This document shows, in pieces, positions 1 through 64,000 of a stretch of 64,000 bases of DNA. The notes beneath the pieces were generated by a model. That model ran no database searches. It was not told the DNA's origin and saw nothing but the letters and a program-made list of their open reading frames with translations. Numbering within the stretch: the first letter of the stretch is position 1; every line of letters starts with the position of its first letter. The position numbers were made by a program, and so were the translations under genes. Source of the stretch: Candidatus Multivoradales bacterium (lineage in GTDB: Bacteria; Acidobacteriota; Thermoanaerobaculia; Multivoradales; J023); the NCBI GenBank assembly GCA_965250305.1, contig CBDFNS010000023.1, forward strand, positions 105,346 to 169,345, in the 5' to 3' direction.

Positions 1-177
1 TTGGAGGACCTCTCACGTTTGTTCCGCGGGGTGGATATCTACACGCTCGCCGCCTTGGCGCGGACCGTGGATGCGCGCCTGTCTCACGCCAAGGACGAGG
101 CGACCTTGCAACAGATTGCCGTCGCGGTACAGCGCAGGCGACGGATGCTTGGGCGTCCTGACGACGGCCTGGAGTAG
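1..177 (+). CDS. 3' end of an upstream gene running off the window (frame 1, ends TAG 175-177); product unknown
   Basis: Open frame from position 1 translating ...LAALARTVDARLSHAKDEATLQQIAVAVQRRRRMLGRPDDGLE*; GC3-rich codons like the rest of the genome; no recognisable family. Confidence 0.3.
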   Translation: MEDLSRLFRGVDIYTLAALARTVDARLSHAKDEATLQQIAVAVQRRRRMLGRPDDGLE

Positions 178-1251
178 TGGTGTCTCGGCAGGGCGCCGGT
201 GCGCTCGGTTGCCGTAGGCTCTTTGATTTTGGTCCCGTCGTCCGATGAACCCGATGACGCACTTCCATGGGCCGAGTTCGGTCCGTTGGGTGGCGGGACC
301 AGTTTGTTTCGGGCGGGCCGGGCGATCCCCCCTTGTGGTCCCCGGCCTTGGTGTCAGTGACACCTTGAGGCAACGACGATGTTCGCAGCTGCACCCTCCC
401 GCCGCTGCATCGCTTACTCGGGCTTCGTCACCGGGCCACCCTCCTCCCGGCCCGCCCGGATTTGTCGTCACGCGCGAAACCCCAAAGGCCTACAGACCGG
501 CCTCATCAGGCGCGGCCTCATCAGGTACCGGGCAAATATTGGGGAAGAAACAATGACGGGCTTGCGAGCCTCCGGACCGACGTCTTAAAGGGCTCTGATC
601 GGAGGCCTCGAGCACTTGATGGATGGGCAGATCGGGCGGATTCGGTCGTTCATGAACGTTCGAATCCGCGCGAAATCGGCCACTTCTGGCGTCCGCGCAG
701 GCTTCGCCCGCGCGGTGGGTGATCCCACCGTGCGACGACCAACCGGAGCGCCACGCCGCGCGGCTATCCAGGCTCGAGCCGCAGCGGCTCAACGAACGGC
801 AGGGGCGGCGGGAAGCAGTTCTCGGGGAAGGTGATGGCGATGTCTCCCGCTGCGAGCCGCTCGGCGGCGATGCGGTATTCCGCGAGGCAACGAAGACAAT
901 CAGGCGGCACCTGATCGGCCGGGCACAATGAACCGCCAGCTCACCAGCTCATGAGCGCTGAAGATCGGCATTTCACTGGAGCCATGCGACTTACGGCGTT
1001 GTCATTACCTGAGGCGATCGATCCATGAGACAGGCGCTTGTCGCATAGGCGATTTGGGCAGCGACGGTGCGTTGTGCGCACAGAGGAGGCCTTCATTGAC
1101 ACTGCGATAGCAGCTTGTCTAGGATGATATGGCCTTTGTGTTCAACCGTTTGCGGCTCGCGGGGTCGCGAGTGCTTCTGGATTCGAATGTGGTCAGAGGT
1201 GAGCCGATCGAACGAGAAGAATAGACGCTCAATCTGAGGTTCGCTCTAGAA

Positions 1252-1788
1252 ATGGGACTCTTCGATAAAGCATTCGGGAAGAAAGTCGCTGAGGAGATCA
1301 CTCCCTCATGTGACGACGCCTACAACAAACTGCTTAACGATTGCGTGGCCGAGGTCGAAGGGAAGAATCAGAAACTGGCCGATGAGTTCGGGCTCGGAAG
1401 TTTCGAACGATGGGATATTGATCAAGAGATTGGCGAGCTAGTATTCTCCGACAGTGGCGTCCCGAAGCTCGTCTGTTCCGTCACGATGCTTGGGTCGTTC
1501 TCCAATTCGTCAGAGACCTGGATGTGGGGCTGGGCGAATCCATCCTTGCTCGAACCGCTAACACGCGACACCAATGCGCTGAAAGAATATGGAGAACAAA
1601 ACGGAATTGAGGAATTGGTCGTCGAGAAGACTTCAGCAACCGAAGGTGAAGCATGGGCTTTGTCCGCCTTGTCCTGTCGTATCCTCGACGGGTTGGGACT
1701 GTATCGCGGCCCGACAGGAAGCGGTTTCGTGGTCATGATGCTGAAAGGCATCGAACGGAGCGAACAAGGCGATGCACCCAAACCCTGA
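1252..1788 (+). CDS. hypothetical protein (178 aa) in a visibly lower-GC patch
   Basis: Clean ATG ORF; composition about 50% GC versus about 68% around it; no family recognised. Confidence 0.5.
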   Translation: MGLFDKAFGKKVAEEITPSCDDAYNKLLNDCVAEVEGKNQKLADEFGLGSFERWDIDQEIGELVFSDSGVPKLVCSVTMLGSFSNSSETWMWGWANPSLLEPLTRDTNALKEYGEQNGIEELVVEKTSATEGEAWALSALSCRILDGLGLYRGPTGSGFVVMMLKGIERSEQGDAPKP

Positions 1789-2037
1789 CCCGCTGTGGAG
1801 TTGAAAGCTCACACCAACTTCAACCCTAAACTCGCAATCGAAGCTCGCCTCCCGGGCAGGGTTGGGTGATTTTGGTCGTTAGTGCACAATCTGTGGATCC
1901 GCAGCCGACGTCCTGGTGCCGGCGCGTGGTCTCAGCTCGTTTTCACGGCGTCTTTTCGAAGATCTGAGCGCAGCGTACCGCGCCAATGCCTTCGACCTCG
2001 TTGCGAAGGCCCCTCGATTGGATTGGTATTGGGTTGA

Positions 2038-3267
2038 CTACGAGGAGTCGGACGGCAGGCCGATCGTGACACGCAGGTCATCCGGACGGATGTGACGCCG
2101 GATCGCTTCGTCGACTTCCGTGGCGGTTAGAGCGCGCCAGCGTTCAACCACCCAGTTGGGGTCGGAGGGGAGATCGTAGACGGCGGAGTCGGCCAGGTGG
2201 TCTGCCCATTGACGTGCGGTCTCGAGCCGGAAGGGTTGGCTGCCAATCAAGTACGCGCGGGCGTCTTCGAGCTCGCTGGCGGTGAGACCGTGGTCGACCA
2301 GCCGATTCAACTCATCGTGGATCGCCGATTTCACCTTTGGGACCGAGCGGGGAGCGGTGCCGGCGTACACGCTCAATCGGCCGGGATCGTGACCCGCTCC
2401 GGTGGCGGTGCCGACACCGACATCGTAAGCCAAGCCGTCCCTTTCTCGGATCCGGGTTGTCAGCCGGCCGCCCAAGCCACTGCCCGCGCCGAGGGCGACC
2501 GCGACCAGATCGAGCGCGGGCCGATCCGCGTGGGCCCGCGGTACGGTCAAATGGCCAAGGAAAACGTGCGCTTGGTCGCCCGTTCCGAGATCCACCGTTT
2601 GTTCGTCGGGGAACCCTTCAATCGGTAATGCAAGGGGTACCGTGGAGGCTGGCGTTGCTGGTGGCGCCAAGTGGGCAAGACTTCGCTCGAGGTTCTGGCG
2701 AATGCCATCTTCGTCGATGGCGCCGGTCACAACCACCAGGTGCCCGTCGCCGAGCATCCTTCGATGGGCTGTTGCGCACTGCTCGGCGGTGAGTCGCTCG
2801 AGATCTTGGGTGGAGCCGTGTAGAGGGCGGCCGTAGGGATGGGGTTGGTAGAGCTGCTTTGCGAACGCGTAGGCGGTACGGGTATCGGGCTGATCGAAGG
2901 CGCTTTCGAGCTCGGCGGCCGCCTGGAGGCACGCCCACTGACAGCGGTCTTCGGGAAACGAGGGTGTGGTGATCAGCTCGCACAGCCAGGCGAGGGCTTG
3001 GTCGGCGTCGCTGGCCAAGGCATCGACCGAGACACCGATCGACTCGTACGATCCGAATGCCTCGATCGCCATGCCGCGATCTTCGGCATCGCGCGCGATC
3101 TGGCGCCAATCGCGCGACTGTGAGCCCTCGGCCAGCATTCGGCCCGTGACCAAGGATTTGCCAGCATGAGACTCGACGCGGGCGCCCCCCGGCAGCCAAG
3201 CACGCGCGGCGACGATGGGCACGCCTGGCACGTGGCGAACCCGTAGCTGGCGACGGTAGAGCGTCAT
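2038..3267 (-). CDS. M16 family peptidase, non-catalytic/partner subunit (no HxxEH motif)
   Basis: Insulinase-like fold features (..FLGHLTVPRAHADRPALDLVAVALG.., ..AYLIGSQPF..); start ATG 3267 chosen so that it overlaps the stop of the upstream M16 gene (ATGA). Confidence 0.75.
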   Translation of the reverse strand: MTLYRRQLRVRHVPGVPIVAARAWLPGGARVESHAGKSLVTGRMLAEGSQSRDWRQIARDAEDRGMAIEAFGSYESIGVSVDALASDADQALAWLCELITTPSFPEDRCQWACLQAAAELESAFDQPDTRTAYAFAKQLYQPHPYGRPLHGSTQDLERLTAEQCATAHRRMLGDGHLVVVTGAIDEDGIRQNLERSLAHLAPPATPASTVPLALPIEGFPDEQTVDLGTGDQAHVFLGHLTVPRAHADRPALDLVAVALGAGSGLGGRLTTRIRERDGLAYDVGVGTATGAGHDPGRLSVYAGTAPRSVPKVKSAIHDELNRLVDHGLTASELEDARAYLIGSQPFRLETARQWADHLADSAVYDLPSDPNWVVERWRALTATEVDEAIRRHIRPDDLRVTIGLPSDSS

Positions 3268-4541
3268 CGGGCGCTCCGTGGCAAGGACCAACCGATGACC
3301 GCACCGCGCTCTGGCTGCAGGTAGCGCTCGGTGATTTCGTCGAGGTCACGGCGCTCAGCGTCGAGCAAACGCCGCCAGTATCGCTCGGGCTGGCCAAGAT
3401 CAAACAACCCTAAGGCGTAGCAAGCGAGCATGGCCTGTTGATGGACTCGCTCGTGGGCCATGACCCAGTCTGCGAGCAAGATCCGGCGCGCGCGCGCGAT
3501 TTCCTCGGCCGTGGGTGGTGTGGTCGCAAGCGCGGCGAGGCCGTCGAGGACGGCCGCTTCGACCCGTTCGGGCTCGACGCCGGGAAGGGTCTCGAGTGCG
3601 ATCGTCGCGGCGCCGGCGTCGACGGTTTCTTGGACCTCGCACGATACCCAGCTACAGAGCTGGCCCTCGTCGACCAGCGCACGGTGGAGACGGCTGGCAC
3701 GTCCGGCTCCCAATACCGCCAAAACCAAGCGCAGCACGGCTTGGTCCGACGCGCTGGCCGCCGGTGCTGGCAGGGCCAAAAGCATGCGCGCTACCTCGCC
3801 GTGATGCCGTTCGACCCGCACGATGCCGGTGGGGCCGGGGTCGATGGGGGTGACCGCACGGGCCGGCGCTGGGCCGCCGAGGTCGCCAAACGCATGCTCC
3901 ACAAGGCTCAATGCGTTGGGATCAAGATCGCCGGCAAGAACCAATACCGCGTTGGAGGGTCGGTACCAGACGCTGTGGAATGCTCTGAGGGCGGTAGCGT
4001 CTGTGCGTGCCAAGGCCCCTCGGTTGCCGATAACCGGCAGGCCGTACGGATGATCCCGATGGAGGGCAGCGAGCACCGCTTCCTCTAAGGCATCCCACGG
4101 CTCATCCTCGTACATGGCGATCTCTTCCTCGATCACCTGTCTCTCACTGTCGACCTCGGTCGGAATCAGGTTGAGGCCGCGCATGCGACTTGCCTCGATC
4201 TCGAGCGCGGTTTGCCAACGGTCAGCGGCAAACGCAAAGTAGTAAAGCGTGGCGTCATGGCCGGTGAGGGCGTTGTTGGTGCCGCCGAGACGACGCGTGG
4301 TGCGATCGATCTCGCCCGCGGCGTACTCCGGCGTGCCCTTGAACATCATGTGCTCGAGGAAATGAGCCGCACCAGCATGCTCGGCTGGATCGTCCCGTGA
4401 GCCAACCCGGTACAGCAATGCCGTCGTCACCACCGGCGCCTGGGCGTTGTGCACGAGACCGACGGTAAGACCGTTGGCCATGTGCTCGACGCGCACGGGC
4501 GGCAGCACCCGGATCAGGGCGTCGGTACTGAGAGCGGTCAT
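3264..4541 (-). CDS. M16 family zinc peptidase, catalytic subunit (pitrilysin/insulinase-like)
   Basis: Inverted zinc-binding motif HFLEH (..AAHFLEHMMFKGT..) near the N-terminus, which is typical of M16 peptidases. Confidence 0.85.
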   Translation of the reverse strand: MTALSTDALIRVLPPVRVEHMANGLTVGLVHNAQAPVVTTALLYRVGSRDDPAEHAGAAHFLEHMMFKGTPEYAAGEIDRTTRRLGGTNNALTGHDATLYYFAFAADRWQTALEIEASRMRGLNLIPTEVDSERQVIEEEIAMYEDEPWDALEEAVLAALHRDHPYGLPVIGNRGALARTDATALRAFHSVWYRPSNAVLVLAGDLDPNALSLVEHAFGDLGGPAPARAVTPIDPGPTGIVRVERHHGEVARMLLALPAPAASASDQAVLRLVLAVLGAGRASRLHRALVDEGQLCSWVSCEVQETVDAGAATIALETLPGVEPERVEAAVLDGLAALATTPPTAEEIARARRILLADWVMAHERVHQQAMLACYALGLFDLGQPERYWRRLLDAERRDLDEITERYLQPERGAVIGWSLPRSAR

Positions 4542-5395
4542 GCGACCGGTCCGAGCGCGGGTGGCTCGACTCCGGAGGCCTGGCCCGGGCGTGCGAGTCG
4601 GTGCTCGCTCCAGCGCACGAATGCCTCCGCTTGGTTCGACCAGCCGAGTCGTTCAATGGCAATCGAGTGCGCGTCGATTTGTAGCCAGTTGGCAGTGCAG
4701 TGGCCATGCTCGCTGCCGCGGCCGCGACTGGAGGTGGAGGTACCACTGTGGATCAACGGTACCGGTACCCGTCCGCTCGGGTAGTAGGCTTCTGTGGTCG
4801 TGATGAAGGCCTGGTGAAAGTGGCCCGCCAATACGGCATCAACGCGATGTTCGGCAAAGAGGGCGGCCATCTCCACCGCCCGTCCGACGACCCGTCGGTT
4901 GTCGAATCGTGGTGCGGGCACCAGGGGATGGTGGATGACGACGACCTTGGCTTGTTCTGGGCGTGATGCCGCCAGGCGCTGATCGAGCCGGCGCAACTGT
5001 CTTCCCGTTACTCGACCGTCTTTGACCGTCCAGTTGAACGCGGAGTTGACCCCAATCGCCAGAACATGATCGTCGTCGAAGATCGGCTCGAGCTCTTCTG
5101 CGTAGTGGCGTTGATAGGCCCCGTAGGGACTCAAGAGCCGCTCCCAGACGCGATACATGGGGACGTCATGGTTGCCGGGAACGGCCAAGGTTGGCACCCC
5201 GAGTGGGCCCTCGATCGCATCGCAGAAGGTCCGCGCTTCACGAAATTGCTCCGGTTTGGCGCGCTGGGTGAGGTCGCCGGAGATGATCACCAGATGGGGA
5301 CGGCGACGTTCGAGTAGGGCCAAGACACCGGCTGAGACCTCCGGACGATGCCGAGGGCCGAAGTGAATGTCGGAGAGATGAAGAAGCTCGAGCAT
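4538..5395 (-). CDS. calcineurin-like metallophosphoesterase
   Basis: Starts MLELLHLSDIHFG (D-x-H), followed by GDLTQ, GNHD and HHP motifs; the long N-terminal extension in the ORF track is probably non-coding; ATGA overlap with the downstream M16 gene. Confidence 0.8.
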   Translation of the reverse strand: MLELLHLSDIHFGPRHRPEVSAGVLALLERRRPHLVIISGDLTQRAKPEQFREARTFCDAIEGPLGVPTLAVPGNHDVPMYRVWERLLSPYGAYQRHYAEELEPIFDDDHVLAIGVNSAFNWTVKDGRVTGRQLRRLDQRLAASRPEQAKVVVIHHPLVPAPRFDNRRVVGRAVEMAALFAEHRVDAVLAGHFHQAFITTTEAYYPSGRVPVPLIHSGTSTSSRGRGSEHGHCTANWLQIDAHSIAIERLGWSNQAEAFVRWSEHRLARPGQASGVEPPALGPVA

Positions 5396-5522
5396 GGCAG
5401 GCGGGGGGGCAACCTGTTGGTTGGAAGGAGAATATCGGGATCGCGCGGCCCTGGAGAAGTGCCACCGTTGACCGGCGCTCACGGTTCTGTGCGCCGCCGG
5501 GATCCCTTGTTCCGAATGTGGT

Positions 5523-5765
5523 TTATTCGGGTTGGCTACGGCGCCGGTCGAGGACACCCGTAATGTTGCGCGTGACCTCGTCAGCCGCAAAGTTCGTGAC
5601 CGACGAGAACAGGTGAGCGCCGCGGGCGCGGGCGAGCAAGAATCCGACACCAGCGGCGACGATGATCGCGACCTTGGGATAGGCCCGAACCTTGGCCCGC
5701 CAGTCGAGTTCGTCTGGCAGTAGCTCGTCGATGACCCCGTCGGCCCAAACGTGATCGTTACTCAT
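5523..5765 (-). CDS. small membrane protein (80 aa), possibly YqjE-like partner of the DUF883 gene
   Basis: ATG overlaps the upstream stop (ATGAGTAA); one predicted TM helix (KVAIIVAAGVGFLLA). Confidence 0.45.
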   Translation of the reverse strand: MSNDHVWADGVIDELLPDELDWRAKVRAYPKVAIIVAAGVGFLLARARGAHLFSSVTNFAADEVTRNITGVLDRRRSQPE

Positions 5766-6276
5766 CTTCGTACCCCACATCGAAATCGATGTCGTCTCCG
5801 TCGTCGAGCCGGCGGAAGGCCAAGCCGAAGACGAAGCCAGCCAGGGCGGCGATGAGGATGGTCTTGCCGGGGTGGACGCGCACATAGTCCGAGAGGTCAT
5901 CCGCGGCGCCCTCGACGTTGTCCCGCACCTGATCGTAGCCCTCTCGGAGCTGAACCACGGTTTCGTCGTAGCGCTCGCGGGTGGCTCGGCCGGCATGGGC
6001 CGCACGATCGCCGGCTTGGTCGCGCCACTCCTCACCCCGCTCGCGCGCCACGTCCGACGCCGATCGAATGCGGCCGCCAATCGTACCAGCGGCGCCTCGG
6101 AATCGCTCTCGCGCGTCGTTCAGCCGGGTGCGGGCTGCCTCTCGGCCACGCTCCACGACATCGGCCGCTGCGGCGCGGGTGCGATCGATCGAGCGCACGT
6201 TATCCGCGGGTTGGGCCTCGTCGGTGGTGCCGTCAGTGGTGTCGTCGGTGGGTTGGTCGTCGTCGTCGTGGTTCAT
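5758..6276 (-). CDS. DUF883 / YqjD-ElaB-like membrane-anchored protein
   Basis: Acidic N-terminus (MNHDDDDQPTDD...), coiled-coil middle and a C-terminal TM anchor (GKTILIAALAGFVFGLAF); architecture of the ElaB/YqjD family. Confidence 0.6.
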   Translation of the reverse strand: MNHDDDDQPTDDTTDGTTDEAQPADNVRSIDRTRAAAADVVERGREAARTRLNDARERFRGAAGTIGGRIRSASDVARERGEEWRDQAGDRAAHAGRATRERYDETVVQLREGYDQVRDNVEGAADDLSDYVRVHPGKTILIAALAGFVFGLAFRRLDDGDDIDFDVGYEDE

Positions 6277-6382
6277 GGGGGTCCTCCAGATCGCCGAGCA
6301 CGTTATCCTATCGGATACGTGTCTCGCATGACGTGTTGGTTGCGCCGCCGTGGAGTAGTCGAGTTGGTTATCGATCCGGGTT

Positions 6383-7594
6383 ATGGTCAGAGAGATGATG
6401 GACCTGCGCAAGCTTGATTGGGTTGGGGTGGTTCGGCAGGCCTGGGCCAAAGCGCAGAGCGATGATCTGGTTCAACGCAGCGCTGCACTGGCGTTCTTGA
6501 CCATGGTGTCCTTGGTGCCGCTGCTGGCCGCGTTGTCCTATCTGGGGGCACGAGCGTTCAGCGGTGCGCAAGACCAGCTGGTGGCCTTTCTGTGGTCCGT
6601 CTTGCCGTACTCGGAGGCCGCGGTCCAGCGCCAGTTGAGTGGCTTCCTCGAGCAGGCCAAGAGCATACGTGGTTTTGGCTTCCTTGGGTTCTTGGTCACG
6701 TCGCTGTTCGCGTTCATCGCGGTCGAGCGCACCATCAATCGGGTGTGGAACGTCAATCAACAGCGGCCCTTTTCGGTGCGCCTGCGGTCCTTCACGCTGG
6801 TGTTGTTCTGGGGCCCGTTGATGATCGGTGCGGCCTACTCGAGTTTGTTCCTGTTGGGTCGGCATCCGTTCCTGAGACCCTTGGTGCCGTTCACCATCAG
6901 CATGGTCGGCTTGACCGTGCTCTATTGGTTGGTACCGTTTACCAAAGTGCATCTCCGCAATGCTGCGATCGGCGGCCTGACCGCCGCGGTGTTGCTCGAG
7001 ATGCTACGCCAGGGATTTGGTTTTTACATCGGCTGGTTCCAACGTCTATCGATCATCTACGGTAGCTTTGGCTTGGCCTTGTTGTTCATGGCGTCGATCC
7101 AGCTGGTGTGGCTGATCGTGTTGCTCGGCAGTGAGGTCGCCTACTGCGTGCAGCATCGCGCGTTGTTTCTGCATCCGCGCGCCAGCACGGCACGGGTGGA
7201 TGCCAGCTGGCTCGGCCTGGTGGCGTTGGTGGCCATCGTCGACCACTTCAGGGTTGGTAGCCCCATCATGCCGCGGTCACAGCTCTGCGCGGTTTTGCGT
7301 ATGGAGGCGTCGGAGGTCGACGCGGTGGTAGAACCGCTGCTGGTTGCTGGGCGATTGGCGCCGAGTAGTGACGGTGAGGGTTTCCTGCTTGCCTGCGATC
7401 CTTATCAGCTACCGGTCGCTGAGGTGTTGGGCGACTACGACAAGGTGCCGGGGCTGAACCTCGACCGGTTGTCGCCCGACCTCGTCGAGCGTCTTACCAC
7501 GCTGCGCAGCGCCCTCGGCGCTGTCCGGACCGCGCACCTCGGGCCACAAACGGTAGCGGAAATCGTCGCGCCCCCTGAAGTATCCAAGGGGTAG
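6383..7594 (+). CDS. YihY/BrkB (virulence factor BrkB / RNase BN-like) family membrane protein with a C-terminal extension
   Basis: Typical segment AALAFLTMVSLVPLLAALSYL and six TM helices, then a roughly 130-aa soluble tail. Confidence 0.8.
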   Translation: MVREMMDLRKLDWVGVVRQAWAKAQSDDLVQRSAALAFLTMVSLVPLLAALSYLGARAFSGAQDQLVAFLWSVLPYSEAAVQRQLSGFLEQAKSIRGFGFLGFLVTSLFAFIAVERTINRVWNVNQQRPFSVRLRSFTLVLFWGPLMIGAAYSSLFLLGRHPFLRPLVPFTISMVGLTVLYWLVPFTKVHLRNAAIGGLTAAVLLEMLRQGFGFYIGWFQRLSIIYGSFGLALLFMASIQLVWLIVLLGSEVAYCVQHRALFLHPRASTARVDASWLGLVALVAIVDHFRVGSPIMPRSQLCAVLRMEASEVDAVVEPLLVAGRLAPSSDGEGFLLACDPYQLPVAEVLGDYDKVPGLNLDRLSPDLVERLTTLRSALGAVRTAHLGPQTVAEIVAPPEVSKG

Positions 7595-7659
7595 GCTTCA
7601 CACGCCCGGAGCAGGTTGCAATCACTCGGCCGTGCGCCTACAATGCGCAATCCCGCTGT

Positions 7660-7735
7660 GGGGCAGTAGCTCAGTTGGGAGAGCACCACGTTCGCATCGT
7701 GGGGGTCGAGGGTTCGAATCCCTTCTGCTCCACCA
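7660..7735 (+). tRNA. tRNA-Ala (anticodon CGC)
   Basis: 76-nt cloverleaf GGGGCAG...CTGCTCCACCA with the G3:U70 alanine identity pair; anticodon loop TTCGCAT; T-arm GGTTCGAATCC; encoded CCA. Confidence 0.9.
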
Positions 7736-7777
7736 TTTCCTTACCCCCGGACCGCGAGAGTCGGGGCTCGGCAAGCG

Positions 7778-9265
7778 TCAACTTTGGTAGAGACGCAGGA
7801 TGCCGATCAGGCTGCGGGGCGCGTGACTACTGATCCGCCACCTCGGGTCGTCGCCGACGAGGGCCTGGGCCGCTTCACGGGCCGCTGGGGTCGCGGCGAT
7901 GATCATGCCCCGGGCGGCGCTACGGGAAGCGGCCAAGCTCCGCACGATGCCATTGAGGCCACGCGGGATGTCGCCGTCTTGCAGCCAGATCATCACCCCA
8001 CCACAAACCGCGACAATGGTCTCGAGTGGCGCTTGGCGGGGTTCGTTGAGTAGCTGTACGTGCAGTGATAGCTTTCCGAGTTCGCTTGCGAACGAAACGC
8101 TACTCGAGCGATCGGTATCGAGTTCTCCAACCAGTTGTCGCAAACCATCTTGTTGCAGGTAGCCCGGTGAGCTTTGCAAGACGGCCTTGATGGTGGGCCA
8201 CGCTTCCGGGATGGCCACCAGCAGGAACGGCAGTGCTTTGGTTTCGAATCCCGCCTTGCGGGCATTGCCCAACAGCGTCGCCACGGTAAGTTCGAAGACC
8301 ATCGAGGTTGAAATCTCACCGGTGGTCATCACATTGGACGATTCCTGGTCTTGCAATGTGACGAAACCTTGCTCGCGCAGCCATGCCACCGTCAAGCGGG
8401 TGATGTTAGGGGCTTCGGCATGGTCCGTGATCAGATCGTAGATCCGAAGGCCCGGCCGTGATCGCAGGCGCTGCAGCACCCGTGCAACCGCCAAGTCGCC
8501 GAGGTCGTCGGGCACCACGGGTTCGACATCGCTGGTCACTTCCAATTTGGCCCCGGTGGCCGGAATGAACTGGCGACGTTTGCTCAGCTCATCGGCCACC
8601 CAAGCGGCGTCGAATAGGAGCTTGTGAAGCGGGACGGTGCTACCGGTCGGCGCGTCGTCCTCGTCGTTCGATGCCTCGAACCGAAACCGTCCACGTTCCA
8701 TGCTCAGCATCGCCAGCAAGGCATGGTGGTTGCTCAGGCCGCGCCAGCGGGCGGTGCCGAGGTCGCCGCGGATGATCTGCGCTTCTCCCGAGTCTTTCTC
8801 GCTGGTGACCACCAAACGCCCACTTCGACCCATATGGTGAACGTATTGGAGCAACTCAGATAGCGGATGACTCGTGAGGTCGCCCGACAGTGCGGGTGTT
8901 GTTTTGCCATGGGACCCGACGTGTTGATCGACCCGGATTTGCAGCTCGTCGAGATCCACTGGCTTGGCGAGCACGTCGTCAGCGCCGGCACGCAACGCGG
9001 CAATGCGATGGTTCCGCACGTCGCGATCTGGCAACGAGATGATCGGCACGTTGCGGGTCGCGGGGGCGGCGCGCAGGGCACGGATCCCCGCCAACGACGG
9101 CGCCTCATGGGCCATGATCACCAAGTCAAACGTACGCTCGGTGGCGATCTCGACTGCCTGCTTACTGCTCTCCGAGAGCAGTACTTTGTGGCCTGCGACT
9201 TGGAGATAGTCGTCAACCACAGCGGCGAAGACGTGATCGCTCTCGATCAAGATAACGGTGGACAT
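7778..9265 (-). CDS. response-regulator receiver domain followed by a DUF4388 (PATAN-like) domain protein
   Basis: N-terminal REC (phospho-acceptor Asp in DLVIMAH, K in LAKP); middle region matches the DUF4388 pattern (PLSELLQYVHHMGRSGRLVV...GEAQIIRGDL...GRFRFE). Confidence 0.75.
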   Translation of the reverse strand: MSTVILIESDHVFAAVVDDYLQVAGHKVLLSESSKQAVEIATERTFDLVIMAHEAPSLAGIRALRAAPATRNVPIISLPDRDVRNHRIAALRAGADDVLAKPVDLDELQIRVDQHVGSHGKTTPALSGDLTSHPLSELLQYVHHMGRSGRLVVTSEKDSGEAQIIRGDLGTARWRGLSNHHALLAMLSMERGRFRFEASNDEDDAPTGSTVPLHKLLFDAAWVADELSKRRQFIPATGAKLEVTSDVEPVVPDDLGDLAVARVLQRLRSRPGLRIYDLITDHAEAPNITRLTVAWLREQGFVTLQDQESSNVMTTGEISTSMVFELTVATLLGNARKAGFETKALPFLLVAIPEAWPTIKAVLQSSPGYLQQDGLRQLVGELDTDRSSSVSFASELGKLSLHVQLLNEPRQAPLETIVAVCGGVMIWLQDGDIPRGLNGIVRSLAASRSAARGMIIAATPAAREAAQALVGDDPRWRISSHAPRSLIGILRLYQS

Positions 9266-9728
9266 GGTGTCGGCTTACTTATGGTACCTGCAGAGTTTAT
9301 GCGAATGGCGGGTCATTCTATCCGACCCGAGAGCCACACCCTATCCGACCCGAGAGCCACACCCAAAGTCCATCGATGGGAAGTTGCCATCGTGGTAGGC
9401 TCCGCGCCCTTCTCGACCATGGATTCGGGTTCGGTGGCAATGGGCCGAGCAGGGCGAGGAATTTACTTGGCCATGTGCCAAAGAGTGAATCTTTGCCTTC
9501 CGTGTAACGTTTGGTGACTCCAAGCGCCCAACGTGTACATGGGCCGACAATCAAGTGGTCAGGATGCCGTCGTGGTGTCGCGATCGTCTCGTTTGTCCGG
9601 CATTGGATTTTGTCTATTGAATTCGAGCGATGAGAGGGAACAAGGCGCGTGCGGAAGGGTGAATGGTGTTGGATCGTCAACCGTATCCATACCTGAAGCC
9701 TCGCCAGGCTGATGATAAGGAGATTCCC

Positions 9729-10025
9729 ATGTCAAAAGTAACATTACGAATCACACCGAACAGACGTCATCGTTCCGGTAGCGCGGAAGTCCACGAGGCG
9801 CCGGCGGCGATTAGCTTCAATGAGCCAGTTCGGATCCGTCTCGAGGTGCCGGCATCGGCCGTCGAGCCTGTGCGCGACGAGAATGGTGATTTGGTCTACC
9901 GATTTGACGTCGTGCTCGACATGACAGGTGCCTCTGGCAATCCCCTGGATGGGGAGATGACGATCACGGACAAGACGGGTACTCACGCTGACTCCGATGA
10001 TCAGGCCGGACCCAGTGGGCCCTAG
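9729..10025 (+). CDS. small hypothetical protein (about 98 aa) immediately upstream of, and overlapping, the CHAT gene
   Basis: ATG at 9729 preceded by AAGGAG with a 6-nt spacer; no family recognised; lower-GC segment. Confidence 0.5.
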   Translation: MSKVTLRITPNRRHRSGSAEVHEAPAAISFNEPVRIRLEVPASAVEPVRDENGDLVYRFDVVLDMTGASGNPLDGEMTITDKTGTHADSDDQAGPSGP

Positions 10026-12834
10026 GAGTCTTTGGCTTGCAGTCACCTCGATGGTGATGATTGGCATCAGCGGCGCTGTCGCCGATGCCTCTCTTGATTC
10101 CGATGGACTGTCACGATGCTGGGCTCAGGCTGATCATCCGCCGGGAACACGCCGGTTCGCTTCGTGTGTATACGACGTGGCCGCCGCTCGAGGGGCCGGG
10201 AGTCTTGAGTTAATGGGGATGGTACTCGAGAAAACGGGTGCCGACCCATGGTTGATATATCACCGTGCCTTCTTAAGAAGGGATCTCGAATCAAGGAAAG
10301 CGGCGATCGAAGAATTCGAGGTGGCGGCGAATCTGTTCCATTTTCGGAGTGATATGGTGGGTGAGGCCTGGGCTCGATGGGCCCAAGCTTCAGACCTTCG
10401 TTTTATGGGGGCGATAGAGGAATCGAAGACTCAGGTCGGTTTAGCCCGGCAGCTAGCTCAAGCGTCGGGAAGTAGGCGCGCACTTGCTGTAGTTCTGATG
10501 GAGGTGGGTCGACAAGCGATCCGATCCGGAGAGAACCTCCAAGGAGCCTACCGTGATCTCCTCGTTGTGGAGAATGAGACCGTCGACGATGTGGCAATTT
10601 GCAGTGTTCGCTGTAAGGAGACGATCGCTGCTCTTTCATATCAGCTAAGTCATTTAGAGAACAGCCTCGAGAGGTTTCGGGGAGTAGTCAACCAAGCTCG
10701 AGAAGAAGGTACTTCTAACTACGCGCACGCGCGGCTCATGTTCGCAGCCGTTCAGTGTGAATACGACGATCTTGTGAGCCAAGACCCTGAACCTGCTCGG
10801 GTTCGGGCAGTTGAAGAATTTAGGGCCGCACTTCGAGCCGCAAAGGATCATGGTTCTGTTTTCCTACAGTCAAGAAGTCATCAGCTTCTGGGTAGGGTGC
10901 TTGGTGACGATACTGAGGCCGTACTTCACTTTGAGGAGTGCGTCAATCTCGGGCCCGGCTCAGACCGGCGATCGCTGGTTGACTGTCTCAACGGGCTTGC
11001 TATTGATGCTCTTCCTAAGGACCGGAGTCTAGCGTTCGAGATGCGGGAGGCGGCGCTGGCGATCTCCAAAGAGGAGGACGATCCCTGGTTCGATGCGTTT
11101 CTCTGGCATCACGTCATGAAATTCGATTGGCTCGCACTGTCACGTGACAAAGCCATCGCACACTCGCTTCGATCTCTTGAGATCATGGAGTGGCTGAGGG
11201 TACTTCAGCCATCTATCGAAGGGCGCGCGGCAATGTTCTCGGGCTGGACCGATCCGTATCGATCGCTCGTGGGTCGATTGCTCTCGCCCAAATTCGGAAG
11301 GCGTCGTGACGACGATGTGGATTTGGCCTTCAGCGTGGTTGAACGATTGCGTGCACGCGTTCTATTGGATGTATTGACCTCCGCGCAGGCGATGCCAGCG
11401 CCACTTGGCGATGGCGATCCGTTGGAGACGGCTCGGCGCGAGGTGCTGGGTGAAATTGTCGACCTCCAACGCACTCTGTTCGAGACCGGCCTCGATGCCG
11501 ACACACGGGAGGCGCGCCGGGCCGAGCTCGAGCGACTCGAGGCCGAGGCGGCACGCTTGTCTGAGAAGATTGCGAAGGCCCACCCCGATCTCATTGCTCT
11601 CGAACGCCCCGACTTTGCCGGCCTCGACGCGGTGCGTGCGGCGCTGGGCCCCGACGAAGCCTTGCTGTCGTTCCAGATGGCTCGCGACCATGGTCTTTAT
11701 AGCGACTTCCTGGGCGGTTCGTGGCTGATGGTGGTGACCCGCGATGCCGTCGAGGTGGTGGCGTTGCCCGATGGGCGCCAATTGCGGCCGCTGGTGGCGC
11801 TTCATGCCGTGCAACTGGCGGACCGGCGCGAGGACGATCTCGGTTTGGCCCGTGACCTCCATACCCACTTGTTGGATGATGGCTTGGCGCGGCTGCCGTC
11901 GGGCATCGAGCGTTTGATTGTGGTGCCAGACGGGCCCCTGCATTTGTTGCCGTTCTCCTTACTCGCCGACGCGGCGGACGCGCCCCTGGCCAGCCGATAC
12001 CAGATCTCGGTGGTGCCGTCGGCTTCGCTGTGGCTGCGCTGGCGGCAGGCAACACAGCTGCCACGGGCCGAAGGCGCCTTGATCATGGCCGACCCCGAGA
12101 CCCTGGCAACGGCGGACCGACCTGGTGCGGACAATGGTCATCTCCGCAAGACGCCGAGCGAGCCGCCCCTGCCGCCCTTGGCGGGGGCCGAGAAGGAAGG
12201 CCGGGCGGTGGCCCGGTATCTGGGCGCGCCGAGCCGGTTGTTGGTGGGCGCGGCGGCCAGCGAGCGCGCGATCAAGCAGACCGCATTCGGCGAGGTGGGG
12301 CTGTTGCATTTTGCCGCGCACGCCATTGTGGACGAAGAAGAGCCCGACCGCTCGGCGATCATGCTCGCACCCGGTAGCGACGACGAAGACGGCTTGTTGC
12401 AGATGCGTGAGATTGTCGAGCTCGACCTCGACAATCTGGTCGTCGTTCTGTCGGCCTGCAGCAGTGCGGTTGGCCCAGTCTTGCGGGGAGAAGGCGTGAT
12501 GAGCCTGGCGCGTGGATTCTTCCAGGCGGGTGCTCGCGCGGTGGTCGGCAGTCTCTGGCCGCTCGAAGACAAGGAGGCCGCCGCCTTGTTCGATACCTTC
12601 TACCGTCGGCTGGCACGTGGCGATAGTCTCGACGGCGCCTTGCGGATTGCCCAGGAAGAGCGTCGCGGGGCGGGCGCCTCGACCGTGGACTGGGCTGGCG
12701 TCCAAGTGTTTGGTGACGGTGGCTTCGTGCCGTTTCCTGGTGGTCGCACACGAACGACTCCGTCCGCGCTTTTGGCGCTCGGTGCCGTGTTGGTGGTGGC
12801 GCTGTTGATTGTGATGGCGCGGCGCCGGGGCTAG
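9997..12834 (+). CDS. exported TPR-like + CHAT (caspase-like) domain protein with a C-terminal hydrophobic/Arg-rich tail
   Basis: Signal-peptide-like N-terminus (LWLAVTSMVMIGISGAVADA); helical repeat middle; CHAT core with His (GLLHFAAHA) and Cys (VVVLSACSSAVG) dyad; C-terminus VPFPGG...ALLALGAVLVVALLIVMARRRG; alternative start near 10051. Confidence 0.85.
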   Translation: MIRPDPVGPRSLWLAVTSMVMIGISGAVADASLDSDGLSRCWAQADHPPGTRRFASCVYDVAAARGAGSLELMGMVLEKTGADPWLIYHRAFLRRDLESRKAAIEEFEVAANLFHFRSDMVGEAWARWAQASDLRFMGAIEESKTQVGLARQLAQASGSRRALAVVLMEVGRQAIRSGENLQGAYRDLLVVENETVDDVAICSVRCKETIAALSYQLSHLENSLERFRGVVNQAREEGTSNYAHARLMFAAVQCEYDDLVSQDPEPARVRAVEEFRAALRAAKDHGSVFLQSRSHQLLGRVLGDDTEAVLHFEECVNLGPGSDRRSLVDCLNGLAIDALPKDRSLAFEMREAALAISKEEDDPWFDAFLWHHVMKFDWLALSRDKAIAHSLRSLEIMEWLRVLQPSIEGRAAMFSGWTDPYRSLVGRLLSPKFGRRRDDDVDLAFSVVERLRARVLLDVLTSAQAMPAPLGDGDPLETARREVLGEIVDLQRTLFETGLDADTREARRAELERLEAEAARLSEKIAKAHPDLIALERPDFAGLDAVRAALGPDEALLSFQMARDHGLYSDFLGGSWLMVVTRDAVEVVALPDGRQLRPLVALHAVQLADRREDDLGLARDLHTHLLDDGLARLPSGIERLIVVPDGPLHLLPFSLLADAADAPLASRYQISVVPSASLWLRWRQATQLPRAEGALIMADPETLATADRPGADNGHLRKTPSEPPLPPLAGAEKEGRAVARYLGAPSRLLVGAAASERAIKQTAFGEVGLLHFAAHAIVDEEEPDRSAIMLAPGSDDEDGLLQMREIVELDLDNLVVVLSACSSAVGPVLRGEGVMSLARGFFQAGARAVVGSLWPLEDKEAAALFDTFYRRLARGDSLDGALRIAQEERRGAGASTVDWAGVQVFGDGGFVPFPGGRTRTTPSALLALGAVLVVALLIVMARRRG

Positions 12835-14177
12835 CGACCGCCGAAGTACCAACGGAGTTCGATCAGGGCGCTGCGACCATCGGTGTTGGCGGCAAATCCC
12901 GATTGCGCCGCGGCCGGACGGTCCGCCTCGAGGTCGAGCAGCTGAACCCCGAGGCGGACGCTGTTGCGGATCTCCCAAAAGGCAGCCAGGGTCCAGGCGG
13001 TGCCGTCTTCCGTGTTGGTCTCGGCATCGGTGAAATCCTGCTCGACGGTCTCAAAACGGTCATAGCGAACCGTGATCCGGAAGCGGGCGTTGTGCCACGA
13101 CGCCAACAGGTAGCTCGCTTCGATATCGGCCTCAGCGCGGGTGCTACCAAGGATACCCATGCCGGTTTCGCCCGTGAGGAACTCGCCCACTACATCCCAT
13201 CGGGGGCTCGGGTGCCAGGTCACGCCCAGCAGGTCGATCCGCGTGCGCCAAGCGTACTCTCCGCCATGGAGCGCTCGGTCGCCGCGCGTGTCGAGATGGG
13301 TCGCCTGTATGGTCAGGGCTTCGGGTCTGACAAATCGTAGGAAGCCGCCCAATCCTGGACGACCGTCGAGGTCGCTTCCGAACGGCTGGCTTCCGTCGTC
13401 TCTTTGCGCGCGGAAGCCACCGGTGGTGAGCGAGTCCAAGGGCGGCAGGGGAACCACCTCGCCGAGCCCCGTCAGACGGTCGCCAAAGCTCCAGCCACGC
13501 CACGCGAGCAGCGCGCCGCTAGCATCGTTGCCGGCGAAGCCGATCGCACCGATTTGCAGCGAGTCCACCGATCCGAGGGCGAAGGAATAGTCCGCCAATA
13601 GGCCCGTTAACCGCACTTCTTCCGCGATCCAACTGTTGATCGCGGACAGCGTCACGGTGTAGGGCGAGGCCCACGCCGACTCGACGTTTTCCTGCGAAGT
13701 CGGTGGCAAGAAGTAACCCAAGCGCAGGCGAGCGCGGTCCGCATCGCGGAGGGTGGCCTGGCCTTCCACATACACTTCGACCAATCCGAAGCTGTCGCCG
13801 CCATGGTCGCTGGGTTCCGCACGTCCGAAGCCATGAATGTAGGCTAGGAAGTGCTCGTTCGGTTGCCACTCGAGCGCCGCATGGAGCTTGCCGGTGGCGA
13901 TCTCATCTTCGGCTCCGACCGCGTTGGCGCCCAGATCCAACCGACCGAAGCTGCCGGTGAGCCACGAGGCCCGGCTCTCGACGGCCGTGGCCCGCCCGGC
14001 CACGAAGCCGAAGAAGTTGAGTTCCTGCGCCTGCGCCACAGGTGGACTTCCGTAAACGAGCGCCGCCAATCCGCCGAGAAGCAGGGCTCCGATTGCGTGG
14101 TGTGAAGACACCCTCCGATGGCCACGAGATCGACCGTGGGGTGGCTTCGCTCCTTGGGGGATTGTTGACGCTGACAT
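12831..14177 (-). CDS. putative outer-membrane beta-barrel protein
   Basis: Signal peptide (..HHAIGALLLGGLAALVYGSPPVAQAQE), then alternating amphipathic beta-strand pattern rich in G/Y/W/R; start chosen at MSASTIP. Confidence 0.45.
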   Translation of the reverse strand: MSASTIPQGAKPPHGRSRGHRRVSSHHAIGALLLGGLAALVYGSPPVAQAQELNFFGFVAGRATAVESRASWLTGSFGRLDLGANAVGAEDEIATGKLHAALEWQPNEHFLAYIHGFGRAEPSDHGGDSFGLVEVYVEGQATLRDADRARLRLGYFLPPTSQENVESAWASPYTVTLSAINSWIAEEVRLTGLLADYSFALGSVDSLQIGAIGFAGNDASGALLAWRGWSFGDRLTGLGEVVPLPPLDSLTTGGFRAQRDDGSQPFGSDLDGRPGLGGFLRFVRPEALTIQATHLDTRGDRALHGGEYAWRTRIDLLGVTWHPSPRWDVVGEFLTGETGMGILGSTRAEADIEASYLLASWHNARFRITVRYDRFETVEQDFTDAETNTEDGTAWTLAAFWEIRNSVRLGVQLLDLEADRPAAAQSGFAANTDGRSALIELRWYFGGR

Positions 14178-14249
14178 GGTGGTCCGATTCGTCTGGCGGC
14201 ATATGGTGTCGTACATGAGGAGGCGGTTACCACATCGTTCCGAGGGTCC

Positions 14250-15047
14250 TTAGCGCTCTGCCGTTCCGTCTTGGACTTCGATGTTGCGCAGCGTGATCGT
14301 CGAGATGTGCCTCAACGTGGCGGCGTAGGCAGGGGTGATATCGTCCACGGAGAGGCCTTCGCCCTCGGTGCCGAAGTTTTCTTGATCGAAGAACAAGATG
14401 CCGCCTACCCGTCGGTGGTGGGTTGCGCGCCGAAAGCGGATCCCACCGGGATCGCCTTGGTAGGAGTAGGCGAGCTGCGCCACCCGGCCGGTCTCGGGCT
14501 CGAGCCAGTAGACATACTCGTCGTCGGCATCGCTGCTCGAGCCGGCCGTGAACGTGATCTTGACGCGTTGGTAGGTCAGCTCGCCCCACTGTTCGAGTCC
14601 TTGATCTTGTTTCCAGACACTGGGGTCATTAAGTCGGTAGGGGAGGAAGGGGAAGTAGACCCGTGCCATGACCCAATTGCGCAGTGATGATTCGTCGTCG
14701 GGCGCGACGGGCACTGGTTTGCCGTCGCGCCAGCGCTCGACCTGTTCGTTGGTTACTCGCACGGTCCGCTCACCCTCCCGGGCCGTGCCCCGAACCGTGA
14801 GGTCGAATCGGTCCTCATCGACCCGAGCTCGAACGTTGAAGCAACCTCCCTTGGAGCACATCTCCAACGAGGTGTCGGTCGAGCGGTAGCGGTCGCCACC
14901 GTGGTGCTCGATCGCTCGGTCGATGACGTCGAGTCGGTTCGTGGGCGCTGCGCCTTCCACCGTGGCGGCCGTCCAGAGGACGAGACAAGAACACAGTGAG
15001 ATCAGAACGCCCACGTGTAGACCGCCATGAATCCGTAGTTCTTGCAT
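14250..15047 (-). CDS. secreted hypothetical protein
   Basis: Internal start MQELRIHGGLHVGVLISLCSCLVLWTAATVEG gives a good signal peptide; no family recognised. Confidence 0.5.
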   Translation of the reverse strand: MQELRIHGGLHVGVLISLCSCLVLWTAATVEGAAPTNRLDVIDRAIEHHGGDRYRSTDTSLEMCSKGGCFNVRARVDEDRFDLTVRGTAREGERTVRVTNEQVERWRDGKPVPVAPDDESSLRNWVMARVYFPFLPYRLNDPSVWKQDQGLEQWGELTYQRVKITFTAGSSSDADDEYVYWLEPETGRVAQLAYSYQGDPGGIRFRRATHHRRVGGILFFDQENFGTEGEGLSVDDITPAYAATLRHISTITLRNIEVQDGTAER

Positions 15048-15076
15048 GGGCTGCACTCTAACGGTGATCTTCGCTG

Positions 15077-17374
15077 TTGGGTACCGGCTATACTCACCGT
15101 CTCCCTGGAGCATTGGTGGAAAATCATCTGATTCTGGCGTTTTTTGGTGTGGCAGCAATCGGCGTGGTGGCGAGTCTCGCGTTGTTCGACCTCTTCAGGG
15201 CTGAAACCGTGCGCGCTTCGTGGTCCGATTGGCTAAGCTTCGAGCCGGACGAGCTCGGTGGGTACGCACCCCGTACCTTGGTACTCGCGAGCGTGTTGGG
15301 TCTGTTCGTCGAGTTGCTCTTGATTCGGTGGGTTTCGTCCGAGATACGCATCTTTGCGTACTTCAAGAACTTCGTGCTGATCGCTTGCTTTCTCGGTTTC
15401 GGCCTTGGTTTTCACTTGTGCCGGCGGCGAATCAACCTCCTGCCGACGATGGTGCCGCTGGTGTTGCTGTGTCTGCTGGTTCGTCTGCCCTGGGAACCAC
15501 TGCGCGAGCTGGTCGCCCTGTTGCCTTCGTGGATCGGCTCCTTCGCGGAGGTCCATATGTGGGGTGTACCGGCGGTCGATGCGACCGGCGAGGCGCTCGC
15601 AGGTTTGGCAGCGGCGATGGTGATCTCGGTGCCGCTGTTCGCCATGATCGCGCTGGTGTTTGTGCCCTTCGGCCAACTGACGGGCTGGTTGATCGAGCGG
15701 GCCCCCAACGGCATCACCGCCTACTCGATCAACGTGCTGGGGAGCCTCGCCGGCATTCTCCTGTTCACCGGGTTGGCCTTCGCATCGCAACCGCCCGCCG
15801 TTTGGTTTGCCATTGCGGGCGCCTTGTTTGTGGTGTTGTTTTGGCCCAAACCCCGGTTGCGGTGGGCTGTTGTTGTGGTGTTCGGCATCTCCCTCGGGCT
15901 GTTTGCCGTCGGCCGGCCAGGTGAGGGGATCGAGGTCCATTGGTCGCCGTACCAGAAACTTGCCGTACAGCCGCAGGTCGTGGATGGCGAGACCATATCG
16001 TACGCCCTCGAGACCAACGACAGCTGGTATCAGTGGGTGATCGACCTGTCGCCCGTCTTCCTCGCGCGTCACCCAGAGCTTCTCCGCAGCGTGCCGATCG
16101 AGCGCAATGCCTACAACCTGCCCTACCGCTTCGCACCCGCGCCGGGTTCGGTCTTGGTGCTCGGTGCCGGCATGGGCAATGACGTTGCCGCCGCGCTGCG
16201 CAACGATGCCGGACGGGTGACGGCGGTCGAGATTGATCCGACCATCGTCAGGCTCGGCCGGCGATTGCATTTCGAGAAGCCCTATGCCGATCGACGGGTC
16301 ACCGTCGTGGTGGACGACGCGCGCAGCTATATCCAGAACGCGAAGGACCGTTTCGATCTGATCGTTTTCTCGCTGCTCGACTCCCATACTACGGCATCCC
16401 ATTTCTCGAACATCCGCATCGACAACTACGTCTACACCGTCGAAGCGCTGCGGGCCGCGCGCGAGCTATTGGCACCTGATGGGGTGTTTATCGTCAAGTT
16501 CCAGGTCGACCAAACGTGGATCGCCGCCCGTCTCCGTGCGCTGCTCGAAGAGGCGTTCGGCGCCCCGCCGCTCCAATTCGAAGCTGAGGCCACCCACACA
16601 ACCGGCGGCCGTTTCTTCGTCGCGGGTTCGGCGTCACGGATCGCGGCCGCGCGCAGCGATCCAGCGTTCGCCGCGTTCCTCATCGAGCACACCCGCCACG
16701 ACGGGGCGGATGCTGCCACGGGTCGGATTACGCGCACCACCGATGACTGGCCTTACTTCTACCAACACGCGCCGGGCCTACCGGCTGCCGTGCTGGTCAT
16801 CTCGGGCATCCTCGCCATTGTCGTGTGGCTGGCCGTGGGTCGTACGGGTTTGCGGGGTGGCGCAATCCGCTGGCATTTCTTCTTCCTCGGCGCGGGATTC
16901 TTGTTGGTCGAGGCCCAAGCGGTCAGCAAGATGGCGCTTTTGTTCGGCACCACCTGGCTGGTCAACGCGATCGTCATCGCCGGTATTTTGTTGTTGATCG
17001 TGGCTGCCAACCTGCTGGTCGAGAAGGGACCGCGCATACCGGTGAACGTTGCCTATTCTGGCCTCTTCGCTTCGCTTCTCGCGGCATACTTGATTCCCGT
17101 CGACTGGCTGCTGGTGGACGCGGTCGCGCCACGGATCGCCCTCGCGACCCTTGTGCTGTGCACCCCAGTCTTCTTTGCCGGCATCGTCTTCATCACGGGT
17201 TTCGCCCAAGCCGGTTTCCGCGGCGACGCCCTCGGCTCCAACCTCTTTGGTGCCCTGCTCGGTGGCCTGACCGAGAGCATCTCGCTATGGACAGGCCTGC
17301 GGTCCCTCCTCCTCGTCGCCGCCGCGCTCTACGCTCTTTCGTGGTGGGTGCGGCGGAGCGACGTCGAGCGGTAG
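15077..17374 (+). CDS. polytopic membrane protein fused to a spermidine-synthase-like (PABS) methyltransferase-fold domain
   Basis: About 7 N-terminal and 5 C-terminal TM helices flank a soluble domain with GxGxG (VLVLGAGMGNDVAAAL) and acidic DLIVFSLLDSHT motifs, as in aminopropyltransferases. Confidence 0.6.
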   Translation: MGTGYTHRLPGALVENHLILAFFGVAAIGVVASLALFDLFRAETVRASWSDWLSFEPDELGGYAPRTLVLASVLGLFVELLLIRWVSSEIRIFAYFKNFVLIACFLGFGLGFHLCRRRINLLPTMVPLVLLCLLVRLPWEPLRELVALLPSWIGSFAEVHMWGVPAVDATGEALAGLAAAMVISVPLFAMIALVFVPFGQLTGWLIERAPNGITAYSINVLGSLAGILLFTGLAFASQPPAVWFAIAGALFVVLFWPKPRLRWAVVVVFGISLGLFAVGRPGEGIEVHWSPYQKLAVQPQVVDGETISYALETNDSWYQWVIDLSPVFLARHPELLRSVPIERNAYNLPYRFAPAPGSVLVLGAGMGNDVAAALRNDAGRVTAVEIDPTIVRLGRRLHFEKPYADRRVTVVVDDARSYIQNAKDRFDLIVFSLLDSHTTASHFSNIRIDNYVYTVEALRAARELLAPDGVFIVKFQVDQTWIAARLRALLEEAFGAPPLQFEAEATHTTGGRFFVAGSASRIAAARSDPAFAAFLIEHTRHDGADAATGRITRTTDDWPYFYQHAPGLPAAVLVISGILAIVVWLAVGRTGLRGGAIRWHFFFLGAGFLLVEAQAVSKMALLFGTTWLVNAIVIAGILLLIVAANLLVEKGPRIPVNVAYSGLFASLLAAYLIPVDWLLVDAVAPRIALATLVLCTPVFFAGIVFITGFAQAGFRGDALGSNLFGALLGGLTESISLWTGLRSLLLVAAALYALSWWVRRSDVER

Positions 17375-17384
17375 GCGTCCTGCC

Positions 17385-18146
17385 TCAGTGACCGCGCTTG
17401 TTGGACGTTCGCTTGCGCCGCCTGGATTCGGGAGCGCGACGACCCCATGCGTAGACAACGAGGGTCACAGCAAGCAGCGCGGCAATGCCGGTGAACGCGC
17501 GACGGTAAATACTTCGTCGTTGAAGTTGGCCGTCGCAGGCTTCCAGTTGGCGGTCATATAAGGCGGCACGGGCGGCGACCTTTTCGGCGACCTTCAGCAG
17601 CCAAGGCTTGGCGAGATGACTTCCGCGAGCATAGCCGGCGGGCCCTTCGTGATAGGCCAAGTAGAGGTTGTAGGCATCGCTGGTTTCGATCCCCGCCCGT
17701 TGGTGAATTTCCCGTCCATACCAGCCGACAAAATCGGAGACGTCCGGAAAGTGGCGTCGGCTCGCGCGCGGGCCCGCGACACGCCGTTGATAGTCTCGCC
17801 AGGTGCCATCGAGTGCTTGGGCATAGCCATAGGCTGACGAGGGCCGGCGCCAAGGAATCACGCCCCACAGCATCCTGCGTGGTGGTCGCGCTCCCGCTCT
17901 AAAGCTCGACTCTTGGAAGAGGATCGCAAGCTGGACCGCTACTGGGACCTTCCATCGTTTCTCAGACCGCCTCACGCTGCGGTACCAACCCGACTTGTCC
18001 ATCAGGAGGGTGCAGACATCGCCGGATACGCTCGGTGGCGCCTCATGCCAACGAAGGAGCGCGACACCGAAGAGAAGCAGAAAGCCCGTGGCGAGAATCG
18101 GTCCGAGGAATCGAGGGAACCGAGGGAACCGAGGTTGGCGGACCAT
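17385..18146 (-). CDS. membrane-anchored SLT-domain (lytic transglycosylase-like) protein
   Basis: TM anchor after a PRFPRFPRF repeat; catalytic-Glu region LAILFQESSFR and AYGYAQALDGTW resemble SLT family motifs; ATG overlaps the stop of the upstream gene (TGATG). Confidence 0.5.
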   Translation of the reverse strand: MVRQPRFPRFPRFLGPILATGFLLLFGVALLRWHEAPPSVSGDVCTLLMDKSGWYRSVRRSEKRWKVPVAVQLAILFQESSFRAGARPPRRMLWGVIPWRRPSSAYGYAQALDGTWRDYQRRVAGPRASRRHFPDVSDFVGWYGREIHQRAGIETSDAYNLYLAYHEGPAGYARGSHLAKPWLLKVAEKVAARAALYDRQLEACDGQLQRRSIYRRAFTGIAALLAVTLVVYAWGRRAPESRRRKRTSNKRGH

Positions 18147-20068
18147 CACGGAGACGTCGGATTCCGCTCCACCATCAGCAAGCGATCGACCGCCTCGACC
18201 TCGACCGCCTGGTTGGTGCCGTCGGGCCAAGTGACCTCGAGTCCTGTGACGGTGGCGGCCTTGCCCAGGCCAAAGGTCACGGTAGGCTCGGATTGGCTCT
18301 GGTAGCTACGGTTGGGCATGACGGCCCGGCGCTGGCGACGGCCGTCGTCGGTCTCGAGGGTGATCCAGGCGCCGATGGCGTCGATGTTGGGGGCTCGATC
18401 GACCAGGCGGATTCGCAGCCAGTGGTTGGCGAGGGCTTGGTCATTGCGCAACACCAGGGCACGGCGACCAGTTTGGGTCAGGACGACGTCGAGGTCGCCG
18501 TCGCCGTCCAAGTCGGCGGTGGCACTACCGCGTCCCACTACGGCCTGGCCGAGGTCACCGGCGGTGGTCAGATCGACCGGCTCAAACGTTCGGCGGGCTT
18601 CGGGGCCGGCGTTCCAGAACAGCTGTGACGGCTGGGCGTACGTCTGGCTCGGATCGACGGTGTTGATTTCTGTTTCCAGGTGACCATTGGTTTGGATCAG
18701 GTCGAGGCGGCCGTCGAGGTCGTAGTCGAAGAACAGCACACCAAACGACAGGACTGCGCGACTCGATGCGCCAATGCCTTCGGTAATCGCCTCGTCGGCG
18801 TAGAGGGTTCGGTCACCCTGTGCGACGTAGAGGGAGGTCATTTCGTTGGCGAAATTGCCGATCGCGAATCCGAGGTCACCATCGTTGCGCAGGTAGCCCG
18901 CATCGATGCCCATGGCACCGGTGGCCTCACCCTCCCGGCCGTAGGCGATGCCCCATAGTTCGCCCACTTCGTCGAAGGTGATGGCGTTGCCGTTGGTGGT
19001 GGCGGTACGGTTGTGGAACAGGAAGTTCCGAACCGTATCGTTGGCCACGACCAGATCCATCCAGCCGTCGCCATCGACGTCGATGGGTGCGACCGCCAGC
19101 GCCTTGCCGACCGGGACTCCGGAAGCGTTGTTGCGTACGTGCAGCCCGGCTGCTTCTGAGATGTCGGTAAACGCGGGGTTGCCACCCGGAGCATCGAGGT
19201 CGTTGCGATAGAGCGCGCTGAATGAGCCTTGGTAGTTGGCGGGCGGTCCGTAGGCTCGGCCAACGCCGGTCAGTTGGTAGTCGATCTCGAAGTCGATCGC
19301 GCGCGACCAACGGACGTAGTTGCCAACAAAGAGATCGAGGTCGCCGTCGTTGTCGGCATCGAAGAAGGCGCACGAGGTGCTCCAGGCATCGTCGGAGCCT
19401 GCGACACCCGCGGTATCGCTAACATCTTCGAACCGGCCGTGTCGGTTCATCAACAACCGGTTGCTGCCAACCGCGGCGACGAAAACGTCGCGCCAGCCAT
19501 CACCGTCGACATCGGCCGCGGCAACGCCTGTTCCGTAGATCCCAAGGGCCAAGCCGGCTTCGATCGTGGCATCGGTGAATTGCAGGTTGCCCGCGGCGTC
19601 CGTGCCTTGGTTGCGGAAAAAACGGCTGGAGATGTTCTCCGCTCCGGCTGTTGCCGTCCAAGGACGACCGTTGATCAGCAGGATGTCGATGTCGCCGTCG
19701 TTGTCGGCGTCGAATAGGGCGACGCCGCTGCCCATACTTTCGGGCAGCAGCTTGTCGCCGCCTGCCCCGTTCTCGTGTGTGAAGTCGATCCCGGCCGCGG
19801 CACTGATCTCGGTGAAGGTTACGGTGGGTACCGTGGCCTCGGTGGCGGGAACGACGGCCACTGGCGCGGCAGTCTTGATCGTTTGTTCGGGCGTTGCCTC
19901 ATCTGGGCGCCGCATGACCGCAACCACCACCAATACGACCACGGCCAGCGCGACCAGCGCCATCAAAGACCGGCGAACGGCAACGCCGATAACGGCGTCG
20001 TCAGCGTGTGCGAGGTCATCCGAGTGCGCCGGGTTCGACTGGGTTTCTGCTTCCGGTGGGTGGTTCAT
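18146..20068 (-). CDS. CRTAC1-family protein (FG-GAP/VCBS repeats + ASPIC-UnbV C-terminal domain), membrane anchored
   Basis: Repeated FDADNDGDxDL motifs; C-terminal ..LGLGKAATVTGLEVTWPDGT.. UnbV/ASPIC signature; N-terminal TM; start ATG 20068 overlaps the stop of the TPR gene (ATGA). Confidence 0.8.
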   Translation of the reverse strand: MNHPPEAETQSNPAHSDDLAHADDAVIGVAVRRSLMALVALAVVVLVVVAVMRRPDEATPEQTIKTAAPVAVVPATEATVPTVTFTEISAAAGIDFTHENGAGGDKLLPESMGSGVALFDADNDGDIDILLINGRPWTATAGAENISSRFFRNQGTDAAGNLQFTDATIEAGLALGIYGTGVAAADVDGDGWRDVFVAAVGSNRLLMNRHGRFEDVSDTAGVAGSDDAWSTSCAFFDADNDGDLDLFVGNYVRWSRAIDFEIDYQLTGVGRAYGPPANYQGSFSALYRNDLDAPGGNPAFTDISEAAGLHVRNNASGVPVGKALAVAPIDVDGDGWMDLVVANDTVRNFLFHNRTATTNGNAITFDEVGELWGIAYGREGEATGAMGIDAGYLRNDGDLGFAIGNFANEMTSLYVAQGDRTLYADEAITEGIGASSRAVLSFGVLFFDYDLDGRLDLIQTNGHLETEINTVDPSQTYAQPSQLFWNAGPEARRTFEPVDLTTAGDLGQAVVGRGSATADLDGDGDLDVVLTQTGRRALVLRNDQALANHWLRIRLVDRAPNIDAIGAWITLETDDGRRQRRAVMPNRSYQSQSEPTVTFGLGKAATVTGLEVTWPDGTNQAVEVEAVDRLLMVERNPTSP

Positions 20069-21108
20069 GAGCCCGTGCCCGCGTCGCGGCTGCGCATGTT
20101 GCGGGCTGCTTCGGCGGTCTTCAGACGTTCCTGGATCGAACGGAAGAGTGCCTGGCTGCGTCGATGCCACTCGTCGGCCGTGAAGCGATCTGCTGGGGCA
20201 CTGAGTGCCACGACCCCCGAACCGCTGGCTTGGTTCGAGACCTTGACGCGCAAATCACCCCAAATCAAGGCCCAACTCTCGGTGGCTTCGATCGTAGGAT
20301 CGAAGGCCATCTTCTGATCACGAAGCGCGTCGGTCACGGCGTCGATCAGTTGGCGGTCGCCAGTGGCATAGCGGACGGGAAATGCCGCTTGGACCTGATG
20401 CGCACCGGTTGGCGGTTGGTAGGTATCTGTGGTCATGAGTTGTAGGAAGGCATCGAGGTGGAAGAAGCTGAATTTGGCATCGCCCCGAACGCGAAGGCGC
20501 AGGCGCTCGTCGGCGGCGAAGGCTTGTTCCAGGTAGCGGATCATCGGGTCGATGGCGCCGATCAACGCGTAGTTCGAGGCCACCTGGAGGGCTGACTCGC
20601 CGCGACCGGGGTTGAGTGCCAGATAGCGTGAAAAGTGAGCCTCGGCCTCGTCGCGGCGTTGGAGAAACAACAGGACCGCACCCAGATTCAGCTCGTTGTC
20701 GGGGGCGGCTGGGTCGAGTTTCTTGGCCTCGCTCAGGGCTTGATAGGCCGCGTCATAGCGTTCGAATGCCATCTCGGCAGCCGCCAGGTTGAGCCAGCCT
20801 TGGCGCAGGGAAGGGTCCAGCTTCAGGGCTTCGCGCAGGTCGATGACACCAATCTCATGATCGCCGACCATGAAACGCGCCGTGCTGCGCAAGAACAAGG
20901 CGCGGGCGTTCGGCTTCCCTCGCCGCAGGGCGTTGTCGAGCTTCGCCAGGGCCTGCTCCGGGGCGCCACGGTCGAGGAGTTGCTGCGCCTCGTCGAGAAT
21001 GCGTTCGGCCACGGACGCGAGCGATCCCGTTGCCAAAAGGAAGCCCGTCAGCACGATGCCGACGGGTAGGAAAAGACGTTTGGTTTGAGAACGATCGTTG
21101 CGCTTCAT
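20065..21108 (-). CDS. secreted TPR-repeat protein
   Basis: Signal peptide (LFLPVGIVLTGFLLATGSLASVA) and several 34-aa TPR-like repeats (..ALFLRSTARFMVGDHEIGVIDLREALKLDP..). Confidence 0.7.
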   Translation of the reverse strand: MKRNDRSQTKRLFLPVGIVLTGFLLATGSLASVAERILDEAQQLLDRGAPEQALAKLDNALRRGKPNARALFLRSTARFMVGDHEIGVIDLREALKLDPSLRQGWLNLAAAEMAFERYDAAYQALSEAKKLDPAAPDNELNLGAVLLFLQRRDEAEAHFSRYLALNPGRGESALQVASNYALIGAIDPMIRYLEQAFAADERLRLRVRGDAKFSFFHLDAFLQLMTTDTYQPPTGAHQVQAAFPVRYATGDRQLIDAVTDALRDQKMAFDPTIEATESWALIWGDLRVKVSNQASGSGVVALSAPADRFTADEWHRRSQALFRSIQERLKTAEAARNMRSRDAGTGS

Positions 21109-21238
21109 GGATTTCCGCTGGGTTGAGCCGCGAGGTGGATCCGGGGCGTCAAGTATGCCGCACGGCCTGGCGTTTGGCCAGAATGGAGCCGAGCGCGTGT
21201 TGGAAGGTGGTCTGGTGACGACCCAGGTGGCCTTTCGC

Positions 21239-24200
21239 CTACCGCGATGTGCCTACGTCCCCCGTTTCGTCGAGGATTGCCAGGCGTTTGCGGGCCAGCT
21301 CGAAGGTCGATACCGCTGCGTAGGGATCATCGTCCGGTTCGTCGATTCTCCGGTAGTAGGCGCGGGCGGTTTCCAGTAGGCCGTAGGTTTCCGCCGTGCG
21401 GCCGAAGACGAACCAGTCGTCGGAAGTGACCTGCTTGTCGGGCCGTAGTGAGATGGCCTGTTGGACAATTCGATTGGCTTCTACGGGGCGATCCATCTGG
21501 GCGTAGGCGGTTGCCAGGGTATGCAGGGTGGCGTCGCTTTGGTAGCCCTCGAGTCCAGCGCCTTTTTGGGCGAGCGTCAAGGCCTGCTCGGGGTCGGTGT
21601 CTTCGAAAAGAAGGAACCAGGCCCACTGGTTGTAGTCGACGGCTTCCCGGTCGCCCGTGGGAATGGCCTTGAAGGCCGCAATGGCATCGGCGAAGGCGCC
21701 ACGTGATTGGGCGAGAAGTGCCTCGCTACGGGCCGTCGCTGGGTCGTTCGGCAGACGTTTCTTTCGCTGCTCGATCAGTGTCTCAGCGGCGCTCCAGCGC
21801 TCGGCTTGCAACAGTGAGAGCAGTTGGCCCTGGAACACCGTTTCGGAGGTTGGATGGGCTTTCAGCATCGTCGATGCGACAGCTTCGAGCGCTTTGCTGT
21901 CGTCGCTGATGAGGGTGGCCTGCAAGATCGCCAACTGGAGCGCTTCCTGGCGGTTGGTGTCGTCCGTGATCTTGGTCAGCGCCGGTTTCAGGATGGCCAA
22001 CGCCGCTTCGGCGTGGGCGGCGTCGGTCATCAGCGTCGCTGCAGCAACCCGCATATCGTCAGCGGACGCCTCGTCCGTGGTCGGCCACAGTCGGGCGAAG
22101 GGATGGAATCCGAACGGGTCCTCGGTCTGGATTCGGGTGATCGCTTGCTCGGCCCAATCGAGCCATGTGGCGGCCGCGGCGAACTCGCCCGTGTCGATCA
22201 GTCGGATGGCCTCGGTGCCGAGACCTGCCAAGAGTCGATCACCGGCGACCATTTTGGGCTCCCCGTTTCGCATGCCGAAGAACGTGGTCCAGGGCTCGGC
22301 TGATGGGTCGAGCGCTGGTGTCATCTGAATGCGGTACCCGGTCTCGTCGTCACCGTCGATCTCATCGGTGGTGAACGACTGCACACCGATGTCGAAGAAA
22401 ACAGGGTCAGGCAATGCGCCGGGATTGATCGCCGGATCGCCGCGTAGCGTTTCGAGCGCGATTTGTAAGCCGACCTCGGTAGCGTCCCAGGCCGTTGCCA
22501 AGCTCTCGGCAACCAAAGGCCGTGAACGCTCGAGATCGATTGGGTGCCCCATGAGTGAGCCCAGCAAGCTTCGGGCGGTAGACTTCGGGTCGGTGAGATC
22601 GACCTCGAGCTCCTCCGAGCGCTTGACGTTGCCGATGACATCGGCTTGGGCGAAGGTCGCAGCCGGATTTTCGGTGCGACTCGCGGCTCGCCGCAGCACC
22701 TCGCCGGATTGCGGGTAGTGACGCGTGATCAAGAGGTGTTGAGCGACTTGCTGGAGCAGCGCGGGTTGGGCTGCTTGGTTGGCCGACATTTGCTCAACCG
22801 CGCGCAGGGCCGCGGGTACACCGTCTTGCACCGCGATCGCGGTTGCGCGCACGATATTGCGTGTGTCGCTGCTCGGAAACGTCTGGTGTGCATCGGCCAG
22901 CTCAGCCCAGTGGTGGTCGTAGAAGAGTGCGGCCAGGAGTTGAGTGTCGTAGGAAGTGTCTTCACTCTCTTTGCGCAGTCGGCGGTAGATTTCGATCGCA
23001 TCACTGAGATCGGCATCAGCCCCGTATCGTGTGCCGGTACTGTCGTGCTCGAAGGCAACGGCCAGCTCCGTTGCGGCTTCTTCATCGTCCGGTGCGAACT
23101 CGGTGGCTTTTGTCAGGCTGGCGATGGCTGCCTCGCGTTGATAACCCGGACCGAATCGGCGTCCGATGTCGTCGTGTTCGAGGGTGTAGCCGTGAAGCAT
23201 GTGGGCGAACATCGATTCGGGCGCCAGTTCCACTGCTCGTGCGGTTTCCGATTGCGCCAGCTCGCCAAAGCCGGCGGCGAGAAGAACCTGGGCGTAGCGG
23301 ACCCGATGGTCGGGCTGCTCGGGTTCAGCATCGATGAGTTTGCGTGCGCCGCTGATCGCATTTTCGATGCGGCCGGCGGCGAGATCCGCCATGATGGTGT
23401 GATCGAACCAAATGGATGGCAACTCGGCCTGGCCGATCTCATGGAGTCCGCTGCGAAAGGCGGTGATCGCCGCCGCATTGAGTCGCCGGGGTCCGGTATC
23501 GAACACCATTTCGACGTGAACCACACCGTCGTCGTCGGCAAAATAGGCCATGGTGAACGAGCCGGTGCCCAATTCCCATGCCCGGTCGGCTGGCAGGTCC
23601 CGCGGCGTCATGCCGCTGGCGGGCCGGATCGTATAGCGGAGCACGGATCGGTAGGGGTCGTACAGCACCAGGTCCGACTCGCGAGGGTCGATTTCTTCGC
23701 CAAGGTCATCGATCAGAGCGCTTGGAAGATCTTCGAACAAGGTGCCAAATCCGAGTACCACGATGGCCTCGCGAAGGTCGCTCACCACCGAGCCGACGCC
23801 CTCGCCCGCCATCCGTAACGTGAAGGGCTGGTCGAGATCGTCGGGCGGCGACCATTCGACGTCGGTGAGCTCAGCGTCGCTGTAGGTGGTGGCGATGTAG
23901 CTGGCCAAGCCCTCGCGGGTAGATTCCGGCGTCCAGTCACTGGTGACCGTCCGCATGCTCTGTTCCGACGATCCGCGATAGACCGTGGTTTCGATCACGG
24001 AGCCATCGCCGTAACTCGTCAATTGGATCTCGCGATGTTCGATAGTGCCGTTGGCGCTCGACGGGGCAACCGGGGTCCGCTCCAACTCGGTGGCGTTCGT
24101 GTGCACGACCAGGGCGTACCGATCCTGATCGGGAAGGGGTAGCTCACCTGCACGCGCGCCAGGGTGAGTTGGGTCGACCCATACGGGTGATGACCCCATG

Positions 24201-25399
24201 ATCTTGACGATCGCGTGATCGAATCGGCCCAAACCCGGCAAGGTTGGGTCGACGTCGACTCCCGGCCCGGTTAGCAGCAAGGCAACGTTTGCTTCGATGC
24301 CCAAGGCGCGCAACATGGCGACCAACAGCGTTGCCTTGTCCTTGCAGTCGCCGTAACTGCGCTCGAGGGTGGTCGAGGGGGCCGCGGGAATGAGACCGAA
24401 AGCGCCGAGCTCGAGACCGGTGTAGCGCACTTGATCATGAAGGTACGCGAGAACACGCGCGATGGTGTCGGCGGTCGATTCGTCTCGACGCTCGAACCCT
24501 TCGAGAAGCTGCGCCGATTCCGCGTCTGCGAGTAGTTGTTCCACAACCTCATGGTAGGCGCGGGCAACGGAGCCCCAGCTCTCCCCGGTGGCGAACCCTA
24601 CGTGTACCCAGCGAGGCTCGTCCGACGGCCGCCCTTCTTCCCACGGGATCTCATCGGTCATCGAGGGGTGGTCCACGTCGAACACCCACACCACCCGGTC
24701 GTCGTGTTCTTCCTTGGTTGGCGCGAGGTCTTCGGTGCCCCGAACCTCGAAGCGAAAGGGGACGCTTTGCGGGACATCAATCGTCAGTCGTTGGCGTAGT
24801 ACCGGCGAGGTTGACTCGATGTTGATGCGCGAGGACAGTCCTGCGTTGAAGTACGGCTTTTCGTCGTGGACGATTTCTTCAGCCACCACCACGGCACCTT
24901 TGACGACACCAGGGAGCGGGCCCTCGAGAACGAGCTCATCCTCGAAGATGGCGTCTCCTTGGTCACCGTTTGGACGCTCACTCAGGGTCTTGGGATCGAG
25001 TCGATACTCTTTGCCCGCAGGGGTCACAATGCGGTAGCGCAGCTCTGGTCGGCTCTGCATCCAGGGCCGGTAAATTCGGTTGGCTACGCTCCAGTCTTCA
25101 ACCCCTTGTGCAGTGTGAAGGTAAATGACGGCGCGGAACAGGCTCGTCTTGCGGCCGGGCTCGTGGAAGGTCTGGATGTACTCACGCCAAAGATAGACGG
25201 CGTCGGCGTCTTCGACATCGGGGGCAGCCTCGGCGGCAGCGGCCAGCAATGTTGTGGAGTCGACGGCGAAAAGGTCGATGTCCGGCCACGGGACGGTCGG
25301 CTTGTCGGCACCTGTGGAATCACCAGCGGCGACCTGAGGGATCCAGATCAGACCGAGTGCCAGGAGACGAAAAAGAAGAGAAAAATAGTGATGCGTCAA
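21239..25399 (-). CDS. large (1386 aa) DUF3857 / transglutaminase-like cysteine-protease-fold / DUF3858 protein with C-terminal TPR repeats, secreted
   Basis: Transglutaminase-like core SYGDCKDKATLLVAMLRALGIEA; signal peptide THHYFSLLFRLLALGLIWIPQVAAG; start assigned to TTG 25399 because a perfect AGGAGA sits 5 nt upstream (tctcct at 25405-25410); the ATG at 25480 lacks an RBS. Confidence 0.8.
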   Translation of the reverse strand: MTHHYFSLLFRLLALGLIWIPQVAAGDSTGADKPTVPWPDIDLFAVDSTTLLAAAAEAAPDVEDADAVYLWREYIQTFHEPGRKTSLFRAVIYLHTAQGVEDWSVANRIYRPWMQSRPELRYRIVTPAGKEYRLDPKTLSERPNGDQGDAIFEDELVLEGPLPGVVKGAVVVAEEIVHDEKPYFNAGLSSRINIESTSPVLRQRLTIDVPQSVPFRFEVRGTEDLAPTKEEHDDRVVWVFDVDHPSMTDEIPWEEGRPSDEPRWVHVGFATGESWGSVARAYHEVVEQLLADAESAQLLEGFERRDESTADTIARVLAYLHDQVRYTGLELGAFGLIPAAPSTTLERSYGDCKDKATLLVAMLRALGIEANVALLLTGPGVDVDPTLPGLGRFDHAIVKIMGSSPVWVDPTHPGARAGELPLPDQDRYALVVHTNATELERTPVAPSSANGTIEHREIQLTSYGDGSVIETTVYRGSSEQSMRTVTSDWTPESTREGLASYIATTYSDAELTDVEWSPPDDLDQPFTLRMAGEGVGSVVSDLREAIVVLGFGTLFEDLPSALIDDLGEEIDPRESDLVLYDPYRSVLRYTIRPASGMTPRDLPADRAWELGTGSFTMAYFADDDGVVHVEMVFDTGPRRLNAAAITAFRSGLHEIGQAELPSIWFDHTIMADLAAGRIENAISGARKLIDAEPEQPDHRVRYAQVLLAAGFGELAQSETARAVELAPESMFAHMLHGYTLEHDDIGRRFGPGYQREAAIASLTKATEFAPDDEEAATELAVAFEHDSTGTRYGADADLSDAIEIYRRLRKESEDTSYDTQLLAALFYDHHWAELADAHQTFPSSDTRNIVRATAIAVQDGVPAALRAVEQMSANQAAQPALLQQVAQHLLITRHYPQSGEVLRRAASRTENPAATFAQADVIGNVKRSEELEVDLTDPKSTARSLLGSLMGHPIDLERSRPLVAESLATAWDATEVGLQIALETLRGDPAINPGALPDPVFFDIGVQSFTTDEIDGDDETGYRIQMTPALDPSAEPWTTFFGMRNGEPKMVAGDRLLAGLGTEAIRLIDTGEFAAAATWLDWAEQAITRIQTEDPFGFHPFARLWPTTDEASADDMRVAAATLMTDAAHAEAALAILKPALTKITDDTNRQEALQLAILQATLISDDSKALEAVASTMLKAHPTSETVFQGQLLSLLQAERWSAAETLIEQRKKRLPNDPATARSEALLAQSRGAFADAIAAFKAIPTGDREAVDYNQWAWFLLFEDTDPEQALTLAQKGAGLEGYQSDATLHTLATAYAQMDRPVEANRIVQQAISLRPDKQVTSDDWFVFGRTAETYGLLETARAYYRRIDEPDDDPYAAVSTFELARKRLAILDETGDVGTSR

Positions 25400-25545
25400 A
25401 ATGATCTCCTGAGGATTTCGGGAAGAGAAAATCGCCTCGATTATGGTGGAATAGCGTGCTTCTGTCACGATCGGGCGCATAGAGGGTCACGAATCAGGTT
25501 GGCAAAGAGCGTCGCGTTCGGGTCTTCTCGATACTCACCGGTACA

Positions 25546-26643
25546 ATGTCCCGTGTGACGACACCAAGCCCAACACCGACACCGAAGCAAGTCGCCGCCG
25601 AGCTGGGCAACCGGGTTATTGGACAGGAAGAGGCGATCACTGAGATGGCCATCGCCTTGGCCAAGAAACTGGCGGGCCTGACCGTCGGGAATGTTCTGAT
25701 GATTGGCTCGTCCGGCACCGGCAAGACGACCTTGATGCGAGCCGTCGAAGGCTATCTTGGAGAGCATCCGGAGTTGCCGCTGCGGCCGGTCGTGGTGCGG
25801 ATTCACGCCAACGTGTTGGGCGAGGAGGCCGAGCGTGGCCGGCCTGGCGAAGTGGTCTTTGGGCGGTTACTGGATCGTGCTCGGGAACAGCTGGGTGCCC
25901 ATGTCGACCTGGCGACGCTTCTCGACCATGCTGCCAAGGGCATCGTCTTCGTCGACGAGGTCGACAAGATCCGATCTCACGTGGGTGGTCAGGTCAACAC
26001 GGCGGGCATTCGCGCTCAGGAAGCCCTATTGACGGTGATCGAGAACGAGGCCGTACCCTTGACGCTGCCGCCGTGGGCGGGGGGAGAGACCGTGACGGTG
26101 GACTCGAGTGGCTTGCTCTTCGTTTGCGGAGGTGCGTTCGAAGGGCTCTACGACGCCGTCTTCGACCGCGTGACCGTGGGACGCGACCGTGGCGCGCTCA
26201 AACCGGTTACGGTGGTCGAGGGTGGGCGGGTCCAAGAACGACTGGAGTTCCGGCTCGGTGACTGGCTGCGCAACGAAGATCTTTTTGACTACGGCATGAG
26301 TCCTCAGTTCTTGGCTCGCTACGACGCCGTGGTGCTTCTACACGATCTTGCCGTTGACCACTTGGTCAGGATTTTTTTGGAAATACCGGATTCCAGCTTT
26401 CACCAGGCACGTGCGTACTTCGAGAGCCGCGGGACCCGATTGGCGCTTTCGCCTGGTGCGGTGCGACGGATCGCACTCGAAGCCTCGCGGGCTCCACGGC
26501 TCGGCGCGCGCGCCCTAAAGGAGGTCTTTCGAAGGGTCATACGCCCCTACGAGTTCGCGCCCGAAGACCACATGAGCGATACAGGGGCCGTGATGATCGA
26601 TGTTGCGGAGGTCGAAACGGCACTCGGCGCCACGGCCTCCTAA
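25546..26643 (+). CDS. ClpX/HslU-family AAA+ ATPase lacking the N-terminal zinc-binding domain and GYVG pore loop
   Basis: Walker A GSSGTGKTT; Walker B GIVFVDEVDKI; ClpX-like blocks QEALLTVIEN, LLFVCGGAFEGL, sensor-2 region ARALKEV; the GYVG pore loop position reads HANVLGEEAERGRPGEV. Confidence 0.75.
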   Translation: MSRVTTPSPTPTPKQVAAELGNRVIGQEEAITEMAIALAKKLAGLTVGNVLMIGSSGTGKTTLMRAVEGYLGEHPELPLRPVVVRIHANVLGEEAERGRPGEVVFGRLLDRAREQLGAHVDLATLLDHAAKGIVFVDEVDKIRSHVGGQVNTAGIRAQEALLTVIENEAVPLTLPPWAGGETVTVDSSGLLFVCGGAFEGLYDAVFDRVTVGRDRGALKPVTVVEGGRVQERLEFRLGDWLRNEDLFDYGMSPQFLARYDAVVLLHDLAVDHLVRIFLEIPDSSFHQARAYFESRGTRLALSPGAVRRIALEASRAPRLGARALKEVFRRVIRPYEFAPEDHMSDTGAVMIDVAEVETALGATAS

Positions 26644-26671
26644 CATGCGGCAAGCATAAAACCTCGTTGGT

Positions 26672-27544
26672 TTGATGAAATCCCCTCTTCTCCGGCTGTT
26701 GAAACGTTGTCCGCCCCTTTTCAGGCTCTGCAAGTGGTTGCTGTGGGAACGGCACAAACTAAGCGATTGGGCGAGCACGCATCTATTCAAGCGAACGCGT
26801 CGTGTGTCGACCCCGCTCGGCTTCGACATGGTGTCGGGAAGGTTTATCGCCAACCGGATGATGTTGGATGGCACTTTCGAGCCCGAAGAGGTTCGGATCA
26901 TCACGGAGACCTTGCCGGATATTGATGTCTTCGTCGATATTGGGGCGAATATTGGTTATTACGTCTGCATGGCACGTGCGCGCGGCAAGCACGTGGTTGC
27001 GTTTGAGCCTCAACCACAGAATTACAGTCACCTGCTGCAGAATCTCGCCATCAACGGCTGGGCCGACGTTGAAGTGTTTCCATGTGGTCTCGGTGCCGGT
27101 ATCGACGTTGTCGAGTTGTACGGATCGTCGGGCCCTTCAGCGTCGCTGATCAAGGGTTGGGCCGGATACGCATCGGGGTACCGGCAACTGATCCCGGTGA
27201 ATCGCCTCGATAACGTACTGGGCGGACGATTCACGAACAAGCGCTTGTTCATCAAGATCGACGTCGAAGGTTTCGAGTACTTCGTTGTACAGGGTGGGCT
27301 CGAAATCGTGCGGCGCAACCCAAAGCCCGTCTGGCTCATCGAAATATGCTTGAACGAGTTCCACCCTTCGGGGATGAACCCACACTACAAGGACACCTTC
27401 GATCTGTTCTGGCACAACGGCTACCAGATCTTCGCATCCGACGGGGCGGGCACCGAAGTCACACCGGAGATGGTTGACCGTTGGGTCGACGACAATCTCT
27501 GCGATCTCGGCGTGTTCAACTATCTGATCAAGCCTGTAGCATAG
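26672..27544 (+). CDS. FkbM-family SAM-dependent methyltransferase
   Basis: FkbM signature VDIGANIGYY ... IKIDVEGFE; moderately lower GC than neighbours. Confidence 0.75.
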   Translation: MMKSPLLRLLKRCPPLFRLCKWLLWERHKLSDWASTHLFKRTRRVSTPLGFDMVSGRFIANRMMLDGTFEPEEVRIITETLPDIDVFVDIGANIGYYVCMARARGKHVVAFEPQPQNYSHLLQNLAINGWADVEVFPCGLGAGIDVVELYGSSGPSASLIKGWAGYASGYRQLIPVNRLDNVLGGRFTNKRLFIKIDVEGFEYFVVQGGLEIVRRNPKPVWLIEICLNEFHPSGMNPHYKDTFDLFWHNGYQIFASDGAGTEVTPEMVDRWVDDNLCDLGVFNYLIKPVA

Positions 27545-27563
27545 CCGCGGTTTTCACTCGCAG

Positions 27564-28325
27564 TTACCGGAGGGCGCGCTGGGCTACCAAATCGCGGTAT
27601 CGCCGACGACGTTGGCGGCCGTCACGCCAGGACGGGATCGCGCTGGTGGCGCCGAGTAGGATCCAGACGACCAGCCACCAGAGGCCGATCATGGGGCGTT
27701 CGTCGCTCCCCGCCATGGTCATGCGGGCCGAGAAGTAGGTGTGCATGACCGTCGTCGGTACCAGGCCTATGGCCGTCGAAGCCAAGAAGCGAGACGTGCG
27801 TACCCCAGCGAGAGCGGCACCGAAATTGATCAACGCAAACGGGACAGGCAGAAACCGAGTCTGGACCAGTGGCCAGAACCCGCGACGATCGAAGACCCGC
27901 TCGGCCCTACGCAGCCGGGGGCCGGTCAGGTGGGCGACGGCATCACGCCCCAGTAGACGGGCGACAATGAAGCCGGTGATGGCGCCCAAGAAAAGACCAC
28001 CGAGGTTGATCAGTGAGCCCCAAAGGGTGCCAAACACCGCACCGCCGCCGATCACGAGGGGGCTGACGGGCATGCCGATCGGCGCGATCACGGCGTAGGC
28101 AGCGATCAGCAGCAGTGGTGCGTACCAAAGGCCGCGCAAGCGCGAGAGTACGTCCGTAACGTTTTCTTGGGTCAGCTGAGAGGCGATCGGCGGCCAGCGA
28201 AGAAGGAGCAAGCCGCCGACGACGATGGCGAGCAACAACAGGCCACGCACCACATAGCGAAGTGGGAGCGTCCGTAGCGCGGACAACACCCTCTGCAGGC
28301 CGCTACGCGGTTGGTCGATCGTCAA
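27564..28325 (-). CDS. TVP38/TMEM64 (DedA/SNARE-associated) family membrane protein
   Basis: Polytopic membrane protein with a conserved G-rich re-entrant region (PIGMPVSPLVIGGGAVFG) typical of DedA/TVP38. Confidence 0.7.
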   Translation of the reverse strand: MTIDQPRSGLQRVLSALRTLPLRYVVRGLLLLAIVVGGLLLLRWPPIASQLTQENVTDVLSRLRGLWYAPLLLIAAYAVIAPIGMPVSPLVIGGGAVFGTLWGSLINLGGLFLGAITGFIVARLLGRDAVAHLTGPRLRRAERVFDRRGFWPLVQTRFLPVPFALINFGAALAGVRTSRFLASTAIGLVPTTVMHTYFSARMTMAGSDERPMIGLWWLVVWILLGATSAIPSWRDGRQRRRRYRDLVAQRALR

Positions 28326-28582
28326 GTGGGCTCGCCTGGACTGTCGAGGGCCAGGAACTCGCGCAGGTGTTTGGTGAGCGTGGGTAGTGACTCTGGATCC
28401 ATGAAGTTGAGGCGCAGTTCATTGATCACCATGACTTCGGCGTCGAGCCATGCTTGCCAGCAGTCTTGGCAGGACTTGGTGCGGATGTCGGTGCCGAGCC
28501 CGCCGCCGTAGGTCACACCCTCGGCGGGTGGCGCGGTGTTCCCGCAACGGGCGCAGACGATGGCCTGGGAGGAATCGGACAC
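28322..28582 (-). CDS. YggX-like Fe(2+)-trafficking / oxidative-damage protection protein
   Basis: 86 aa; CxxC...C plus W-rich core and VMVINELRLNFMDPE, closely paralleling E. coli YggX (..TMLINEKKLNMMN..). Confidence 0.75.
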   Translation of the reverse strand: MSDSSQAIVCARCGNTAPPAEGVTYGGGLGTDIRTKSCQDCWQAWLDAEVMVINELRLNFMDPESLPTLTKHLREFLALDSPGEPT

Positions 28583-28772
28583 GATGATCTCCTGGTTTGG
28601 GCTATTCGCCGGGCAAGATGATGTTGCTTTTCGCGCGTTCAGCTAGTTCGCGCGGGAATGACACCAGCGCGTAAACCCGCTCACGTTTTTGGGCCGGTCC
28701 GCGGAGCGCCTTGACGGCCTCATCGGGTACGGAACTCTTCGAGCTTGTCGTCGAGCTTGCTCACTGGTTTTC

Positions 28773-29762
28773 CTAGGCTGTTCCCGTGGTCTGTTCCGCG
28801 AGCAGGTTCCGGAAGTATTCGAGGGTCTTGCCCAGGCCTTCATCAAGGGGAACCCGTGGCTCCCAGTCGAGGTACTTTTTGGCGAGAGTGATGTCAGGTT
28901 GACGGGTCTTGGGGTCGTCGACCGGTAGCGGCTTGTGTTCGATCGTGCTCGTGCTTCCCGCAAGATCACGAATGTGCTCAGCGAACTGAAGAATGGTCAT
29001 TTCGTGTGGGTTGCCGATGTTGACCGGCAGCCCGTAGTCGCCCTTCAGCAAGCGATAAATGCCCTCTACAAGGTCGTCGACGTAGCAGAACGAGCGGGTT
29101 TGGTCGCCGTCTCCGAAGACGCTGAGTGGCGTACCGGTCAGGGCCTGCTGCATGAAGGCCGGGACCACACGTCCGTCACGAGGCCGCATGCGAGGGCCGT
29201 AGGTGTTGAAGATCCGAACGATGCGTGTCTCGACCCCATGGACGCGGTGGTAGGCCATGACCATGGCTTCGCCAAAGCGTTTCGCTTCGTCGTAGACACC
29301 GCGCGGACCCACCGGATTGACGTTGCCCCAGTAGGTTTCCGGCTGGGGATGTACCAGTGGGTCGCCGTAGACCTCGGACGTCGATGCCAGCAGGTAACGC
29401 GCCCCCTTGGCTTTGGCCAACCCGAGAGTGTTGTGGGTACCGAGTGAGCCCACCTTGAGCGTTTGGATCGGCAGCTCGAGGTAGTCGATCGGGCTGGCGG
29501 GCGAAGCGAAATGGAGCACGTAGTCCACCGGCCCATCGATCTCGAAGGGAATCGAGACATCGTGCTCGAGAAGGCGGAAGTCATTACGCCCCTCGAGGTG
29601 CGCGATATTGCGGGGACGGCCGGTGATGAAGTTGTCCACACACACCACGCGGTGTCCGCTCTCGAGCAGTTTCTCGCACAAATGAGAGCCAAGGAATCCG
29701 GCTCCGCCGGTTACCACCGCTGTTGGTTGGCGCTCATCGCCCTGATCGTGTGTGGCCATCAA
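28773..29762 (-). CDS. UDP-glucuronate decarboxylase (UDP-xylose synthase)-type NAD-dependent epimerase/dehydratase
   Basis: [11 protein letters not shown] Rossmann motif; YDEAKR catalytic YxxxK; high similarity pattern to UXS/ArnA decarboxylase domain. Confidence 0.85.
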
Positions 29763-31090
29763 CTTTCCCCTTGGTCGCTTGGTTGTCCCTCAGGGCGACC
29801 TACCGAAATGTAGTGGAAGCCTGCGGCTGCCATTTTCTCTGGCTCGTAGATGTTGCGTAGGTCGATTACCAGCCGCTTGGTCAGCAGGCCAGCGAGTCGG
29901 CTCAACTCGAGGTGACGAAACTGGTTCCACTCTGTCGCGATGACCAAAGCATCGGCCCCCGCCGCAGCGTCGTAGGCGTCTTCACAGTACACCACATCAG
30001 GATAGTCATCACGGCAGGCGTCCATCGCTTCGGGATCGTGGGCGCGCACCGTGGCGCCGCCAGCGAGCAGGCCTTCTACGATCGGCAGCGCGGGTGATTC
30101 GCGGATATCATCCGTGTCAGGCTTGAACGACAATCCGAGGACAGCTACGGTTTTTCCATCTAGGGAGCCGAGGGCGCCGCGGATCTTGTCCAGCATGCGG
30201 GCCTTGGTGGCATCGTTGGCCTCCAGAACCGCTTCGATAATGCGGAACGTCAATCCTCGGTCGGTTGCAATCTGGGCGACGGCCCGGGTGTCTTTGGGGA
30301 AGCAAGAGCCACCAAAACCAGGGCCTGGGTGCAAGAACTTGGGTCCGATCCGAGTGTCCAGTCCCATGCCGCGCGCGACCACCTCCACATCGGCCCCGTA
30401 GGCTTCGCACAGCGCCGCGACTTCGTTGATGAACGAGATCTTGGTTGCCAGGAAGCCATTGGACGCGTATTTGATCAGCTCGGCGCTCTCGACGTCCGTA
30501 ATGACGAACGGCACATTGGCGACCCGCAGCGGCGAGTAGATGTCCAGCATCAGCTCGATCGCGCGGGGGTCACGTGTGCCGAGCACCACCCGATCGGGGT
30601 GCAAGAAGTCATCGATCGCCGAACCTTCGCGCAAGAACTCGGGATTCGAGACCACGGCAAAATCTTGGTTGCCTCCTGAGTGCTCGGCAACGATCTCTTC
30701 GACCATTTGACCGGTACCGGTGGGGACCGTGCTCTTGGTCACGATGGCCTTATACCCATTCAGGTGCTGACCGATCGAAGCCGCAACCTGTCGTACGAAA
30801 GTCAGGTCCGCAGAGCCGTCGGGTCGAGGCGGTGTTCCCACCGCGATAAAGACAGCCTGGGCCGCTTCGATCGCGGGGCCGAGGTCGGTGGTGAACTGAA
30901 GCCGGCCGGCTTCCATGTTGCGGTGCACGATGCCCCGCAGCCCCGGCTCGAAGATCGGAATCTCGCCAGCGAGCAGGCGCTCGATCTTGGACTCGTCCTT
31001 GTCGACCCCCGTGACTTCCATGCCGAAATCGGCAAGGCAAGCCCCGGTCACCAGGCCCACGTAGCCGCTACCTACTACACAAATTCTCAT
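29759..31090 (-). CDS. ugd: UDP-glucose 6-dehydrogenase
   Basis: N-terminal GSGYVG Rossmann; catalytic Cys region [10 protein letters not shown]; typical UDPGDH length (443 aa). Confidence 0.9.
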
Positions 31091-31181
31091 CGGGCTGCCC
31101 TATCCGCCGTGCGCGTTTCGCCGTCTCGTCGGTGCGGGCGGGACGTCGTTGATTGGGAATGAAATGCCGCGGCACCGCCGA

Positions 31182-32153
31182 TCAGCGATGCGCTGCGCCT
31201 GCGTGGTTTTCGCGGTACCAAGCGACGAAGCGCTCGAGGCCGCGGCGGATCGGAACCTTGGGCGCGTACCCGAGCAAACGGCCCGCTTTGCGAACGTCGG
31301 CGTAGGTGATCGGGACATCGCCTGGCTGGTCGGGAAGATACTCGATTCGGGGTTCGACGGCAAGCGCAACCGCGAGGGCGTTCACCAGATCCAGCAAGCC
31401 GGTCGTCTCGGCACCGCCGAGATTGAAGATTTCGAATCCGGACGCCAGGTCCAGGGCGGCGACCACGCCGTCGATGATGTCGTCGACGTAGGTGTAGTCA
31501 CGCCGAGAGCTGCCGTCGCCGAATAGCGGAATGCTGGCGCCTCGGGCGAGCGCTTCGGTGAACTTGTGGATGGCCATTTCGGGCCGCTGCCTGGGCCCGA
31601 AAACGGTAAAGAAACGCAAACAGGAAACGCGGAAGTCATAGAGGTGATGGTAGTTGTAGCAGATTAACTCGCCGGTGCGTTTGGTGGTGGCGTAGGGGCT
31701 GATCGGCTGCTCGACAGGGTCGTCTTCGGCGAACGGCACCTTCTTGTTGATGCCATAGACCGAGGATGAAGATCCGAAGATGAAGATGCGCGGTCCGTGG
31801 GCGCGCGCCGCTTCTAGGAGCCTGAGCGTACCGATGCAGTTGACGTCCTCGTACAGGACCGGCTCGCTCAGGCTTGGACGGACGCCAGCGCGGGCCGCGA
31901 GATGAACGACAGCATCGAACCGGCCTTCGCGGAATAAACGGTCGACCAGAGGCTGATCGCGGATGTCGCCTTCGACGAGCTGGTAGCCGGTGTGACCTAG
32001 ATGCAGTTCGACGTTTTCTCGTTTTCGCCGTGGATCGTAGAAGTCGTTGAAGTCGTCGAGCACGGTTACGCGGTCACCACGCTCGAGCAGGCGGGATACG
32101 AGGTGTGAGCCGATGAAACCGGCGCCGCCGGTTACCAAGATATGAGCAGCCAT
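31182..32153 (-). CDS. NAD-dependent nucleotide-sugar epimerase (UDP-glucuronate/UDP-glucose 4-epimerase family)
   Basis: VTGGAGFIGSHL; SSSSVYG; YATTK catalytic motif. Confidence 0.85.
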   Translation of the reverse strand: MAAHILVTGGAGFIGSHLVSRLLERGDRVTVLDDFNDFYDPRRKRENVELHLGHTGYQLVEGDIRDQPLVDRLFREGRFDAVVHLAARAGVRPSLSEPVLYEDVNCIGTLRLLEAARAHGPRIFIFGSSSSVYGINKKVPFAEDDPVEQPISPYATTKRTGELICYNYHHLYDFRVSCLRFFTVFGPRQRPEMAIHKFTEALARGASIPLFGDGSSRRDYTYVDDIIDGVVAALDLASGFEIFNLGGAETTGLLDLVNALAVALAVEPRIEYLPDQPGDVPITYADVRKAGRLLGYAPKVPIRRGLERFVAWYRENHAGAAHR

Positions 32154-32201
32154 TGAGATTCGGATCGCTTCGTCGTATCGCTGGTTGTGGTCTCGGTGCC
32201 C

Positions 32202-33386
32202 TTACGGGTGATCGGGTTCATCCACTCGAGTGGGGTCAGACTTGGCTGGGGGTAAGCCGGAGGTCTCGTCGCGGTACCTTTTCTCGATGCCCTTCTTCTG
32301 CCGATTGCGAATCAACCAGCGAAGCAGTTTCGACTCGTTGACGCCAATAATAACATCGTTCAACGCTTCGTAGACGGATGGGTCTTCCAGCAATTTGGCG
32401 ACGGTCCCGTCACCTTCGCCGAATCGTCTCACTGCATGGTCGAGTCGCTCGAGAAGGCTTTGCAGTTCTTCGGTGATGGCGTTCGCGAACGCCTCGTCGT
32501 TGAGTAGCTTGGGCAGGAGACCGTCACCAGATTCGAATTGCTCGGCAACGCCGTCGAAGCGTGTGGTGGCCGATTCGATGTTGGTCAGGGTTTCCTCGAC
32601 ACGAAGACGTAGGTCCGGATCGTGGAGCAACGCGGCCACCAAGCCCTCGCCCTCTTCGGCCATCGCCAGGATGTTGTCGAAGCGTTCGACCGCTTGGGCC
32701 AGGCGATTCCCCAGTGCTTCGTCGTTGAGCAAGCGCCCGATTGGCCCTTTGCCTTCTTCAATTCCGCGGCCAGCGCGGTCGATGGTGTCGAGCAAGGTCT
32801 GCATGGTTTCCGTGATGCTTGGCTCGCCGGGTTGGCGCGGGCGCATCAGCTCGCCGAGGAGGCCTTGGCCGCTCTCCATGCGGGTCAGGATTTCTCTCAA
32901 GGAAACCGAGATCGAGACGATGTTCTCGACCACGTCTTCACCGGATGCAAGAAGGCGATCGACGTCGGTCGCGGCGGCCGCCTGGATTTCACCGCCGCGT
33001 TCGATTCGCGGCACGTCGGGTGAGCCCGACGTGAGCTCAATGAATTTGTCGCCGAGCAGACCGAGCGTCTTAATCCGGGCTTCTGAGTCGGCGCGAATGC
33101 GCTCGTCGAACCGTTTGTCGACGCTGATGGTGACCTCGAGTCGAGATTCGCCGGGATCCTGGGGTAGCCGGATGCTCCGCACCCGACCGACGTTCACGCC
33201 GTTGAGTTGAACCGGATTGCCGGATTGCAGCCCGGCGACCGTGGGCAAGCGAATTTTGTAGTGGTTTTTTGACTGGAAGAGGTTGTTCTGCTCACCGATG
33301 AGGAAAATTCCCGCGGCCAACACGGCGAGCGCCGCGAGTACGAGCAGACCGACTCGCAAGCTGCCACCTTCATGCTGCATCGTCAA
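32202..33386 (-). CDS. mlaD: MlaD/MCE-domain protein with a long C-terminal coiled-coil extension
   Basis: N-terminal TM + MCE domain (..QLNGVNVGRVRSIRL..), downstream of mlaE-mlaF in the same orientation. Confidence 0.75.
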   Translation of the reverse strand: MTMQHEGGSLRVGLLVLAALAVLAAGIFLIGEQNNLFQSKNHYKIRLPTVAGLQSGNPVQLNGVNVGRVRSIRLPQDPGESRLEVTISVDKRFDERIRADSEARIKTLGLLGDKFIELTSGSPDVPRIERGGEIQAAAATDVDRLLASGEDVVENIVSISVSLREILTRMESGQGLLGELMRPRQPGEPSITETMQTLLDTIDRAGRGIEEGKGPIGRLLNDEALGNRLAQAVERFDNILAMAEEGEGLVAALLHDPDLRLRVEETLTNIESATTRFDGVAEQFESGDGLLPKLLNDEAFANAITEELQSLLERLDHAVRRFGEGDGTVAKLLEDPSVYEALNDVIIGVNESKLLRWLIRNRQKKGIEKRYRDETSGLPPAKSDPTRVDEPDHP

Positions 33387-34167
33387 TCTCCGCTTGGCCG
33401 TTCAAGAACCGCATCAAGACCTCGTCGCCGCTGGTTTTGGCCTCTTCCCAGGTGCCCAAGAACCGAAAGTGGCCTTCTTCCAGGAACCCCAGCCGATCAC
33501 CGACGACCCGTGCTAGCGGTAGATCATGGGTTACCACGACCGACGTCACGCCGAGCCGGCTCTGGGTCCGGCTGATCAGCTGCGCAATGGCCGACGAGGT
33601 TACCGGATCGAGGCCCGTCGTCGGTTCGTCGTAGAGCATCGCCTCGGGCTCGAGTGCCAGAGAACGTGCAAGTGCTACGCGCTTGCGCATGCCGCCGGAC
33701 AGGGAAGAAGGCACTTTGCGCTCGACACCGGGCAGGCGCACGACAGCCAGGCGTTGACGCACGACCTCAGCGATACGATCTTCTTCGAAATCAGTGTGCT
33801 CGCGCAGGGGAAACGCGATGTTCTCGTAGACGTCCATCGAGTCGAATAGGGCGCCACCCTGAAAGAGCATGCCAATCCGGCGGCGTATCGGGTAGAGGGC
33901 CTTTTCGGTCAAAGCGGTGATCTCTTGACCGTCGAAGCGGACGGTACCGGCCTCGGGTCGTTCGAGGCCATTGAGTTGCCTCAGAGTCACGCTCTTGCCG
34001 CATCCCGATCGGCCGAGGATCACCAAACATTCGCCGCGCACCAGATCGAAGTCGAGACCATCGAGAATGGTGCGCGGTCCGTACGACTTGGTCAGTCCAC
34101 GGATCTCGAAGAGCGGCGTCTTTGGTTCATCTCGTGGTTTGGTCATTGCGAGCCCACCCTCAATCAT
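33370..34167 (-). CDS. mlaF: ABC transporter ATP-binding protein MlaF
   Basis: Walker A GRSGCGKS; signature LSGGMRKR; Walker B MLYDEPTTGLD; start may instead be the ATG at 34146. Confidence 0.85.
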   Translation of the reverse strand: MIEGGLAMTKPRDEPKTPLFEIRGLTKSYGPRTILDGLDFDLVRGECLVILGRSGCGKSVTLRQLNGLERPEAGTVRFDGQEITALTEKALYPIRRRIGMLFQGGALFDSMDVYENIAFPLREHTDFEEDRIAEVVRQRLAVVRLPGVERKVPSSLSGGMRKRVALARSLALEPEAMLYDEPTTGLDPVTSSAIAQLISRTQSRLGVTSVVVTHDLPLARVVGDRLGFLEEGHFRFLGTWEEAKTSGDEVLMRFLNGQAEIDDAA

Positions 34168-34931
34168 GGACTCACCATATAGAAGAGCTTGGTCAAGAAG
34201 AAGTCCGAGACCAAGATCATGATGGACGTCAGCACCACGGTGTTGGTGGTGGCGCGGCCGACGCCATCGGCGCCACCCTTCGCGTGAAGGCCGTGGTAGC
34301 AGCCGATGATGGCAATGAAATAACCGAAGAAGAACGACTTCCCGATACCGCTGAAAACATCCTGAACGGTGAGTGCACTCAGTACATCATTGATGTACAG
34401 GCCCGCCGATACATGCAGCTGACCGACCGCAATCACGAGGCCACCCAAGATTCCGAGCACATCGCCGATGATCGTCAGGCAAGGCAGCATGACCAGGGTC
34501 GCAACGAGCTTGGGTGTTACCAGCTTCTTGACCGGATCAGCGGCCATCGAGCGCAAGGCGTCGATCTGTTCTGTAACCTTCATCGTGCCCAGCTCGGCGG
34601 TCATGCCGGCGCCGATGCGGCCACCAACAATCAAGGCCACGAGCACCGGGCCCAACTCACGGGTGAGCGATTTGGAGACCACGGTGCCGATGTAGTATTT
34701 GACCCCCAGCGATGGCAGGCTATAGGCCGTTTGCAGCGCCAAGACCATGCCGGTGAAGATCGTCGTGATGCTGGCAACACCCAGCGAGCGCACACCGATC
34801 TGTTCCATCTGGCGAATCCACATCCCCACCCCATAAGGCGGCCGCACGGTGGCGACGAAGGCCTGCACCGTCAACGTGCTCAGCGCGCCAGCCTTGCGCG
34901 CGGCGTTCTCCAGCCCGGCGAACAGTCTCAT
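34164..34931 (-). CDS. mlaE: ABC transporter permease MlaE
   Basis: MlaE/TTG2B family pattern, 5 TM helices; stop overlaps the mlaF start (ATGA). Confidence 0.85.
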   Translation of the reverse strand: MRLFAGLENAARKAGALSTLTVQAFVATVRPPYGVGMWIRQMEQIGVRSLGVASITTIFTGMVLALQTAYSLPSLGVKYYIGTVVSKSLTRELGPVLVALIVGGRIGAGMTAELGTMKVTEQIDALRSMAADPVKKLVTPKLVATLVMLPCLTIIGDVLGILGGLVIAVGQLHVSAGLYINDVLSALTVQDVFSGIGKSFFFGYFIAIIGCYHGLHAKGGADGVGRATTNTVVLTSIMILVSDFFLTKLFYMVSP

Positions 34932-34943
34932 GCCTTCAAGGGC

Positions 34944-35354
34944 TCAGGACCGAATGGGCCACCAGAAGGCAGCATGGGCTGTAGCGAACGTCAGGTCGGC
35001 GATGCCCAGAGGAATGAGTCCCGCCAGATCAGGCCGGCCGTTGAAGGTGGCGAAGAGAAGGACCAGCCCGCCCAACCCGCGTCCGAGAATCGCAATGACG
35101 ATGTTGCCGCGATAGCTCACCGGGTCATAGGCCGCGAGGAGGTAGCAAGCCGCGAGCATGCTGAGCAGAATCGCGATCAGCCACAAGTAGTACCGCTCGC
35201 CTGGCTGCGGCAGTCCGAGTAGGTGCTCGGGAAGGCGCGGCGCCAGGACCATGACGACCGCGAAAATTAAATCGTATAGGGCGCCAGCGATCAGGCTGAT
35301 GCGCAACAGACGAAGAAAAGTCGCGTGTCGAGGGTGGGGGCCGGTTCGGGGCAT
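34944..35354 (-). CDS. hypothetical polytopic membrane protein
   Basis: 4 predicted TM helices; first gene of the mla-containing minus-strand cluster; no family recognised. Confidence 0.4.
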   Translation of the reverse strand: MPRTGPHPRHATFLRLLRISLIAGALYDLIFAVVMVLAPRLPEHLLGLPQPGERYYLWLIAILLSMLAACYLLAAYDPVSYRGNIVIAILGRGLGGLVLLFATFNGRPDLAGLIPLGIADLTFATAHAAFWWPIRS

Positions 35355-35456
35355 TGTAGATTCTTACCACATCGGTCCCGAGACAAGTGCATCCGAATCG
35401 GGTTTCGTTCACGGATGCACTCATCTCGGGACAGGTGACTGACCATCGAAAGTCTG

Positions 35457-36965
35457 TCAAGAAGAAGGGCAAGACGCGATGCAGGCGTTGAATGCCGCAC
35501 GACACTGAATGCTGCATTCTGGTGTGAAGTTACAACTTGGGCGGCAGGCGTTCAGGGCTGTCCTGCAGGTGTCAATGCAGGCTTCGCGCGGCGTTAGGGC
35601 TGGACAGGACGCTGGAGAGGCGATGTCGTAGCATTGTTGATACTGGCCCGTATCAGAGTGGTTGCTGGCCAGGGTGACGCCCGAGAGGGACACCATGCCG
35701 CCGTAGTTGTGGTTCGAGTAACCGCCACCCAAACTAACGGATGTGTTGTTCTTGATCCAACCACCTGTGGCGTCCGTTGTTCCACCGCTGTTGTGAAGAC
35801 CGCCGCCGAGGTAGCCCTGGTTGCCTTCGATTCGGGTGTCCACCAGATTCAGCGTTGTGTAATTGGTCAGACCGCCGCCGAAGCCACCAGCGAAGGAAAA
35901 GATATTGTCCTTGACCCGGCTGCGCAGGATGTGGAGTGAGCCGACGTTGAGGATCGCGCCGCCGTACAGCCCGGTATTGCCGGCCACGACCACCTCTTCG
36001 AGGGTCAAGTCGCCCGAGTTGAAAATGCCGCTGCCGGTGTTGCCGTCACCGCCGGTGATCGTAAGGTGTGCGAGGGTAACGGGGCTGCCGTGGATGTTGA
36101 AGACATTGGCCGCGCCGCCGCCGTCGATCCAGGTCCGGTTGACGCCCGCGCCCCGCAAGGTCAGCTCGTGGTCGAGGGTCAGAGGGCCGGGGTAGCTCCC
36201 CGGGCCGATGTCGAGCACGGTTCCGGGCGCGGCGGCCGTGATCGCGGCCTGGAGGTCGTTTTGAGGGCAACCGGACGCGCAGACGTCCCATGTCGTGCCC
36301 GCGTCACGGTAAGCAGCAACCGTGGGAGCGTTGTTGTTGAATACCGGTCCGTACTGCGTCGGGTTGTCGGTCTGGCCGTGGTTGAGACCCATCAGGTGCT
36401 GAAGCTCGTGGTGAAAGGTCGTGTAGCTGTGGCTGCGGACCACCGCGAACGCCCAGTCTTCCAGAACCGGCTGGTCGGGTGTCGAGGTCAAACCCAATTC
36501 GCCGTTGGTGAATGCGACCCCTAGAACGCCGCTCTCGGAGATGGTTTTTCCGATGAACAACACCACCAGGTCGGCGGCAACCGCCTCGCGGGCCGCGAAG
36601 ACGTCATCGAGGCGACCGTCGTCGGGGTTGCGCAGCATGTAGCGCATCGCTGGCATGGTGTTGATCGCTTCATCTTCCCAGTTGGTTTGGAAGAAATGGG
36701 GCCGCAGCTCGACCTCGATCCCATACTGAGCGTAGGTGCCATGAATCACATTGATCCGCGAGCGGACTCTACTTTCGAGCTCGTTGGCATCGCCGTTGTA
36801 TGGGTATCGGTCGATGGCTTCCTGGGTATAGGCAAAGAGAACGTCGATCGGGGTCGTTGCGAAGGCTGCGAGGGCGTTCGTGAACAGGGCAATCGTGGCA
36901 ACGAGGATCAGCGGGGTGCGTGTGGTGTGTGTGGTGTGTGTGGTGTGTGTGGTGCGAAGGGTCAT
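35457..36965 (-). CDS. secreted zinc metalloprotease (HExxHxxGxxH) fused to a parallel beta-helix domain and a Cys-rich C-terminal tail
   Basis: Signal peptide after a THTTHTTHTT tract; HHELQHLMGLNHG metzincin-like motif; repeated G-rich beta-helix-like turns (GGDGNTGSGIFNSGDL, GNTGLYGGAILNVG); 12 Cys in the last 70 aa. Confidence 0.65.
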   Translation of the reverse strand: MTLRTTHTTHTTHTTRTPLILVATIALFTNALAAFATTPIDVLFAYTQEAIDRYPYNGDANELESRVRSRINVIHGTYAQYGIEVELRPHFFQTNWEDEAINTMPAMRYMLRNPDDGRLDDVFAAREAVAADLVVLFIGKTISESGVLGVAFTNGELGLTSTPDQPVLEDWAFAVVRSHSYTTFHHELQHLMGLNHGQTDNPTQYGPVFNNNAPTVAAYRDAGTTWDVCASGCPQNDLQAAITAAAPGTVLDIGPGSYPGPLTLDHELTLRGAGVNRTWIDGGGAANVFNIHGSPVTLAHLTITGGDGNTGSGIFNSGDLTLEEVVVAGNTGLYGGAILNVGSLHILRSRVKDNIFSFAGGFGGGLTNYTTLNLVDTRIEGNQGYLGGGLHNSGGTTDATGGWIKNNTSVSLGGGYSNHNYGGMVSLSGVTLASNHSDTGQYQQCYDIASPASCPALTPREACIDTCRTALNACRPSCNFTPECSIQCRAAFNACIASCPSS

Positions 36966-37319
36966 GGGTCGTCTCCTGGACGTATGGGTGGGTTGGTCGG
37001 ACTCGGCTCGTTGTGACCGCCGCGCGGGGTGCCTTGCCGCTTCGTCCGGTTGCCGCGTGGTCCGGAACTGGCGGGTGTGCATTCGGTGGCATCTTCGGCG
37101 TCGGTGACTCGACGTCCTTCAGCAGACCAGGAGACGGGGTGAGAAGGCCTCTAGGAAGACTCTGGGAGATGTTTGGAATCGGTGTGGGCGCGTTTGGATT
37201 TTGCGCAACATGTTGCAAAGAATGGGGAAGCACTCTTCGGAACTGTTTGGTCGCGGCTTCATCTTGACGCCGTCATGACAGCCAGGTAGGGTCCTGGGTG
37301 ATACTGGACAGGTTGGCGA

Positions 37320-38111
37320 ATGACGGCCGACAAGAATCACCGAAACCAACCCTCCGCGCTTCTGACCGCGTTTGCGACGGTTTTCGGACAAACGACCTTG
37401 GTCGTGGCGACCATCGTCTGTGGCCTGGCGTCCAGCATCCTGGGTTGGCTACCGCCGCGCGGCAACTGGACCTTCTGGCTGGGCAAGGTCTGGTCTTGGC
37501 TGCTGCTCTGGAGTGGCTTGATTCGGGTCCGGACGCGCTTCGCGGTCCCGCTCGATGCCGCACAAAGTTACGTGTTTCTTGCCAACCACCAGAGCTTGTA
37601 TGACATCCCAGCGTTGATTGCCAGTTTGCCGGGCCAAACGCGATTCTTGGCCAAACGCAGCCTGTTTCGCATTCCAATCTTTGGCTGGGCCTTGGCCGCG
37701 GGCGGTTTCGTGCCGGTGGATCGTGGAGACCGCAAGCGTGCCCGCGAGACCTTTGCTGTCGCCCTCGAACGGTTGCGGCAAGGCCGATCGATCGCGATTT
37801 TTCCGGAAGAAACGCGCTCGCTCGATGGTCGTCTCCTGCCCTTCAAACGTGGCGGGATCCTGTTGGCCTTGCGCAGCGGCTTTCCAATCATCCCGGTGGC
37901 GATTCGGGGCACAATGGCGATCCAGCCGAAGACGAGTTTCGTGATCCGTCCCGGTACGGCGGAGGTGAGCTTTGGCGCTCCGATTGCCACCGAGGAATTG
38001 ACCGTGCGAGATCGATCGGCACTCGAGTCACAAGTTCGCGGTGCAATCGAAGCGATGTTGGATCCCGCGTCACGCGACGCTTCTGCGGTACCCGCGGCCC
38101 AAGTCGGTTGA
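37320..38111 (+). CDS. plsC: 1-acyl-sn-glycerol-3-phosphate acyltransferase
   Basis: HX4D motif NHQSLYD, FPEETRS and PIIPVAI blocks. Confidence 0.85.
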   Translation: MTADKNHRNQPSALLTAFATVFGQTTLVVATIVCGLASSILGWLPPRGNWTFWLGKVWSWLLLWSGLIRVRTRFAVPLDAAQSYVFLANHQSLYDIPALIASLPGQTRFLAKRSLFRIPIFGWALAAGGFVPVDRGDRKRARETFAVALERLRQGRSIAIFPEETRSLDGRLLPFKRGGILLALRSGFPIIPVAIRGTMAIQPKTSFVIRPGTAEVSFGAPIATEELTVRDRSALESQVRGAIEAMLDPASRDASAVPAAQVG

Positions 38112-39247
38112 TTCAGTGTATTCTCGCCGCGACGCTTCGACGGGCCACGACTCTTTACGGAATGCCACCAATGCAAGATCTCGAATCGCGCGTCTGGGAC
38201 GCGCTCAAGACCATTCGCTATCCCGGCATGAGTCGGGACATCGTGTCGTTCGGTTTCGTGCGCACGGTGGCAATCGACGGTCGCTCGGCGAGCGTGATGC
38301 TCGAAATGTCCACGCACAACCCCGAGGCCGCGGAGCAGGTGCGTGACGCCGTCGCACAGGCGGTTGGTGGTCTCGATGGTGTCGAGCAGGTCGACGTGAA
38401 GATGAACGTGCAGCGGCCGGCCCAGTCGCCGGCGCAAAAGGCGGTTGCCCGTGACGCGAGCCTGATCCCCGAAGTTCGGCATGTGGTGGCCGTGGCTTCG
38501 GGCAAGGGCGGGGTTGGCAAGTCGACCGTGGCTTCGAACCTGGCGGTGCGTTTGGCGCAGTTGGGGCACCGGGTCGGTTTGCTCGACGCTGATATCTACG
38601 GGCCGTCGGTGCCCACGATGTTTGGGATCGACGAGCGGCCGCGGGTTGAAGGCAACAGGATGCTGCCCTTTGAACGCTATGGCATTTCGTTGATGTCGTT
38701 GGGTTTTGTCCTGGAGGCCGACACGCCGGTTGTATGGCGCGGACCGATGGTGATGCGGGCACTGGAGCAACTGCTCGGCGATGTCGCCTGGGGCGCGCTC
38801 GACTATCTGATCGTCGATTTGCCGCCAGGAACCGGTGATGCACAGCTGACCTTGACCCAGAAGGTGCCGCTTTCGGGGGCGGTGATCGTCACCACGCCGC
38901 AAGATGTCGCGTTGATCGATGCCCGCAAGGGCCTGGCGATGTTTCGCAAGGTCAACGTGCCGGTGATTGGCATCATCGAGAACATGTCGGGGTTCTGCTG
39001 CCCGAGCTGCGGCACCACCACGGACATCTTCAAGTCTGGCGGGGGGCAACGCATTTCCGAGGTGCTCGGCAGTGCCTTTTTGGGGCGAATTCCATTGGAT
39101 CCTGCAATCGTGGCGGGTGGTGATGACGGGGTGCCGATTGTTGTGTCCGCGCCGGATGGCCCCCATGCCGATGCGTTCCTTCGCGTTGCCGAATCGGTGC
39201 AGACCGAGGTCGCCAAACGTGCCGCGCCAAAGCTGACCATTGCCTAA
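38108..39247 (+). CDS. apbC: Mrp/ApbC/NBP35-family Fe-S cluster carrier ATPase
   Basis: Deviant Walker A ASGKGGVGKST; CxxC (CPSCG) motif; N-terminal DUF59-like domain; true start may be the ATG at 38162. Confidence 0.85.
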   Translation: MIQCILAATLRRATTLYGMPPMQDLESRVWDALKTIRYPGMSRDIVSFGFVRTVAIDGRSASVMLEMSTHNPEAAEQVRDAVAQAVGGLDGVEQVDVKMNVQRPAQSPAQKAVARDASLIPEVRHVVAVASGKGGVGKSTVASNLAVRLAQLGHRVGLLDADIYGPSVPTMFGIDERPRVEGNRMLPFERYGISLMSLGFVLEADTPVVWRGPMVMRALEQLLGDVAWGALDYLIVDLPPGTGDAQLTLTQKVPLSGAVIVTTPQDVALIDARKGLAMFRKVNVPVIGIIENMSGFCCPSCGTTTDIFKSGGGQRISEVLGSAFLGRIPLDPAIVAGGDDGVPIVVSAPDGPHADAFLRVAESVQTEVAKRAAPKLTIA

Positions 39248-39272
39248 TTCGTCCCCAACACCTCGTTGAATC

Positions 39273-39956
39273 ATGGCTGTTGCGGTCATCGCAGATTCCC
39301 ATTTGGGTGGCCCGGGCGGCACTGCTGGACCGTTGATTGCCCAGTTGGATGCGCTGCCCGGCCAGGGTTGCGAACAGCTGATTCTCTTGGGTGATATTTT
39401 TCACGTGTGGGTTGGTGATCGTCGATTCGAAACCGATGAGGTTCGCGCGTTGGTTCCTGCGCTCGAACGTCTTCGGGCAGCGGGTGTCGCTATTGATTAC
39501 GTTGAAGGCAACCGGGACTTCTTCTTGGCCGACGGTCCGTATGCGCGGCTGTTTGACCAGGTCGCAACCGAGGTTGCGGTCACGGTCGACGGGGTTCGCT
39601 ACTTGGCTGTGCATGGTGATGGACTCAATGACCGGGATCGCCAGTATCTGTTTTGGCGCTGGCTCTCGAAGAGTGCGCTCAGCCGTTTTCTGATCAGGCG
39701 GCTGCCCGGAAGCCTGGCCCAGCGCCTGGTGCGGGGGACCGAAGCCAGGCTCGGACGAACCAACTTCAAGCACAAGATGCAAATCCCGGAGGCGCCCATT
39801 CGGCGCTATGGCGCGGCGCGGTTGGCCGAAGGGCACGATGTGTTGTTGTTGGGGCACTTTCATGCGCCCCACCGCTGGTCGCTGGCGTCGGGTGGCGAAG
39901 TCCACCTGCTCGATGCGTGGTTCAACAGCCGTAAGGTGGAGTGGCTCGGGCGGTGA
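39273..39956 (+). CDS. lpxH: UDP-2,3-diacylglucosamine diphosphatase (LpxH)-like metallophosphoesterase
   Basis: IADSHLG, LGDIFHVWVGD, GNRDF, HGD motifs parallel LpxH. Confidence 0.65.
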   Translation: MAVAVIADSHLGGPGGTAGPLIAQLDALPGQGCEQLILLGDIFHVWVGDRRFETDEVRALVPALERLRAAGVAIDYVEGNRDFFLADGPYARLFDQVATEVAVTVDGVRYLAVHGDGLNDRDRQYLFWRWLSKSALSRFLIRRLPGSLAQRLVRGTEARLGRTNFKHKMQIPEAPIRRYGAARLAEGHDVLLLGHFHAPHRWSLASGGEVHLLDAWFNSRKVEWLGR

Positions 39957-40188
39957 ACTGTACGCCTTTGATTCCGCAAGAGGTCTGGCCTCACCGTATG
40001 GCATGGTGATGTCGTCGCAGTTGCCGTCATGTCGGACGGGCTAGTTCGTTCGCCCGATCGCTTATCGAGGATGCTGAATATGACAAGATTGTTACAGTTT
40101 CGGAGAAGCAGTTTGGCCAGAGAGCCAGGCCGAGTTGGTGGTTGCGTTTGCGGCCAGCAATTGGTTTTGCGCAATCGGGAAGCACGTC

Positions 40189-41481
40189 ATGGTGGCTGAG
40201 AGTTTTGCAGTGCCAGCAGGGAAGGTGGCGCGCGGTACCGTGGCTGTTCCTGGCTCCAAGAGCATGACCCAGCGATACTTGAACTTGGCCTTGATCGGAC
40301 GTGCCCCGCTGGTCATACGGCGTCCGTTGCTCTCCGAGGATCCAAGACTTTTTCTCGACGCCTTGGGCGCTGTGGGTTTTGACGTGACGATCACGTCTGA
40401 TTCCGTGGTGCGCTTGGTGCCGGGGCCGGTGCCAGCGTCGGCGCGGATCTTTTGCGGCAACGGTGGCACCATGTTTCGTTTCTTGACCGCGGCACTGACG
40501 ACGGTGCCGGGCTCGTGGCGGCTGGACGGCGTTCCGCGCCTTCGAGAGCGACCGGTTACGCCGCTGGTTGCGGCGGTGCGACGTTTGGGAGCCAACATCG
40601 ATTGCCCGGAGCAACCGGGTCACGCGCCACTACAGATTCGCGGCGGTACGCTCGAAGGCGGTGTGACCGAGCTTGATGCCGGGGCATCGAGCCAGTACCT
40701 TTCGGCTTTGCTCATGGCAGCGTTGGCGGCCGCCGTTCCCACCGAAGTGATGGTTCGCACGCTCACCTCGGCACCGTATGTCGGGCTTACGTTGGCAGCG
40801 ATCGAACGTTTTGGTGGCGCCGTAGCTGTGGATCTTCGTGAAGACGGTAGCCGTTGCTATCGGGTTGTGCCGGCTAGGCTCGATGCAGGCGAAGTCGTGG
40901 TGGAGGGTGACTACTCGGCGGCGGCCTATCCTGCGGCCGCCGCTGCGCTCACCGGTGGCCCGGTGCGAATTCGCGGTCTCGAGCGCGGCTCTCGCCAGGG
41001 AGATCGACAATTCCTCGACCTGTTGGAAGACATGGGTGCTCGTGTGCGGTGGGAGGGCGACGAGCCGGTGATCGAAGCGGGTAGCCTCAACGCGGTTGAT
41101 ATCGACCTCTCGTCCATGCCGGACCAGGTACCGACCCTCGCGGCACTGGCGCCGTTCGCGCGTGGAACAACGAGGATTCGCAATGTTGCACACCTGCGGA
41201 TCAAAGAATCGGATCGCATCTTTGCCATGGCCGAGGAGCTTCGGAAAGCCGGTGCCGCCGTCAGCGAACATGCGGATGGTCTCGAGGTTGAGGGTTGCTG
41301 GGCCAAGACCGCACCGCCGACTTCGCCGGTCGTGATCAATACCCACGGTGATCACCGCATCGCCATGGCCATGGCGCTGGTAGGCCTTCGCCGACCGGGC
41401 TTGACCATTTCGAACCCGGATGTGGTCGCGAAGTCCTATCCTGATTTCTGGAACGATCTGGAGCAACTCCTCGTTGTATGA
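40189..41481 (+). CDS. aroA: 3-phosphoshikimate 1-carboxyvinyltransferase (EPSP synthase)
   Basis: Full-length EPSP synthase pattern (LPGSKS, ..GNGGT.., RIKESDRI, HGDHRIAMA); start ATG 40189 (MVAESF) is preferred over the upstream TTG of the ORF track. Confidence 0.9.
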   Translation: MVAESFAVPAGKVARGTVAVPGSKSMTQRYLNLALIGRAPLVIRRPLLSEDPRLFLDALGAVGFDVTITSDSVVRLVPGPVPASARIFCGNGGTMFRFLTAALTTVPGSWRLDGVPRLRERPVTPLVAAVRRLGANIDCPEQPGHAPLQIRGGTLEGGVTELDAGASSQYLSALLMAALAAAVPTEVMVRTLTSAPYVGLTLAAIERFGGAVAVDLREDGSRCYRVVPARLDAGEVVVEGDYSAAAYPAAAAALTGGPVRIRGLERGSRQGDRQFLDLLEDMGARVRWEGDEPVIEAGSLNAVDIDLSSMPDQVPTLAALAPFARGTTRIRNVAHLRIKESDRIFAMAEELRKAGAAVSEHADGLEVEGCWAKTAPPTSPVVINTHGDHRIAMAMALVGLRRPGLTISNPDVVAKSYPDFWNDLEQLLVV

Positions 41482-41655
41482 CCGGTGTGCGGGGTCCGGG
41501 CTCTCTTGCTTACCAGCGACGGTGACCACCAGCGGCGGTGACAATCTCATCACCTCGGTGATTGGGTCCGCAATCTGGCATCTGTGATTAAACCCAGTAC
41601 AGCTTCCCTGCGTCTAACGACTTAGTACATCCACCAACGGTCCCAGGGAGTCACC

Positions 41656-44115
41656 ATGAACCGTACCGAGATGAGGCACATGTTGCGCCGGCTGGCGCAC
41701 CGCCCCGGTTTCACCGCCGCTGCCATTTCGACCCTCGCACTCGGTATCGGCGCGACGGTTGCGATTTTTGCCGTCGTCTATGGTGTGCTCGTTCGGCCGC
41801 TGCCCTTTGCCGACACCGCGCGGTTGGTGGGCTTGTGGCACAGCGCCCCAGGCCTCGGATTCGACCAACTGAACCAGTCGTACGGCACCTACGCCCTGTA
41901 CCGAGACCGTTCCCAGACGCTCACGGATATCGCCCTTTACGATGTCGAGCCCTTCAACGTCGCCGGCACGGGCACACCGGAACGGCTGATCGGCACCCGA
42001 GCGACGGCATCGCTGTTCTCGGTGCTCGGCGTCAACCCAGCGGCCGGCCGGACTTTCAACGCCGAGGAAGACCATATGGGCGGACCGGATGTCGTGGTGC
42101 TCGGCCACGCGTTCTGGCACCGGCGATTCGGCGGCGCGGAGGATGCGATCGGTGCCGTGCTGACGATCGATGGCAAGCCTTGGGAAGTGATCGGGGTCAT
42201 GCCCGAGGGCTTCACCTTCCCGACCGAGGAAGTCGAGATCTGGGTACCACACCCAATCGACCCGAAAGAGCTTGCCGATGTGAATTTCAGCTACGACGTG
42301 GTTGCGCGCCTCGAGCCCGGCATCACGGTGGCCCAGGCGAGCGCCGAATTGGCCGCGCTGCTGCCCGAATTGCCCGCCGCCTACCCGGGGGCGCTCAGCG
42401 CGCAAATGCTCGAGCAAAGCGGCATGACCGCTTTCGCCAACCCGCTGCGCGATGATCAAGTGGGCGACGTTCGACGTCTACTATGGGTGCTACTCGCCGC
42501 CGTTGGCTTCGTGCTGTTGATCGCCTGTGCCAACGTCGCAAACCTGCTGCTCGTGCGGACCGAAGGCCGACACCAAGAGTTCGCGATTCGCGCCGCCCTG
42601 GGTGCCAGCCGCGGTCGACTGGCGCGCGGTTTGATCGGTGAGAGCTTCTTCCTGGCCGCGGTCGCCGGCACATTGGGCTTGGGCCTGGCGTGGCTCGGCA
42701 TTGGCGGCTTGCGGCTGCTCGATCCTGGCAACCTGCCGCGGCTGCACGATATTCGCATCGACGGGCCGGTGTGGTGGTTCACGCTCGCGGTTTCGGCTGC
42801 CGCCGGCTTGGCCTTCGGTGTGTTCCCCTCGCTTCGGCTGGGACATCGACTTCTCGAGGGCGGTCTGGCGGAGGGTGGCCGGGCCGGCATGACCGGGCGC
42901 AGCAGCCAACGCCTAAGGGGTGTTCTCGTGGTGACTCAGATGGCACTCGCTCTGGTTCTCTTGTTCAGCTCGGCCTTAATGTTGCGCACGTTCCAGGCTC
43001 TGCGGGGCGTCGACCCCGGCTTCGACCTCACGTCGGTCTTGACCCTACGCTTGAGCCTGCATGGCGAGCGCTACAGTGAGCCCGAGGCACGCGCACGCTT
43101 CTGGACCCGGCTGGTGGACGCCGCACGCGATCTGCCCGGCGCCGCCAACGCGGCAACCGTGCTCAACCTGCCGCTGACCGATGGCGACACCAACCCTGGG
43201 TACATCATCGAAGACTTCCCGCCGCAGCCGGACGATCCGCCGCTCGTGGCGCGGCAGAACTTCGTCACCGACGGGTACTTCGAGACCCTCGGCATTCCCA
43301 TTCTCAGTGGCCGGAGCATCGAGCGCCGCGACATCGATCAGCGCGCGCCGGCCGTGGTCGTGAGCGCTGCGTTCGCACGCCGCTTCTGGGGCGAATCGGA
43401 TCCACTCGGCAAACGGCTCAAGCGCGGCTTGCCGACGGATCAACGCGCGCCCTGGTACGACGTGGTTGGGGTCGCCGGCGACGTGCGAGACGACGATTTG
43501 AGCGGGGAGCCGGTCGAAATGGTCTACTTTCCGTTGCTGAGCCAAGAGGGCGATAGCAGCGGCTGGACTGCCTCGACCATGAGCCTGGCGGTGCGTGGCG
43601 GCGGTGCCGATCCATCGCACTTCGCACCGGCGTTGCGCGACTTGGTACGGCACACCGATCCGGAATTGCCGGTGATCCGGATGCGTACCACCGCCGAGAT
43701 CGCCCGCAACGCCATGGCGCGCACGACATTCACCATGACCTTACTGGCCGTGGCGTCGGCAATCGCCCTCGTGCTAGGCAGTGTCGGCGTGTATAGCGTG
43801 TTGGCGCATAGCGTAGCGCAGCGAACACGGGAAATCGGCGTGCGCCTGGCGCTCGGCGCGGGCCCGGGCCGGGTGCTCCGCCTGCTCTTCGGTGAAGGCA
43901 TGCGTCTGGTGTCGATCGGAATCGTGATCGGCCTGGTCGGGGCCATCGCCGTTGGCCGCGTACTTGCTTCGCTGCTGTTCGGGGTCACGGCGAGGGACCC
44001 CATGAGCCTTGCCTTCGTCGTCGCACTCTTGGCGTTGGTGGCCGCGGTCGCGTCGTGGGTGCCGGCCCGCCGTGCCGCACGCATCGCACCCACCGAGGCC
44101 TTGCGTCATCAATAG
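41656..44115 (+). CDS. FtsX-like ABC permease of the ADOP (duplicated orphan permease) family
   Basis: Hallmark N-terminus ..LRRLAHRPGFTAAAISTLALGIGATVAIFAVV..RPLPF..; two MacB-periplasmic + FtsX 4-TM modules; no adjacent ATPase; AGGGAG RBS 5 nt before ATG. Confidence 0.85.
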   Translation: MNRTEMRHMLRRLAHRPGFTAAAISTLALGIGATVAIFAVVYGVLVRPLPFADTARLVGLWHSAPGLGFDQLNQSYGTYALYRDRSQTLTDIALYDVEPFNVAGTGTPERLIGTRATASLFSVLGVNPAAGRTFNAEEDHMGGPDVVVLGHAFWHRRFGGAEDAIGAVLTIDGKPWEVIGVMPEGFTFPTEEVEIWVPHPIDPKELADVNFSYDVVARLEPGITVAQASAELAALLPELPAAYPGALSAQMLEQSGMTAFANPLRDDQVGDVRRLLWVLLAAVGFVLLIACANVANLLLVRTEGRHQEFAIRAALGASRGRLARGLIGESFFLAAVAGTLGLGLAWLGIGGLRLLDPGNLPRLHDIRIDGPVWWFTLAVSAAAGLAFGVFPSLRLGHRLLEGGLAEGGRAGMTGRSSQRLRGVLVVTQMALALVLLFSSALMLRTFQALRGVDPGFDLTSVLTLRLSLHGERYSEPEARARFWTRLVDAARDLPGAANAATVLNLPLTDGDTNPGYIIEDFPPQPDDPPLVARQNFVTDGYFETLGIPILSGRSIERRDIDQRAPAVVVSAAFARRFWGESDPLGKRLKRGLPTDQRAPWYDVVGVAGDVRDDDLSGEPVEMVYFPLLSQEGDSSGWTASTMSLAVRGGGADPSHFAPALRDLVRHTDPELPVIRMRTTAEIARNAMARTTFTMTLLAVASAIALVLGSVGVYSVLAHSVAQRTREIGVRLALGAGPGRVLRLLFGEGMRLVSIGIVIGLVGAIAVGRVLASLLFGVTARDPMSLAFVVALLALVAAVASWVPARRAARIAPTEALRHQ

Positions 44116-44148
44116 GCACTTGGTGCGCGCCCAAGCGTTTCCTCGAGA

Positions 44149-44421
44149 ATGCCAAATATGACAAGATTGTTACAGTTTCGGAACATCGAAAAAGAACCTA
44201 GAGAGGGCCAGGCCGAATCGGTGGCTGCGTTTGCGGCCAGCACTTCAACCTGTGCAATGGGGGAGCACGTCATGGTGGCTGAGGAATCGGATCGCATCTT
44301 TGCCATGGCCATGGCGCTGGTAGGCCTTCGCTGGCTGGGCATGACCATTTCAAACCCGGATGTGGTCGCGAAATCCTATCCTGATTCTTGGCACAATCTG
44401 CAGCAACTTCTCGTCGTATGA
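44149..44421 (+). pseudogene. decayed partial duplicate of aroA (leader + first 4 codons fused in-frame to two short 3' segments, 90-aa ORF)
   Basis: 44139-44285 is about 85% identical to 40061-40200. It continues with the aroA segment ESDRIFAMA (as at 41206-41233) and then MAMALVGLR...LLVV* (as at 41370-41481). The internal junction lies at a GCCATGGCC direct repeat. Confidence 0.6.
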
Positions 44422-47400
44422 CCAGTGTGCGGGAGGTCGCCCTGGAGCATTCGGCGCTGGTCGCCGAACCCGGTGGGGTGCCACTTGCGCAAGCACGATT
44501 GACGGATCAACAGCGGTTGGCGGCCGTGCTCCAGGCAGCGGCGGTGCGCGCTCACCTCGATCATGGTGGCCTGACGCTACGGGACGGATGGGGATGTGGT
44601 CGTTGGCATGCCGATGGGCGGCTCAGCGTTCAGCGCGTCGTGCCTGGTCCCGCCAACGAGTACGCCCAGGTGGCCCTAAGCCGCCTGATTCGGTTGCTGT
44701 TTCGCACCGAGATGGTTGCCGGGCGCGGAATGGCTCGAAGGGCCGCCCGCAGGCTGCTCGAGCGATGGGGTCAGTTGGTAGCGGCCGAACCCGCGGACCG
44801 GGCGGTTGCCGACGTCCTGGAGCTGGCGCCTTTTCTTTGGCAGCCTGCATTTGCCGTGGCACGGAAGGGCTTGGCGGCGCGACACGGTGCGTCCGGATTG
44901 TGGGTGGCTGGGCCGGGACGAAGCCGGCGCCGGTTGCTGGTGCCGGCCCATGATTTGGGCTCCTTGCAGACGTTGCTCGCCTCGGATGACGCCCATTCGG
45001 TTTGGTCCGGCGTGGGTGAGCCTGCAGAAGATCCCCATGACCTCCTGGCCCGCGGGCGTTACCAACAGGCACTGATTGCTTGGGAGCAGCGACCTCCGCG
45101 TGGCACGCGGTCGCGACTGGCGTGCGGGGAGGCAGCCATTGCAATGGGGCGGTATGTACACGCGCTCGAATCCCTGCGTGAGGTCCGTGGTGTGCGCGCT
45201 CGGATCCTGCGTGCACGCGCGCAGGTGGGTCTCAATGAGCTCAAGGCCGCGCGCGCGACCCTCGAACGCCTCGGAAGAGCGAACCTGACCGGGCCTGAAA
45301 CGGTTCAGGCCGCGGAAGTTGCCGTGCGGGTTGCAGGCAACCTAGGACGTCCCCAAGCGGCCGATCCGTGGGTCGCCCGTGCACGGGCGTCCGCTCGCGG
45401 TCCGTGGGCTTTGCGCGCGCGCGTCTTGGCCGCGCTGGCGGCCTGGGATCAGCGCGATTTCGTCGCCTCGAATGTCCATCTGGAAGCTTCACGAAAGGCG
45501 TCCGACGAGCCCAATCTGGCTTGGCGTTGGCATCATGCTCGGGCGCTGTGCGCCCAGAGCGAACAAAACGGTATCGAGGTCATCGAGCATGAGGCGCTCG
45601 CCCTGCGCCATGAGCGGCGCAGGCTGAGTCGCGCCTGGGCTGGGCGACTGTGGAACGGTATCGGCCACGGTCGGGTCATGATCGACGATCTTCCGGGTGC
45701 CGAGCGTGCGTTTCGGCATGCATACCACCTTCTGCGTCGTTGTGACGGACCCGCTGCACTGGCGCTTGCAGCGCCCAATCTGGCCGAGACCCAGATGCGC
45801 CGTGGTCGTTTGAGTGGGGTCGCTGGCATCCTCGAGACCTCGGTGGCCAACAATCGCAACGCTGGCAATGTCCGGGCCCTGTTCTTCGATCTCGTGCTGT
45901 GGATGCGATTTGAACTCGCGCATGGTCGTATGGCCGCAGCGATTGGTTGGTACGACGAGGTCCGGACATTGCTCGATAGCCGACCCGATGCCGGCGATGC
46001 CTCCATACCCGCCGTCATGATGGCCCGCGCCCAGGGGTGGTTGGGGCGTGCCGCGTCCGCGCGTTCTTTTCTTGACTCGGGTGGCACAAAGGCATTGGTC
46101 GAACTCGAGCCGGAGGAGCGGCCCGCGGTCCTGGCCTTGGCAGGACAGATGGATGAAAGTGAGCGTTGGGCTCACGGAACCCCCTGGGCGGCATTATGGA
46201 AAGCGCTTGCAGTGGGCCGGGCGCCGTCGCCGCGTGTCTGGGAGCTGCTCGAAAGTCTGGAGCCCTATCGTGCTGCACGGCTGGTCTTCGACTGCGAGGC
46301 CGCTCGTCCCGGAACCGTACCGGCGCATCGGATCGTACGTGCGGTTGCGGACCTGCGGGCCGCCGGTGCTGAGGGTTTGGCTGAAAGACTCGAAGGACGC
46401 TCCTTGAGTCCTTGGTTGGCAATCGAACAGTTTTTGGGCCGGGCGCCCTCAGACGGATTGGAGGAAATGGGTGCCCTGTTAGAACGAACGGGTCATTCCG
46501 GCGCCGAGATCATTTTTGTGCCGACTGGAGATCGTGAGCAAGGTCCACGAATTGTCGTTGCAGGTGTGGGTGGTCCGAAGAGCCTTGTTGCAACCGTTGC
46601 CGAAGGTGAGATTCGTCTGCGTGCGAAGCGGCTTGATCCGATGCTACGTGGATTGTTTTCGATCATTCGTCGGCACCTCGAACCAAGGGCCCGACCCGTG
46701 GCGAAGCAGGTGCCTGTTACATCAGAGTCAGGGATTCTCGGTGAAAGTGAAGTGCTCGCCCAGGCACTGAACCGGCTTCGGCGACTGGCGGTGCTCGAGC
46801 TTCCGATGCTAATTCTGGGTGAGAGTGGTACCGGGAAAGAGCTTGCAGCGCGCTTGGTACATCGAAGCAGTCCTCGGGCAGGCGAGCTGTTCGTTGCGGT
46901 GAACTGTGCTGCGCTTCCCGAAAACTTAATTTTGTCGGAGCTTTTTGGTCACGTTCGAGGTGCGTTTACTGGGGCTGATCGCGACCGGGCCGGATTCTTC
47001 GAGTCGGCGCGTGGTGGTAGCGTTTTTCTTGATGAGATCGGCGACCTGCCACTCTACGCTCAAGGGATGTTACTTCGCGTCTTGCAAGAGAGCGAAATAC
47101 GTCGGGTGGGTGAAAGTCACAGCCGTCGGGTTGATGTTCGGATCGTGGCGGCGACCCACCGGGATCTTTCCGCGATGGTCAAGGAAGGGTCGTTTCGCGA
47201 AGACCTGCTCTTTCGGCTAAAAGTTGCCTCTGTCGAGTTGCCACCACTGCGTGATCGCGGTGATGATGTATTTCTGTTGGCTGAACACTTCCTGCGTCGT
47301 CAGGCAGGTGGCCGTACGCTTCGATTGAGCAAGTCGGCACGACAGCGCCTTGGCCAGCATACGTGGCCAGGGAACGTGAGAGAGTTGGTCAATGTATTGG

Positions 47401-47642
47401 CCGTCGCGGCGGCGTTGAGTGATGACGAAGTTGTTTCCGCGGCCAGTCTCGACCTTCCGGCCGCTGCGAACCGGTCATCGGAAGGGTTCTATCATCAAGA
47501 AGTGGAATCCTTGCGGCGGCGCTTGATCGAACGAGCGCTCGATTGGACGGGGGGCAATCGGGCGGCCGCCGCACGCCGACTCGGACTCAGTCGGCAGGCG
47601 CTCTCCTACCTTGTTCGACAGTTGGGTATTTCGCGGCCATAG
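44418..47642 (+). CDS. sigma-54-dependent transcriptional activator (AAA+ sigma-54 interaction domain + Fis-type HTH) with a roughly 750-aa N-terminal helical/TPR-like domain
   Basis: GESGTGKE Walker A, GAFTGA sigma-54 contact motif, ESE..RVG arginine finger region, C-terminal AAARRLGLSRQALSYLVRQLGI HTH; start ATG 44418 overlaps the relic stop (ATGA). Confidence 0.85.
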   Translation: MTSVREVALEHSALVAEPGGVPLAQARLTDQQRLAAVLQAAAVRAHLDHGGLTLRDGWGCGRWHADGRLSVQRVVPGPANEYAQVALSRLIRLLFRTEMVAGRGMARRAARRLLERWGQLVAAEPADRAVADVLELAPFLWQPAFAVARKGLAARHGASGLWVAGPGRSRRRLLVPAHDLGSLQTLLASDDAHSVWSGVGEPAEDPHDLLARGRYQQALIAWEQRPPRGTRSRLACGEAAIAMGRYVHALESLREVRGVRARILRARAQVGLNELKAARATLERLGRANLTGPETVQAAEVAVRVAGNLGRPQAADPWVARARASARGPWALRARVLAALAAWDQRDFVASNVHLEASRKASDEPNLAWRWHHARALCAQSEQNGIEVIEHEALALRHERRRLSRAWAGRLWNGIGHGRVMIDDLPGAERAFRHAYHLLRRCDGPAALALAAPNLAETQMRRGRLSGVAGILETSVANNRNAGNVRALFFDLVLWMRFELAHGRMAAAIGWYDEVRTLLDSRPDAGDASIPAVMMARAQGWLGRAASARSFLDSGGTKALVELEPEERPAVLALAGQMDESERWAHGTPWAALWKALAVGRAPSPRVWELLESLEPYRAARLVFDCEAARPGTVPAHRIVRAVADLRAAGAEGLAERLEGRSLSPWLAIEQFLGRAPSDGLEEMGALLERTGHSGAEIIFVPTGDREQGPRIVVAGVGGPKSLVATVAEGEIRLRAKRLDPMLRGLFSIIRRHLEPRARPVAKQVPVTSESGILGESEVLAQALNRLRRLAVLELPMLILGESGTGKELAARLVHRSSPRAGELFVAVNCAALPENLILSELFGHVRGAFTGADRDRAGFFESARGGSVFLDEIGDLPLYAQGMLLRVLQESEIRRVGESHSRRVDVRIVAATHRDLSAMVKEGSFREDLLFRLKVASVELPPLRDRGDDVFLLAEHFLRRQAGGRTLRLSKSARQRLGQHTWPGNVRELVNVLAVAAALSDDEVVSAASLDLPAAANRSSEGFYHQEVESLRRRLIERALDWTGGNRAAAARRLGLSRQALSYLVRQLGISRP

Positions 47643-47811
47643 GCTTCGGCCTCCAGGAATGGGGTTAGCTTGCAAGGGCGAGGCATTCCTCGCTCACGGC
47701 CGCAAGACGAGTCTTCGTGCTCGATCAGCTTCGTGAGCGATTCAACCAATGTTTGGCCGCGTGGGGGTACCCCAACAGCATCGATGAGCGTTTGGAGCGT
47801 AAGGCCATTGC

Positions 47812-47840
47812 TTGACTTCTCCCTTGGAGTGAAATAAACA
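47812..47840 (+). promoter_or_regulatory. candidate sigma-70-type promoter for the tandem-HTH gene
   Basis: TTGACT (47812-47817) - 17 nt - TAAACA (47835-47840), 46 nt upstream of ATG 47886; by-eye match only. Confidence 0.25.
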
Positions 47841-47885
47841 TAGCCTTTCGAACTTTGTACATTGAGCAGTGACGGAGGTATTTTC

Positions 47886-48608
47886 ATGGCGAGAAAGAAG
47901 TCAACGAAGCGCGCGGCTGGTCCCAAGGCGCTTCTCACACTGACGGAAGTATCCAAGCGGACCGGCATCTCGATGCCGACTCTGCAGCGATACAAGAAGC
48001 TCTTCCAGGCACGGATTCCATCGGTGGGAAGTGGTCGATCACAGCGATACAAGCCTGAGGCGCTCGACATCTTCCGCCAGCTGAAGGAAGAGAACATCAA
48101 GAAACGCGGACGGCCGCGCAAGATCGCGTCAGCCACGCCGGCGCCCAAACCAAGACGGGTTGTTCGTGCGAAGAAGGTCACCGCACCTGCGAGCCCAAAG
48201 AAGAAGGCGCCGGTCAAGCGCGGTGGCTTGCTGACGCTGACGGAGATTGGTTCGCGGACCGGGATCTCGTATCCAACGCTCCTCCGGTATGTGAAGAATC
48301 ACATCGAACAGATACCTCACGTTGGTGAGGGCCGGACGCGGCGATACCGGGCAACGGCCGTGAAGGTTTTCGAGAAGCTTCGCGCCAAGAGTCCACGGGG
48401 ACGCGCGGCGGCCACGCCCAAACGTAAGCCAGGCCGGCCTCCGGGCCGCCCGCCCGCCACGGGTGCGAAACCCGTTGCCGCGACAAGAGATGCTGGGCTT
48501 GGCGCGCGAGTGAGGTCACTCGAAGCCTCCCATGCTCGGTTGATCAAGGCCATCGAGCGTTTGGAGAAGGCCGTCAAGCAGCCGGTGCGATTGGTTGTGA
48601 AAAGCTAG
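47886..48608 (+). CDS. DNA-binding protein with two tandem MerR/excisionase-like HTH modules separated and followed by AT-hook / Lys-Pro-rich linkers
   Basis: Internal repeat LLTLTEVSKRTGISMPTLQRYKK.../LLTLTEIGSRTGISYPTLLRYVK...; AT-hooks KKRGRPRK and KRKPGRPPGRPP; GGAGG RBS 7 nt upstream of ATG 47886. Confidence 0.6.
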   Translation: MARKKSTKRAAGPKALLTLTEVSKRTGISMPTLQRYKKLFQARIPSVGSGRSQRYKPEALDIFRQLKEENIKKRGRPRKIASATPAPKPRRVVRAKKVTAPASPKKKAPVKRGGLLTLTEIGSRTGISYPTLLRYVKNHIEQIPHVGEGRTRRYRATAVKVFEKLRAKSPRGRAAATPKRKPGRPPGRPPATGAKPVAATRDAGLGARVRSLEASHARLIKAIERLEKAVKQPVRLVVKS

Positions 48609-48662
48609 CGACGCTCCGCCTCAGACCGACGAGCGATGTACTCGCTGCGATGGCCGAACGGA

Positions 48663-48806
48663 AATCCCCCTCGATCCCCCTTTAAGAAAGGGGGAGGGAA
48701 TCCCCCTCGATCCCCCTTTAAGAAAGGGGGAGGGAATCCCCCTCGATCCCCCTTTAAGAAAGGGGGAGGGAATCCCCCTCGATCCCCCTTTAAGAAAGGG
48801 GGAGGG
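48663..48806. repeat. four perfect tandem copies of a 36-bp palindromic unit (AATCCCCCTCGATCCCCCTTTAAGAAAGGGGGAGGG) plus a degenerate fifth copy to about 48870
   Basis: Read directly; each unit contains the hairpin CCCCCTTT-AAG-AAAGGGGG; lies in the convergent intergenic region between the HTH gene and thiL. Confidence 0.85.
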
Positions 48807-48957
48807 CCGGACCCCGCAACCCGTCTTTCCCCCCTTTTCTAAAGGGGGGCCAGGGGGGATTTTCTGCCAGGCAAGCTTAGCATTCAATATCTGGCTCATC
48901 TGTAAAGATGTTGGTGGTTCTAGTGACCTAGCACCAAAAGCGGCTGGGTTCGTCTTG

Positions 48958-49959
48958 TTAGAAGCTCCGCCTCGGCGGGGCTTTTGATGCATCGAGATGG
49001 TCCCAGCCCCGATCCGGTAAGGTTTCGATCATGGTGCCCTTGCGCACCTGAATCTTGCGGTTCTCGCTCAGGGCGCCGATCCGGTGACACTTCCACTCCG
49101 ATGGTGGTTGGATCTCGGGCGGTAGTGAGAATAACAGAACGTAATCCTCGCCGCCAAAGAGCTGTTGTGATTGTAGATCCATTGCCAAGGCCGTCGCGAG
49201 CGCTTGGCCACCCTTCGAGGTCGGCAACGCTGCTACATCGATTTGGGCGCCTACTCTGCTGGCGCGGCAAAGGCGATGAAGGTCTCTTGCCAAGCCGTCG
49301 GAGAGGTCGATGGCTGCGCCGGAAGATGTACAGCTCGACAGCCATCGGCCAAGGCCAAGTTGGGGCGATGGCAACAACTGTCGCCGTACCGCACTTCGTG
49401 CCGCTTGGGTCAGAGATCGTGGATCCTCGAAGGAGCCTGGCAGGCTCACCCTACTGCCCTCCAGCGCGGCGCCTCGGCGCAGCAATTGGAGACCCAACGC
49501 TGCTTCACCCAGGGTGCCGCCGAGCCAGAGGTGGTGTCCAGGCTGCCCACCCTTCCGCCGAAGCCATCGGCCATCGGGACGTCGGCCGAGAAGTGTTAGG
49601 CTGGCGCTGAAAGTCGGCTGGGTGGCGAGGTCACCGCCCGCGATGCGCAGGTCGTGGTGGCGAGCGTCTTTTGCGATGGCGCGGAAGAACCGTCGATGAT
49701 CGTAGTAGTCCGGTGCCGCGAGGGCAAGAAATCCGACGGTCGGTTCAGCGCCCATCGCCGCAAGGTCGCTGAGGTTGACAGCCAACAGCCGGCGGGCGGC
49801 GATGGCGGGATCCACATCCAAAGGTAAGTGGACGCCCTCGATTTGTTGGTCAACCGTGACCGCCCAAGCTTCGGATTCGAGCACAGCGGCATCGTCGCCG
49901 ATAGCCGCACCTCCTGGAAGGGATCCCCGCAGCCACCGTACGAGGGTGTTCTCGTCCAT
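48958..49959 (-). CDS. thiL: thiamine-monophosphate kinase
   Basis: AIGDDAAVL ... LAVNLSDLAAMGAEP AIR-synthase-related fold motifs. Confidence 0.8.
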   Translation of the reverse strand: MDENTLVRWLRGSLPGGAAIGDDAAVLESEAWAVTVDQQIEGVHLPLDVDPAIAARRLLAVNLSDLAAMGAEPTVGFLALAAPDYYDHRRFFRAIAKDARHHDLRIAGGDLATQPTFSASLTLLGRRPDGRWLRRKGGQPGHHLWLGGTLGEAALGLQLLRRGAALEGSRVSLPGSFEDPRSLTQAARSAVRRQLLPSPQLGLGRWLSSCTSSGAAIDLSDGLARDLHRLCRASRVGAQIDVAALPTSKGGQALATALAMDLQSQQLFGGEDYVLLFSLPPEIQPPSEWKCHRIGALSENRKIQVRKGTMIETLPDRGWDHLDASKAPPRRSF

Positions 49960-49973
49960 CGGGACACCGCGGG

Positions 49974-52310
49974 CTAGCGCAACGCCAGCTCAACCACTTC
50001 GTCCATATGCTCGACCGGACGGAAGGTGAGCCTGCGTCGCAAGCCGGAAGGGAGCTCAGGGAGATCACGCTCGTTGCGGCTGGGGATAATGACGGTGGTG
50101 ATACCCGCGGTCAGCGCAGCGAGGGCTTTCTCCTTCAGGCCGCCAATGGGCAACACCGCTCCGCGGAGGGTGATCTCGCCGGTCATGGCAAGGGTGTGAT
50201 TGATGGGGCGATCGGTTACCGCGGAGAGCACAGCGGTCGCGATGGTGATGCCCGCCGACGGACCGTCCTTGGGGACGGCCCCGGCCGGGGCATGAATATG
50301 AAAGTCGCGTTCGTTGAAGATGGCGGATTCAAGACCGTTTCGTTCCGCAAAGCCGCGGGCATAGGTCATGGCAGCCTGCGCCGACTCCTGCATGACATCA
50401 CCCAGCTTGCCAGTCAAGCGCAATTTTCCTTTGCCCAAGACGGTCGACACTTCGATTATCATCAACTCGCCGCCATGGGCCGTCCAGGCTAGACCGGTTG
50501 CGACCCCAACGCGATCCTGATCCAGCAGTCCCTCGTCCTCGTGTTGGGCAACCCCGAGTAGTTTGACGACTTGTTTGGGGCCGACGACCCTTCGCTTGGG
50601 TCCCTTTTCGACCACGGTGATGGCCGTCTTACGGCACAGCGCCGCGATCGATCGCTCGAGGTTGCGGAGCCCGCTTTCGCGGGTGTAGCCACGGATAAGG
50701 GTCTTGAGGCCGCGCTCGGTCAGGTGCAGATGCTCGTCCTCGAGGCCGTGTGCGCCGCGCTGTTTGGGAAGCAGATGGCGTCGAGCGATCGCGCGCTTCT
50801 CATCTTCCGTATAGCCACTCAGCCGGAGGACCTCCATGCGATCGAGAAATGCCGGCTGAATCGGATCGAGCTGGTTGGCCGTGGTGATGAAAAGGACCTG
50901 CGAAAGATCGTATGGAAGGCCGAGGTAATGGTCGCGGAAGCTGACGTTCTGTTCTGGGTCGAGCACTTCGAGCAAGGCAGAGGAAGGGTCGCCACGGTAG
51001 TCAGCGCCGATCTTGTCGATCTCGTCGAGCATGAATACTGGGTTGCTCGAGCCGGCTTGGTGAATGCCCTGAATGATCCGTCCGGGCATGGCGCCGACGT
51101 ACGTCCGACGGTGGCCACGAATCTCGGCCTCGTCCCGTACGCCGCCGAGTGAGACGCGCACAAACGCTCGGCCGAGCGCGCGGGCGATCGACCGTCCGAG
51201 TGACGTCTTGCCGACGCCAGGTGGGCCCACGAAACAAAGAATGGGGGCGCGGGCGTCGGACTTGAGCTGGCGCACCGCCAACAGCTCGATCATGCGCTGC
51301 TTGATGTTCTTGAGGCCGTAGTGATCTGCATCGAGCACGGCGCGGGCGCGGGCGAGGTCGAGGTCGTCTTCGCTCAGATTGCCCCAGGGGAGTCCGATCA
51401 GCCAGTCGAGAAACGTACGGATGACCGTCGTCTCGGCGCTGTCCGGGTGGCTGCGCTCGAGGCGTTTGATCTGCTTCTCGAGTTCCTCACAGGCTTCTTC
51501 CGGCAACTTCTTCTCGGTTGCTTTGCGCCGGTACTCTTCGACCTCGGTTTGCAGCTCGTCGCCTTCGCCGAGTTCGTCTTGGATGGTTCGCAGCTGCTGG
51601 CGGAGAAAATACTCGCGCTGCGACCGATCGAGCTCGGTTCGTGCCTGGTTGGCGATGTCCTGTTGAAGACTCAGGACATGCACTTCGCGTTCCAGGTGGT
51701 CGCAAACCGCGGTGAGGCGTGCGATCGGGTCACCCATTTCGAGCAACGTCTGCGCTTCATCGACTTCGAGATCGAGGTTGCTTGCCGCCAGGTCAGCCAG
51801 ACGGCCCGGATCCTCGAGATTGGCGGCGATCACCACCACTTCTGGTGAGATGGTGCGTCCGAGATGGACCGCACGCTCGAGCCGGTCGACAACCGTTCGG
51901 GCAAGTGCCTCGAGCTCGTCGGTACTGGGGGGTGTCGGCAGCGTGGGGATCGGTGACACGTTCGCTTCAAGAAAGGGCTCGGTTTGGCCGATATGATCCA
52001 CTCGAATCCGAGTTAGCCCTTGGACCAAGATTCGGGTCCGACCATCGGGAAGCTTGAGCATCCGCATGATGGACGCTGCGATGCCGACTTCGAAGAGATC
52101 CTTGGGCCCCGGGTCGTCAACATCCGGATTACGCTGGCCCACCAGCGCCACCATCCGCTCTTCGGCCAGCGCGTGATCGATGGCAGCGGTTCCGACGTCG
52201 GGTCCCACCGAGAGCGGCGTAATGGCGAACGGAAAGATCACCGCATCGCGTAACGGCAAGACGGGAAGAATGTCGGGGAGGATCAGGTCTTCGAGCGCAG
52301 GATCATTCAT
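49974..52310 (-). CDS. lon: ATP-dependent protease Lon (endopeptidase La)
   Basis: LON N-domain, AAA+ (GPPGVGKTS, Walker B FMLDEIDK), catalytic Ser in PKDGPSAGI; start ATG 52310 (MNDPALEDL...) avoids overlap with nrdR. Confidence 0.9.
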   Translation of the reverse strand: MNDPALEDLILPDILPVLPLRDAVIFPFAITPLSVGPDVGTAAIDHALAEERMVALVGQRNPDVDDPGPKDLFEVGIAASIMRMLKLPDGRTRILVQGLTRIRVDHIGQTEPFLEANVSPIPTLPTPPSTDELEALARTVVDRLERAVHLGRTISPEVVVIAANLEDPGRLADLAASNLDLEVDEAQTLLEMGDPIARLTAVCDHLEREVHVLSLQQDIANQARTELDRSQREYFLRQQLRTIQDELGEGDELQTEVEEYRRKATEKKLPEEACEELEKQIKRLERSHPDSAETTVIRTFLDWLIGLPWGNLSEDDLDLARARAVLDADHYGLKNIKQRMIELLAVRQLKSDARAPILCFVGPPGVGKTSLGRSIARALGRAFVRVSLGGVRDEAEIRGHRRTYVGAMPGRIIQGIHQAGSSNPVFMLDEIDKIGADYRGDPSSALLEVLDPEQNVSFRDHYLGLPYDLSQVLFITTANQLDPIQPAFLDRMEVLRLSGYTEDEKRAIARRHLLPKQRGAHGLEDEHLHLTERGLKTLIRGYTRESGLRNLERSIAALCRKTAITVVEKGPKRRVVGPKQVVKLLGVAQHEDEGLLDQDRVGVATGLAWTAHGGELMIIEVSTVLGKGKLRLTGKLGDVMQESAQAAMTYARGFAERNGLESAIFNERDFHIHAPAGAVPKDGPSAGITIATAVLSAVTDRPINHTLAMTGEITLRGAVLPIGGLKEKALAALTAGITTVIIPSRNERDLPELPSGLRRRLTFRPVEHMDEVVELALR

Positions 52311-52356
52311 CGATCGATTGTCCGTAATCGGCACCAGCACAGGGCCGGCACCGCGC

Positions 52357-52830
52357 TCAAGTGTCGTCGCCCGATTCGGGCTCGGCCAAGAGGCTCTGTA
52401 CTTCTTCGACAAATGCGCCGAGATCTTCGAACCGCCGATACACCGAAGCGAAGCGTACGTAGGCCACCGGGTCGAGCTCGCGCAAGCGGTCCATGATCAG
52501 ATTGCCGATCTCACGGGTTGAGATTTCCCGCTCTTCCTTCTGGTGCAACCGCCGTTCGATGCCGCCCACCAGATCTTCGAGTGTCTTGAGCGGAATGGGT
52601 CGCTTCTCACAGGCCCGAAGAACGCCACCCAGGAGCTTGGCGTGATCGAATTCTTCCCGTCGGCCATTCGCCTTGACTACCATATAGGGGATGCTCTCGA
52701 TCTGCTCGTAGGATGTGAACCTGCGTTTGCAGTCGAGGCATTCTCGTCGCCGACGGATCGTGGCGCCTTCACGGCTTTCACGAGAATCGACGACACGATC
52801 CCGGTTGACCGAACAGAACGGGCATTTCAT
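52357..52830 (-). CDS. nrdR: transcriptional repressor NrdR
   Basis: MKCPFCS...CLDC zinc ribbon + ATP-cone. Confidence 0.9.
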   Translation of the reverse strand: MKCPFCSVNRDRVVDSRESREGATIRRRRECLDCKRRFTSYEQIESIPYMVVKANGRREEFDHAKLLGGVLRACEKRPIPLKTLEDLVGGIERRLHQKEEREISTREIGNLIMDRLRELDPVAYVRFASVYRRFEDLGAFVEEVQSLLAEPESGDDT

Positions 52831-52848
52831 GATGTTGGTGGTCGGCGT

Positions 52849-54126
52849 CTAAGGCTTTCCGGAGCCTTCGAGCGCAATCTCGAGATGGAGCAGGATTTGC
52901 CGCAACGCGTCGGCGTTGTCGATGTCGACGATCAACTCGTGCGCGCGATCGAGAAGCTGATGGTTGGCGTCCTCGGCAGTCAACGACAAGACAAGTCGCT
53001 GGGTACGAGCTAGATCTTGCGGGCTGAACCCGACGCGCAGCTCGCGGCTGATCTTGGCAATCCCGCTGGTGGCAGGCACCGGCACGCGCGCTGTCGCTGG
53101 CTTCCGGCGCATGGTTTGCTCACGGATCTTTTCCAACTCCGCAAGCGCGTCGAGTCCGGAAGAGCGTCGGGGCCGCGCGGGACGTGGCGCGACGGGCTTT
53201 GGTTTGGACTCACGGTTCGGTGGTGTTTCTGCCTCCGCTTGCTCGGGGTTGAAACTCGGCGTTGGCTTTGATGGGCTTGCAACAGTTTCCGGGGGCGCAG
53301 CCGCAGGTTCGGGCGACTTGGTCTCCTTCGTTGGCCTGTCGGCGGGTGGGGTCTTCGCCGGGCTCTGACCGTTGGCCTCGTCCGGTGGGGTCTTGGCCTG
53401 TTTGACCTCGTTCGGCGGCGGCGTCTCGGTCGCTTTGGTAGCCGGTTTGGGTGCCGCCGACCTGGCACTGGCCGCACGATCGCCGCGAAGCGCCATGGAC
53501 TGGCTCCGTGGACCCATCGGACCTTCGGGGCGGCCGCGGGTCAGGCGCTTCTTCAACGCCATCAGGGTGAGTTTAGAGATGAGCTTGAGGGTCTCGAAGA
53601 CACCGGTGCCCGTAATCGCGGAACTCTTCGCCGACGCCCACTTGCGGGTGTTGAGCGCTTGCTCGAGCTCCTCGACCGTACAAATACCCGGCAGGTCTCG
53701 TTTGTTGTACTGAAGGACCAGTGGCACGGTGTCCAGGGAAAGACCGATTTCTGCCAGGTTGTCCTCGAGGTTCTGGAACGAGTCGATGTTCGCTTGCAGC
53801 ATGGGACGCTGCGAATCCGCGACGAACACCACACCGTCGACACCCTTGAGCACTAGCTTGCGGGTGGTGTTGTAGAACACCTGGCCCGGCACCGTATAGA
53901 GCTGAATTCTGGTGCTGAAGCCCGCGATCGTTCCGACATCGATCGGCAAGAGGTCGAAGAAGAGCGTACGGTCGGTCTCGGTGGCGAGCGAGACCATTTC
54001 TCCTCGAGACTCGTTGGCGGTGTGCTCGAAGATGTACTGAAGATTGGTGGTCTTCCCGCACAGCCCAGGTCCGTAGTAGACGACCTTGGCCGCCATTTGC
54101 ATGGTGCTGTAGTTGAAGAAGACCAT
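52849..54126 (-). CDS. MglA-like Ras-family small GTPase fused to a 230-aa low-complexity and globular C-terminal extension
   Basis: First 195 aa align residue-for-residue with M. xanthus MglA (MVFFNYS.. vs MSFINYS..; GPGLCGKTTNLQYI; TVPGQ; YNKRD); followed by a Pro/Ala/Lys/Thr-rich linker and a roughly 90-aa conserved-looking tail. Confidence 0.8.
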   Translation of the reverse strand: MVFFNYSTMQMAAKVVYYGPGLCGKTTNLQYIFEHTANESRGEMVSLATETDRTLFFDLLPIDVGTIAGFSTRIQLYTVPGQVFYNTTRKLVLKGVDGVVFVADSQRPMLQANIDSFQNLEDNLAEIGLSLDTVPLVLQYNKRDLPGICTVEELEQALNTRKWASAKSSAITGTGVFETLKLISKLTLMALKKRLTRGRPEGPMGPRSQSMALRGDRAASARSAAPKPATKATETPPPNEVKQAKTPPDEANGQSPAKTPPADRPTKETKSPEPAAAPPETVASPSKPTPSFNPEQAEAETPPNRESKPKPVAPRPARPRRSSGLDALAELEKIREQTMRRKPATARVPVPATSGIAKISRELRVGFSPQDLARTQRLVLSLTAEDANHQLLDRAHELIVDIDNADALRQILLHLEIALEGSGKP

Positions 54127-54523
54127 CGGTTCCCGCGTGCGCGCCTGGTCGGGGAGGGGTCGGGAAGCATAGCATTGGCTCTTGGGGTGGTCAAGAAATG
54201 GTGTGTGTTTTCCAACGCCACTCGCCCAGCAGGCTGGGCCGCATAACCTCTGGTGTTGTTGGGTTTAGGAGTGGCCGCGCCCAAACGTGGTCCAAGAGCG
54301 GAGATGACCTGGTCGTCGCTTGTGTGTCGGCGTTCGAACGCCCCGAGAAATCGCGTCGCCCGCGCCATCACAACGGGGTAGAATGGGCTCGGCTGGCGAT
54401 TCCCGCCGGCTGCTGCACGGGGTCTGCAGGCGACGGGGGGACGTCACCTGTCGGTGCTCGGGTCGTCAGGGAGCCTGGCACCCTGGGGGCCGTAATGACG
54501 TAGCGTGTCGATCGGAGAGCGAA

Positions 54524-55600
54524 GTGGGTTCACGAATTTGCGGCACGGCGGCCTCCACCTTCGAGGCACTCGGTACACGGGATCGAGAGATCCTGACCGA
54601 CGTGATCCAAACCTATGTCACCAGCGGGCGTCCGGTAAGTTCGCGGGCGGTTTCCAAGCACCGACGGCACAAGCTCTCGGCAGCCACCATCCGCAATGTC
54701 ATGTCGGATCTGGAGGAGGCGGGACTGCTGTTGCAGCCCCACACCTCGGCTGGCCGTGTGCCCACGGAAGCGGCCTACCGGCTCTATGTCGAATGCTTGA
54801 TGGAACAGCAGTGTCTTTCGGTTGAAGAGCGTCGCTACATCGAAGAGAACCTACGGCAAGCCGGTAGTGACGGCGATGGCTTGATGACCGCCGCCAGTGA
54901 GCTGCTCTCCGAGTTGTCGCACCAAGTAGGGGTGGTGCTCAAGCCGGCGGTCGAGGAAACCGTTTTGAAGGCGATCGACTTCGTTCTCTTGAGCGAGAAA
55001 CGGGTCCTGTGCGTCGTGGTGTCAACGGCCGCCTTTATCGATAACGTGGTGATCGAATCGGATGAGTTGCTGACACGCGAAGATCTGCAGCGCATCAGCA
55101 ACTACATGAACGATAACTTCGTGGGTTTGACCCTGCCGGCGATTCGAGAACGGCTCTTGGGTCTGATGGCACGGGAGCGATCTGATGTGGACCAACAATT
55201 GGCGCGCACCATCGATCTTGCCCGCAAGGCCGTATCGCGAACCGAAACGACCTCGGTCTTGGTGCGCGGTGCTCGCGGCCTTCTCGACCAGCCCGAGCTT
55301 TCGGACGTCAACCGTGTCCAGCGCATGCTGGACACCTTTGCCGACAAGGCCCGGATGGTCAGCCTGCTCAACGAGTGCTTGACCAATGACGGTGTCCGTG
55401 TCTTCATTGGTGCCGACAGCGAGCTGACGTCTGAGCTGGAATTTAGTTTGGTCGCGACCTGTTACGGTATCGAGCGCCATACCCTGGGGACCGTTGGGAT
55501 TCTGGGGCCATCACGTATGGAGTACGCGCGGATCGTATCGCTCGTTCATTTTCTTGGACACACCTTGAGCGATACGCTCGCGGTCACCACCAAAGCCTAG
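54524..55600 (+). CDS. hrcA: heat-inducible transcription repressor HrcA
   Basis: N-terminal winged HTH (..REILTDVIQTYVTSGRPVSSRAV..) and HrcA C-terminal domain; GTG start 54524 with GGAGAG 4 nt upstream; the longer ORF-track N-terminus is unlikely. Confidence 0.8.
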   Translation: MGSRICGTAASTFEALGTRDREILTDVIQTYVTSGRPVSSRAVSKHRRHKLSAATIRNVMSDLEEAGLLLQPHTSAGRVPTEAAYRLYVECLMEQQCLSVEERRYIEENLRQAGSDGDGLMTAASELLSELSHQVGVVLKPAVEETVLKAIDFVLLSEKRVLCVVVSTAAFIDNVVIESDELLTREDLQRISNYMNDNFVGLTLPAIRERLLGLMARERSDVDQQLARTIDLARKAVSRTETTSVLVRGARGLLDQPELSDVNRVQRMLDTFADKARMVSLLNECLTNDGVRVFIGADSELTSELEFSLVATCYGIERHTLGTVGILGPSRMEYARIVSLVHFLGHTLSDTLAVTTKA

Positions 55601-55649
55601 CCTTTCGACTGCCTACGGTAGACAATAGAACGTTCGGAGCACGGGACTC

Positions 55650-56276
55650 ATGTCAGAGAACTCAGAATCCGCCCCCGAGGCACTCGACGATGCGTTCGAG
55701 CTTGATCTCGACACCCCTACGACTCTCGACGAGGCACTGGAGGACGCGGTAGCCGCGACCGAGGCCTCCGAAGCGGCTGAAGGTGAAGACGACGCCGAGG
55801 ATGACCGCGTGGCCGTCTTGGAACGCGCGCTGGCGGAGGCCCAAGAACGTCAGATGCGAACCCTCGCCGACTTCGAGAATTTTCGCAAACGGACCGAGCG
55901 CGAAAAACGGGACCTGCGTCGTTACGCGGTGATGGACCCGTTGCGGTCATTTCTCGAAGTGATGGACAACGTCCACCGCGCCATGGGGGCATCAGGTAGT
56001 GCAGAAGATCTCAAACTGGGACTCGATTTGACGGTTCGCAGTCTCGAGAAAATGTTGGCCAAGCTGGGCATCGAAGAAGTTCCTTCGGTTGGTGCCGCGT
56101 TCGATCCAACCGTGCACGAGGCCGTTTCGCGCGAAGAGTCCGCTGACATATCGGAGCCAACGGTGGTCGCCGAGATGCAAAAGGGCTACACCCTTCACGA
56201 CCGGTTGCTGCGGCCGGCAATGGTCTCCGTAGCCATGCCGGCGCCTGGGGCCAGCCCGACGGTCGACAACGCATGA
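55650..56276 (+). CDS. grpE: nucleotide exchange factor GrpE
   Basis: RTLADFENFRKRTEREK and C-terminal beta-domain. Confidence 0.9.
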   Translation: MSENSESAPEALDDAFELDLDTPTTLDEALEDAVAATEASEAAEGEDDAEDDRVAVLERALAEAQERQMRTLADFENFRKRTEREKRDLRRYAVMDPLRSFLEVMDNVHRAMGASGSAEDLKLGLDLTVRSLEKMLAKLGIEEVPSVGAAFDPTVHEAVSREESADISEPTVVAEMQKGYTLHDRLLRPAMVSVAMPAPGASPTVDNA

Positions 56277-56305
56277 TGTTCGCGCAACTGCCTGAGGCTT
56301 CCTAG

Positions 56306-58132
56306 ATGAGTAAAGTCCTGGGCATTGACCTCGGCACCACCAATAGCTGCGTGGCGGTGGTTGAGGCGTTGGCGCCCAAGGTGCTTTCCAATCGGGAAGG
56401 CAGCCGTACGACACCGTCCATTGTTGCGTTCGCCGAGGATGGTGATCGGTTGGTAGGGCAGATCGCCAAGCGTCAGGCCGTTACCAATCCGCAGAACACG
56501 ATCTACGCCGCCAAGCGGCTGATCGGTCGAAAATTCGAGGACCCGGCGGTTCAAGAAGCGCAGACCATGCTGCCGTACGTCCTCGCCGCGGCGCCCAATG
56601 GCGATATTCGAGTTGAAGTGCGGGAGCGCGTGTTCAGTCCGCAGGAGATCTCGGCGTTTGTCCTCGCGGACATGAAGTCGTTCGCGGAGGAGTCGCTCGG
56701 TGAGGTGGTTACGGAAGCGATCATCACCGTACCGGCTTATTTTGACGACTCACAGCGCCAGGCGACCAAAGATGCCGGCAAGATCGCGGGCCTCGAAGTA
56801 CTTCGGATCATCAACGAGCCCACCGCCGCCGCGCTCGCCTACGGCTTTGAGAAAGAAGAAGAAGACAAGACGATTGTGGTGTTCGATCTTGGTGGTGGCA
56901 CGTTTGATGTGTCGATTCTCGAGCTGTCCAAGGGCATTTTCGAGGTTCGGAGCACCGCTGGCGACAGCCACCTGGGTGGTGAGGACTTCGATCGCCAAAT
57001 CATGGAGTGGCTGATCGCCGAGTTCGACAAGGAATACCAAATCGACCTGCGCGACGATCGGATGGCGCTACAGCGACTCAAGGAATCCGCCGAGCGCGCC
57101 AAGTGCGAGCTGTCGACCGCCGAAGAAGTGGAAATCAACCTGCCGTTCATTTCCGCCAATGACTCAGGGCCGTTGCACCTCGCCCGGACGCTCACTCGGA
57201 CCCGTTTCGAGGACTTGGTCGACGAGTTGGTCAAGCGCACCGAAGGCCCGTGCTTCGAGGCACTCAATGGTGCCGACATGGACCCCAGCGAGGTCGACGA
57301 GGTGCTGTTGGTGGGTGGCCAAACGCGGTCTCCAATCGTGGCTCAGGCGGTCCAGCGGATTTTCAGCCGACCGGCCAACCGAGAGATCAATCCTGACGAA
57401 GTGGTGGCAATGGGCGCCGCCATTCAAGCCGGGATCTTGCGCGGTGACATCAAGGATGTGGTGCTGTTGGACATCACACCGCTCTCGATCGGTATCGAAA
57501 CCCAGGGCGGTCTCTTCACTCCCTTGATTAGCCGCAATGCAACGATCCCGACCAAGAACACACAGATCTTCACGACGGTTATCGACAACCAAGACATCGT
57601 CGAGATTCATGTGTTGCAAGGTGAACGTGAGATCGCCACCGAAAACCGTTCGTTGGGACGATTCGAGCTCGTTGGCATTCCGTCAGCACCGCGGGGTACG
57701 CCGCAGATCGAAGTGACCTTTGCCATCGACTCCAACGGCATCGTCAACGTTTCGGCCCGCGACTTGGCGACCAACCAGCAGCAGAGCATCGAGGTAAATC
57801 CGTCGAGTGGTCTGTCGACCGCCGAGGTCGACCGTATGGTGAAGGAGGCCCAAACTTACGCTGACCAAGATGCCGAGCGGCGTGAGATTCGCCGCATCAA
57901 GAATCGTGTGGAAGGTCTTATCTACAGCAACGAGCGGGTGTTTGAGCAGTACAGCGGTGGCATGGACGAGGCCCGGCGCAAGGCGACCAATCAAGCGTTG
58001 CTGCGGGCGCGCATGGCCCTCAGCGAGAGCGATCGGGATGACCTCGAAGCGGCCGTCTACGACCTCAACGCGGTGTCTATGACGCTGTCGAAGATCATGC
58101 TCGAGGCCACGGGCGACGACAAGAACAAGTAG
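56306..58132 (+). CDS. dnaK: molecular chaperone DnaK (Hsp70)
   Basis: IDLGTTNS, DLGGGTFD, EVLLVGG motifs throughout. Confidence 0.95.
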   Translation: MSKVLGIDLGTTNSCVAVVEALAPKVLSNREGSRTTPSIVAFAEDGDRLVGQIAKRQAVTNPQNTIYAAKRLIGRKFEDPAVQEAQTMLPYVLAAAPNGDIRVEVRERVFSPQEISAFVLADMKSFAEESLGEVVTEAIITVPAYFDDSQRQATKDAGKIAGLEVLRIINEPTAAALAYGFEKEEEDKTIVVFDLGGGTFDVSILELSKGIFEVRSTAGDSHLGGEDFDRQIMEWLIAEFDKEYQIDLRDDRMALQRLKESAERAKCELSTAEEVEINLPFISANDSGPLHLARTLTRTRFEDLVDELVKRTEGPCFEALNGADMDPSEVDEVLLVGGQTRSPIVAQAVQRIFSRPANREINPDEVVAMGAAIQAGILRGDIKDVVLLDITPLSIGIETQGGLFTPLISRNATIPTKNTQIFTTVIDNQDIVEIHVLQGEREIATENRSLGRFELVGIPSAPRGTPQIEVTFAIDSNGIVNVSARDLATNQQQSIEVNPSSGLSTAEVDRMVKEAQTYADQDAERREIRRIKNRVEGLIYSNERVFEQYSGGMDEARRKATNQALLRARMALSESDRDDLEAAVYDLNAVSMTLSKIMLEATGDDKNK

Positions 58133-58180
58133 CGTGAATCGCCCGCAGCGGGCAATCGGAAGGGATCGGAACCGTACCCA

Positions 58181-59287
58181 ATGAGCAAACGAGATTACTA
58201 CGAGGTCTTGGGCGTCGCCCGGGATGTTGCCGAGAAAGACATCAAGTCGGCCTATCGGAAGCTGGCGATCAAATACCACCCGGACCGCAATCCCGATGAT
58301 GCGAGTGCGGAAGAGAAGTTCAAGGAAGCAGCGGAGGCTTATGCGGTGATCTCCGACCCCGAGAAGCGAGCGCGCTACGACCGGTTCGGTCACCAAGCGG
58401 CAGCCAGCGGTGGCTTTGACCCCAACGCATTCTCGGATTTCTCGGACATTCTCGGTGACTTGTTTGGCTTTGGGGATGTCTTTGGCGGTCGCCGTCGTGG
58501 AGCACGGGGTGTTCCCGGTGCCGATCTGCGCTACGAGCTCTCGATGACCTTCGAAGAAGCGGCATTCGGCACCAAGACCACGATCAAGTTTCCACGACTG
58601 GAAACCTGCGAAACGTGTACCGGGTCGGGCAGCTCCGATGGCAAGCTGAATCCCTGTGGCACCTGCGGTGGTCAGGGGCAGGTGCGGTATACCCAAGGTT
58701 TCTTCAGCGTCGCGCGACCGTGTCCACAGTGCCACGGGGAAGGGCAGGTGGTTCAGGACCCGTGCAAGGCCTGTAAAGGCGAAGGGCGGACGGAGACGAA
58801 CCGCCAGCTCGACGTTACCGTTCCTTCCGGGGTCGACAACGGCTTGCGGTTGCGCCTGCGAGGCGAAGGTGAGCATGGACGGCGGGGCGGGCCGCCAGGC
58901 GATCTCGACGTACTGCTGCGGGTCGCGCCCCATGAACGGCTCGAGCGCGATGGCGCCGACGTTCTCGACCAACAAGCCTTGGCTTACCCTCAACTGGTGC
59001 TCGGTACGTCCTTGGAGATCGAGACCTTGCATGGTGTCGAGCAGTTGCGGATCCCCGCTGGAACCCAGAGCGGTCACACTTTCCGCTTGCGGGGTAAGGG
59101 GATCGACAAGCTGAGCCACGACGGCCGCGGTGATCACGTGGTGCATGTGGTGCTGCACGTACCGAAACCCAAGGACCTCGATGACGCTCAGATCGAGCAG
59201 TTGCGGGCGATGGCTGAGCTCGAAGGCCTGCAGGTGGGCATCGGCGGCAGTAGGGTGATCGACAAGGTCAAGGGGCTGTTTCATTGA
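58181..59287 (+). CDS. dnaJ: molecular chaperone DnaJ
   Basis: J-domain with HPD (YHPDRN), G/F region, four CxxCxGxG zinc-finger repeats. Confidence 0.9.
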   Translation: MSKRDYYEVLGVARDVAEKDIKSAYRKLAIKYHPDRNPDDASAEEKFKEAAEAYAVISDPEKRARYDRFGHQAAASGGFDPNAFSDFSDILGDLFGFGDVFGGRRRGARGVPGADLRYELSMTFEEAAFGTKTTIKFPRLETCETCTGSGSSDGKLNPCGTCGGQGQVRYTQGFFSVARPCPQCHGEGQVVQDPCKACKGEGRTETNRQLDVTVPSGVDNGLRLRLRGEGEHGRRGGPPGDLDVLLRVAPHERLERDGADVLDQQALAYPQLVLGTSLEIETLHGVEQLRIPAGTQSGHTFRLRGKGIDKLSHDGRGDHVVHVVLHVPKPKDLDDAQIEQLRAMAELEGLQVGIGGSRVIDKVKGLFH

Positions 59288-60798
59288 GCACGCGCTCGGT
59301 GAGTTCGAGCACCGATTTCGAGCAACGACTCGCCAGCCTGTGGGGCGAGCTCTCGGATCTATCCCGGGCTTCGAACTTGCTGGAGTGGGACCAGGAAACC
59401 CATATGCCGGGCAAGGGCCTCGAGGGTCGCGGTGCGGTTCTGGGAACCCTCGCTGGTCTGCACCACCGCCTGCTTGTCGCGCCGGAGCTCTCGGACGCGC
59501 TCGACGCCTGTGCGGAGGTCGCGCAGCCGGGTAGTCGGTTGGCCGCGCAGGTTGCCCGCGCTCGGCACTCTGTCGACCGTGCGGTGCGGGTCGACGAGGC
59601 GTTGGCGCGGTCGTTGGCCTTGGCGCAGAGCCGCGGAACGTCCGCCTGGCAGGCGGCACGGGCGGCGAACGACTTCGAAGCTTTCACGCCCGCCTTGACC
59701 GAGTTGCTAAGCCTCAAGCGTGAGCAAGCAGCGGCGATTCGGCCCAACGGCGGTGCCTACGACGCGATGCTCGACGGCTTCGAGCCCGGCGCCACGGAGG
59801 CGTGGTTGGAACCGCTTTTCGAGCGGCTCGAAGGGACCTTGGCACCGCGGGTGCGCGCGTTGACGGCACGGTCTGCCGTGGACGAATCACCGGCACTTGG
59901 TTCCTTTCCAGCCGCCGCCCAAGCCGCCTTCGGTCGCCAAATGGCGACCGCGATCGGATTTGATTTCGAAGCCGGGCGCTTGGACGAAACTGCGCATCCA
60001 TTTTGTGTCGGTGTTAATCCTGGCGATGTTCGACTTACCTGGCGCTGGTACGAAGAGGACTTCAGGCCTGGGCTTTTTGGAATATTGCACGAAGCTGGCC
60101 ACGGGCTGTACGAGCAAGGTTTGCCCACCGATCAACAGCGATTGCCGATCGGCGGAGCGGTGTCACTCGGGATCCACGAGTCCCAATCGAGACTGTGGGA
60201 GAACCACGTAGGCCGGAGCCGAGGATTCTGGCAGTGGGCCAAACCCCATTTTGAGCGCGCGTTCCCGGCCGCGGGTCCGCTCGACGTCGACGCGCTGTGG
60301 CCGGCATTGCATACGGCCAAGCCGACGTTTATTCGCGTCGATGCCGATGAGGCCACCTACAACCTTCATGTGGCGATCCGGTTCGGTCTCGAGCGGCGGC
60401 TGTTTTCCGGTGAGCTCGAAGTGCCGGATTTGCCGGCTGTGTGGGACGAGGCGTACGGGTCGTTGTTGGGGATCCGGCCCTCGGGTCCAGCCGAGGGCGT
60501 TCTTCAGGATATCCACTGGGCGCACGGCCTATTCGGGTACTTCCCGACCTACACCCTGGGTACGATGGCCGCGGCACAGCTGTTCTCCGCTGCATCACGC
60601 GATCTCGGCGATCTCGATGCTGCTTTTGCGGCCGGCGATTTTCATCCATTGCTGGACTGGTTGCGCACCAACATCCATGTCCATGGCGCTCGGTTTGGGG
60701 CGCCCGAACTCATCGAGCGTGCGACCGGCCAGCCGTTGACCGCCGACCATCTTGTCGACTATTTAAAAGAAACCACCGAGCGGGCCTATCCGGCGTGA
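59284..60798 (+). CDS. M32-family (Taq-type) metallocarboxypeptidase
   Basis: HEAGHGLYEQG zinc motif, DIHWAHGLFGYFPTYTLG, IRVDADE blocks. Confidence 0.85.
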   Translation: MSTRSVSSSTDFEQRLASLWGELSDLSRASNLLEWDQETHMPGKGLEGRGAVLGTLAGLHHRLLVAPELSDALDACAEVAQPGSRLAAQVARARHSVDRAVRVDEALARSLALAQSRGTSAWQAARAANDFEAFTPALTELLSLKREQAAAIRPNGGAYDAMLDGFEPGATEAWLEPLFERLEGTLAPRVRALTARSAVDESPALGSFPAAAQAAFGRQMATAIGFDFEAGRLDETAHPFCVGVNPGDVRLTWRWYEEDFRPGLFGILHEAGHGLYEQGLPTDQQRLPIGGAVSLGIHESQSRLWENHVGRSRGFWQWAKPHFERAFPAAGPLDVDALWPALHTAKPTFIRVDADEATYNLHVAIRFGLERRLFSGELEVPDLPAVWDEAYGSLLGIRPSGPAEGVLQDIHWAHGLFGYFPTYTLGTMAAAQLFSAASRDLGDLDAAFAAGDFHPLLDWLRTNIHVHGARFGAPELIERATGQPLTADHLVDYLKETTERAYPA

Positions 60799-60807
60799 CC
60801 GCTTGAC

Positions 60808-61614
60808 GTGCCCGACGCGTTTGGTCCCTCGATCCGACCCATGATCGTTGCCGTCGTAAACCGCAAAGGAGGGGTGGGAAAGACCACAACCTGCGTCAAC
60901 CTCGCCGCGGCGTTGGCGAAACGCGGCAAGCGGGTCCTGATCGTCGATCTCGATCCCAACGCGAGCGCTGCGCTTTCGATGGGTCTCAATCGCTGGCAGT
61001 TCGTTCCGGGTGCCGCCGACTTGCTGCTGCATGGCAAGAGCTTGGCTGAGTGTACCCGTGCGTCGCGGGTTGACGGCATTGATGTAGTGCCGGCCACCGT
61101 CGACCTTTCGAGCGTCGAGTCGGAGCTGGCTGGGGTCGCGCGCGGTGAGCAGCGGTTGGCGAAGACGCTGCGGGGCATCCATGGCTACGACTTCGTCATG
61201 ATCGACAGTCCGGCGGGTTTCGGGCTCTTGACCCGCAACGCCCTGGCCGCCGCGGATGGCTATTTGGTGCCATCGGTACCGCATTTCCTGGCCCTCGAGG
61301 GCCTCGATCAGCTTTTTGAGGCAGTCGACCGGCTCCGCGACCGCTGCCGCAGCCAAACCCGCTTGATCGGCATTGTGGTGACGCTGGCGGACTATCGAGC
61401 GAAGATGACGCGCCAAAGCATTGAGGCTTTGAGACGGCGCTACGGTCGCCGTGTGTTCGCTATTGAGATTCGGGTCAACACCAGTCTCGCCGAGGCGCCC
61501 GCTTTCGGCCAGACGATCTTGGACTACGCGCCGAGAGCGACCGGGGCGCAGGCCTACGAGCTTCTGGCCGACGAGTTCTTGATGCGTTGCAGCGGCATTG
61601 CTGAAGGCGCATAA
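60808..61614 (+). CDS. ParA/MinD-family P-loop ATPase
   Basis: Deviant Walker A NRKGGVGKTT; true start probably MIVAVVN at 60841. Confidence 0.8.
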   Translation: MPDAFGPSIRPMIVAVVNRKGGVGKTTTCVNLAAALAKRGKRVLIVDLDPNASAALSMGLNRWQFVPGAADLLLHGKSLAECTRASRVDGIDVVPATVDLSSVESELAGVARGEQRLAKTLRGIHGYDFVMIDSPAGFGLLTRNALAAADGYLVPSVPHFLALEGLDQLFEAVDRLRDRCRSQTRLIGIVVTLADYRAKMTRQSIEALRRRYGRRVFAIEIRVNTSLAEAPAFGQTILDYAPRATGAQAYELLADEFLMRCSGIAEGA

Positions 61615-61633
61615 CTCGCACGAGACCTTGGCT

Positions 61634-62502
61634 TCAAGCTGTGTTTTCGTGTCTGATCAGACTCTTGTCCCTGACGGCGAAAAGTGCGCGGTTCTCGGCT
61701 CGTCGCACTTGATCCACGGCCTTGCCGAGGTGCATGGCAACGTGGAACTTGTCGAATGCGATCTTCTCGTTGGCGTCGGGAAGAGCGGCTAAAGTGTCCG
61801 ATATGTACGGTCCCCACATGTCCATGGCGACGCTCTCGATCTGACCCAATTCGCCTTCGCTGAAGCTGTCGTAGTAGGCGCCAAGGGCTCCCTTCTTGTG
61901 GCCATCGGTGACGTATTGGACGCATCCGGTCTCCAGATCCGCGACCACCGTCACGTATTCATGCCGCTTCTGGAACGACGTCTCGTCAACGCCTATCCGC
62001 CGAGGCACTTTCAAATCACGACGTGCAAGCCCACGCCGGACCGCACGCTCCATCACCCCACTCACCTGGTCCCAAGTGACGTCGAGCTGCCGCGCCACGG
62101 CTGAGATCGTCGCTTCCTGGAGCCAGTCGATGATCAACGCTTCAAAAGCGCAGTGAAGCCCGAACCTGGATCCGACCACGGAACGCTCATCGTCTTGACC
62201 CCGTGCTCCGGGCAACGAACCCGTGGGACATCGGCGACCAGAATCGTCTTGTACTGGCAGGTCGGGAGGTGCCGCCACCGGCGCCAACGGCTGTCGTACC
62301 GACTGCTCGCCTCTCCACATTCAGGGCACGACAAAGCTTGCTCGCGCCCATGCTCGACAAAAACCTCCACCTCGCCATCACCAAGCCGGAGGGATACGTC
62401 CGTCACCTTCCAAGGCGCTGAAACGCCAAGGATCTGCCCATATAGGTCGGTATCTCGCATTCACCGAGCCTACACCGACCCACCATCTCTCCTGAAGAGC
62501 CA
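61634..62502 (-). mobile_element. ISL3-family insertion sequence remnant: left inverted repeat + frameshifted, C-terminally truncated transposase
   Basis: Transposase N-terminus with a CPECG zinc finger (62134-62460) continues in another frame (61634-62320; ..VDETSFQKRHEYVTVVADLETG..) and stops short of a full ISL3 transposase. On the minus strand the element begins GGCTCTTCAGG at 62502, matching the ISL3 terminal repeat. The right end is missing (abuts parA). Confidence 0.7.
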
Positions 62503-62708
62503 TTCATTGCTCCTTCGTGCTGCTTCGCAATGCCTCGAGGTCTCGCAGTCGGTAGGGCGCGGAATCGCTCTCGGGTCCGCTGGCAAGAGTCTTGCTGAGT
62601 CTCCTAGGCATGAGACACTTCGCTACAATCAATGCTACGCCTCCTCTCCGGGCAGTCCTCAGGCGGCCAGGGCATCCCGTGAGAACCAGCTCCTTCTTTC
62701 TGAAGACA

Positions 62709-63092
62709 ATGGTCCCGATCACGGCGCTGCTCCTTTTCGGCGGCTGCATGTCATCATCTCTAGCGCCACCAGAACTCTCACCTGCGGCTTGCACGCTTGA
62801 CGATCGACTGCCAGGGAAGTGGAAAAGTGATCGCCAGAGCCAAGTGGGCAACGCCCACATGACATTCATTCTCAATTGTGACTGCTCCTACGCGTCCCGA
62901 AATCGCTTGCCTTTCATGAGCATTCGGGAGAAGGGCGCGTACTGGATAGAGGATGGCGTGATCCTCTTCTCTCGAGCCACCGGAGAGATCACGGAATGGC
63001 CCTATACCTTTGAAGACGGAGATCTCATCCTCGAAGAGAGCCCTACCGAACGTCATACATATGATCGAAAATCAGCATACGAATGCTTTTGA
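62709..63092 (+). CDS. hypothetical lipoprotein in a low-GC patch
   Basis: Signal peptide with lipobox MVPITALLLFGG-C; about 50% GC; no family recognised. Confidence 0.45.
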   Translation: MVPITALLLFGGCMSSSLAPPELSPAACTLDDRLPGKWKSDRQSQVGNAHMTFILNCDCSYASRNRLPFMSIREKGAYWIEDGVILFSRATGEITEWPYTFEDGDLILEESPTERHTYDRKSAYECF

Positions 63093-63230
63093 GTGCGGCC
63101 GGAGCACTGCAATGCCTAACAATCATTGCAGCGGACAATGCCACCCGCTTCGCGGCCGGACCAACAAACGCACGCCGTCGAGCACGGACGACCCAGGTGC
63201 ATTCGTGGCCACGATCCAAGGCCGAAACCA

Positions 63231-63542
63231 CTACTCCACCCGACGTCCCCGTTTGATCACCAAGTCAACATCTTGCAACAAGGCCACGTGTCGTAGCACG
63301 TCGCCTCGAACCGCAATGATGTCGGCGACCTTTCCCTCGGCAATCGTTCCCACCTCGTCCTCGACGCCCATGGCCACCGCTGGCCAGTAGGTCGCTGACT
63401 TGATCGCCTGCATCGGCTCGATGCCGAACTTGTGGACCCAGGTCTCGATTTCTCGCCAGGTGGCGTCGCTGTGAAAAACCCCCGGTACGCCACTGTCGGT
63501 ACCGATCAACAACACCACCCCGCTTTCGCGAAGCTGGGCCAT
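63231..63542 (-). pseudogene. C-terminal fragment of an amidohydrolase-family protein, with a 16-bp tandem duplication just upstream
   Basis: Translation LLIGTDSGV...GKVADIIAV.GD matches only the last 100 aa of metal-dependent amidohydrolases; the tandem 16-mer GTGCGGCCTTCTTCA(G/T) at 63548-63579 shifts the frame relative to an upstream ATG. Confidence 0.5.
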
Positions 63543-64000
63543 CTTGCGTGCGGCCTTCTTCAGGTGCGGCCTTCTTCATGTGCCGCACATTGGAGGCTGT
63601 CCCGTCAAGAGGCAAACCTCACCTGAGCGGTCTTTTGCGGCCGCAATCGGGATCGGCTCCCAAGATCGGTTGTCGAGATCACGCATCCTGGACTTCATTG
63701 GTTGCGGTGTCGCTCTTTCGGAAAGCGCACCAGCCACACATCGGGATCAAGGCGTAGCGATCGATATCGCTTTGCCCCTGGCGAGTTCTCGCCCCAGAAG
63801 ATCTTTGGTTCCAGGCCGCGTCCAAGGGATTGGACAGTCGCATGGATGGTCACCGAATGGTGATTCCCGCACAAAGGTGGCTCACGGACTGGGCGCGTTC
63901 TTTGAACCGATCATCAAGCGCGCGGCGGTGTCTCCAATCAGGCAAATGGCTTGTGTAGCCCAGCACGTAACATGGTTGACACCGCCGCGCCAAATCAGCG

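Follow-up and report, generated by a model that had tools for sequence, protein, structure and literature searches.

A long MglA family of Acidobacteriota with a conserved C-terminal extension

MglA is the model Ras-like polarity switch of bacteria. To our knowledge, nearly all that is understood of it comes from single-domain proteins accompanied by MglB and RomR/RomX in Myxococcus, Thermus and Bdellovibrio. Coupling to mglB within four genes is typical for Group-1 MglA, although not universal, and orphans are known. The MglA relative SofG reportedly carries an N-terminal extension before the G domain, as Bulyha et al. are said to have described in 2013. Appended docking elements occur in other GTPases: FtsZ follows a plan of GTPase, variable linker and conserved C-terminal docking peptide, and Ras/Rho proteins have a hypervariable region with a polybasic anchor.

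Group-1 MglA is defined by a TVPGQ G3 motif, in which Thr replaces the usual Asp, and by an intrinsic arginine finger beside the G2 threonine (PMC4316618). The survey of Wuichet & Sogaard-Andersen (2014) left out sequences >240 aa, and the acidobacterial MglAs that it lists are 194–196 aa long (PMC4316618). In Myxococcus xanthus, SofG docks on patches of the bactofilin BacP (PMC4085708), and an MglA pocket comprising K181, K185, L64 and I67 receives a tethered helix with 2–4 acidic residues (Baranwal et al. 2019, PMC6785124). Such a helix, rich in D/E, forms the C-terminus of MglB, and a Glu-rich helix of RomR may bind there too (PMC6785124).

Here we describe a long MglA, found in a 64-kb stretch of DNA (the window), with 425 aa including a conserved C-terminal extension of 230 aa, against about 195 aa for MglA; unlike the usual MglA it is encoded in a housekeeping block and not beside mglB. 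The single-domain range of the 2014 survey was 150–240 aa, so that with its length and extra conserved module this form lay outside the scope of the survey, and multidomain MglAs have stayed uncatalogued. A literature search for extended MglA, or for MglA in the classes Thermoanaerobaculia and Holophagae, found nothing. What is new is an architectural variant of a well-studied switch with a previously undescribed tail, whose function we infer.

The G domain

The long mglA gene is a complete ORF at 52849..54126 on the (-) strand, as first annotated, and public collections contain a protein identical to its 425-aa product. The G domain, residues 1–195 (53542..54126, (-) strand), was assigned from sequence match, Foldseek and invariant catalytic residues. 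Residues 1–193 give a gap-free alignment with M. xanthus MglA (PDB 6h17/5ymx/6hjh), in which 118/193 residues are identical (61%; phmmer E~7e-75); Thermus MglA scores 8e-63, and the next solved relatives, Arl/Arf proteins, appear only near 1e-3. The top 14 Foldseek matches are all MglA (TM 0.81–0.87), and Arf/Ras proteins come only after a gap, at E~1e-9. By segment, identity to M. xanthus MglA is 16/17 in the P-loop, 12/17 in switch I and 14/18 in switch II. The alignment pairs the first residues of the two proteins, and the N-terminal sequence MVFFNYSTMQM hardly varies across the long-MglA family.

The G1 P-loop reads GPGLCGKTT, of which GPGLCGKT (residues 19–26) fits GxxxxGK[ST]; G3 is T78-V-P-G-Q82, that is TVPGQ with the catalytic Gln; G4 is N141-K-R-D144, fitting [NT]KxD, within QYNKRD at 139–144; and R53-T54 supply the intrinsic Arg finger and G2. 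The P-loop, G3, G4 and R53-T54 are invariant in 91 homologues, the individual invariant residues being G19, G21, K25, T26, R53, T54, T78, G81, Q82, N141, K142 and D144. Loss of key GTPase residues, a check that the initial annotation had proposed, is thus not seen: all catalytic residues are kept. The allosteric pocket is likewise preserved, with K181 in 91/91 homologues, position 185 K in 85 and R in 6, and V64 and I67 each in 90/91 (V/I at 64 and I/V at 67 across the family).

The fold, TVPGQ, R53, Q82, NKxD and the pocket residues of alpha-5 and the beta2-beta3 loop are therefore all shared with the Group-1 MglAs of M. xanthus (MXAN_1925) and T. thermophilus. Residues 1–193 are, on sequence criteria, Group-1 MglA, in keeping with the earlier description of the first 195 residues as unmistakable MglA with TVPGQ (78–82) and YNKRD. 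Read from the alignment, the domain keeps every residue for GTP binding and hydrolysis, together with the switch and interswitch surfaces for regulators and effectors.

The C-terminal extension

The order of elements in the tail is constant: first comes a hypervariable spacer rich in Pro and Ala, then a polybasic patch, next a helix bearing invariant residues, and last a four-stranded beta domain of 67 aa. The spacer, a hypervariable Pro/Ala/Lys/Thr/Glu-rich linker, covers residues 196–317 (53176..53541, (-) strand); the patch, residues 318–322 (53161..53175, (-) strand), reads RPRRS here and is K/R-rich across the family, K/R dominating alignment columns 318–321. With the patch included (196–322), the linker measures about 125 aa, somewhat shorter than the 140 aa first given, with 23% Pro and 16% Ala; the disorder ascribed to it is borne out by AF2 (pLDDT 40–48), and its richness in these residues by composition. 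Family linkers range from 49 to 438 aa, with medians of 27% Pro and 24% Ala. Tandem repeats, sought in the linker as a source of its variability, were not found.

The conserved amphipathic acidic helix occupies residues 325–339 (L-D-A-L-A-E-L-E-K-I-R-E-Q-T-M; 53110..53154, (-) strand), as judged from invariant columns and AF2. Its core motif is D326-A-L-A-E-L-E-K-I-R335, in which D326, E330, L331, E332 and R335 are invariant, and L328, L331 and L/I334 make up a hydrophobic face. The helix is better conserved than the beta domain, its motif persisting in subfamilies where the G domain is just 58–70% identical. AF2 places it at 327–339 between disordered flanks, with moderate confidence (pLDDT 60–72 in the full-length model and 63–64 in the isolated module), and no confident packing against any other part is seen.

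The C-terminal beta-rich domain, residues 354–420 (52867..53067, (-) strand), is predicted by AF2 as b1, a short helix, b2, b3 and b4. These 67 aa reach pLDDT 80–89 in secondary-structure prediction and 85–92 in the full-length model; the strands are alternately hydrophobic, and the sole helix has six residues. A globular end of roughly 90 aa had been anticipated, with a full-length AlphaFold model as the proposed check: the model has a disordered linker and an ordered end, but the end is the separate helix at 325–339 plus the beta domain rather than one unit. Conserved charged residues in the C-terminal module (C-module) are R374, R377, E385 and D386. The window protein deviates at two positions that hardly vary in the family (S354 instead of N, K358 instead of E), and its C-module is 43–47% identical to the closest relatives, whose G domains are up to 90% identical. 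The C-module matches no Pfam or PDB sequence and the beta domain no PDB fold (best E=1.3); by these comparisons the beta domain belongs to no described family.

Distribution and genomic setting

The best 120 homologues are all 346–739 aa long and share one layout, with a conserved C-module and a linker of variable length. Among 1.84 billion representative proteins the C-module matches 215, and wherever the matching gene is intact, its product begins with an MglA domain that has P-loop and TVPGQ. Three apparent stand-alone genes for linker and module were checked and rejected: they are contig-edge fragments or, in one case, owe their existence to a single stop codon, a sequencing error on a contig of 0.97x coverage. 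Four giant repeat proteins matching the C-module profile were also discarded as spurious, since they consist of beta-strand repeats and align only at profile positions ~47–92. Within this search of 1.84e9 representatives, the C-module as judged by sequence occurs only fused to MglA. Long MglAs are currently annotated as 'MglA', 'SRP receptor beta subunit' or 'hypothetical'.

We located 67 genomic loci, all in Acidobacteriota MAGs (one bears an older "Deltaproteobacteria" label); carriers are labelled mostly Thermoanaerobaculia or Holophagales/Holophagae, and those found are known from metagenome-assembled genomes only. The genome is thus non-myxobacterial, as proposed. The loci conserve the gene order dnaK-grpE-hrcA / mglA-nrdR-lon-thiL. 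Long MglA is a lineage-wide Acidobacteriota family with strong synteny and not a peculiarity of one genome.

In the window, the neighbours are those initially named, nrdR/lon and hrcA, the last on the opposite strand. nrdR (52357..52830, (-) strand) begins 18 nt 3' of the mglA stop codon, in conserved order; lon protease (49974..52412, (-) strand), which probably starts 3' of the TTG listed for it, comes next in the block, and a thiL-like AIR-synthase-related gene (48958..49959, (-) strand) ends the co-oriented conserved set. No terminator-like site was found at the mglA-nrdR junction on the (-) strand, and in a related locus (L069) the mglA-nrdR gap is 10 nt, with a 4-nt overlap between genes further downstream. 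A candidate sigma-70-like promoter, TTGACC-17-TATGCT with a TG element (54166..54194, (-) strand), lies ~40 nt upstream of the mglA start and is a consensus match only. From this arrangement, mglA is probably co-transcribed with nrdR-lon-thiL from its own candidate promoter. Control of mglA by HrcA/CIRCE was considered and rejected: the window has no CIRCE with up to 3 mismatches, and in relatives CIRCE adjoins hrcA instead, ~1 kb from mglA and usually with a DUF2520 gene between.

For mglB, Pfam gave no Roadblock/LC7 domain in 35 of the 45 predicted window genes, the remaining ten being named from ORF translations and synteny. A profile of Myxococcus and Thermus MglB was run with hmmsearch against 10,840 six-frame ORFs, each 50 aa or longer, from the window and the 67 related loci, with a best E of 1.8, and tblastn with M. 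xanthus MglB (a probe 100% identical to PDB 6h5b_B) found no match over the window and related loci. There is no mglB in the 64-kb window, as Pfam and the MglB profile agree with the initial annotation in saying, nor within 10 kb in any of the 67 loci. A REC-DUF4388 protein at 7778–9265, which had been taken with mglA as a hint of a polarity module, is real; it lies 45 kb from mglA, and no linkage between the two was found. Pfam scans of the window found no bactofilin gene.

Readings of the tail

We lean, with moderate confidence, towards a canonical Group-1 MglA switch, genuine and catalytically competent, that gained a C-terminal 'tether-and-dock' module in one Acidobacteriota lineage. With alternating hydrophobic strands and a single six-residue helix, the beta domain probably cannot bury its hydrophobic face alone, and would pair with a second copy, the conserved helix or a partner protein; given this need, it is most likely a self-association or docking unit. 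Such a unit would fix MglA to a site or scaffold, and the disordered spacer would give the G domain reach to regulators and effectors. The likeness to FtsZ and to Ras/Rho is one of design principle (GTPase, variable disordered spacer, conserved docking element), an analogy and not homology; the docking element of long MglA differs in that it combines a helix with a folded domain of 67 aa, and a lipid anchor is absent. By analogy, the output is probably the usual MglA role of positioning polar machinery, type IV pili for example, in a GTP-dependent way; this cellular output is assumed from MglA of other phyla. Against docking, the mglA neighbourhood is housekeeping (nrdR, lon, thiL, hrcA-grpE-dnaK), with no evident partner gene; the moderate pLDDT of the helix and the departures of the window C-module from the family also count against this reading.

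A different role for the helix is rather unlikely in our judgement, yet has more in its favour than the other rivals: the acidic helix could fold into the pocket of its own G domain (K181/K185 of alpha-5 plus the beta2-beta3 loop) and tune the beta-screw and nucleotide exchange. Regulation in cis of this kind may give a partly self-contained switch, perhaps without need for MglB, and can coexist with a docking role of the beta domain. The precedent is the tethered acidic helix in the M. xanthus pocket (PMC6785124), and the long-MglA helix agrees with the description of Baranwal et al. (2019), being a predicted helix with 2–4 Asp/Glu (D326, E330 and E332) on a flexible extension. As with the MglB and RomR helices, a short helix with several invariant acids sits on a flexible Pro-rich tether, here with a hydrophobic face besides; the receiving pocket is kept, the helix surpasses the beta domain in conservation and is retained in distant subfamilies, and mglB is missing within 10 kb in 67/67 loci. 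Unlike those helices, however, that of long MglA belongs to MglA itself and would act in cis, is preceded by a polybasic patch and followed by the beta domain, and, with K333 and invariant R335 as well as the patch, falls well short of the MglB helix in acidity. No sequence similarity to the MglB tail was detectable (hhalign probability 0.5%), AF2 scores the helix no better within the full-length protein than in the isolated module, which gives no sign of docking, and use of an unlinked MglB or RomR would conserve the pocket residues equally well. The fullest version, a self-contained polarity switch whose own helix in the MglB/RomR pocket sets beta-screw and exchange in cis while the beta domain dimerises or anchors, seems less probable still. 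If true, these Acidobacteriota would run the MglA cycle without a Roadblock GAP/GEF, and would provide a first case of a bacterial Ras-like GTPase that regulates itself.

We give little credence to the C-module as a fused GAP or Roadblock surrogate, which would stimulate hydrolysis in cis in place of MglB. A lack of nearby mglB, the tight evolutionary coupling of the C-module to MglA and the conserved charges at R374, R377, E385 and D386 would suit such a role, but Pfam Robl_LC7 is found in none of 31 family members, there is no PDB match, and hhalign of the C-module against an MglB alignment (the 0.5% given above) rules out a cryptic Roadblock. The topology of the Roadblock fold differs from the b-a-b-b-b of the C-module. 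Roadblock domains are also almost double its predicted 67 aa (solved MglB cores are ~130–136 aa), and MglA has an arginine finger and glutamine of its own.

Equally doubtful is a SofG-type paralogue, the initial comparison, in which a second, specialised GTPase would sit on a bactofilin scaffold with a canonical MglA/MglB pair encoded elsewhere. Like SofG, long MglA is a Group-1-type GTPase, is longer than MglA and is uncoupled from mglB, and the docking of SofG on BacP patches (PMC4085708) would fit a docking tail; a scaffold-docking role is plausible for long MglA too. However, long MglA lacks the N-terminal extension ascribed to SofG, starting at MglA residue 1; its tail differs in composition, includes a conserved folded domain and has no detected relatives outside the long-MglA family; the G domain shares 61% identity with MglA, all Group-1 hallmarks being intact; and the bactofilin context is missing in the window. 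The SofG likeness is therefore not upheld.

The weakest alternative is that mglA and a small downstream gene were merged when sequencing or assembly introduced a frameshift into the linker, which is GC-rich and poor in stops; there the codon-position signal is indeed flat (GC1/2/3 all ~0.69) and alternative frames are open over much of the length. But over 100 independent homologues, drawn from different assemblies, are laid out as a single ORF in the same way although their linkers span 49–438 aa, G domain and C-module share a same-frame coding signature (GC3 0.81 and 0.75, GC2 0.37 and 0.43, respectively), and the C-module is not found as a true separate gene, which leaves the artefact effectively refuted and one real gene, encoding an MglA GTPase with a long fused tail, as first proposed.

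The family defined here is thus a long MglA of one Acidobacteriota lineage, with a new domain that occurs only with MglA, an invariant acidic helix and an intact allosteric pocket. A sequence signature is now available for annotating its members, and the family gives a handle on how an MglA might be localised or regulated without a neighbouring MglB.

An extended Group-1 MglA

The long mglA gene (52849–54126, minus strand) is a single ORF of 425 codons. Over residues 1–193 its product has a gap-free alignment with M. xanthus MglA (PDB 6h17, 5ymx and 6hjh; E ∼7e-75), with 118/193 identities (61%), and one with Thermus MglA (E=8e-63); Arl/Arf proteins (E ∼1e-3) are the next-best solved relatives. 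By motif, identity to the M. xanthus protein is 16/17 in the P-loop, 12/17 in switch I and 14/18 in switch II. With an AlphaFold2 model built on an input alignment of 91 homologues, the top 14 Foldseek matches were MglA structures (TM 0.81–0.87), followed after a gap by Arf/Ras near E=1e-9. Pfam gave a weak Arf match only, and no match in the C-terminal 230 residues. All residues for the Group-1 MglA mechanism, as defined by motif (PMC4316618), are present, including the intrinsic arginine finger R53, Q82 and TVPGQ. The protein is a Group-1 MglA by catalytic motifs, sequence and fold, and its description as MglA in the initial annotation stands with small adjustments. A proposed likeness to SofG was not borne out: SofG as described is set apart from long MglA, which lacks an N-terminal extension, has a different tail and lacks a bactofilin context.

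Among 5.8 billion proteins searched, the top matches were one public sequence identical to the window's protein and 119 others. These best 120 homologues are all 346–739 aa long (median 457), with G domains mostly 71–90% identical to that in the window; their linkers range from 49 to 438 aa (∼27% Pro, ∼24% Ala), and over their last ∼100 residues the alignment is good. Codon-position GC in the window is of the high-GC coding type, and in one shared frame, for both the G domain (GC3 0.81, GC2 0.37) and the C-module, the part of the tail after the linker (GC3 0.75, GC2 0.43); the linker gave no frame signal by this measure and no tandem repeats on search. A fusion created by a missed frameshift, which the initial annotation had flagged for checking, is ruled out by >100 independent single-ORF homologues with differing linker lengths; together with the same-frame coding signal they establish a single genuine gene. 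Distant members (G domain 58–75% identical to the window's) retain the terminal domain and the tail helix motif, for example as ‘VKVRSxxDIL.ELEKLRK’. Seven homologues (P0198, P0203, P0243, P0246, P0247, P0249 and P0257) and one genomic locus (L071) form a second, more divergent subfamily in which this version of the motif precedes a diverged terminal domain.

Anatomy of the tail

The tail is a conserved, MglA-specific, three-part module on a hypervariable tether. The linker following the G domain, rich in Pro, Ala, Lys, Thr and Glu and predicted to be disordered (AlphaFold2 pLDDT 40–48), is present as originally proposed, at ∼125 aa rather than 140; the supposed globular end of 90 aa resolves into two parts, a helix (residues 325–339) and a 67-aa domain (354–420). 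Between linker and helix lies a K/R-rich patch (columns 318–322). The helix has the motif G-[FLVI]-D-[AV]-L-x-E-L-E-K-[LI]-R, with D326, E330, L331, E332 and R335 invariant across 91 sequences, and a short variable spacer separates it from the terminal domain.

The terminal domain has the predicted order β1, short helix, β2, β3, β4, with pLDDT of 80–89 modelled alone and 85–92 in the full-length model. Near-invariant positions are N354, G355, E358, R374, R377, E385, D386, V400, L412, L413, L415, I417 and L419; the window copy has S354 and K358 instead at two of them, and identity between its C-module and those of its nearest relatives is no more than 43–47%. Hydrophobic residues alternate along the strands, and the sheet could be covered by no more than one six-residue helix; from this we infer that the domain requires a partner surface, provided by a further copy of itself, by the conserved helix or by a different protein.

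Some profile matches lay outside this pattern. The C-terminal module of one homologue (P0111) matches Pfam PIN_9 (E=3e-6), as do none of 30 other scanned members. Four giant repeat proteins of 1558–3569 aa (P0163, P0194, P0235 and P0259) match C-module profile positions ∼47–92 between 5 and 16 times each, probably through chance resemblance of β-strand repeats. The best C-module profile match in the PDB, non-significant, is a protocadherin (6vfr); these matches may be a sign of a pair of Ig/cadherin-like strands in the terminal domain.

Genomic setting

When the helix pattern was run against GTDB genomes, one for each species, 67 loci with long MglA emerged. All come from Acidobacteriota MAGs, and MAGs are the sole source for the hosts identified. 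Their labels are mainly Thermoanaerobaculia, Holophagales/Holophagae or ‘Ca. Multivoradales’; a single one bears an older ‘Deltaproteobacteria’ label. The 2014 survey left out sequences >240 aa and its acidobacterial entries are of 194–196 aa (PMC4316618), which is why long MglA is uncatalogued; our literature search found no description of extended MglAs, nor of MglA in these acidobacterial classes.

In loci with enough flank the gene order shows striking conservation: dnaK, grpE and hrcA on one strand and, divergently, mglA, nrdR, lon and a thiL-like gene on the other, after which come a gene with two HTH domains and one for a large sigma-54 activator. In the window these last are a 248-aa protein with MerR_1 and HTH_17 (47862–48608, plus strand) and, beside it, a 1084-aa activator (44388–47642, plus strand) whose ∼780-aa N-terminal region has faint TPR and no strong Pfam match; the two genes accompany the mglA block in most of the related loci. 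A complete 12.18-Mb chromosome (locus L069) keeps the mglA-block order, with 10 nt between mglA and nrdR and 4-nt overlaps at nrdR/lon and lon/thiL. In the window 18 nt separate the mglA stop codon from the nrdR ATG, the mglA–nrdR strand has no terminator-like site, and there is a sigma-70-like site ∼40 nt upstream of the mglA start. Judged from the sequence, mglA would be co-transcribed with the downstream genes. In L071, a distant member, long mglA adjoins hrcA-grpE, with different genes downstream (SLT/LysM, ComM, M23 peptidase); hrcA there is called at an unusual 654 aa. L069 also has a T2SSE-family ATPase of PilB/PilT/GspE type (35–1213, minus strand), ∼7–8 kb from long mglA beyond dnaJ-prmA; the corresponding place in the window holds a carboxypeptidase and a ParA-like gene.

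The hrcA–mglA gap is at least 890 bp in 39/46 loci. In both loci checked, L001 (7626–8729, plus strand) and L023 (8002–8838, plus strand), it is filled by a gene of DUF2520/Rossmann-like type that shares the orientation of mglA. This gene is missing from the window, whose gap (∼54127–54560) is only ∼250–430 bp depending on the true hrcA start, probably much later than the listed TTG (ORF 54320–55600, plus strand): HrcA homology begins ∼80 codons downstream, near FEALGTRDREIL (∼54560). The CIRCE pattern TTAGCACTC-N9-GAGTGCTAA, with up to 3 mismatches, occurs beside hrcA in 17/46 related loci and nowhere in the window, so the hrcA operon there may be differently regulated or its operator diverged. 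Control of mglA by HrcA is unsupported, because CIRCE lies ∼1 kb from mglA and is absent from the window.

The absence of an adjacent mglB was confirmed. With an M. xanthus MglB probe (100% identical to PDB 6h5b_B), tblastn picked up no relative either in the window or at any of the 67 loci out to 10 kb, nor did a Myxococcus and Thermus MglB profile among six-frame ORFs of at least 50 aa over the same regions (best E=1.8). Pfam annotation of 35/45 predicted window genes showed no Robl_LC7, RomR-like, type IV pilus or gliding genes; the other 10 were named from ORF translations and synteny only. The REC-DUF4388 (PATAN) protein reported initially is real (7778–9265, minus strand; 495 aa), with a receiver (aa 4–112), DUF4388/PATAN (aa 127–226) and ∼270 C-terminal residues without a Pfam match. 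Its gene is 45 kb from long mglA, and no linkage between the two was found; in other phyla mglA at times has a PATAN gene in its vicinity (PMC4316618).

Elsewhere in the window, 9997–12834 (plus strand) encodes 945 aa, with a long N-terminal region without family match, a C-terminal CHAT (caspase-like) domain and a hydrophobic C-terminal segment. The 1413-aa product of 21239–25480 (minus strand) combines DUF3857, a transglutaminase core and C-terminal TPR-like repeats. The 461-aa ORF at 12831–14216 (minus strand) scores well on coding statistics but belongs to no Pfam family; it has an apparent signal peptide and then a β-rich region, possibly an outer-membrane protein. Near the window end, where the coding score is lower, a truncated ISL3-family transposase (61634–62320, minus strand; HTH_Tnp_ISL3 and the first half of DDE_Tnp_ISL3) is a mobile-element remnant.

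Possible roles of the tail

The G domain is conventional, and it is for the tail that we infer a function. We lean towards a tether-and-dock design, in which the terminal domain, perhaps with the helix, would self-associate or bind a fixed partner, and the disordered spacer would give the switch domain reach to regulators and effectors. The design has analogies in FtsZ, which has a variable linker with a conserved C-terminal peptide, and in Ras, whose tail is a hypervariable region with a polybasic anchor.

M. xanthus MglA has an allosteric pocket (K181/K185 of α5, L64/I67 of β2–β3) to which MglB binds by its D/E-rich C-terminal helix, promoting nucleotide exchange, as probably does RomR by a Glu-rich helix (Baranwal et al. 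2019, PMC6785124). The pocket is conserved in long MglA (K181 91/91, K185 85/91, V64 90/91, I67 90/91) and the tethered helix has three invariant acidic residues, so the helix could act on it in cis, which would be compatible with tethering and docking. We nevertheless consider this improbable: K333 and R335 are also part of the helix, which comes after a basic patch, lacks sequence similarity to the MglB tail, and has a pLDDT in the full-length model not above that in isolation, and conservation of the pocket would be accounted for just as well by an unlinked MglB or RomR. More doubtful still is the full version of this reading, which dispenses with MglB altogether.

Of the features used operationally in the 2014 classification (PMC4316618), long MglA departs from two, single-domain size (150–240 aa) and coupling to mglB. 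It is a real, lineage-wide and previously undescribed multidomain MglA variant with a new C-terminal domain, relevant to specialists in bacterial polarity, and it permits clean experiments.
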